DNA of 32,000 bases from Synechocystis sp. PCC 6803 substr. PCC-P (GTDB taxonomy: Bacteria > Cyanobacteriota > Cyanobacteriia > Cyanobacteriales > Microcystaceae), in contig NC_017039.1 in the NCBI RefSeq assembly GCF_000284455.1, positions 2,760,001 through 2,792,000 of the forward strand, in the 5' to 3' direction. Each line of letters starts with the position of its first letter. Positions within the stretch are counted from its first letter, which is position 1. This document shows positions 1 to 32,000 of this stretch, piece after piece. The notes under the pieces are model-generated. The model did not search any database and was not told the DNA's origin. It saw only the letters and a list, made by a program, of their open reading frames with translations. A program made the position numbers and the translations under genes.

Positions 1-745
1 TCTGTTTCACCCAGTCCAGATCTTGGTAACGGCTATCTACCCCCACAGCGGCCACCCAATTACTTTCCGCTTCCCCCTGTTGGCCATCTACCCAGAGCAC
101 AGCGGTGAGGGCGGCCCGCATATCCGCAAACATGGGATATTTTTTCACCAGACGACGCATGGTTTGAATGGCTTCGGTTTTTTGTCCCAATTCGTACAAC
201 GCTAGGGCAGTATTGGCCTGGGCAAAGGCAAAATTAGGGGCGATCGCCGTGGCTTGCTGGAAATCTTCCAATGCACTGGTCCAATTCCCTAGACCCCCTT
301 CTGCATTACCCCGATTATTGTAGGCAAAGGCATCTTCCGGGTTAACGGCTAAAACCCGATTATAGTCAGCGATGGCGGCTTTAAATTCCCCTTTAGCTTC
401 CAAGGCAGTGCCCCGGTTGAGGTAAGGATCCGTTTGTTCCGGTGCCAACTCAATGGCCTGGTTAAAATCGGCGATCGCCTCGTCCAATTTGTTTTGGCTA
501 ACCCGGGAATTACCCCGATTGCTCCACACAGCCGGATTCTGGGGAAACTTTTCGATCAATTCCGTCCAATATTTCTCGGCGGTGACAAAATCCCCTGCTT
601 CAGTGGCAGCAAAGGCTTTATCCGTCAGGCTATCTCCCACTTCTAACTGTTCATCGGTAAGGGGAATGGGGCTTTCCGTTGCCCAGACTGGGGAAGGAAA
701 AAACAGCAACAAACCTACCAACACAATGCCCCAGAGGGAGGGCAT
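1..745 (-). CDS. TPR-repeat protein with N-terminal signal peptide (N-terminal part only; C-terminus lies beyond the window start)
   Basis: Absent from the ORF track because it runs off the window. Reverse complement from ATG at 745-743 reads MPSLWGIVLVGLLLFFPSPVWATESPIPLTDEQLEVGDS. TPR-like units follow (AVWSNRGNSRVSQNKLDEAIADFNQAIELAP; PYLNRGTALEAKGEFKAAIADYNRVLAVNP; AFAYNNRGNAEGGLGNWTSALEDFQQATAIAP). The frame was read through in the translated stretches, and the last codon at positions 4-2 is in frame with the ATG at 745. The + strand ORFs 23-205, 434-646 and 453-848 are shadows of it. Confidence 0.8.
   Translation of the reverse strand, partial: MPSLWGIVLVGLLLFFPSPVWATESPIPLTDEQLEVGDSLTDKAFAATEAGDFVTAEKYWTELIEKFPQNPAVWSNRGNSRVSQNKLDEAIADFNQAIELAPEQTDPYLNRGTALEAKGEFKAAIADYNRVLAVNPEDAFAYNNRGNAEGGLGNWTSALEDFQQATAIAPNFAFAQANTALALYELGQKTEAIQTMRRLVKKYPMFADMRAALTAVLWVDGQQGEAESNWVAAVGVDSRYQDLDWVKQ
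240..247. repeat. HIP1 octamer GCGATCGC (first of 23 exact copies counted by eye)
   Basis: Exact copies start at 240, 471, 2130, 3264, 4951, 5125, 9483, 11346, 12791, 13191, 13682, 13943, 14861, 16680, 17056, 19457, 20096, 20704, 21546, 22185, 29852, 30239 and 30610. HIP1 over-representation is a known cyanobacterial hallmark and supports the taxonomic assignment. Confidence 0.85.
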
Positions 746-997
746 AAGCAAAGCAAAATATTTTCGTAGAAGGGAAAGCATTAAAAAAATCTGGAGTTGG
801 GAATGGGATCAACTGGATGCAACTCATTGTAAATTTTCTCCGCGGTAATCTTCAAATTATTGCGCCCCGGTGAACTTGACTTCCGACCGACCGGACGGTA
901 TCTTGAAAGTGTCCAACCAACTGGACGGTTTAATTATTTCCAGGTCTTCTGTCAATTTAAAAAAGAATATTTGCATTATCTGCGGAGGCGAAATTAT

Positions 998-1561
998 ATG
1001 GTTTCTGGAAAAAGGCTTCGTTCCAAGTCCATCCAACCCAGCCAACTACTAACTGCGGCTAATCAAGTCATTGTTAGTCAAGGGGTGGACGCCCTCACCT
1101 TGGATGCGGTGGCTAGTGAAGCAGGGGTGAGCAAAGGCGGATTGTTACACTACTTTCCCACCAAGGAGGCTTTAATTGCGGGCATGGTTCAGCAGGCCCT
1201 AGACAGGTTTGTGGAAACATTGCATCAGGAACTTGCCAATGATCCAGCCCCCGACACCCCAGGGCATTGGGTTAGGGCTTATATTCGAGCCTCAGCGCTA
1301 GACGACCAGGAAAATTATGAACTCCATTTCAATTTGCTGGCCGCAAACTTCACCAATCCTGAATTGTTGGCCCCCATGCGACATTTTTGGCAAGAGTGCC
1401 ATGGGCAGATTATGGCTAGCGGGCTCGATCCGGCCGTAGCAACGGTGATTCGATTAGCTATGGACGGTCTTTGGTTAACCCACTTACACGGTTTTGCTCC
1501 CCTGGAAGACCCCCTGCGCTCCCAGGTCATTGCCACTGCTCTGAAACTGGCCCAGCTATAG
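998..1561 (+). CDS. prqR: TetR-family transcriptional repressor (PrqR-like)
   Basis: ATG at 998 is preceded by GGAGG (985-989). TetR helix-turn-helix signature LTLDAVASEAGVSKGGLLHYFPTKEAL lies near the N-terminus. The 233-aa track ORF from 860 is an upstream over-extension. It sits directly upstream of a MATE exporter, as in the known prqR-prqA pair (name from memory). Confidence 0.85.
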   Translation: MVSGKRLRSKSIQPSQLLTAANQVIVSQGVDALTLDAVASEAGVSKGGLLHYFPTKEALIAGMVQQALDRFVETLHQELANDPAPDTPGHWVRAYIRASALDDQENYELHFNLLAANFTNPELLAPMRHFWQECHGQIMASGLDPAVATVIRLAMDGLWLTHLHGFAPLEDPLRSQVIATALKLAQL

Positions 1562-1694
1562 TTTCCCAATTTTTCATCTTTTGCCGACGTTTGCCAAATG
1601 GTTTCCAGCGCTGGTTGGTGGCTCTAGGGAATATCTTTAGAGAAAATTTGTTTTTTCATATTTAATAACTATTTTAGTTCTTTGGGTCAATGCT

Positions 1695-3080
1695 ATGACA
1701 GATATTTCAATGCGATTTGGCATGCAAGCAGAGGCCCGTGAATTTCTTAAATTAGCAGTGCCCCTGGCCGGTGCTCAAATGGCTCAGGCGGCAACGGGAT
1801 TTGTCGATACGGTCATGATGGGTTGGCTGGGGCAGGATGTGCTGGCGGCGGGGGGATTAGCCACTATGATCTTTATGGCATTTATGATGACTGGGGTGGG
1901 ATTAATCTCCGGGGTCAGCCCCCTAGTGGCAGAGGCCTATGGCGCTGGCCAAACCCGGCGCATTGGGCAATTAACTCGTCAGGGTTTATGGATTGTCCTA
2001 CTGCTATCAATTCCGGGAATGTTGTTCATAACCCACCTCAACGGGGTGATGCATTGGTCTGGCCAGGCTGACACAACCATCATTCTTTCAGATTCCTATT
2101 TGAATGTGATGGCCTGGGGTTTATTTCCGGCGATCGCCTTTGCTACGCTCCGGGGCTGTATTATTGCCCTTTCCCAAGCGCGGCCGATAATGCTGATTGT
2201 GATCGCAGCAACTTTGTTTAATATTCTTGGCAACTATGGGTTGGGATTTGGCAAATGGGGGTTTCCTGCCCTAGGAATTACCGGCTTAGCCATTGCTAGT
2301 ATCAGTGCCCATTGGATTATGTTTCTGTCCTTGCTGGTTTATATGCTTTGGCACAAACCCCTCCATCAATATTCATTGTTCGACTCTCTCCATCATTTGA
2401 AGCCAAGAATTCTGCAACAGTTACTTTGGGTCGGAGGTCCCATCGGTATCGCCGCCGTTTTGGAGTATGGATTATATCTAACCGCTAGCTTTTTTATGGG
2501 GGCATTGGGAACACCGATTTTAGCGGCCCATCAAGTGGTGTCCCAAACTGTGCTTGTTCTGTTTATGGTTCCTCTGGCCATGTCCTACGCGGCCACCGTT
2601 CGGGTCGGGCAATGGTTTGGTCAACAGCATTGGCCACAAATTCGACAGGCGGCCTTGGTGAGTATTGGTTTGGCTGTATTATTCATGCTGACCGCTGGCA
2701 TCGCTTTATTGGCCTATCCCCAGCAAATTATCGGACTATATCTTGACCTTAATGACCCTGCCAATGGGGAGGCTTTAAATGTCGGTATTTCCATTATGAA
2801 GATTGCTGCTTTTGGACTGGTATTGGACGGGTTACAAAGAACAGCCAACGGTGTCTTACAAGGACTACAAGATACCCGCATTCCCATGGTGCTTGGCACG
2901 ATCGCCTATTGGGGCATTGGTTTAACCGCAAGCTATTTACTGGGATTTTATACCCCTCTATCGGGGGCAGGGGTTTGGATCGGAACATACATTGGCCTAG
3001 CGGCGGCCTCTATTGCCTATTTGTGGCGATTCCAGAAGGTTATGGTGCGGAAAAAATCCCTTCCCGTTGCTAGATCTTAA
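1695..3080 (+). CDS. prqA: MATE-family multidrug/toxic-compound efflux transporter (PrqA-like)
   Basis: 461-aa hydrophobic protein with about 12 predicted TM segments in two homologous halves. The N-terminal LAVPLAGAQMAQAATGFVDTVMMGWLG is typical of NorM/MATE. It lies 133 nt downstream of the TetR gene on the same strand. Confidence 0.85.
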   Translation: MTDISMRFGMQAEAREFLKLAVPLAGAQMAQAATGFVDTVMMGWLGQDVLAAGGLATMIFMAFMMTGVGLISGVSPLVAEAYGAGQTRRIGQLTRQGLWIVLLLSIPGMLFITHLNGVMHWSGQADTTIILSDSYLNVMAWGLFPAIAFATLRGCIIALSQARPIMLIVIAATLFNILGNYGLGFGKWGFPALGITGLAIASISAHWIMFLSLLVYMLWHKPLHQYSLFDSLHHLKPRILQQLLWVGGPIGIAAVLEYGLYLTASFFMGALGTPILAAHQVVSQTVLVLFMVPLAMSYAATVRVGQWFGQQHWPQIRQAALVSIGLAVLFMLTAGIALLAYPQQIIGLYLDLNDPANGEALNVGISIMKIAAFGLVLDGLQRTANGVLQGLQDTRIPMVLGTIAYWGIGLTASYLLGFYTPLSGAGVWIGTYIGLAAASIAYLWRFQKVMVRKKSLPVARS

Positions 3081-3381
3081 TCCATAATTGCCATGTAATT
3101 TTGGCATTAAGTTAAAGCTATTGAATGTCTTTTCAGCCAAATATTCAACTTGATCAAACTAATAATTGGGGAGACTAAATGCAACTAATTGTAAATTTTC
3201 TCTGGGGAAATATTCCCATTACTGTCTGCCAACAAGGAACAACTTAGGAGTATTTACCTATAGGCGATCGCCAACGAGGGGGGAGGATGGCAATGACCAG
3301 TAAAAAACCCTCCACTTGAAGGGTTTAGGTTTCCAGAAATTGTTGCTTAAGTTATAAAAGTTCCCTTTAACGCTCCTCCCT

Positions 3382-6300
3382 ATGAATAGCATCCTTTCCC
3401 CCATTACCGTAGCGGTGGGCGGCTCCCTCTGGTGGAATGGCTTCACCGCTGATTTCACCATCACCAACACTTCTACCACTAGCCTCAGCAATTGGACTTA
3501 CACCTTCGACACTGTCCACAAAATTTCCGGTAATCCCTGGGGCGCAACTTTTACCAGCGTGGATTTGGGCAATGGCATCACCCGCTACACATTAACTGGG
3601 GCTGGTTGGGCATCGAGTATTCCCCCCGGTGGTTCCGTCACCATTGGTTTTAATGGTACCCAGGGAACGGCGATCGGTAATAGCGGCTCTTTGACTTCTG
3701 CTTTATTATTCACCGACGTTAATGCCAATACTGGGGGGACTGGGGGAGAACATCAGCATCCAGATCCTATTCCTCCCACGGATCCAGTCGTAGATCCCAC
3801 TCCTAACCCCGGCACTGGTAGAGTATTTGCTGCCAATCCTGCGGCCGCCGATATTGTCGGTTTCAATCCCGCTGTGGATAGGTTGGATTTTGGCGATGTG
3901 TCGGTGCATAACCTCATCCTTGGTAAAACCAGCACCGGGAAAGTGGCCATCATTAATCCCTGGGCTTGGACTCCTGAGTTTCAGATTATCCGGGGAGTTA
4001 GCTTTGATGATTTGACAGCGGCCAATTTTGGCATTGTGCAGAACGAGCATCTGCGGCAGGACATTGGCGGAGTCCTCAGTTGGGAATTAGGTTTAGGGGC
4101 AAGAAATAGTAATACGGTTTATGTCCGTTCCCATGAGTATGGGGTGCAGGAACGGATCGAGAATTTTAACCCCGCCACCATGAAGTTGAGCTTTCTCTAC
4201 TACGGCACTAGGGAAAGATTAACCGTTAGCGATACGCCGGAGGGTTTATTAATTGCCACCCAACCCACGGGACAAACTTTGTTGCTGGTGGGGGTAACCC
4301 GCAGTCAACTCATTCCGGCTAATTTGGAATTTCACCATGACCAGGTGGTGGAAGACCGCTTAGAAGATGCCTTTGGGGTCACTGTCGAGCAAGTTACCGT
4401 TGTTAGTCGCACTGGTTTAGCCACTCCCCAGGGGCCAGCGGGACAAATTACCGATGGTCATCAGAGCAGGCCCGGTAATGGTTTAACTCCCATTGGTGGT
4501 GGGGAATTTAGCGGCGGTGCTGGGGGTCATGGTAGTGGCCATGATCACGGTGACCATGACCATGGCGGCGGTATGGACCACGGTTCTGATCCCGGTGATG
4601 GCATGGGGGGAGGCACTACCAATCCTCCGGTCACCGATCCAGTCACGCCCCCACCCACCGATCCTGTTTCTCCCACTAGTCCTTTCACTGTCACGGTGGG
4701 AGGTAATCGTTGGTGGAATGGCTTTACGGCGGAGTTGACTGTAACTAACGTTTCGGGAACTAAGCTTAATAGCTGGAGCTTTACCTTTGATACGGTGCAT
4801 AAAATTTCCGGTAGCCCCTGGGGAGCCACTGTCCAAAGTACAGATTTAGGAGGAGGCATTACCCGTTATGTGGTCACCGGCAGTGAATGGGCCGCTTCCA
4901 TTGCCCCTGGCAGTTCGGTCAAAGTTGGCTTTAACGGTACCCAAGGAACGGCGATCGCCAACGACGGGGCCTTAACCGCAGATTTACTCTTTCTCGGTGG
5001 CGGTATAGTTGGTCAACCCAGCACTGGCTCTGGTGGTAATACTGGAGGAACTCCCACTAATCCCAATCCCCCCACTGACCCCATTAATCCTAACCCCAAT
5101 CCTGTTGATCCCGTCGATCCCCCGGCGATCGCCAATGGGGACCATAATTACGGCGAAGCGTTGCAAAAATCTTTCCTGTTTTACGAAGCCAACCGTTCTG
5201 GAGACTTAGACGAATCCACTAAACGCATTGACTGGCGGGGAGATTCCGGGTTAAGGGATGGCCGGGATGGCATTTATTTTGGTGGACAAAGTAGCGGTAA
5301 TTTACAAGCAGGTTTAAGCCTGGATTTAACCGGTGGTTATCATGATGCGGGGGACCACGGCAAATTTGGCTTACCCCTTGCTTCCACATTAACCACCCTG
5401 GCCTGGGGCGGCGTGGAATTTACGGACGGTTACCAAACCAGTGGCCAAATGGATGATCTCCTTGCAACCATACGGTGGGGGACGGACTATCTACTCAAAG
5501 CTCACGTTACCAACGCCAATGGAGAGACAGTATTTTTTGTCGCCCAGGTGGGTAACGCTTCAGCAGATCATTCCCTCTGGAGTGCCCCGGAAAGCCAAAC
5601 CATTGCCCGGCCAGCCATGGCGGTTACTGCTAATAAACCTGGTTCCGATGTGGCGGCGGGTTCAGCGGCGGCCCTGGCGGCGGCTTCTATTCTGTTCCGA
5701 GAAGCGGGGGATTTTGCCTATGCGGATGAATTGTTAGTCAATGCCCAATCTTTATATCGATTTGCGGACACCTACCGGGGTAAATATTCCGACTCTATTC
5801 CCGAAGTGCGGAACTATTACAACTCCTGGAGTGGCTATGAAGATGAGTTGGCCTATGGGGCAGCGTGGTTGTCCCGGGCGGTTAATAGTGCAGGGGGGGA
5901 TGGTTCTGCCTATCTGCAAAAGGCATTGAACATTTACAACAGTGACATTGGGGGATTGAGTCGGGGTTGGACCCACAATTGGGACGATGCCTCCTATGGT
6001 GTGGCGGTAATATTAGCCCAAGACACCGGTAATCAAGCGATTAAACAAGATGTGACCCGCTGGCTAGATGCTTGGGTCAATGGCACCGATGGGGTGCAAA
6101 TCACTGACGGCGGTTTGCGGTTTATTAGCCAATGGGGTTCCCTACGCTACGCGGCCAATACGGCAATGCTGGCAGCGGTCTATTCCGACGGCTTAACCGA
6201 TCCCACTGGTAAGTATGCCCAGTTAGCCCAGGACACAGTGGACTATATTTTAGGCAGTAATCCCCGCAATGCTAGCTATATGGTGGGTTACGGCAATGAT

Positions 6301-6594
6301 TTTCCCCAACAGCCCCACCATCGGGCAGCTTCGGGAGTGGGCTGGGACGGTTTCCGCAACGGCTTGCCCAATGAGCATATTTTGTTCGGTGCTTTGGTGG
6401 GCGGTCCCACTGCGGCCAATGACTTTAGTTATAACGACTCCCGGGATGACTACATCAGCAACGAAGTGGCCATTGATTACAATGCAGGCTTAACGGGAGC
6501 ATTGGCTTGGTCGGTGGAACAGTTTGGGGGTAATCCCCTCACGGCGGCCCAGTTGAATGCTTTACCTGGTATTTCAGCGCCCCAAGGGATGTAG
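3382..6594 (+). CDS. Modular glycoside hydrolase family 9 endoglucanase: CBM2-like module, unknown ~250-aa domain, His/Gly-rich segment, second CBM2-like module, GH9 catalytic domain
   Basis: GH9 signatures are DLTGGYHDAGDHGKFGLP, SYMVGYGNDFPQQPHHRAASG and DDYISNEVAIDYNAGLTGALA. There are two copies of a ~100-aa module (WWNGFTADFTITNTS...GFNGTQGTAIGN and WWNGFTAELTVTNVS...GFNGTQGTAIAN). Pro/Thr linkers and GHGSGHDHGDHDHGGGMDHGSD are present. An in-frame TAA at 3355-3357 prevents extension upstream. Confidence 0.9.
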   Translation: MNSILSPITVAVGGSLWWNGFTADFTITNTSTTSLSNWTYTFDTVHKISGNPWGATFTSVDLGNGITRYTLTGAGWASSIPPGGSVTIGFNGTQGTAIGNSGSLTSALLFTDVNANTGGTGGEHQHPDPIPPTDPVVDPTPNPGTGRVFAANPAAADIVGFNPAVDRLDFGDVSVHNLILGKTSTGKVAIINPWAWTPEFQIIRGVSFDDLTAANFGIVQNEHLRQDIGGVLSWELGLGARNSNTVYVRSHEYGVQERIENFNPATMKLSFLYYGTRERLTVSDTPEGLLIATQPTGQTLLLVGVTRSQLIPANLEFHHDQVVEDRLEDAFGVTVEQVTVVSRTGLATPQGPAGQITDGHQSRPGNGLTPIGGGEFSGGAGGHGSGHDHGDHDHGGGMDHGSDPGDGMGGGTTNPPVTDPVTPPPTDPVSPTSPFTVTVGGNRWWNGFTAELTVTNVSGTKLNSWSFTFDTVHKISGSPWGATVQSTDLGGGITRYVVTGSEWAASIAPGSSVKVGFNGTQGTAIANDGALTADLLFLGGGIVGQPSTGSGGNTGGTPTNPNPPTDPINPNPNPVDPVDPPAIANGDHNYGEALQKSFLFYEANRSGDLDESTKRIDWRGDSGLRDGRDGIYFGGQSSGNLQAGLSLDLTGGYHDAGDHGKFGLPLASTLTTLAWGGVEFTDGYQTSGQMDDLLATIRWGTDYLLKAHVTNANGETVFFVAQVGNASADHSLWSAPESQTIARPAMAVTANKPGSDVAAGSAAALAAASILFREAGDFAYADELLVNAQSLYRFADTYRGKYSDSIPEVRNYYNSWSGYEDELAYGAAWLSRAVNSAGGDGSAYLQKALNIYNSDIGGLSRGWTHNWDDASYGVAVILAQDTGNQAIKQDVTRWLDAWVNGTDGVQITDGGLRFISQWGSLRYAANTAMLAAVYSDGLTDPTGKYAQLAQDTVDYILGSNPRNASYMVGYGNDFPQQPHHRAASGVGWDGFRNGLPNEHILFGALVGGPTAANDFSYNDSRDDYISNEVAIDYNAGLTGALAWSVEQFGGNPLTAAQLNALPGISAPQGM

Positions 6595-6838
6595 GAAAAC
6601 AAGCTCAGAATGCTGCGGGGAGAAGGGCAACTCCCCACCAGCCCCAAATTTTTGCTGGCGATAAATATTTTTCGGTTTAATTGTTCACAAAGCTTTTTGA
6701 ATTTGAGTTTATAGAAATTTATTGGCTGGTAATGCTTTTTTGCCCCCCTGCAGGACTTCATTGATCCTTGCCTATACCATCAATATCATTGGTCAATAAT
6801 GATGATGATTGACTAAAACATGTTTAACAAAATTTAAC

Positions 6839-6868
6839 GCATATGCTAAATGCGTAAACTGCATATGC
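6839..6868 (+). promoter_or_regulatory. Two identical 8-bp palindromes GCATATGC spaced 22 bp apart; candidate LysR-type (NtcB-like) activator site upstream of the nirA NtcA box
   Basis: GCATATGC occurs at 6839-6846 and 6861-6868, centred about 44 and 22 bp upstream of the NtcA box centre. The position fits LysR-type sites known at cyanobacterial nirA promoters. Assignment is inference only. Confidence 0.3.
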
Positions 6869-6879
6869 CTTGGCTGAGT

Positions 6880-6893
6880 GTAATTTACGTTAC
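6880..6893 (+). promoter_or_regulatory. NtcA binding site (GTA-N8-TAC) of the nirA promoter
   Basis: Exact consensus GTAATTTACGTTAC. A TAN3T-type -10 box (TATATT, 6917-6922) starts 23 nt downstream of it. It lies 60 nt upstream of the nirA start, the classic class II NtcA-activated geometry. Confidence 0.75.
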
Positions 6894-6916
6894 AAATTTT
6901 AACGAAACGGGAACCC

Positions 6917-6922
6917 TATATT
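6917..6922 (+). promoter_or_regulatory. -10 box (TATATT) of the NtcA-dependent nirA promoter
   Basis: TAN3T hexamer at the expected distance from the NtcA box. No -35 hexamer is present, as expected for NtcA-activated promoters. Confidence 0.55.
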
Positions 6923-6952
6923 GATCTCTACTGTTATCTGGCTTGAAGCGTT

Positions 6953-8461
6953 GTGGCTAATAAATTTGAGACCGTTAAGGCAACCAAAGATGGTTTGGCT
7001 GTCCGGGCTGAGTTGGAACATTTTGCCCAGATTGGTTGGGAAAATATCCCCGAAGAGGACCGGGATCTGCGCTTGAAGTGGTTAGGCATTTTTTTCCGCC
7101 CTGTCACCCCCGGCGAGTTTATGCTCCGTTTTCGTATTCCCCACGGCTTGCTCACCAGTCAGCAATTACAGGTCATTGGCGACATTATTAACCGCTACGG
7201 CGATCGGGGCAATGGGGACATCACCACCAGGCAAAATTTGCAGGTCCGGGGCATCAAAATTGAAGATATTCCCGATATTTTTAGCAAGCTGGAAAGCTGT
7301 GGTCTAACCTCGGTCCAGTCCGGCATGGATAATGTCCGTAACATCACAGGCTCTCCGGTGGCAGGGTTGGAAAAAGATGAATTGATTGATACCAGAGACC
7401 TGGTGCAAGGGGTACAGGACATGATCACCAATGGTGGTCGGGGCAATCCGGAATTCACCAACTTGCCCAGGAAGTTTAACATTGCCATCGAAGGAAGCCG
7501 GGATAATTCTGTCCACGCAGAAATTAACGACGTGGCTTTTGTCCCAGCCTATCGGGAGGGAATTCTCGGTTTTAACGTAGTGGTGGGGGGCTTTTTCTCT
7601 TCCCGTCGTTGTGAAGCCGCTATTCCCCTCGATGCTTGGGTGCAACCGGATCAGCAGGTGGTGGATTTATGCCGTTCTATCTTGGAAATTTACCGTGACC
7701 ATGGTCTGCGGGCTAACCGTCAAAAGTCCCGCCTAATGTGGCTAATTGATGAATGGGGGGTGGCTAAATTCCGGGAAGAAGTGGCCGCTAAGTTGCCTTT
7801 CCCTCTGTTAACAGCGGCTCCTAAGGACGAATTAGATTGGGATAAGCGAGATCATTTAGGGGTTCATCCCCAGAAACAAGCCGGGTTAAATTACGTGGGT
7901 CTCCATGTGCCGGTGGGCCGTCTCTATGCCAATGACTTTTTTGAACTCTCCCGTTTAGCAGATACCTATGGAAGTGGGGAAGTGCGGCTGACGGTGGAAC
8001 AGAATTTAATTTTGGTCAATGTCCCTGACGAAAAACTGGAGGCTTTGTTGGCGGAACCGTTATTAACTAAGTTTCGAGTTGACCCCCACAATCTGCAACG
8101 GTCAGTGGTGTCCTGTACGGGGGCGCAGTTTTGCAAGTTTGCCTTGATTGAAACAAAAAATCGAGCTTTGGCCATGGTGGCGGCTTTGGAAAAAGAGTTG
8201 ACGGTGCCTAAGCCCGTGCGGATCCACTGGACTGGATGTCCCAATTCCTGTGGCCAACCCCAGGTGGCGGACATTGGCCTGATGGGAACCAAAGTGCGGA
8301 AAGATGGCAAAACAGTGGATGGTGCCGATGTTTATCTGGGGGGAAAAGTGGGTAAGGATGCCCATTTGGGTACCTGTGTCCATAAGAGTATTCCCTGTGA
8401 TGAACTGCAGCCTTTGTTAGCTCAGATTTTGATTGAACAATTTGGCGCTGTGCGGCGTTGA
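6953..8461 (+). CDS. nirA: Ferredoxin-nitrite reductase
   Basis: 502 aa with a GTG start. Siroheme/4Fe-4S cysteine cluster motifs are SCTGAQFCKFALIETK and HWTGCPNSCGQPQVADIGLMG. An NtcA promoter lies upstream. Confidence 0.93.
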   Translation: MANKFETVKATKDGLAVRAELEHFAQIGWENIPEEDRDLRLKWLGIFFRPVTPGEFMLRFRIPHGLLTSQQLQVIGDIINRYGDRGNGDITTRQNLQVRGIKIEDIPDIFSKLESCGLTSVQSGMDNVRNITGSPVAGLEKDELIDTRDLVQGVQDMITNGGRGNPEFTNLPRKFNIAIEGSRDNSVHAEINDVAFVPAYREGILGFNVVVGGFFSSRRCEAAIPLDAWVQPDQQVVDLCRSILEIYRDHGLRANRQKSRLMWLIDEWGVAKFREEVAAKLPFPLLTAAPKDELDWDKRDHLGVHPQKQAGLNYVGLHVPVGRLYANDFFELSRLADTYGSGEVRLTVEQNLILVNVPDEKLEALLAEPLLTKFRVDPHNLQRSVVSCTGAQFCKFALIETKNRALAMVAALEKELTVPKPVRIHWTGCPNSCGQPQVADIGLMGTKVRKDGKTVDGADVYLGGKVGKDAHLGTCVHKSIPCDELQPLLAQILIEQFGAVRR

Positions 8462-8684
8462 TTTTAGGGTTCTAGTCCTAGTCCGCTTCCCCATCGTTAA
8501 TGTCCCCAGATTTATCAGCTGTAATACCCTGTGGGAGTTTTCCCGTGGGAATCCCATGGCTTTGAACTCTGCTGGGCGGCAATGGTTCGTGGATAGGTAG
8601 GTAACTTACTCACCGAAAAAATAATTCCATTGAACTGAAATTATTGGATCACATTTAATTACAACTAATCACAAGGAGAAACCC

Positions 8685-9134
8685 ATGGCTGGCACTGAAA
8701 TTTCCGCTATCACGACAAAACTGCTGGAAGCAAAAAAAGCAAAGGGAATCACGTTTGCTGATTTAGAACAATTGCTCGGACGGGATGAAGTCTGGATTGC
8801 TGCTGTGATTTATCGACAGGCCAGCGCCTCCGTTGATGAGGCGGAGAAACTTCTTCACTGCCTTGGCTTGAGCGATGATCTTGTGCCCGAACTGACTGCT
8901 CCTTCGGTTAAGGGTTTGGGGCCGGTTGTGCCCACAGATCCCCTCATTTATCGCTTTTATGAGATCATGCAGGTCTACGGTATGCCCATGAAGGAAGTAA
9001 TCCATGAGAAATTTGGGGACGGTATCATGAGTGCCATCGACTTCACCTTAGACATTGAGAAGGAAGCAGACCCTAAAGGCGATCGGGTTAAAGTAACGAT
9101 GAATGGTAAGTTTTTACCCTACAAGAAATGGTAA
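8685..9134 (+). CDS. cynS: Cyanase (cyanate hydratase)
   Basis: 149 aa. AAGGAG lies 7 nt upstream of the ATG. The sequence [28 protein letters not shown]...FLPYKKW has the CynS length and pattern. Confidence 0.9.
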
Positions 9135-9149
9135 TGGGGGACCACCGAA

Positions 9150-10322
9150 ATGATTTCCGTTGCCGCCGCCGTTGAAATTATCCAAGCCCATTGGCCCAAT
9201 TTTGGTGATACTACCATGGATGTTGATGGTAGCTATGGGAGAGTTTTGGCAGAATCCATTGAAGCTGACCGGGATTATCCCCCCGGCGATCGGGTGATGA
9301 TGGACGGAGTTGCCTTGGCTTGGTCGGAATACCACCAGGGCCGTCGTCATTTCAAGCTTTTAGGGACGGTGGCCGCTGGGACTCCGCAATCTAGTTTGCC
9401 AGACCAGACCGGTTGCTTAGAGGTGATGACGGGAGCCCTACTACCCCAGAATTGTGATTTGGTTATTCCTTACGAAGAAGTGGCGATCGCCGATAATCAG
9501 GTAAAAATTATTAATCCTCGGCAGAGAGAACCGGGGGAATTTGTTCACCCCAAGGCTAGTGACTGTCGAGCAGGCAAAGTCATTTTAGAATCTTCCTCAA
9601 AGTTAAATGGTCCTGCCTGGAATATTATTACTTCCTTTGGAAAAACTAAAGTTAGAGTTAAACAAAAGCCCCGCATCCAAATTATTTCTACTGGGGATGA
9701 ATTGGTAGAAATTACTCAAAAGCCAAAAATTCATCAATTACGTCGCTCTAACATTTATGGGCTCCAAGTATCTTTGCAAAGCCGAGGGTTTCAAAACGTA
9801 AATTTGACCCACTTAGCTGATGATAAAGAAGTAATTATTCGCCATTATCAAAAGGCTAAACTGGAATATAGAGTTTTGATTTATTCCGGTGGTATTTCTA
9901 AAGGAAAATTTGATTATTTACCAGAAGTCTGGTCCCAATTGGGGGTAACTAAATATATCCATGGTGTGGCTCAAAAGCCTGGTAAACCAATGTATTTTGG
10001 TATTGATCATCGGAGTAAAACTGTTATTATTGGTCTGCCAGGGAATCCAATTTCTAGCCTTGTTTGTCTACATCGCTATTTTTTGGATAGTGCTCCAATC
10101 TACGCTCAGTTAACTACGGATTTTACTTTTAAAAAAGATTTAACCTATTTCTTGCCTGTTAAACTAAGTCACACACCCCAAGCGGTGATTAAAGCTGAGC
10201 CACTGCCAGTCAAAAACTCCGGGGAATTTATTGCCCTAGCTGGCAGTGATGGCTTTTTGGAATTACCCCAACACCAAGCATCTTTTCAGGCTGGAGAATG
10301 TTTTCCTTTCTATGCCTGGTAG
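9150..10322 (+). CDS. moeA: Molybdopterin molybdenumtransferase
   Basis: 390 aa starting 15 nt after cynS. MoeA-like motifs are YPPGDRVMMDGVAL, ISTGDELVE, SGGISKGKFDY and GLPGNPISS. Confidence 0.85.
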   Translation: MISVAAAVEIIQAHWPNFGDTTMDVDGSYGRVLAESIEADRDYPPGDRVMMDGVALAWSEYHQGRRHFKLLGTVAAGTPQSSLPDQTGCLEVMTGALLPQNCDLVIPYEEVAIADNQVKIINPRQREPGEFVHPKASDCRAGKVILESSSKLNGPAWNIITSFGKTKVRVKQKPRIQIISTGDELVEITQKPKIHQLRRSNIYGLQVSLQSRGFQNVNLTHLADDKEVIIRHYQKAKLEYRVLIYSGGISKGKFDYLPEVWSQLGVTKYIHGVAQKPGKPMYFGIDHRSKTVIIGLPGNPISSLVCLHRYFLDSAPIYAQLTTDFTFKKDLTYFLPVKLSHTPQAVIKAEPLPVKNSGEFIALAGSDGFLELPQHQASFQAGECFPFYAW

Positions 10323-10336
10323 AATTAGCATTGCCC

Positions 10337-11281
10337 ATGTCTAAGACCTTAGTTGATAGTTATGGCCGTCGCATTCGTAAATTGAGGGTTTCCCTCACGG
10401 ATCAGTGTAATTTGCGTTGCCATTATTGTATGCCAGTAGATGCAATATTTCTTGAGCAATCAAGCTATTTATCTTGTCAGGAATATGGGGAAATTATTGG
10501 AGAGTTAATTGCGTTGGGCTTGGAAGAAGTCCGTTTAACGGGGGGAGAACCTTTATTAAGAAGGAATTTTACTGAAATTGTCCGAGCCATCGGTCAATTA
10601 AAACTTAAAAAGATTGGTTTAACCACTAATGGTATTGTTCTAGATCGACATTTAGATACCCTGGGGGAGAATAATGTTCTGGATTTAAACGTTAGTCTCG
10701 ATAGTTTAAACGCCAAAACTTTTTCAGAAATCACCCATCGCAATTGCCTTAATACAATTCTTCGTAATCTTGAATTAGCTTCTCGTCAGGGATTTAAAAT
10801 CAAACTTAACACTGTAGTAATGAGGGAAATTAATGACCGTGAAATTTTTGATCTTATTGAATATGCTAAGCGATGGGAAATGGAAATTAGATTTTTGGAA
10901 ATTATGCGTATTGGATATGCCTGTCGACACCAAGAAAAAACGTTTATTTCTGCCCAAGAGTTACTGGCAAAAATCCAGCAAAAATATAGCCTAAAACCGA
11001 TCCAATCTGCCTTAGATGCTACGGCATTTCGTTACAGCACTAGTTGTGGAGGCATAATCGGTTTTATTGCCTCCGAATCCCAGCCATTTTGCGGTCATTG
11101 TTCCCGTTGGCGGTTATCGGTAGATGGCACTCTAAGGGCTTGTTTACTTAAAAATGAAGGGATCAATATTCGTAACTTTTCATCCTTGGAACGCCAACAT
11201 GTTTATCAGCAATTATTGGGGATGAAGCCCTATTTGCGTCCCCCTGAAGTTAGCCACGCTATGCATCAAATTGGAGGATAA
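10337..11281 (+). CDS. moaA: GTP 3',8-cyclase (radical SAM Moco biosynthesis protein A)
   Basis: Starts at the ATG at 10337 (MSKTLVDSYGRRIRKLRVSLTDQCNLRCHYCMP, with the CxxxCxxC radical-SAM motif). A C-terminal cluster CGHCSRWRLSVDGTLRAC is present. The track ORF from 10298 overlaps the moeA end and is an over-extension. Confidence 0.9.
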   Translation: MSKTLVDSYGRRIRKLRVSLTDQCNLRCHYCMPVDAIFLEQSSYLSCQEYGEIIGELIALGLEEVRLTGGEPLLRRNFTEIVRAIGQLKLKKIGLTTNGIVLDRHLDTLGENNVLDLNVSLDSLNAKTFSEITHRNCLNTILRNLELASRQGFKIKLNTVVMREINDREIFDLIEYAKRWEMEIRFLEIMRIGYACRHQEKTFISAQELLAKIQQKYSLKPIQSALDATAFRYSTSCGGIIGFIASESQPFCGHCSRWRLSVDGTLRACLLKNEGINIRNFSSLERQHVYQQLLGMKPYLRPPEVSHAMHQIGG

Positions 11282-12325
11282 ATGTTTACCCATCTTGACG
11301 AAAATCAACAGCCCCGTATGGTGGACATTAGTCAAAAAGTAGCTGGCGATCGCCGGGCGGTGGCCCAGTGCATAGTGCAGTTACCCAAAGCTATCAAAGA
11401 TTACTTAACAGGACAGGAAATTTTTCTCAAGAAAGGGCCGGTTATTCAAACAGCGATTATCGCCGGTACTATGGCGGTGAAAAAAACAGCGGATCTGATT
11501 CCCTTTTGCCACACTTTGCCAATCCATGGGTGTAAATTTGATATTAATATTGTTTATCAAAAGCGAGATTATTTAGAAATATTTTTACAATGTGCTGTTA
11601 ACACTAATTACAAAACTGGCGTGGAAATGGAAGCCCTTTGCGGGGTTTCAGTGGCAGCATTGACTATTTACGATATGTGTAAATCTATCAGCTCAGAAAT
11701 TATCATCAAAAATACTAAATTAATCGAAAAAACTGGTGGTAAAGCTGATGTTAGCCAAACGCCCCTTTACGGTTTAGTGTTGACCGGGGGAAAAAGTAGA
11801 CGCATGGGGAAAGATAAAGCTTTAATTAATTATCAAGGGCAACCCCATGGGCAATATATTTATGATTTGTTGGCAAAATATTGCGAGCAAGTTTTCTTGT
11901 CTGCCCGTCCTAGTCAGTGGCAAGGAACACCGTTGGAAAATTTACCTACCCTAGTAGATAGGGGAGAAAGTGTGGGGCCGATGTCGGGAATTTTAACGGC
12001 TTTGCAGAGCTATCCTGGGGTTAATTGGCTCATTATTGCCTGTGATTTAGCCTATATCAATAGTACAATGGTGGAAAAATTAATTGCCCAGGCTCGCCAA
12101 GATTTGGTGGCAACTTGCTACGAAAATGCGGATCAAGGTTTTCCCGAAGCTCTCTGTGGTTTTTATACTCCCCTTGCTCTACAGTTATTTACTAAAGCCC
12201 AAAATATTGGTTTACATTGTCCAGTTAAAATTTTACAAATGGCAGATTGTCAGCTGATTAAACCGGATAATTTATTTGATATCGCTAATATTAATAGTCC
12301 TGAAGATTATGGCCAAATCAATTAA
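11282..12325 (+). CDS. moaC: Bifunctional MoaC (cyclic pyranopterin monophosphate synthase) / MobA (Moco guanylyltransferase) fusion
   Basis: The N-terminal half has a MoaC pattern (MVDISQK...ADLIPFCHTLP...EMEALCGVSVAALTIYDMCK). The C-terminal half has a MobA pattern (LYGLVLTGGKSRRMGKDKALI...IIACDLAY). The ATG directly abuts the moaA stop (TAAATG). Confidence 0.85.
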   Translation: MFTHLDENQQPRMVDISQKVAGDRRAVAQCIVQLPKAIKDYLTGQEIFLKKGPVIQTAIIAGTMAVKKTADLIPFCHTLPIHGCKFDINIVYQKRDYLEIFLQCAVNTNYKTGVEMEALCGVSVAALTIYDMCKSISSEIIIKNTKLIEKTGGKADVSQTPLYGLVLTGGKSRRMGKDKALINYQGQPHGQYIYDLLAKYCEQVFLSARPSQWQGTPLENLPTLVDRGESVGPMSGILTALQSYPGVNWLIIACDLAYINSTMVEKLIAQARQDLVATCYENADQGFPEALCGFYTPLALQLFTKAQNIGLHCPVKILQMADCQLIKPDNLFDIANINSPEDYGQIN

Positions 12326-12554
12326 ACTCAGATATTTTGCTTCTCTCCAAGAACAGGCTAAGGTTGCAGAAGAAAGTTTAGTAACAAAGCTAAATACCTA
12401 CCAAGAACTTTATGATTCCTTGGCTAAACGTCATGGTTTTAATTTATCCTCCTCCCAAGTCAAAGTGGCAGTTAATGATGAATTTACCACCATGGAAAAT
12501 ATAATTTTAGACCAGTCCACAATTGTTTTTATCCCCCCCGTTGCTGGGGGTTAA
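12309..12554 (+). CDS. moaD: Molybdopterin synthase sulfur-carrier subunit
   Basis: 81 aa counted from the ATG at 12309, ending in the diagnostic C-terminal Gly-Gly (FIPPVAGG). It overlaps the moaC-mobA end by 17 nt. The track start at 12276 is an over-extension. Confidence 0.8.
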
Positions 12555-12559
12555 TTTCC

Positions 12560-12997
12560 ATGGCTTTAGCTTTATTTGACATTAGTGATCAACCAATCAA
12601 TACCCAACCTTTAATTTCAGCTTTACAGTGTGACCAAGCTGGAGCCCTAGTAACTTTTGCTGGTTGGGTGAGAAACCACAATGACGGTAAACAAGTCGAC
12701 TCTTTGGAATACCAAGTCTATCGGGAGTTAGCCATCAACGAGGGTTTTAAAATTATTGCTGAAGCTAAAGAAAAATATGATCTCCACCAGGCGATCGCCG
12801 TCCATCGTAGTGGCCATTTAAAAATTGGTGAAACTGCAGTATGGGTGGGGACTGTGGCTAGCCATCGCCAAGCTGCTTTTCAAGGTACTCAGTATGTTAT
12901 TGACCAAATTAAACTGAGATTACCCATTTGGAAAAAGGAACATTACTTCGATTATCCGGCCACATGGGTTTATTGTTGCCATCATCATGGTAGTTAG
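12560..12997 (+). CDS. moaE: Molybdopterin synthase catalytic subunit
   Basis: 145 aa starting 5 nt after moaD. MoaE pattern: [17 protein letters not shown]...[16 protein letters not shown]...LPIWKKEHY. Confidence 0.85.
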
Positions 12998-13151
12998 ATT
13001 ACTAACCATCTGGCTAAATGGAGATTAATAACACTAATTAATGGCACTAATTTGATTTAATAACGATAATTATCCGGTGGGAATTGGTAATTTTAGTGAC
13101 CCTTTTTCGCTAGGATAATTAAAGTAAAATAACTCGAGGGTAATATTGATC

Positions 13152-13436
13152 ATGGCTAATACAACTAAAGGAGCCGATGCCATTGACCAGGCGATCGCCG
13201 CTGGCATTGATTTTGATGGCAGTGCCATTCCCGAAGCCAAGCTGGAACTCTATCATCAGGTGATGGGCTTGGAAGCAGGTCGGCAACGCAGTGGGGTCAG
13301 TAATACCATGCGCTCCCGCATTGTCCGCATTGGAGCCAAACATATTGTCCAGGCAGAACTAGACCAAAAATTAATTGACGCTGGCTTTGCACCCCTCAAG
13401 GATAAAGAAATTGCTTTTTTCTATGGCGCTAAGTAG
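13152..13436 (+). CDS. Small soluble protein of unknown function (94 aa from the ATG at 13152; the track uses TTG at 13146)
   Basis: Open frame with native-looking codon usage that contains a HIP1 site (13191-13198). I cannot recognise any motif. The antisense 74-aa ORF (13119-13343) is taken to be a shadow. Confidence 0.55.
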   Translation: MANTTKGADAIDQAIAAGIDFDGSAIPEAKLELYHQVMGLEAGRQRSGVSNTMRSRIVRIGAKHIVQAELDQKLIDAGFAPLKDKEIAFFYGAK

Positions 13437-13594
13437 GCTACTTTGCGTCTGAGCAGAGTAGCTATCTTGCCTCTTGGCTAACTAAGCCCACAGTCCATTG
13501 TCACCCTGCAGAGTTTGGGACCTTTAGTGAAAATTTTCCCATGTTATCTTGATAGGTAAAATCAGGCTAGGTGAACTGAGTTTGTGGGTCGACT

Positions 13595-15124
13595 ATGTTA
13601 GCAAGGGTTTGGAGTGCTTCCCTGTTGGGCATTGATGCCATTAAGGTCGGGGTAGAAGTAGACGTTTCCGCTGGGCTTCCGGCGATCGCCGTGGTGGGGC
13701 TACCAGATACGGCAGTGCAGGAATCCAGGGAACGGGTCAAGGCGGCGTTAAAGAATGCGGGCTTTGCTTTCCCCGTGCGGCGCATTGTCATTAATCTCAC
13801 CCCGGCCGATTTACGTAAAGAAGGCCCCAGCTTTGACTTACCCATTGGCATTGGCATCCTGGCCGCATCGGAGCAGGTGGATGCCCAACTATTGGGAGAT
13901 TATTTGTTTTTAGGGGAAATGTCCCTGGATGGCAGTTTACGGGCGATCGCCGGTGTTCTTCCCATTGCGGCCACAGCGCAAAAAATGGGCTTAGCAGGCA
14001 TAGTGGTACCGTCGGGCAACGCCTTGGAAGCCTCCGTGGTGCAGGGCTTAAAAGTCTATGGCTTCGACCACATTAAAGAAGTGGTGGACTTTCTCGGAGC
14101 ACCGGAAAAATTTACCCCAGTTAATGCCCAGGATGCCAAGCAACAGTGGAACACCTCCCTGCCTTGTTTGGATTTGAAAGATGTGAAAGGGCAATCCCAT
14201 GGCCGGAGAGCCTTAGAAATTGCCGCCGCCGGAGGCCATAACTTGATTTTTGTCGGCCCACCAGGCAGTGGGAAAACCATGTTGGCTCGCCGTTTGCCTG
14301 GTATCTTGCCGCCGCTCCAATTTGAAGAAGCGTTGGAAGTGTCCCAAGTCCATTCTGTGGCAGGGTTACTGAAAGAACGGGGACAATTAATCCGTCAGCG
14401 TCCTTTTCGCAGTCCCCACCATTCCGCCTCTGGTCCTTCCCTAGTGGGAGGGGGGAGTTTTCCTCGGCCGGGGGAAATTTCCTTGGCCCATCGGGGGGTT
14501 TTGTTTTTAGATGAACTGACAGAATTTAAACGCAATGTGTTGGAATTTTTGCGTCAACCCTTGGAGGACGGGCACGTTACCATTTCCCGCACCAAGCAAA
14601 CCATCATGTTCCCAGCCCAATTTACCCTGATTGCCAGCACCAATCCCTGTCCCTGTGGTTATTTTGGCGATCCCATTCAAGCCTGTTCCTGTTCTCCTCG
14701 CCAGAGGGAAATGTATTGGTCTAAGCTTTCTGGCCCTTTGATGGACCGCATTGATCTACAGGTGGCAGTTAACCGTCTTAAGCCAGAGGAAATGACTAGC
14801 CAAGGCCAGGGAGAAAGTTCAGAACCAGTGCGGCAAAGAGTAGCCAAGGCCAGGGCCATGGCGATCGCCAGATTTAGTAAAGATGCAAAAATTAGTTGTA
14901 ATGCCGAAATGCAGGCAGGGCAATTGCGTCAATTTTGTCACTTGGATGAAAACTGCCGTCAACTGCTGGAAGGAGCGATCAAAAAACTGGGGCTCTCCGC
15001 CCGGGCCATGGACCGCATTTTGAAAGTATCCCGCACCATCGCTGACCTAGGGCGATCGGAGCATATCCAAGCATCTCATCTGGCGGAAGCTATTCAATAC
15101 CGCACCCTAGATAGGTTCACTTAA
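13595..15124 (+). CDS. comM: Mg-chelatase-like AAA+ ATPase, YifB/ComM family
   Basis: 509 aa. N-terminal Lon-protease-like domain (MLARVWSASLLGIDAIKVGVEVD), Walker A GPPGSGKTM and Walker B VLFLDEL. C-terminal ChlI-type region SARAMDRILKVSRTIADL. Confidence 0.9.
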   Translation: MLARVWSASLLGIDAIKVGVEVDVSAGLPAIAVVGLPDTAVQESRERVKAALKNAGFAFPVRRIVINLTPADLRKEGPSFDLPIGIGILAASEQVDAQLLGDYLFLGEMSLDGSLRAIAGVLPIAATAQKMGLAGIVVPSGNALEASVVQGLKVYGFDHIKEVVDFLGAPEKFTPVNAQDAKQQWNTSLPCLDLKDVKGQSHGRRALEIAAAGGHNLIFVGPPGSGKTMLARRLPGILPPLQFEEALEVSQVHSVAGLLKERGQLIRQRPFRSPHHSASGPSLVGGGSFPRPGEISLAHRGVLFLDELTEFKRNVLEFLRQPLEDGHVTISRTKQTIMFPAQFTLIASTNPCPCGYFGDPIQACSCSPRQREMYWSKLSGPLMDRIDLQVAVNRLKPEEMTSQGQGESSEPVRQRVAKARAMAIARFSKDAKISCNAEMQAGQLRQFCHLDENCRQLLEGAIKKLGLSARAMDRILKVSRTIADLGRSEHIQASHLAEAIQYRTLDRFT

Positions 15125-15274
15125 ACAATAAAGCTAGCTTTTTTTGCGTATATCCAAATAATTTACCAATATCTACTTAGTCATCATCAGACTAGCGAGC
15201 GCTTTTGAACAATCTTAGGAGATCGAGACATGGATGGCCTGACCCTGACTAAAAAAAGTGGATAAAGCACAATA

Positions 15275-16774
15275 ATGCGGATTCTCATTTTAAACCCACC
15301 CCACCCGGCCATTGGTAGCCGAATTCCAAAGGAACAACTGCCACCTCTGGGGCTTTTAAGTATTGGTGGCCCATTGTTGGATGCTGGCCATGATGTTACT
15401 CTGCTCGATGCTGAATTTGGTCCACTTACAGACAGTGAAATCGTAGAACGAGTTTGCGCTCATTGCCCACAATTACTTTTGATTGGGCATTCTGGATCAA
15501 CTTCTGCCCATCCCATCGTTTGCCGCCTAACGTTGTTTTTACGTGAACGATTGCCAAACTTGATAATTGTTTATGGTGGTGTTTTTCCGACTTATCATTT
15601 TCATGACATCCTAACAAAGGAACCCCAAATTGATTTTATTGTTCGAGGTGAAGGTGAAGCTACTGTTGCCAAATTGATAGCCGCCCTTGAAAATCATAAT
15701 GATTTAAATAAAGTAGATGGTATTGCCTTCCGTCGCGACGAACAAATTATTGAAACGCTTCCTGCTCCGATGATTCAAGACCTTGATGTCTATCGTGTGG
15801 GCTGGGAACTCGTAGACTTGAAAAAATATAGTTATTATGGCGGTAAACAGGCCGTGGTTATCCAGTTTTCCCGGGGTTGTCCCCATTTGTGTAACTATTG
15901 CGGACAAAGGGGATTTTGGGCCCGTTGGCGACATCGTGATCCTAAAAAATTTGCCCAGGAAATTGTCTGGCTCCATCGAACTCACGGCGTACAATTATTT
16001 AATTTAGCGGATGAAAATCCAACGGTAAATAAAGCCATTTGGCAAGAGTTTTGCGAAGCTATCATCGCCGAAAATATATCCATAACTATTATCGGTTCAA
16101 CTCGAGCAGATGATATTGTACGGGATGCCGATATTCTACATCTTTACCGCAGGGCAGGAGTCGAGCGATTTTTGTTAGGTATGGAAAATACAAATGAAGC
16201 TACGCTCAAGCACATACGAAAAGGAAGTAAGACAAGCACTGATCGTGAAGCAATTCGATTATTAAGACAGCATAATATTCTCTCCCTTGCCACTTGGGTA
16301 ACGGATTTTGAAGAGGTTAGAGATCGTGATTTTATTCAGGCTTTAAAGCAGTTACTGTATTACGATCCCGATCAAATTATGTCGTTGTACGTTACGCCCC
16401 ATCGTTGGACTAGTTTCTATGGCATTGCATCGGAAAGGCGTGTCATCCAACTTGATCAAACCAAATGGGACTATAAGCACCAAGTTTTAGCAGCTACCCA
16501 TATGCCTCCCTGGCGAATTTTTCTGTGGGTAAAGTTGATTGAAATTTTGCTACAAACTCGACCGAAAGCACTATGGCGTTTATTGTTTCAACCGAATAAA
16601 GCTTCGCGACGGGGAATGTATTGGTTTACCCTGATGGGTCGTCGCGTTTTAGTACATGAGCTGATTAATTTTTTCTTTGGCGATCGCCGAGTGAAAAATG
16701 GGCCCACACTACAGGAATTTTGGGGAATGCCACAAGAACATCAAGAAATTCCCTTGAGTATCACTCGTAAATAG
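15275..16774 (+). CDS. B12-binding-domain radical SAM protein (class B, BchE/P-methylase-like)
   Basis: The N-terminal Rossmann-like cobalamin-binding region (MRILILNPP...GLLSIGGPLLDAGHDVTLLD) is followed by the radical-SAM cluster FSRGCPHLCNYCGQ. Substrate cannot be inferred from sequence alone. Confidence 0.8.
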   Translation: MRILILNPPHPAIGSRIPKEQLPPLGLLSIGGPLLDAGHDVTLLDAEFGPLTDSEIVERVCAHCPQLLLIGHSGSTSAHPIVCRLTLFLRERLPNLIIVYGGVFPTYHFHDILTKEPQIDFIVRGEGEATVAKLIAALENHNDLNKVDGIAFRRDEQIIETLPAPMIQDLDVYRVGWELVDLKKYSYYGGKQAVVIQFSRGCPHLCNYCGQRGFWARWRHRDPKKFAQEIVWLHRTHGVQLFNLADENPTVNKAIWQEFCEAIIAENISITIIGSTRADDIVRDADILHLYRRAGVERFLLGMENTNEATLKHIRKGSKTSTDREAIRLLRQHNILSLATWVTDFEEVRDRDFIQALKQLLYYDPDQIMSLYVTPHRWTSFYGIASERRVIQLDQTKWDYKHQVLAATHMPPWRIFLWVKLIEILLQTRPKALWRLLFQPNKASRRGMYWFTLMGRRVLVHELINFFFGDRRVKNGPTLQEFWGMPQEHQEIPLSITRK

Positions 16775-17337
16775 CTAAAAACGGTCAGAATATTTTTTGC
16801 TCAACCCCATCACCTCTGCCATAGGTAAAATCGAAACCCCCAAGGCGATCGGCATTTTACTTTTTCCTTGTCACTAGCTTTTTGTAGTCATTTTTTCATT
16901 TGTTGTCCCTGGACCGGTAGACAGTAATCAAACCGACGGTGGAATCCGCACTTTGGAGTATTCCCCAAACTGATGAATTCAGCTTCGCTCACCCCCATCA
17001 TCAGGTCAGCAACAAAAGTGTAGTCCCTGGCCATTCCATCGTGGCCGCGCCATGGGCGATCGCCAGTTTCTTATGGGAGCAAGGTGGGGCTAACCGCACC
17101 GTCCCTAGGTCATTCAAGCCCTTTGCCTATCCCCTGGACAGCTTGCAGAAATCCTGGCCGCTCGTTACAATCCTTCAAAATATTCTCACTTTGTAAGGGA
17201 TAATGGATAAAACTTGACTCTGTCTGTCTTGTTCGGTTAACACAACCTATAGACAAGGGTTTTATTTACCCAACGCAGAATAAAAATTAAAACGTCTTTA
17301 AGACACAAAACACTATTCGTTACTAGAAGGAGCGTCA

Positions 17338-18861
17338 ATGGGACTACCTTGGTATCGCGTTCATACAGTTGTCCTGAATGATCCAGGGCGACTCATCTCT
17401 GTCCATTTAATGCACACTGCCCTAGTGGCTGGCTGGGCTGGATCTATGGCTCTCTATGAGTTGGCCATTTTTGACTCCAGCGATGCTGTGCTTAACCCCA
17501 TGTGGCGGCAAGGCATGTTTGTTTTGCCCTTCATGGCCCGCCTCGGTGTCACCAGTTCCTGGAATGGCTGGAGCGTCACCGGAGAAACTGGTTTGGATCC
17601 CGGTTTCTGGTCCTTTGAAGGGGTAGCTGCTGCCCACATCGTTCTATCTGGTCTGTTGTTCCTAGCCGCCGTATGGCACTGGGTATTTTGGGACCTGGAA
17701 TTATTTGTTGACCCCCGTACCGGTGAATCCGCATTGGATTTGCCCAAAATGTTTGGTATTCACCTCTTCTTGTCTGGTTTGCTCTGCTTCGGTTTTGGTG
17801 CTTTCCACCTCACCGGCGTTTGGGGCCCTGGCATGTGGGTATCCGACCCCTATGGTCTGACGGGCCACGTACAGCCAGTGGCACCGGAATGGGGACCAGC
17901 TGGCTTTAACCCGTTTAACCCCGGTGGGGTAGTGGCTCACCACATTGCTGCTGGTATTGTCGGTATCATTGCCGGTCTTTTCCACCTTACGGTACGGCCC
18001 CCTGAGCGCTTGTATAAAGCCCTCCGCATGGGGAATATTGAGACCGTATTGTCCAGTAGTATTGCCGCTGTATTTTTTGCCGCTTTCGTCGTGGCCGGTA
18101 CCATGTGGTACGGTAATGCCACCACCCCCATCGAACTCTTTGGCCCCACCCGTTATCAGTGGGATAAGGGTTATTTTCAAGAAGAAATCCAACGCCGGGT
18201 TGATAGCCAGTTAGCAGAAGGAGCTTCCCTATCTGAAGCCTGGTCCACCATCCCTGAAAAGTTGGCTTTCTACGATTACGTCGGTAACAGCCCCGCTAAA
18301 GGTGGTTTGTTTCGTACCGGTGCTATGAACAGTGGTGATGGCATTGCCCAGGAATGGATTGGTCACCCCATATTCAAAGACAAAGAAGGTCGGGAACTGG
18401 AGGTACGGCGTATGCCTAACTTCTTTGAAACTTTCCCCGTCATCATGACCGATGCGGATGGTGTAGTCCGGGCGGATATTCCCTTCCGTCGTTCCGAGTC
18501 TAAATTCAGTGTGGAACAAACCGGTGTTACCGTCAGCTTCTACGGTGGTGCTTTAGACGGCCAGACCTTCAGCAATCCCAGTGATGTGAAGAAGTTTGCC
18601 CGGAAAGCTCAGTTGGGTGAAGGCTTCGACTTCGATACGGAAACCTTCAACTCTGATGGTGTATTCCGCACCAGTCCCCGGGGTTGGTTTACCTTTGGCC
18701 ACGCTGTCTTTGCCTTGCTCTTCTTCTTTGGTCACATCTGGCATGGTTCCCGGACTCTGTTCCGTGACGTATTTGCTGGGGTTGATCCTGGTTTGGAAGA
18801 ACAAGTGGAATTTGGTGTGTTTGCTAAGGTTGGTGACCTTTCCACCCGGAAAGAAGCCTAG
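17338..18861 (+). CDS. psbB: Photosystem II CP47 chlorophyll apoprotein
   Basis: 507 aa. [43 protein letters not shown] is the near-invariant CP47 N-terminus. GAAGGAG lies 6 nt upstream of the ATG. Confidence 0.98.
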
Positions 18862-18898
18862 GTGCTTCTTGCACAGCTTTTAACCACAGCTTAAGAGC

Positions 18899-19000
18899 GT
18901 GTTTGAAAAGCCTCCCTGGTCACCCAAGTTTGGGGGGAAACTAAGTCAAAGTCCCCCAGCATCGGGAGATTTAGGGAGCAGAGTCAGACTTTACAAACAG
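18899..19000 (+). repeat. MITE-like element A (~102 nt) with imperfect 12-nt terminal inverted repeats, in the psbB 3' UTR
   Basis: Left end is GTGTTTGAAAAG (18899-18910). Right end is CTTTACAAACAG (18989-19000), a 10/12 match to the reverse complement. The interior folds on itself (TGGGGG/CCCCCA, CTCCC/GGGAG). The same termini occur in inverted orientation at 28435-28544. Confidence 0.5.
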
Positions 19001-19077
19001 GTTCTAAGTCTTGGGAGTTATCCCTCATAATTCGAGCTAACTCAATCAAAACTTAAAGTTTACAGAAACTATTTTTA

Positions 19078-19121
19078 AAGCGATTTCTTCTACAGGGGAA
19101 GTCGCTTTTTGTTGCTTTTTT
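19078..19121 (+). terminator. Rho-independent terminator downstream of psbB
   Basis: 13-bp stem AAGCGATTTCTTC / GGGGAAGTCGCTT (3 G-U pairs), loop TACA, followed by TTTGTTGCTTTTTT. Confidence 0.7.
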
Positions 19122-19230
19122 GGAGTTATTAATAACCTTACCAGTGTGCTATGATGCCAGGGTCAAAGCCCCTGGTAAGCAATTGAAATTAGTTGCTTTT
19201 ACTAATTTTTAACATCCCTTGATTATCACC

Positions 19231-22200
19231 ATGGTCGAATTAACTGAAAATCACTACAACCTACAACAGGAACTGGCCGATGCCCTCCAATCCCTGGGCC
19301 GTAGTATTCATTCTTTGGAAAGGGACATAGTTATTAGCCATTGTGAAATTAATGCCGACCATGGGGTGGGGGTTTTACTGCAAAGGCTTTTTCCCAACTC
19401 AGATGAGCTATTGACAATTCGCTCCCATGATCTTTACGGCGGGCAACAGGAGTTTGGCGATCGCCATTTTTTAGTGCAGGGAGGAAGTTTTGTCACCATT
19501 GCCCAACAGGTGCAGTGGCTGTTGCACTATTATGCTCCCCGAAGATTTTTATCGGTACCTTATTTCCCAGAGGATTACCAAATTTCCATTGCCCTAAAGC
19601 GACTGTATAACTGTCCATTGTGTGTTTTCATTATGGACGATCAAAATATCTACTCTCCCCAGGTACCCGATAGTTTGGTAGATGAATTATTGTACCGGGC
19701 TGATATTTGCTTGGGCATTTCCCGTCCCCTCTGTGATGCCTATGAAGCTAAATTCAAGCGTAAGTTTTGGTTTGTGCCTCCGGTGGTGCAGGGACATTTA
19801 ATTAAAACTGAACCGCCCCAGAGCTGGGACCGATCGCCGAGTAAGCGGCAGGGCGTGATGATTGGCAATGTCTGGAGTCAACAATGGTTAGATCAACTGC
19901 GTTCTTTGTGTCGAGCCACGGGGGTAAAAATTGATTGGTATGGTAACCCCAACCGGGATTGGCTGAATTTTAACGAAGCGGAGTTGGGAGAAGACGGCAT
20001 TAACTTTAAGGGCTTTGTGCCAGAAGATGAGTTAATTGATATTCTTCGAACCGCTGATTTTGCCGTTATTCCCACAGGCATTTCTGACCAGAGCGGCGAT
20101 CGCCCAGAATTAACAAAATTAAGCCTACCTTCCCGTAGTTGCTTTATCACTGCCACTGCCAATCTGCCAATTCTCGTTGTGGGCTCCCCCGAAAGTGCGG
20201 TGGCCCAATTTGTCCAGAGCCAGGGCATCGGTACTGTCTGTGCTTACCAACCAGAGGACTTTTCCGCCAAAATTGATTACTTATTAGAAAACCAAGGGCC
20301 CATGCGTAAACAAGCTTTTAAGCTGGGGCAAAACCTCAGTGCAGACGGCATTGCCCAATGGATTTGGGATTCCCTCGCCCAAGGTCAAGCTATGGATGCC
20401 CGTTTTGAAGCTCAGTCGGCCAAGATCATTGATGCCAGTGTGGTTGTCACCGCCAATGAAGTCACCCATCGCCACGGTACAGGGGCTTTGGTGCGGCGGG
20501 TGTTCCCCAACGATGGGCAAATTATTTCTGTGCGCTCCGACAATCATTACGGCGGTGAACATAACTTTGGTCTCGAGTCTTACTATCTTCCCCAGCGGGG
20601 CTGGAGCCGCAAGCAGGTTTTCACCAATATCACCCAGATTTTCGCTGACCATGAAGTTAGTCGGATCTTTTGTGTGCCCTATTACACCGAAGATGTGCTG
20701 ACGGCGATCGCCATTAAGGAATTATTTGGGGTCCCCCTGGGAATTTGGATTATGGACGACCAAAATATTCGAGTCAACAATATTCCCGATGCTCTGATGG
20801 AGGAATTTTTGCAAAAGGCAGATGTGCGCTTTGCCACTCACCCAGAACTGCGGGATGCCTACGAAAATAAATTTGGTTTGAAGTTTTGGATTTTGCCAGC
20901 AGTGGTTCCCCACAATTTAATTAAAACGACAGTGTTTGAGCCCCGACAGGAAAACTGTCAACAAAAGCGGGGCGCCCTCCTGGGCAGTATCTGGAGTCAA
21001 CGGTGGTTTGCCGACCTCTGTCACAGTGTGAAGGAAGCTGGTATGCAATTAGATTGGTACGGCAACTCCAAATATTATTGGCTAACGGAATCCGAACAGG
21101 ACTTACAAGCCAAAGGTATTTATCCTCAAGGACTTTTTCCCGAAGATAAGTTGGTGGAAAAACTGAAGGAATATCCTTTTGTGGTGGTTCCCACCGGCAC
21201 CATGGATGAGCGGGATGACCAGCCCCAGCTTTCTCAACTGAGTTTACCTGGACGGATCTTGTTTGCCCTGGCCACATCTAACACGCCAGTAATTTTGATG
21301 GGGAGCAAAAAAACCTCCGCCGCTAGTTTTATTAATCGTTTTCAGATTGGCGTGGTTTGTGACTATACCCCAGAAAGTTTTGGGGCTGCGGTGGCCGAAG
21401 TTTTAGACCCCCAACGTCAAAGGGTTCTTAGGGAAAATGCCGTGGCAGCAGCGGAAAAATTTAGTGATCACAATATTGACAGTTGGATTTGGAGTTCCCT
21501 TGCCGAAGGACAAGCCGCCGATGACCGCTTTGAATCCCTCTTCCGGCGATCGCCCATTGACTTAGTACATTTTATCGAGCCTCCAGTGCCCAGCCTGATC
21601 TACAAGGATTACACCCAAGTGTACCAAGTGATGCGGCGATTGAGAGTTAACCATTACCGCCCTGATTTTGTCATGGACGTGGGGGCTTCCCACGGTATTT
21701 GGTCCCACACCGCTAGTCAACTGTTTCCCGAAGCCCGCTTCATTTTAATTGATCCTCTGATTAATCGTTATGAACAGGCTGCCCGTAATTACTATCTTAA
21801 AAATATCCCCAAAGCTAAGTTTTTAGAAATTGCCGTTTCAAACGAATCGGGGCAGCTCAGTTTTCAGGTTTCCCCTGATCTTTACGGTAGTTCCCTGCTC
21901 ACCCCAGCGGACTTTCGGGATTATGAAACAGTGACAGTGGCGGTTAAAACCCTTGACCAAGTGGCTGAGGAAGAAAATCTCCAAGGGCGGGGTATTCTTA
22001 AACTGGATGTGCAGTGCGCCGAACATCTTGTCTTGGCGGGGGCAAATACTTTCCTCGAGCAGGTGGATCTAGTGATGGCAGAACTTTCCTATGTCCGCTA
22101 TGACGAAAATGCCCTGGTCTTTTTAGAGATGCTTAATCTCTTGGATCAATTGGGTTTCCGTTATTACGACGAAACCGGCGAATGGCGATCGCCCATTGAT

Positions 22201-22275
22201 GGTACCCTATTGCAAAAAGAAGTCGTATTCATCCGTCAGGATTTGTTAATACCTGAAACCAGTCGTAAAATTTAG
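19231..22275 (+). CDS. Three-module protein: two tandem glycosyltransferase-like (GT-B-like) modules plus a C-terminal FkbM-family SAM methyltransferase domain
   Basis: ATG at 19231 (the track uses TTG at 19219). Residues ~40-400 and ~410-790 are clear paralogues: HGVGVLLQRLFPN / HGTGALVRRVFPN, CVFIMDDQNIY / GIWIMDDQNIR, DAYEAKFKRKFWFVPPVV / DAYENKFGLKFWILPAVV, WIWDSLAQGQAMDARFE / WIWSSLAEGQAADDRFE. The pattern GFVPEDELIDILRTADFAVIPTG...LPILVVG resembles the GT-B C-terminal half. The tail has FkbM motifs DVGASHGIWS and LKLDVQCAEHLVLAGA. It contains 5 HIP1 sites. Confidence 0.7.
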   Translation: MVELTENHYNLQQELADALQSLGRSIHSLERDIVISHCEINADHGVGVLLQRLFPNSDELLTIRSHDLYGGQQEFGDRHFLVQGGSFVTIAQQVQWLLHYYAPRRFLSVPYFPEDYQISIALKRLYNCPLCVFIMDDQNIYSPQVPDSLVDELLYRADICLGISRPLCDAYEAKFKRKFWFVPPVVQGHLIKTEPPQSWDRSPSKRQGVMIGNVWSQQWLDQLRSLCRATGVKIDWYGNPNRDWLNFNEAELGEDGINFKGFVPEDELIDILRTADFAVIPTGISDQSGDRPELTKLSLPSRSCFITATANLPILVVGSPESAVAQFVQSQGIGTVCAYQPEDFSAKIDYLLENQGPMRKQAFKLGQNLSADGIAQWIWDSLAQGQAMDARFEAQSAKIIDASVVVTANEVTHRHGTGALVRRVFPNDGQIISVRSDNHYGGEHNFGLESYYLPQRGWSRKQVFTNITQIFADHEVSRIFCVPYYTEDVLTAIAIKELFGVPLGIWIMDDQNIRVNNIPDALMEEFLQKADVRFATHPELRDAYENKFGLKFWILPAVVPHNLIKTTVFEPRQENCQQKRGALLGSIWSQRWFADLCHSVKEAGMQLDWYGNSKYYWLTESEQDLQAKGIYPQGLFPEDKLVEKLKEYPFVVVPTGTMDERDDQPQLSQLSLPGRILFALATSNTPVILMGSKKTSAASFINRFQIGVVCDYTPESFGAAVAEVLDPQRQRVLRENAVAAAEKFSDHNIDSWIWSSLAEGQAADDRFESLFRRSPIDLVHFIEPPVPSLIYKDYTQVYQVMRRLRVNHYRPDFVMDVGASHGIWSHTASQLFPEARFILIDPLINRYEQAARNYYLKNIPKAKFLEIAVSNESGQLSFQVSPDLYGSSLLTPADFRDYETVTVAVKTLDQVAEEENLQGRGILKLDVQCAEHLVLAGANTFLEQVDLVMAELSYVRYDENALVFLEMLNLLDQLGFRYYDETGEWRSPIDGTLLQKEVVFIRQDLLIPETSRKI

Positions 22276-22330
22276 CTTTATTTTTTCTAGCTCTTCAATC
22301 TAATTCCTTTCTATTCCAAGCCTAATCATA

Positions 22331-23683
22331 ATGATTAAACAATTATTAAAAAATAATCGTATCGTTCAGAGAATCAAGGTATTGAAAGATCTTTTTCTAC
22401 AGAAATTAGATGACCTCCAGGCAAGTGTTGACCAAATTAAAATAACCACCGATCAAAACCTGGAAGAAATTAGATTAGAATTAGAGCAAAAAAATAGAAA
22501 TATTAATCAGATTTTGGAAAATCAAATATTTCTAATTAAGTCTGCCCTCGATACAGCTAGAACCATTAAATATTTAGTTGAAAGTGGACAGCAAAGACAA
22601 ATTATTGTCGAACAGATGATTAATGCTATCCATCAAGAATTTCAAAGAATTAGGGAAGAATCAGAGAGGAGTAACGGTTATATTCATCAAGAGTTTCAAA
22701 ATATCAGGAGCGAATCCCAGCAAAGGTATCAACTGCTCCACCAAGAGTTCCAGGCTGTTTTGGGTAATCTGCAGCACTACCAAGAAATTTTAATTGATAA
22801 GTTCTTGGATTTACAGGAAAACAGCCAACAGCAAGACGTTTTCTTACGAGAAACCCTAGCTCAGATTGCCGCTGATGTCCATGATCAAAAATTCAAAGTA
22901 GTCACCGATCCCAGCTATTTCCAGGCGATCGACATTGAGTTGATGGTTTATCTCTACTCTTATCTTCCCCACCGACGGACGATCGATGTGGGCGCCAACC
23001 GGGGCGATGTCTCCGCCAGATTGTTACAGACTGGCTACGAAGTTTATGCCTTTGAACCTTTCCCGCCAGTATTAGCCAAATTGCAGGAAAGATTGGGACA
23101 AAATAGCAATTTCCATGCTCTTGGCTACGCCCTAGGATCCGCCAATGAGACTAGGAATTTACACCTAGTGGTGGATCAAACGGAAGACAAAATCTTTGAT
23201 GATGCCACTTTTTATAGCAGTTTGACTCGCCATTCCCTCACTGAAGGCTTAGTCTTCCATGACAGTATTACAGTGGAAGTCAAAACCATCGCTAGTTTGC
23301 ATGAAGCGGGAACTCTGCCTGATGATATTGGCTTAGTCAAAATTGATACAGAAGGATTTGACCTAGAAGTTATTAAGGGCATGGGAAATTTTCGTTACCC
23401 AGTGGTATTGGCCGAATTTTGGGATCCCACTTTCCCCTTTGGGCAAACCGGGGCCATGAACCATCTAGTGGATATGGTGCCAGCTATGCGACAAAGGGAT
23501 TACCGCTGGCATATAATCATCTATCGCATCTGGGGGCAGCACGAGGTCAGTTATTACTGCAACTCGGACTATTCCTTAGAAAATTCTTGGGGCAATGTTT
23601 TCTTCTTTCAGGATTACGAAATCTTTAGCCAGGCTTTAAAATGGTGCAATTCAGTTATGCCCGCCACCTATTTTGCGGCGTAG
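22331..23683 (+). CDS. Coiled-coil N-terminal region (~190 aa) fused to an FkbM-family SAM methyltransferase
   Basis: The N-terminus is rich in Q/E/L/I heptad-like sequence with three 18-aa repeats. The C-terminal half has FkbM motifs IDVGANRGDVSARLLQTGYEVYAFEP and VKIDTEGFDLEVIKGM. Confidence 0.75.
   Translation: MIKQLLKNNRIVQRIKVLKDLFLQKLDDLQASVDQIKITTDQNLEEIRLELEQKNRNINQILENQIFLIKSALDTARTIKYLVESGQQRQIIVEQMINAIHQEFQRIREESERSNGYIHQEFQNIRSESQQRYQLLHQEFQAVLGNLQHYQEILIDKFLDLQENSQQQDVFLRETLAQIAADVHDQKFKVVTDPSYFQAIDIELMVYLYSYLPHRRTIDVGANRGDVSARLLQTGYEVYAFEPFPPVLAKLQERLGQNSNFHALGYALGSANETRNLHLVVDQTEDKIFDDATFYSSLTRHSLTEGLVFHDSITVEVKTIASLHEAGTLPDDIGLVKIDTEGFDLEVIKGMGNFRYPVVLAEFWDPTFPFGQTGAMNHLVDMVPAMRQRDYRWHIIIYRIWGQHEVSYYCNSDYSLENSWGNVFFFQDYEIFSQALKWCNSVMPATYFAA
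22631..22792 (+). repeat. Three in-frame tandem 54-nt (18-aa) repeats inside the coiled-coil region
   Basis: H-Q-E-F-Q codon blocks start at 22631, 22685 and 22739, an exact 54-nt period. The units are IHQEFQRIREESERSNGY / IHQEFQNIRSESQQRYQL / LHQEFQAVLGNLQHYQEI. Confidence 0.8.
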
Positions 23684-23768
23684 CTTGTCCCTAAATACTA
23701 AATGGAGCAAAAAAATTCGTCAGTAGTCATAATCAACAAAGTTCACCTGGAGTTCCACATCATCCCCC

Positions 23769-24545
23769 ATGCTATCACTTCAAGACAACTACTTGTATCT
23801 CTCTAAGCTAGGTGAATTTAAGCAATTGCAGGGGGGAATTGCCGGTTTTTTCTTGGAACAAAGTGCGGCTCTCTGGGATGCTTTGCTAAGTTTTCAAAAT
23901 ACCCATGGTATCCATGGCAATATGCTGGAAATTGGAGTTTACAAAGGTCTGTCAGCTTTGATGTCCTCCCTTCACCTTAAAGAAACAGAAAAATTTGTTC
24001 TAATCGATTGCACGCGCTATATTGAGGACGCAGAAGCCAACCTTGCTCCCATTTTGGGCACCAGAGGGAATTATATTCAGCAACCGTCTTATCAAGTAAC
24101 ACTCCACTCCCTTGGTGATTTGCGTTCTAGTTGCCGTTGGCTTCATATTGATGGTGAACATACGGGCAGGGCTGTGATTAATGATCTTGAATTGTGCGAA
24201 CAACTATTGTCAGATGACGGCATCATAGTTTTAGATGATTTTTTTAATCCTATGTATCCTCAATTAACGGAGGCGGCCTTTTCTTTTTTGTCGGCTAATA
24301 AACATAAGTTATCCATGTTTTTATGTGGTTGGAACAAAGCTTATTTAGCCCGACCACTATTTGCCTTTAACTACAGAAATTTTATTCGACAGGCTTTAGC
24401 CGCGGAGCTTCATCAAAGGGAAATTGACGATTTTATACTGACCAAAACCACCACACTGGATGAATCGACTTCCTTTGGCATAGTTCATCGTTTTACAGAT
24501 AGAGACTACTATGGTTTAGATTCCGATCCTGATTTTTTACCTTAA
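23769..24545 (+). CDS. Class I SAM-dependent methyltransferase (Methyltransf_24 / TylF-CmcI-like pattern)
   Basis: Motif I-like LEIGVYKGLSAL. Later WLHIDGEHTGRAVINDLELCEQLLSDDGIIVLDDF, typical of the family that includes sugar O-methyltransferases. Assigned by eye only. Confidence 0.6.
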   Translation: MLSLQDNYLYLSKLGEFKQLQGGIAGFFLEQSAALWDALLSFQNTHGIHGNMLEIGVYKGLSALMSSLHLKETEKFVLIDCTRYIEDAEANLAPILGTRGNYIQQPSYQVTLHSLGDLRSSCRWLHIDGEHTGRAVINDLELCEQLLSDDGIIVLDDFFNPMYPQLTEAAFSFLSANKHKLSMFLCGWNKAYLARPLFAFNYRNFIRQALAAELHQREIDDFILTKTTTLDESTSFGIVHRFTDRDYYGLDSDPDFLP

Positions 24546-24625
24546 AGTCAAGCTAGCGTAATTAGTTGGGTTTTTATTTTTCGAAAAAATTGCTATCGAA
24601 TCAAGAGTTTAATATATTTTAACTC

Positions 24626-26245
24626 ATGAATAAGTTGCCAAAAATCACCAATACAAACAATGAGTTTTTTGTCAGTATCTTAGCCCTATTATTATTTATT
24701 GGCATATTTTTTATAACTGCATCCTATAGTGATTTATTGAACTCTGGCTTTCGTTATTTCATTGACGATCATCAGATTCCTGTGATGAAACAAGATCTCG
24801 ATAATCACGGCTTTTGGGAAACAGCAAAAATATGGATTAATCATGACAGAAGTATCCAGCGATTTCGTCCTTATTTTCAGCTGCAAGTGGTGACCATCAC
24901 CCAACTCCTGGGAGTTAACTCATTTTTGTGGTTTTCATATATTACTTTGCTGGGAGCTTTTACATCTTTTTTTCTGTTTGCTTTTGGACGAATCTTATTT
25001 TTTTCAATCCCGGTTTCTTTATTTTTTCCGATATCTACCTTGCTAGGAAAGCAATCAGAAATTTGGGTTAGGCCAATGATACCCGATGCTCAAGGTATGT
25101 TTTTTTTGTCGGCCGCCTTATTATTTATTGGTTTAAGCTGTAATCATAGTAAATATTCAAAAATCAACTCCGTAATTGCTATTATTTTAATTATAATAAT
25201 GTCCTTGTGTAAAGAGTCTTACATTATCTTTATACCGACTTTAATTTCTCTTAAGGTTTGGCTTTATAGCGATTTTCAAAAAACTTCCCTGTGGAAATCA
25301 ATTGATACCAATAGGATTTTTGTAGGAGTGTTATTAGCAGTAATGTTTTTAGAGCTTACCTATATAGTTTTTTTCTTGGGAACTAGCGGTATGGGGTACG
25401 CTGGCGTTGATAATGAAACATTAGATTTATTTGCTATTCTTAGAACATCAAAAGATCTATTACTACAAAGCTATTTTCTGCCTATCATAATAAGCATTGT
25501 AATTCTTTTTGTTACAACTCGCCTAACTCATCATTCATTATTAGTTACATTAAAAAAAATAATTCCTTTTATTATTCTGCTCTTCATTTCTCTAATTCCC
25601 CAAACTTTAATTTATACAAAATCAGGGATCATAGCTGCTTTTTATCTATTTCCTTTTATTCTTGTTTCCACCCTTTTATTGTCTAAGATTTTGTCGCTCA
25701 TTGGTGATAGTTGTAGGTGGCTTGGTGTTTTGCTAGTCTCTTGTTTATTATTTACACTTGTCTTTAATCAATCACCATTAGCTTGGGATATTTATTCCCA
25801 ACAATCTCAAGAAAAACAATATATGAATGAGCTGATAGACCAAATTGAAATATGCTCAGAGAAACCAGATCCAATTTTAGTGGTTCTTAATCCTAAAGTT
25901 CGTTATGAAGTATCAGACGCTCTACAAAAAGTTCTACGAAGTGTAAAGCATCGAGAACAATTGTTTATTGTTACTTATGGATTAGAAGGAAGTTTATTTT
26001 ACTCTGATAAATTGGCTGATACTGAAGCTGTGTGGAACTTTTTAGACCCCAAGGCAATCTTGCCTAGCTATAACGGAACATTATTGGATATTCATGATAA
26101 AGGTGATATTAAGACAATAGTGATATTTGATGGCTTAGATGATGATTTTGCCAAAAGTAATATAGATTGGTTTTCTCCAAAAGAATATCAAATGAAACGG
26201 TTTGATATTAGTCTTGCCCCCAGTACTCTTTACTGCAAAAAATAA
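24626..26245 (+). CDS. Polytopic membrane protein, GT-C-like glycosyltransferase candidate, with a ~150-aa C-terminal soluble domain
   Basis: 539 aa with about 10-12 hydrophobic segments. An acidic motif follows TM1 (RYFIDDHQIP), then RFRPYF. Very AT-rich (14 G+C in the 60 nt 25501-25560). No HIP1 sites. Confidence 0.55.
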   Translation: MNKLPKITNTNNEFFVSILALLLFIGIFFITASYSDLLNSGFRYFIDDHQIPVMKQDLDNHGFWETAKIWINHDRSIQRFRPYFQLQVVTITQLLGVNSFLWFSYITLLGAFTSFFLFAFGRILFFSIPVSLFFPISTLLGKQSEIWVRPMIPDAQGMFFLSAALLFIGLSCNHSKYSKINSVIAIILIIIMSLCKESYIIFIPTLISLKVWLYSDFQKTSLWKSIDTNRIFVGVLLAVMFLELTYIVFFLGTSGMGYAGVDNETLDLFAILRTSKDLLLQSYFLPIIISIVILFVTTRLTHHSLLVTLKKIIPFIILLFISLIPQTLIYTKSGIIAAFYLFPFILVSTLLLSKILSLIGDSCRWLGVLLVSCLLFTLVFNQSPLAWDIYSQQSQEKQYMNELIDQIEICSEKPDPILVVLNPKVRYEVSDALQKVLRSVKHREQLFIVTYGLEGSLFYSDKLADTEAVWNFLDPKAILPSYNGTLLDIHDKGDIKTIVIFDGLDDDFAKSNIDWFSPKEYQMKRFDISLAPSTLYCKK

Positions 26246-26277
26246 ATTAACAATTATATATATTACGATCAATTTGT

Positions 26278-28074
26278 ATGATTAACTTTTCCGAAAACAG
26301 GACTACCAATTATTTCAAGCACTTCAATATTCAGTTTATTTTTCCTTATCTTTTTATTATTTCCCTTGTATTTTTTTCTCGTTTTCTTTTCATTAATGAT
26401 TTTGGACTTTACGAAGATGATTGGGCATTTAGTGGTACAGCTATCTCAAATAATTTAGCTCAAAACTGGATTAGGCTTAGGGCTTCCTTTGGTAGTTTTT
26501 GGCAGGGTCGTCCACTCCATATGACTTTTCTTACCTTTATCCCCTTTATCGGGGCAAAACTCGGAGGAATTAGGGCCCTATATTTAATTGGATTTACGAT
26601 TTTAAGTTTAAATGCTTGTCTTTGGTATTCTTTATTAAAAAAAATTACAAAAAATAAAAATGTGGCAATCATTGCTAGTTTACTTTTTGTCCTATATCCT
26701 GCCGATACAACATTTGGTCTTTTACAACATTTAATCGGTATCCAAACCGCTCTGTTGTTTCTTCTCATTGCCTTTCACGTTTACGTTTCTTCTTCTGAAA
26801 AACATAAATTAAACTATTTTAGGAAGCCAATCAGCTATGTTTTTGCAACTCTATCTCTGCTAGATTACGAAAGCTTATTCTTGATTTTTTTGACTGCCCC
26901 CCTGCTTAATCACCCCAAAAGTACAAAAAAGGAAAAACTCTATCATTTTCTAACCTTAACAATAATTCTTGCCATCTATTTATTTCTCAGAAAATTAGCT
27001 GGGGAATCTAGGATAAGTGGGATAACGGGACTTCAGCTTATCCAAAAAGTTGTATATCAAGTTTTCTGGGGTCCCTTAATAGCTTTTTATTCGTTTTTCA
27101 AACGTCCCATCGAAGTAATTTCATCCCCAAGGGTAGAGAATATTATTATTTTTTGTATTGGATTAATATTATTTTTTATCGTTCTAAGGTATTTATTCAA
27201 TAAACAGTTTTTACAAAATGATATCCCAGCAGATTTAAATACATTTCAAGAATTTTGGAAGTTGTCAGGGACAGGATTACTGATGACTATTCTAGGTTAT
27301 TCATCTGCATTACTTTTATCTGTTCACGATATCAATGGTCGGGCTTCCCGAGTTCATTTTTCTGCAGCTTTGGGCATTACTTTGATTCTTGCTTGTATTT
27401 GGGGTATTGCTTTTTATATTACCCGCGTGCATAAATTTTGGCATACATTATTAATTTTATTATTGTCTGTCTACCTCAGTTTTTTGTTAACCTTCTCGAT
27501 CAGCGTTCAGCAATATTATAAAATGAGTTGGCAATATCAACAGGCTTTTTGGCATGATGTTTTTACCTTAGTTCCTGACATCAAGGAGGGAACAATAATC
27601 CTTGTGCAAGCACCCAGTCTGGTCTGGGGTAAGCAAATTAATCCCTTTGACTGGAGCTTACCAGTTGTGTTGGAATCAATATATGACTTTCCCGATGATT
27701 GGCAATTTTCTCCAAGGACTTACCGTCTTAATTCAGATGTAGTTGAGCCTGAACAGTGGAAGGATAAAGTAATTAGCAATCGGAAGTTTGTTTTATCCGG
27801 TAAAAATGACGGCTTATTTTTTTACTTCCCCTGGGAACCAGAAAGAATAGTTGAACCCCAAGATGTTGTTTTACTAGTGGAAGAGCAAGGGCAATTAGTC
27901 AGGAAAGAGAAGTTCCAGACCACGGCTGGAGAAATAATTTATCTAAAGCCTAAGACAAACGATCAACCAACTCTAGATTTACCCACCACTGTTATTTTTG
28001 AACATTTGATGCCACCACCAGATTGTGATTATTGCGGTTCTGTTCCACGTATTTATTTTCAGCCTCAAGAGTAA
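26278..28074 (+). CDS. Polytopic membrane protein, GT-C-like glycosyltransferase candidate, with a ~190-aa C-terminal soluble domain
   Basis: 598 aa with about 11-13 hydrophobic segments. The loop after TM1 carries GLYEDDWAFSG and WQGRPLHMTFL, reminiscent of the DE / HPPL loop-1 motifs of the PMT_2/ArnT-type GT-C families. AT-rich (15 G+C in 26641-26700). No HIP1 sites. Confidence 0.55.
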   Translation: MINFSENRTTNYFKHFNIQFIFPYLFIISLVFFSRFLFINDFGLYEDDWAFSGTAISNNLAQNWIRLRASFGSFWQGRPLHMTFLTFIPFIGAKLGGIRALYLIGFTILSLNACLWYSLLKKITKNKNVAIIASLLFVLYPADTTFGLLQHLIGIQTALLFLLIAFHVYVSSSEKHKLNYFRKPISYVFATLSLLDYESLFLIFLTAPLLNHPKSTKKEKLYHFLTLTIILAIYLFLRKLAGESRISGITGLQLIQKVVYQVFWGPLIAFYSFFKRPIEVISSPRVENIIIFCIGLILFFIVLRYLFNKQFLQNDIPADLNTFQEFWKLSGTGLLMTILGYSSALLLSVHDINGRASRVHFSAALGITLILACIWGIAFYITRVHKFWHTLLILLLSVYLSFLLTFSISVQQYYKMSWQYQQAFWHDVFTLVPDIKEGTIILVQAPSLVWGKQINPFDWSLPVVLESIYDFPDDWQFSPRTYRLNSDVVEPEQWKDKVISNRKFVLSGKNDGLFFYFPWEPERIVEPQDVVLLVEEQGQLVRKEKFQTTAGEIIYLKPKTNDQPTLDLPTTVIFEHLMPPPDCDYCGSVPRIYFQPQE

Positions 28075-28434
28075 TTGACATTAGCTTGTTAGCAGGTTTG
28101 CTGGAGGCGGTTAAAGTAACAAAAAAATAGAATAAAGAGGATTAAGCGAATAAAGAAACATCTTTCTACGTTTGTAGCGTTTTTCAATCTAGCAATGCAT
28201 AAAAAGTTTCTTATTTTTTTTACTTCTCTTTTGTCAGACTGGGCAAGTTGATTTTTTGCAAACCCTCAAAGCCCATTAACAACAATGTATTTAGATTGTG
28301 TACTTCATAAAATACTAGCGCCCATGGTTATCGAGTCTTGAAAATCTTGAAATGCCTCCACAGTAAGACTTTTTGTGTAGTACTGAAAAATATTCTTTCC
28401 GAGATTCAGGAAAGAGGGGTAGTTGAGTGACAGC

Positions 28435-28544
28435 TTGTTTGAAAATTAGGCTCTAAGCCCTACTAAATAGGGTTTTCAGCGTTTATTATCAAAACATACT
28501 CAAATGTTTGCTCAGCAAGGGATTGAGCAAAACTTTTCAAACAC
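28435..28544 (-). repeat. MITE-like element B (~110 nt), inverted relative to element A
   Basis: The right end CTTTTCAAACAC (28533-28544) is the exact reverse complement of element A's left end. The left end TTGTTTGAAAAT (28436-28447) matches GTGTTTGAAAAG at 10/12. Internal hairpins are CCCTActaaaTAGGG and TTGCTCAgcaagggatTGAGCAA. Length is similar to element A. Confidence 0.5.
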
Positions 28545-28547
28545 ATT

Positions 28548-28751
28548 CTAATTTTGCTAGTGCAGGAAAACAGAAAATTAGTCCGTAAAGACTATATCAA
28601 GACCAGCTCGGGACAAAAAATTGCTCTTAAGCCAAAACCACAATCCACTTTGCCGCCGAATTTTGCGACTCTCCCCGTATTTGATCGCGTCATGTCATCT
28701 AGTTGTGACCATTGCAGTAAAGTACCGCCCGTATACTTCGAAAATCCCTAA
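28548..28751 (+). pseudogene. 5'-truncated remnant of a paralogue of the 598-aa membrane protein (C-terminal ~65 codons only)
   Basis: The translation (I)LLVQENRKLVRKDYIKTSSGQKIALKPKPQSTLPPNFATLPVFDRVMSSSCDHCSKVPPVYFENP aligns with the C-terminus of ORF 26278-28074: VLLVEEQGQLVRKEKFQTTAGEIIYLKPKTNDQPTLDLPTTVIFEHLMPPPDCDYCGSVPRIYFQPQE. Shared blocks are LVRK, LKPK, CDxC, VPxxYF, and the stop is at the equivalent position. Homology starts within a few nt of element B's end. Confidence 0.7.
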
Positions 28752-28806
28752 AATTCTTACTCTTCAGTGCATAGACTATGGGATGAATCTGCCCTAAAAA
28801 TAAAGT

Positions 28807-28836
28807 TTGGCAAAAATTCCCCCGATCAGTTATGAT
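28807..28836 (+). promoter_or_regulatory. Candidate sigma70-type promoter for the tRNA-fMet gene (TTGGCA-N18-TATGAT)
   Basis: TTGGCA at 28807-28812 and TATGAT at 28831-28836. The -10 box ends 11 nt before the first tRNA nucleotide. Confidence 0.4.
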
Positions 28837-28881
28837 ATTCGAAGCGACGCGGGATAGAGCAGTCTGGTAGCTCGTCGGGCT

Positions 28882-29536
28882 CAGGTCGCAAGATGTAAAC
28901 CATGAGCACTAAGCTTAAGGGTGACATTGCAGAGCAAGCCGCCATTCTTCGTGCATTGAAGCTTGGTTGGGGGGTTCTGAAGCCATTGGGAGACCGTCTT
29001 TCTTACGATTTGGTCTTTGATGTCGAAGGGATCCTTCTGAAGGTGCAGGTTAAAAGCTCCTGGTTCAGCGAAAAGACTGGCAACTATGTTGTTGACAATC
29101 GCAGAACAAGGACAAACAGAAGAAACATTGTTAGATCTCCTTATCGTGGGAATGACTTTGATTTTGCTGTTGCCTACGTCGAAGAACTTGAGCTGTTTTA
29201 CGTCTTCCCGGTTGATGTCTTTATCAGTTACGGCAGTGAAATTCACCTGGTCGAAACTGATAAGCGTCAGAGAAAACCAAGGTCATTCGGTTACCGAGAG
29301 GCTTGGCATCTCATCTTGCAAAAAGGGGCTGCGCAAAAGGAAACTTCTGCGTGATTATCTCTCAAATTCGGGGAAGCCTTTCAAATGGTAATCCCGAGCC
29401 AAACCTAGGAATGCTTGGTGTTTCTGGGAAGGTGTAGAGACTTAATGGGAGACACCCTAACAGAAAAGCTGAGGGTGAAGAGAAAGTCCAGACCACAAAC
29501 TGACAGAGTCAGGCAGTGAAAACTGTAGTTGGTAAG
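28882..29536 (+). mobile_element. Group I self-splicing intron (655 nt) in tRNA-fMet
   Basis: Boundaries were placed so the 5' exon ends in U (28881) and the intron ends in G (29536), as group I introns require. A CA dinucleotide at both junctions allows a 1-2 nt shift. An intron at this position in cyanobacterial tRNA-fMet is established knowledge. Confidence 0.85.
28902..29354 (+). CDS. Intron-encoded PD-(D/E)XK-family homing endonuclease (I-Ssp6803I)
   Basis: 150-aa ORF lying wholly inside the intron. MSTKLKGDIAEQAAILRALKLGWGVLKPLGDRLSYDLVFDVEG..LKVQVKSS shows the restriction-endonuclease-like D...(E/Q)xK core. Identity as I-Ssp6803I is from memory. Confidence 0.85.
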   Translation: MSTKLKGDIAEQAAILRALKLGWGVLKPLGDRLSYDLVFDVEGILLKVQVKSSWFSEKTGNYVVDNRRTRTNRRNIVRSPYRGNDFDFAVAYVEELELFYVFPVDVFISYGSEIHLVETDKRQRKPRSFGYREAWHLILQKGAAQKETSA

Positions 29537-29597
29537 CATAACCCGAAGGTCGGTGGTTCAAATCCGCCTCCCGCCATTAAAAAAAAAGAAAAAAATT

Positions 29598-29631
29598 CCC
29601 CCCGCCGGATAATGGTTGGGGGGTTTGTTTT
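29598..29631 (+). terminator. Rho-independent terminator after the tRNA gene
   Basis: Stem CCCCCCGCC / GGTTGGGGGG (6 G-C pairs plus an inner extension), loop GGATAAT, followed by TTTGTTTT. It is preceded by an A-rich tract (29578-29595). Confidence 0.7.
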
Positions 29632-29647
29632 ATTCAATCTAAAGTTT

Positions 29648-30829
29648 ATGGCTACTGGTTCCACTGCCTACACTTGGCTAGACGATGCTCTAGAAACTAT
29701 TCAGCGGGCCCATTGGCATCGCCATCCCCAGATAATTACCCAAGGGCCAGGGCCAGAAATTAAGTTGGAGGGGCAACGGCTAGTTAATTTTGCTAGCAAT
29801 GATTATCTTGGCTTAGCTAGCCATCCCCACCTAAAAACAGCGGCCATTAAGGCGATCGCCGAATGGGGAACCGGCAGTACAGGTTCCCGGTTGCTGAGTG
29901 GCCACCGTCAGCTCCATCAAGACTTGGAACAGGCCATTGCCCGCTGGAAGGGGACGGAAGCCGCTTTGGTGTTCAGTTCTGGCTATTTGGCTAATTTGGG
30001 CACCATCACGGCGTTGGTGGGTAAACGGGATTTGATTTTAGCGGACGAATATAACCATTCCAGTCTGAAGCGTGGAGCCCAGTTGAGTGGAGCCAAGGTA
30101 ATTAACTATGACCATGGGTGCCCAGAGGTTTTGACCGATCTATTAATGAAACATCGAGACAATCACCGTCGTTGTTTGATTCTCAGTGATGGGGTGTTCA
30201 GTATGGATGGCGATTTATGTCCCTTGCCCCAGTTAGTGGCGATCGCCGAAGAATTTCAAAGCATGTTGCTAGTGGACGATGCCCATGGCACTGGCACTAT
30301 GGGAAAAATGGGCACGGGCTGTCGAGAACACTTTCAGTTACCGGTGGGAGATTGGATTCAGGTGGGAACCCTCAGTAAAGCTCTGGGGAGCCTGGGGGGT
30401 TATGTGGCTGGTAGTGCATCTTTGATAGATTTTCTGCGCAATCGAGCTGCCACTTGGATTTATACCACCGGCCTTTCACCGGCTGACACCGCCGCTGCCC
30501 TGGCGGCCATCCAACTGATCCAACGGGAACCAGAACGCATTGTCCAACTCCAGCTCAACGTTGATTACCTAGCCACAGGGTTGGAAAGTCTGACAAAATT
30601 AAACTTTCGGCGATCGCCAATTAATTCCCCCATCCTCTGGGTAGGGGCCGCCAATCCAGCCATGGCTCTGGAAATGGCCAAGCATTTACGAGAACAGGGC
30701 ATTTTTGCCCCGGCCATTCGTCCCCCCACGGTTCCCCACAGTCGAATACGTTTTTCGGTCATGGCCACCCACTCCCCAGGGCACATTGACCAACTATTAG
30801 AAGTACTGGACCACTATTACCCCAATTAG
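29648..30829 (+). CDS. bioF: 8-amino-7-oxononanoate synthase (PLP-dependent)
   Basis: 393 aa from the ATG at 29648. Motifs are [31 protein letters not shown] and the PLP-lysine region [13 protein letters not shown]. The 437-aa track ORF from 29516 overlaps tRNA exon 2 and the terminator, so it is over-extended. Confidence 0.9.
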
Positions 30830-30986
30830 AGTTGCCTTTGACGGTGCATAGTTGTCAGTCTCCCTACTTACCCCTTGAACATCACATCCCCGCCATGGGA
30901 CAGTGAACTCAGTAGAGGTTTTGGTTAAACTGAAAGTGAAACCAGCCATATCTTTTGATTTTTCACAGTAAGAGTAAGCATTATCA

Positions 30987-31748
30987 ATGGGCGACACTAT
31001 TACCCTCCTTTCCCGCCGAGAAATAGAAAAAATGCGGCAGGCGGGCCAACTAGCGGCGGCCCTACTTGATCACCTAGCGCCAATGGTGCAACCGGGCATA
31101 ACTACCCTAGAGCTGAATGACGAAGCGGAAAAATGGACGAAAGCCCACGGAGCCATCAGCGCCCCCCTTGGTTATAACGGTTTCCCCAAGTCTATTTGCA
31201 CCAGCATCAATGAAGTTATCTGCCATGGCATTCCCCACCGCAAACGGGTATTGCAGGCAGGAGACATCATCAACGTTGACGTTACCCCCATTGTGGACGG
31301 CTACCATGGCGACTGTTCCCGCACCTTTTTTGTCGGTACTCCCAGCCCAGTGGCAGAAAAACTGGTCAAAGTCACCGAAGAATGTCTACGCCTAGGCATT
31401 GAAGCAGTTAAACCCGGCGGTAAAATTGGTGATATTGGGGCCGCCATTCAAAGCCACGCTGAAGCCCAGGGATTTTCCGTTGTTCGTGATTTTGTTGGCC
31501 ACGGCATTAGCAAAATTTTCCATACCGCTCCCCAAATTCCCCATTATGGCAAAGCAGGCAAAGGCAAAAGATTACGCCCAGGGATGGTGTTTACCATTGA
31601 GCCCATGATCAATGAAGGCACCTGGGAAGCGGTATTACTAGATGATGGTTGGACTGCCATCACCAAGGACGGTAAGCTCTCCGCCCAGTTTGAGCACACC
31701 ATTGCCGTCACTGAAGATGGAGTGGAAATTTTGACCCTAGGGGAGTAA
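30987..31748 (+). CDS. map: Type I methionine aminopeptidase
   Basis: 253 aa. Metal-ligand motifs are NEVICHGIP, INVDVTPIVDGYHGD, GHGISKIFH, FTIEPM and QFEHTIAVT. Confidence 0.93.
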   Translation: MGDTITLLSRREIEKMRQAGQLAAALLDHLAPMVQPGITTLELNDEAEKWTKAHGAISAPLGYNGFPKSICTSINEVICHGIPHRKRVLQAGDIINVDVTPIVDGYHGDCSRTFFVGTPSPVAEKLVKVTEECLRLGIEAVKPGGKIGDIGAAIQSHAEAQGFSVVRDFVGHGISKIFHTAPQIPHYGKAGKGKRLRPGMVFTIEPMINEGTWEAVLLDDGWTAITKDGKLSAQFEHTIAVTEDGVEILTLGE

Positions 31749-31753
31749 ATACG

Positions 31754-32000
31754 GTGAAAAGTTGGCAAATCGAACTTTTATACGACGGTGAATGTCCCCT
31801 TTGTCTGAGGGAAGTTAATTTTCTCCGTAGTAAAGACCAGGGCCGGGGCTTAGTTAACTTTGTGGACATTGCTCAGCCGGACTACAATCCCCTAGACCAT
31901 GGCGGTGTCAGTTTTGAGGATGCCATGGCCCGTATCCATGGGGTGAAGGCTGACGGCAGTGTGGTAAAAAATGTGGCCGTTTTCCGAGAAGTTTACGAAA
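31754..32000 (+). CDS. DCC-family thiol-disulfide oxidoreductase (DUF393), N-terminal part; continues beyond the window
   Basis: GTG start at 31754, 5 nt after the map stop. VKSWQIELLYDGECPLCLREVNFLRSKD carries the family's D-C-x-x-C motif. Absent from the ORF track because it is open at the window end. Confidence 0.7.
   Translation, partial: MKSWQIELLYDGECPLCLREVNFLRSKDQGRGLVNFVDIAQPDYNPLDHGGVSFEDAMARIHGVKADGSVVKNVAVFREVYE

What the first reader, a model, noticed from the sequence alone, without database searches (positions are those of the whole stretch)
19219..28751. Candidate undescribed glycan synthesis and methylation system (two GT modules, three methyltransferase domains, two GT-C-like membrane proteins)
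Five co-directional genes with short gaps (55, 85, 80 and 32 nt) encode two GT-B-like modules, two FkbM domains, one class I SAM methyltransferase and two GT-C-like membrane enzymes. One methyltransferase is attached to a repeat-containing coiled coil. The window shows no Wzx/Wzy/Wzz, ABC exporter, initiating phosphoglycosyltransferase or nucleotide-sugar genes. A plausible model is cytoplasmic assembly and O-methylation of a short glycan, followed by periplasmic transfer to an unknown acceptor such as lipid A-core, pilin, S-layer protein or exopolysaccharide. Three methyltransferase domains in one small cluster, and a mosaic origin with a native-like first gene and foreign-like distal genes, are unusual.
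Basis: inference. Interest (0 to 1): 0.7.

Follow-up and report, generated by a model that had tools for sequence, protein, structure and literature searches.

The report
Strain-variable methylated surface-glycan gene cluster
Five uncharacterised genes downstream of psbB in Synechocystis PCC 6803 most likely build, methyl-cap and decorate a cell-surface sugar polymer; this is a new variant of a familiar bacterial pathway, and part of it was swapped in from elsewhere.

Summary
The window is the Synechocystis sp. PCC 6803 chromosome. The five genes run from slr0907 and slr0909 through three downstream genes, and the literature held here describes them only as "unknown".

Domain assignments:
- g1 is an internally duplicated GT4-like module pair with a C-terminal FkbM methyltransferase.
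- g2 is a variable-length coiled coil followed by FkbM.
- g3 is a Methyltransf_24 methyltransferase.
- g4 and g5 belong to two unrelated families with no Pfam model. Confident AlphaFold models of both match only GT-C glycosyltransferases (ArnT, PglB/STT3, DPY19, AftA, PMT).

Relatives supply the "missing" exporter. In other genomes g1-family genes sit directly downstream of Wzm/Wzt. In four such loci the Wzt carries a Wzt_C-like tail (confirmed by Pfam in one). That marks the ABC-transporter-dependent pathway, in which glycan chains are terminated by a cap that Wzt recognises. In PCC 6803 the transporter must be encoded elsewhere.

g5-type GT-C genes accompany g1-type genes across several phyla.

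The mosaic origin is real. A 4-kb low-GC3 cassette (g4 plus g5) replaced the resident GT-C gene. The last 67 codons of that gene survive at 28548-28751, next to the intron-containing tRNA-fMet gene.

Published CRISPRi data show strong fitness gains when slr0907 or slr0909 is repressed.

Verdict: a real, uncharacterised new variant of a known kind. The glycan product and its acceptor are unknown.

The parts
19219..22275 (+). g1 (slr0907), 1018 aa from the TTG start (the annotated ATG at 19231 gives 1014 aa). It has two tandem GT4-like modules (about aa 37-400 = 19327-20418 and aa 408-775 = 20440-21543) and a C-terminal FkbM methyltransferase (aa 818-982 = about 21670-22164).
   Evidence: The internal duplication is 38% identical, E 6e-96. 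FkbM scores 110 bits on TIGR01444. The module profile matches a GT4 profile at 94% probability, with controls at or below 2.4%. Glycos_transf_1 is sub-threshold here and matches 4 of 32 relatives at E <= 0.01. Gtf3_C is precomputed (faint) for this protein and listed for most relatives. The invariant motif is MDDQN. The EX7E position is occupied by LSLPSR.
22331..23683 (+). g2 (slr0909), 450 aa. It has a conserved basic N-terminal 27 residues, a variable-length repeat-containing coiled coil (to about aa 195, 22331-22915) and an FkbM methyltransferase (aa 217-392).
   Evidence: Domains. An alignment of 5 orthologues shows a length-variable repeat region and a conserved catalytic domain. Heptad and composition analysis. 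The identity with slr0909 follows from the NtcA ChIP peak coordinates.
23769..24545 (+). g3, 258 aa, a class I SAM methyltransferase (Methyltransf_24).
   Evidence: Pfam 67.7 bits against a cut-off of 26.3. In relatives the same domain is fused to a g1-type GT module plus FkbM (L040, 836 aa; P0248).
24626..26245 (+). g4, 539 aa, a GT-C-fold membrane glycosyltransferase from a family with no Pfam model. The near-invariant Asp48 sits in a DD pair in the first loop, Asp74 is invariant, and there is a C-terminal soluble domain of about 160 aa.
   Evidence: AF2 model pLDDT 88.5. The top 22 Foldseek PDB hits are all GT-C: DPY19 6.9e-5, ArnT TM 0.50, ALG9, PglB, AftA. Conserved residues. The family has 941 representatives in an exhaustive profile search.
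26278..28074 (+). g5, 598 aa, a GT-C-fold membrane glycosyltransferase from a second, unrelated family. It has the invariant first-loop motif G43-x-Y45-(E46)-D47-D48, and R78, D143, Y197-E198 and R238 are invariant. There is a C-terminal beta-rich domain.
   Evidence: AF2 model pLDDT 92.9, pTM 0.93. The top 12 Foldseek hits are all GT-C: ArnT, STT3, AftA, PglB, Pmt4, DPY19. Single family members match Pfam GtrII (3e-6) and PMT_2 (4.6e-4). Invariant residues. NCBI names the protein 'glucosyltransferase domain-containing protein'.
24543..28548 (+). The swapped-in cassette: g4, g5 and 474 nt of non-coding DNA. It has atypically low GC3 and replaces the first ~534 codons of the resident GT-C gene.
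   Evidence: GC3 is 0.27 and 0.31 here, against 0.50-0.53 for native genes, including the membrane proteins MatE and PsbB. Homology with S. salina and MAG L094 stops at 24542 and resumes at 28549.
28548..28751 (+). Relic 3' end (the last 67 codons) of the ancestral g5-type gene.
   Evidence: By tblastn it is 92.5% identical to the C-terminus of P0034, 73% to S. salina P0039, and only 38% to the intact g5. It is colinear with the g5*-tRNA-bioF arrangement in S. salina.
19077..19218 (+). A terminator-like hairpin downstream of psbB (19077-19108), followed by the presumed promoter region of the cluster.
   Evidence: A 14-bp stem followed by a T-rich tail; sequence. No comparable + strand terminator lies in the four intergenic gaps. 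Co-transcription itself was not tested.

Best explanation
The locus encodes the cytoplasmic assembly and capping part, and the periplasmic modification part, of an ABC-transporter-dependent surface polysaccharide pathway (O-antigen or EPS type). The transporter itself is encoded elsewhere in PCC 6803.

Inferred mechanism:
1. The two GT4-like modules of g1 act as a two-site polymerase. They extend a glycan on an undecaprenyl-linked primer at the cytoplasmic face of the membrane.
2. The fused FkbM domain of g1, the coiled-coil-tethered FkbM of g2 and the Methyltransf_24 enzyme g3 O-methylate the chain. At least one of them probably caps the non-reducing end, stopping elongation and marking the chain for export. 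This would parallel WbdD in E. coli O8/O9a, RfbT in Vibrio cholerae and WsaE in Geobacillus. The variable-length coiled coil of g2 is a candidate spacer or ruler.
3. An unlinked Wzm/Wzt exports the chain. sll0574/sll0575 and slr0977/slr0982 are the candidates named in the literature.
4. The GT-C enzymes g5 (the conserved partner) and g4 (an accessory) act in the periplasm with polyprenyl-phosphate-linked donors. They either add side-chain sugars, as GtrC-type enzymes do, or transfer the glycan to its acceptor.

What is shown: the domain identities, the GT-C folds, the synteny, the linkage to Wzm/Wzt in relatives, and the cassette replacement.

What is inferred: every catalytic step, the carrier lipid, the donor sugars and the acceptor.
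For: - Methyltransferase domains pass curated cut-offs.
- g1 modules are duplicated and GT4-like.
- g4 and g5 have confident models whose only meaningful PDB matches are GT-C enzymes. Both have conserved acidic motifs in the loop after TM1, and that loop contains two short helices in both models.
- In Microcoleus locus L040 the gene order is Wzm (ABC2_membrane), Wzt (ABC_tran plus Wzt_C, 4.5e-22), a fusion of one g1-type GT module with FkbM and Methyltransf_24, a second g1-type module, FkbM, GT2, and then polytopic membrane proteins.
- A Wzt with a Wzt_C-like tail lies immediately upstream of g1-type genes in L038, L040, L048 and L051. Wzm/Wzt pairs lie within 10 kb in 13 of 77 loci from several phyla.
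- An FkbM gene lies within 10 kb of the g1-type gene in 35 of 47 loci of at least 15 kb, usually directly downstream.
- g5-family genes accompany g1-family genes in cyanobacteria and also in Acidobacteriota, Myxococcota and Gammaproteobacteria.
- The g2 coiled coil varies in repeat number between species while both its ends are conserved.
- CRISPRi repression of slr0907 and slr0909 gives matching condition profiles of strong fitness gain, up to +3.8 and +4.8 with padj about 0.005. Repression of the Wzm homologue sll0574 (-5) and of rfbP sll1535 (-7.8) is strongly deleterious. That is the pattern expected for a dispensable, costly polymer whose late-stage block is toxic (PMC10615215 Data Set 2).
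- The locus varies between strains: g1 alone, g1 with a deletion, or different methyltransferase and GT-C genes. Such variation is typical of surface-antigen loci.
Against: - No transporter, initiating transferase or sugar-nucleotide gene lies in the window, so the link to a specific exporter in PCC 6803 is untested.
- The GT4 assignment of g1 rests on sub-threshold Pfam scores and one profile-profile comparison. The EX7E motif of retaining GT4 enzymes is not conserved, and no structure was predicted for g1.
- Sequence profiles of g1, g4 and g5 find nothing in the PDB.
- CRISPRi repression of g3-g5 gave no significant fitness effect, so those data do not show that they act in the same pathway as g1 and g2.
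- Fisher et al. saw no change in O-antigen composition in slr0977/slr0982 mutants (PMC3769361), so the product may not be O-antigen.
- Most g1-family loci (34 of 47 long ones) show no ABC ATPase within 10 kb.
- No GtrB-like GT2 or GtrA-like flippase is present next to g4 and g5 in PCC 6803.
Confidence: 0.55

Rival explanations
1. This is a protein O-glycosylation system. g1-g3 build a methylated oligosaccharide on a lipid carrier. A GT-C enzyme (g5, with or without g4) then acts as an oligosaccharyltransferase, or as a TfpW- or PMT-like enzyme, and transfers sugars to pilin PilA1, the S-layer protein or another secreted protein.
For: - The GT-C structural matches include the protein-modifying enzymes PglB/STT3, PMT and DPY19.
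- One g5-family member matches Pfam PMT_2.
- In Oscillatoria (L011) a g4-type gene lies beside an SLH-domain protein and a set of sugar-nucleotide genes (dehydratase/epimerase, DegT aminotransferase, CMP-sugar-type cytidylyltransferase) that resembles nonulosonic-acid biosynthesis. That reading of the gene set is mine and was not tested.
- From my own knowledge, not tested here: WsaE-type multi-domain methyl- and glycosyltransferases serve S-layer glycans in Geobacillus.
Against: - No candidate acceptor gene is conserved next to the cluster.
- Linkage to Wzt_C is best known from O-polysaccharide pathways, although S-layer glycans also use Wzm/Wzt.
- No WWDxG-type OST motif was looked for or seen. 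The TM-scores to PglB are no better than those to ArnT.
Confidence: 0.15
2. These are two functionally separate units that are merely adjacent. g1-g3 make a methylated glycan. That glycan could even be an intracellular polymethylated polysaccharide of the mycobacterial MMP/MGLP type. g4 and g5 are an unrelated, horizontally acquired envelope-modification cassette, for example an ArnT-like lipid A or core modification or a Gtr-like serotype conversion of another glycan.
For: - g4 and g5 were acquired as a separate low-GC3 cassette.
- Strain FACHB-383 and S. salina LEGE 00031 have g1 with no recognisable g2-g5 genes after it.
- Geminocystis has the GT gene plus FkbM with no g4- or g5-family gene.
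- The CRISPRi phenotypes differ: g1 and g2 are significant, g3-g5 are not.
- g4-type genes also occur in clusters that lack a g1-type gene (L005, L011).
Against: - The cassette replaced a resident g5-type gene rather than inserting into neutral DNA, so a GT-C at this position predates the swap.
- g5-family genes recur beside g1-family genes in distant phyla.
- The gaps are short, the genes are co-directional, and no terminator is predicted between them.
- Linkage to Wzm/Wzt (Wzt_C) argues against an intracellular product.
Confidence: 0.2
3. The duplicated modules of g1 are not glycosyltransferases. They would be another kind of GT-B-like or Rossmann-type transferase, for example a TagF-like phosphotransferase or a non-catalytic scaffold. 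The cluster would then make or modify something other than a conventional glycan.
For: - Pfam scores are below threshold for the PCC 6803 protein.
- The EX7E motif is absent and is replaced by a family-specific LSLPSR motif, together with an MDDQN motif.
- There is no PDB sequence match even at E = 10.
- No similarity to E. coli WbbI was found, despite NCBI's name 'beta-1,6-galactofuranosyltransferase' for relatives.
Against: - The GT4 profile match at 94% covers 272 columns in the correct register, and the four control profiles score at or below 2.4%.
- Four relatives match Glycos_transf_1 at E <= 0.01, the best at 2.3e-6.
- The consistent genomic company is GT2 and GT4 genes, methyltransferases and Wzm/Wzt.
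Confidence: 0.07

Closest known systems
E. coli O8/O9a polymannan O-antigen system: WbdA polymerase, WbdD terminator/ruler and Wzm/Wzt with a carbohydrate-binding Wzt C-domain (described from my own knowledge of the Whitfield-lab literature)
   Same: Both have a multi-module GT4-type polymerase, a methyltransferase attached to a long coiled coil, and chain capping by methylation. In relatives of g1, a Wzt with a Wzt_C domain is encoded directly upstream.
   Different: The methyltransferases here are FkbM and Methyltransf_24, not the WbdD class I methyltransferase (with or without its kinase). The coiled coil is N-terminal rather than C-terminal. One methyltransferase is fused to the polymerase. 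The GT modules lack EX7E. The transporter is unlinked in PCC 6803. One or two GT-C enzymes belong to the locus.
Geobacillus stearothermophilus WsaE (S-layer glycan; one polypeptide with a methyltransferase and two rhamnosyltransferase domains; my own knowledge, Steiner et al. 2008)
   Same: In both, a single protein combines two glycosyltransferase modules with a methyltransferase domain. This suggests alternating-linkage polymerisation followed by methyl capping and ABC-transporter export.
   Different: The domain order is reversed (the methyltransferase is C-terminal here) and the GT and methyltransferase families differ. No sequence similarity was tested or seen. The acceptor is unknown here.
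Three-component periplasmic glycan modification systems that use a GT-C enzyme: GtrA/GtrB/GtrC of Shigella and Salmonella phages, GmlABC of Klebsiella O2, GacI/GacL-type systems and ArnC/ArnT
   Same: g4 and g5 have the GT-C fold, acidic residues in the first loop and a C-terminal soluble domain. One g5 relative matches Pfam GtrII. The genes are exchanged as a cassette next to a tRNA gene. In relatives a GT2 gene lies next to the GT-C genes.
   Different: PCC 6803 has no GtrA-like flippase or GtrB-like GT2 in the locus. Neither family reaches the threshold of any Pfam or NCBIfam model. The two families are unrelated to each other by profile comparison.
Vibrio cholerae O1 RfbT (an FkbM-related methyltransferase that methylates the terminal perosamine of an ABC-exported O-antigen; my own knowledge)
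   Same: It is an FkbM-type methyltransferase in an ABC-transporter-dependent O-polysaccharide context. A related metagenomic locus carries an FkbM protein with a weak V_cholerae_RfbT match.
   Different: RfbT is a single-domain enzyme with no coiled coil and no GT fusion. Terminal specificity of g1, g2 or g3 was not tested.
Mycobacterial methylmannose polysaccharide (MMP) cluster: a GT4 mannosyltransferase plus the MeT1 and MeT3 methyltransferases (my own knowledge)
   Same: Both are small clusters that combine a GT4-type polymerising transferase with several sugar O-methyltransferases.
   Different: MMP is cytoplasmic and needs no GT-C enzyme or exporter. Here GT-C partners and Wzm/Wzt linkage in relatives point to the envelope.

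Membership tests
GT-C glycosyltransferase superfamily (g4 and g5) | Overall fold: a polytopic N-terminal membrane domain superposable on known GT-C enzymes | tested here: met
   For g5 (pLDDT 92.9), the top 12 Foldseek PDB hits are all GT-C (ArnT E 2e-3, probability 1.00, TM 0.37-0.41). For g4 (pLDDT 88.5), the top 22 are all GT-C (DPY19 6.9e-5; ArnT TM 0.50). The TM-scores are moderate, so this shows fold-level similarity, not subfamily-level similarity.
GT-C glycosyltransferase superfamily (g4 and g5) | A conserved acidic (DxD/ExD/DE-type) motif in the first extracytoplasmic loop, which also contains short juxtamembrane helices | tested here: met
   In g5, Y45, D47 and D48 are invariant and E46 is at least 90% conserved over 65 sequences. 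In g4, D48 is at least 90% conserved and D74 is invariant over 21 sequences. In both models TM1 is followed by two short helices before TM2. The sidedness of the loop was not tested experimentally.
GT-C glycosyltransferase superfamily (g4 and g5) | Use of a polyprenyl-phosphate-linked or polyprenyl-diphosphate-linked sugar donor | not testable with these tools
   This needs biochemistry. It is only suggestive that GT2 genes lie beside GT-C genes in relatives.
Pfam GtrII (PF14264) / PMT_2 (PF13231) families (g5) | A score at or above the curated family threshold | tested here: not met
   The PCC 6803 protein gives no hit even at E = 10. Of 65 relatives, only 1 matches GtrII (3e-6) and 1 matches PMT_2 (4.6e-4). 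g5 is related at superfamily level but is not a member of either family.
GT-B fold, GT4-like glycosyltransferase (g1 modules) | A profile match to GT4 (Glycos_transf_1) over the C-terminal Rossmann domain | tested here: inconclusive
   Pfam scores 20-21 bits against a cut-off of 26.4 for the PCC 6803 protein. Four of 32 relatives match at E <= 0.01, the best at 2.3e-6. hhalign gives 94% probability (E 8e-8, 272 columns) against a 9-sequence GT4 profile, with controls at or below 2.4%. Smaller GT4 sub-profiles give only 5-9%.
GT-B fold, GT4-like glycosyltransferase (g1 modules) | The EX7E catalytic/donor-binding motif of retaining GT4 enzymes | tested here: not met
   In the hhalign register the motif position is occupied by the family-invariant S302-x-P304 within L-S-L-P-S-R and by non-acidic residues.
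GT-B fold, GT4-like glycosyltransferase (g1 modules) | A two-Rossmann-domain three-dimensional structure | not tested
WbbI / PRK09814 'beta-1,6-galactofuranosyltransferase' (the NCBI name given to some g1 relatives) | Detectable homology to E. coli K-12 WbbI | tested here: not met
   hhalign of the g1 family profile, and of the single-module profile, against WbbI gives probability 0.2%. The name should not be relied on.
FkbM methyltransferase family (g1 C-terminus, g2 C-terminus) | A score above the curated cut-offs of TIGR01444 and PF05050 | tested here: met
   g1 scores 110.4 bits and g2 99 bits against a cut-off of 37.7. On Pfam they score 56 bits against 22.7.
WbdD-type chain terminator/ruler | A methyltransferase (with or without a kinase) joined to a coiled coil, encoded with a polymerising GT and Wzm/Wzt (Wzt_C) | tested here: inconclusive
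   A coiled coil joined to a methyltransferase, and adjacency to a duplicated GT, are shown. Wzt_C linkage is seen only in relatives. There is no kinase domain, the methyltransferase family is different and the domain order is opposite. This is a functional analogy only. Homology to WbdD was not tested.
ABC-transporter-dependent polysaccharide pathway | Wzm/Wzt encoded with the polymerase | tested here: not met
   The feature is absent from the 32-kb window. It is present next to g1-family genes in 13 of 77 related loci. For PCC 6803 the assignment therefore rests on inference from relatives.

The most novel reading that the evidence does not exclude
The g5-type GT-C enzyme, the partner of g1-type polymerases that is conserved across phyla, may not be a side-chain decorating enzyme. 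It may instead be a new class of glycan ligase or oligosaccharyltransferase. Such an enzyme would take the methyl-capped, ABC-exported polymer from its undecaprenyl carrier and attach it en bloc to its final acceptor: lipid A-core, a glycolipid anchor or a surface protein. It would replace a WaaL- or PglL-type ligase. g4 would then be an accessory specificity factor, exchanged with g5 as a cassette under phage or grazer pressure.
Probability: 0.12. Interest if true: 0.8.

Novelty: new variant of a known kind. Interest (0 to 1): 0.5.

Why it matters
Synechocystis PCC 6803 is the main cyanobacterial model organism, yet the genes that build its O-antigen and related surface glycans are largely unassigned. 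Mutants in the obvious Wzm/Wzt genes changed EPS but not O-antigen composition (PMC3769361; the review PMC4390846 draws the same conclusion). This cluster is a concrete, testable candidate for a polymerase, terminator and modification unit.

It is tied to a phenotype that the paper reporting it does not discuss: CRISPRi repression of slr0907 or slr0909 is among the strong fitness gains in turbidostats, and is strongest without nitrogen. That bears on strain engineering (carbon cost, flocculation and harvesting) and on resistance to phage and grazers.

The work also delineates two GT-C families that have no Pfam or NCBIfam model. One has at least 941 representative sequences, and 113 sequence clusters were found for the other. 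It also delineates an MDDQN-motif double-GT family found in 134 species genomes across several phyla.

The mapped cassette replacement next to tRNA-fMet is a clean example of how surface-glycan loci diversify in cyanobacteria.

Tried and rejected
- Sequence-only searches of the PDB with g1, g2 and g3 and with profiles of the g1, g4 and g5 families gave nothing useful. The weak LSm2, HdfR and nitroreductase hits are chance matches.
- The NCBI name 'beta-1,6-galactofuranosyltransferase' for g1 relatives was tested against E. coli K-12 WbbI and rejected.
- g4 and g5 are not detectable paralogues: BLASTP finds nothing and hhalign gives 17% probability.
- My first impression that the g4 family is tiny (27 clusters in the word-indexed search) was wrong. 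The exhaustive profile search finds 941 representatives.
- Low GC in g4 and g5 as a side effect of membrane-protein composition was rejected. The membrane proteins MatE and PsbB in the same window have a GC3 of 0.51-0.53.
- I looked for an NtcA box (GTA-N8-TAC) under the published intragenic NtcA ChIP peak in slr0909 (window about 23191-23431). There is none. The only perfect sites in the window are at the nirA promoter (6880), inside psbB (18098) and inside g4 (25209), and that number is what chance predicts.
- Tandem Repeats Finder does not detect the g2 repeats at the DNA level. They are visible only at the protein level.
- ARAGORN finds no tRNA in the window, because the tRNA-fMet gene is split by a ~655-nt intron. 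The exons were located by eye and by alignment with the intron-less S. salina gene.
- The promoter and terminator scans are at chance level overall and do not establish operon structure. The Kopf 2014 transcription-unit tables are not held as text.
- Literature searches for O-methyl sugars in Synechocystis LPS, and for FkbM in cyanobacterial O-antigen, found nothing usable.
- One look-up of encoding contigs failed and was repeated later.

Full report
IDENTITY OF THE WINDOW AND CHECK OF THE OBSERVATION

The g4 protein is encoded with an identical sequence in the Synechocystis sp. PCC 6803 chromosome (BA000022.2), and the neighbouring genes match the window. Upstream lie nirA, cynS, the moa genes, a comM-like gene, a bchE-like gene and psbB. 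Downstream lie a PD-(D/E)XK ORF, bioF and map.

The published NtcA ChIP peak assigned to slr0909 (2785363-2785603) falls inside g2. The cluster therefore runs from slr0907 (g1) and slr0909 (g2) onward.

A full-text search for slr0907 to slr0913 found only two papers. Both describe the genes as unknown.

The five ORFs and the gaps of 55, 85, 80 and 32 nt are exactly as reported. The stated end, 28751, lies 677 nt beyond the g5 stop codon. This is explained under 'Mosaic origin' below.

DOMAIN ASSIGNMENTS

Methyltransferases. The three methyltransferase domains are solid:
- FkbM in g1, residues 818-982
- FkbM in g2, residues 217-392
- Methyltransf_24 in g3

All three score well above the curated cut-offs.

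g1. The N-terminal ~780 residues are an internal duplication: two modules of about 365 aa, 38% identical, E 6e-96.

The GT-B/GT4 nature of these modules is the weakest assignment:
- Pfam Glycos_transf_1 scores 20-21 bits against a cut-off of 26.4.
- Four of 32 relatives match that model at E <= 0.01, the best at 2.3e-6.
- The precomputed Gtf3_C hit is 'faint' for this protein and its nearest relatives and is listed for most family members.
- I cut both modules out of 32 family members to make a 64-sequence profile and compared it locally with a 9-sequence GT4 profile. That profile contained E. coli WbbK, WcaL, WcaI, WcaC, WaaG and WaaB plus three cyanobacterial GT4 proteins.
- The comparison gave 94% probability, E 8e-8, over 272 columns in the expected register.
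- Control profiles gave 0.9% (SDR), 0.1% (GT2), 0.1% (GT8) and 2.4% (GT9).

Two points count against a canonical GT4:
- The EX7E motif is not conserved. Its place is taken by the family-invariant L-S-L-P-S-R.
- E. coli WbbI shows no similarity, so NCBI's name 'beta-1,6-galactofuranosyltransferase' for some relatives is unsupported.

g2. The first 27 residues and the FkbM domain are conserved. Residues about 30-195 are nearly free of Pro and Gly, are rich in charged residues and Gln, and show a heptad pattern. They carry species-specific repeats in different numbers: three IHQEFQxIRxES units in PCC 6803, four in S. salina, and a different repeat in Microcystis.

g4 and g5. Neither matches any Pfam or NCBIfam model, even at E = 10. 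They are not detectably related to each other.

Both have:
- about 11-13 hydrophobic helices
- a loop of 55-60 residues after TM1 that carries acidic motifs
- a soluble C-terminal domain of 160-190 residues

AlphaFold2 models built on family alignments are confident: g5 has pLDDT 92.9 and pTM 0.93, and g4 has pLDDT 88.5.

Foldseek against the PDB returns only GT-C enzymes at the top:
- For g5, the top 12 hits are ArnT, STT3, AftA, PglB, Pmt4 and DPY19.
- For g4, the top 22 hits are DPY19 (6.9e-5), ArnT (TM 0.50), ALG9, PglB, AftA, ALG12, PMTs, AftD and ALG3.
- Below these, the matches have low probability.

In both models TM1 is followed by two short helices before TM2.

The acidic residues of that loop are conserved. 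In g5, Y45, D47 and D48 are invariant in 65 sequences. In g4, D48 is at least 90% conserved and D74 is invariant.

One g5 relative matches Pfam GtrII, and another matches PMT_2.

The g4 family looked tiny in the word-indexed search (27 clusters). An exhaustive profile search finds 941 representatives, 447 of them at E <= 1e-30.

CO-CONSERVATION

The gene order recurs in related genomes:

| Genome (locus) | Arrangement |
|---|---|
| Snowella (L004) | g1, g2, g3, g5-type, g4-type, then more GT2/GT4 genes and an FkbM |
| Microcystis viridis (L008) | g1, g2, DUF8201 membrane protein, g5-type, g4-type, FkbM |
| S. salina LEGE 06099 (L010) | g1, g2, g3, one g5-type gene |
| Synechocystis CS-94 (L015) | g1 with a deletion, g2, a different methyltransferase, one g5-type gene |

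I scanned one genome per species (185,579 genomes) for the g1 family. The search patterns were built on its conserved motif [YFW][ILV]MDDQN. It found 134 genomes and 77 loci were fetched. They come from cyanobacteria and also from Acidobacteriota, Verrucomicrobiota, Myxococcota and Proteobacteria.

A local HMM census of these loci gave:
- An FkbM gene within 10 kb of the GT gene in 35 of 47 loci of at least 15 kb, usually directly downstream.
- A g5-family gene in 10 of 77 loci. These include Gammaproteobacteria (L069), Solibacter (L071), Bryobacteraceae (L080) and Myxococcales (L088, L089).
- A g4-family gene in 5 loci.

Domain fusions link the parts. One relative fuses a g1-type module with FkbM and Methyltransf_24 in a single 836-aa protein.

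THE MISSING EXPORTER

In Microcoleus locus L040, Pfam gives this order:
- Wzm (ABC2_membrane)
- Wzt (ABC_tran plus Wzt_C, 4.5e-22)
- the GT-FkbM-Methyltransf_24 fusion
- a second g1-type module
- FkbM
- GT2, GNAT and another methyltransferase
- two polytopic membrane proteins with no Pfam model

A Wzt with a Wzt_C-like tail lies immediately upstream of the g1-type gene in L038, L040, L048 and L051. Wzm/Wzt pairs lie within 10 kb in 13 loci from several phyla.

Wzt_C is the carbohydrate-binding domain that recognises the terminal cap of completed chains in ABC-transporter-dependent O-polysaccharide pathways. This statement rests on established knowledge of E. coli O8/O9a and was not tested here.

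The g1 family therefore belongs to that type of pathway. In PCC 6803 the transporter is simply unlinked. The literature names slr0977/slr0982 and sll0574/sll0575 as Wzm/Wzt homologues (PMC3769361).

MOSAIC ORIGIN

Codon composition. GC3 falls along the cluster:

| Genes | GC3 |
|---|---|
| Native genes, including the membrane proteins MatE and PsbB | 0.50-0.53 |
| g1 | 0.49 |
| g2 | 0.44 |
| g3 | 0.36 |
| g4 | 0.27 |
| g5 | 0.31 |

The relic. The 65-codon ORF that ends at 28751 is the 3' end of a different g5 allele. Its identities are:
- 92.5% to the last 67 residues of P0034 (a metagenome-assembled genome)
- 73% to S. salina P0039
- 38% to the intact g5

Breakpoints. DNA alignments place them precisely:
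- Homology with S. salina and with MAG L094 runs to the end of g3 (24542).
- It resumes at 28549, at 83.6% and 93.4% identity respectively.
- It then continues through the tRNA-fMet 5' exon into bioF.

In those genomes g3 is followed directly by a single 601-aa g5-type gene.

PCC 6803 therefore exchanged the first ~534 codons of its resident GT-C gene for a ~4-kb foreign cassette carrying g4 and g5.

Further variation within the genus:
- FACHB-383 and S. salina LEGE 00031 have g1 alone after psbB.
- CS-94 has a 275-nt deletion in module 1 that splits g1.

FUNCTIONAL DATA FROM THE LITERATURE

CRISPRi screen. In the pooled screen of Miao et al. 2023 (PMC10615215, Supplemental Data Set 2), repression of slr0907 and slr0909 gave matching profiles of fitness gain:

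| Condition | slr0907 | slr0909 |
|---|---|---|
| HC, IL | +1.8 | +3.0 |
| HC, LL | +3.2 | +3.4 |
| HC, LL, -N | +3.8 | +4.8 |
| HC, LL, +FL | +1.9 | +2.6 |
| LC, IL | +2.0 | +1.6 |

Adjusted P values are about 0.005 in the strongest conditions. Some entries, such as slr0907 in HC, IL (padj 0.10), are not significant. The paper classes scores of 2-4 as 'strong positive fitness'.

Other results from the same table:
- No gene between slr0909 and slr0915 appears in the table of genes significant in any condition.
- The Wzm homologue sll0574 scores about -5 in all conditions.
- rfbP (sll1535) scores -7.8.
- slr0977 and slr0982 score about -1 to -2.

This fits a dispensable but costly polymer whose late-stage block is harmful. 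It does not prove that these genes share a pathway.

NtcA. ChIP-seq found an intragenic NtcA peak in slr0909, with increased expression under nitrogen starvation. That is the condition in which repression is most beneficial. I found no canonical NtcA box under the peak.

INTERPRETATION

The best-supported reading (confidence about 0.55) is a polymerase, terminator and periplasmic modification unit of an ABC-transporter-dependent surface glycan. It is analogous to WbdA/WbdD or WsaE combined with a Gtr-like GT-C step.

The rivals are:
- a protein-glycosylation system (0.15)
- two functionally independent adjacent units (0.2)
- g1 not being a glycosyltransferase at all (0.07)

The product, donor sugars, carrier, acceptor and transcript structure are all untested.

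NOVELTY AND SCORE

The kind of system is known. The specific components are new and unclassified:
- an MDDQN-motif double GT that lacks EX7E
- an N-terminal coiled coil joined to FkbM
- two GT-C families with no Pfam or NCBIfam model

The genes are uncharacterised in a major model organism. The cassette swap and the CRISPRi phenotype make the cluster readily testable.

I rate it a new variant of a known kind, with interest 0.5.

Noticed in passing
window 28848-29576 (5' exon 28848-28883, intron about 28884-29538, 3' exon about 29539-29576); ORF 28902-29354: The initiator tRNA-fMet gene is split by a ~655-nt group I intron (Rfam Intron_gpI, 72 bits, 29302-29513). The intron carries a 150-aa PD-(D/E)XK endonuclease ORF (PDDEXK_5, 1e-54). 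From my own knowledge this is the known I-Ssp6803I homing-endonuclease intron. ARAGORN misses the tRNA. The S. salina gene has no intron: its alignment joins 28883 directly to 29537. CRISPRi repression of slr0915 (the ORF between slr0909 and bioF in the table, which I take to be this endonuclease ORF) is strongly deleterious (about -4), presumably because it blocks tRNA-fMet transcription.
   Followed up: partly
window 29516-30829: The mechanically listed 437-aa bioF ORF starts at a GTG inside the intron and tRNA 3' exon region. One public annotation places the start at about 29648, giving 393 aa (L001).
   Followed up: no
window 9150-12997 and 15275-16774: The molybdenum-cofactor genes (moeA, moaA, moaC-mobA, moaE) and the bchE-like radical SAM gene also have atypically low GC3 (0.33-0.36, against about 0.51 for their neighbours). 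They may be further foreign or fast-evolving segments in this window.
   Followed up: no
window 19995-20268 (within g1 module 1), compared with L015: Synechocystis sp. CS-94 lacks these 275 nt, which splits g1 into ORFs of 255 and 611 aa. The identical 611-aa protein also occurs in other Synechocystis assemblies. This may be natural inactivation or remodelling of the first GT module, and it recalls the fitness gain seen on CRISPRi repression.
   Followed up: partly
window 23191-23431 (inside g2): This is the published intragenic NtcA ChIP-seq peak under nitrogen starvation (PMC5714215), converted to window coordinates. No GTA-N8-TAC box lies under it. A promoter-like site lies at 23488-23517. 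The peak might mark an internal start site for g3-g5.
   Followed up: partly
window 3382-6594: A 1070-aa protein combines a GH9 endoglucanase domain with CBM2 cellulose-binding modules, in a cyanobacterium that does not degrade plant cell walls. It lies about 13 kb upstream and has no evident link to the cluster.
   Followed up: no
L011 1074-9489 (Oscillatoria sp. FACHB-1407): A g4-type GT-C gene sits beside two more polytopic proteins with no Pfam model (546 and 550 aa) and an SLH-domain protein. Next to them is a set of sugar-nucleotide genes (Polysacc_synt_2 dehydratase, DegT aminotransferase, CMP-sugar-type cytidylyltransferase, HisF/HisH-like pair) that resembles nonulosonic-acid biosynthesis.
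   Followed up: no
L008 14554-16329 (Microcystis viridis NIES-102): A third membrane protein (591 aa, Pfam DUF8201) is inserted between g2 and the g5-type gene in Microcystis. It belongs to neither the g4 nor the g5 family.
   Followed up: no
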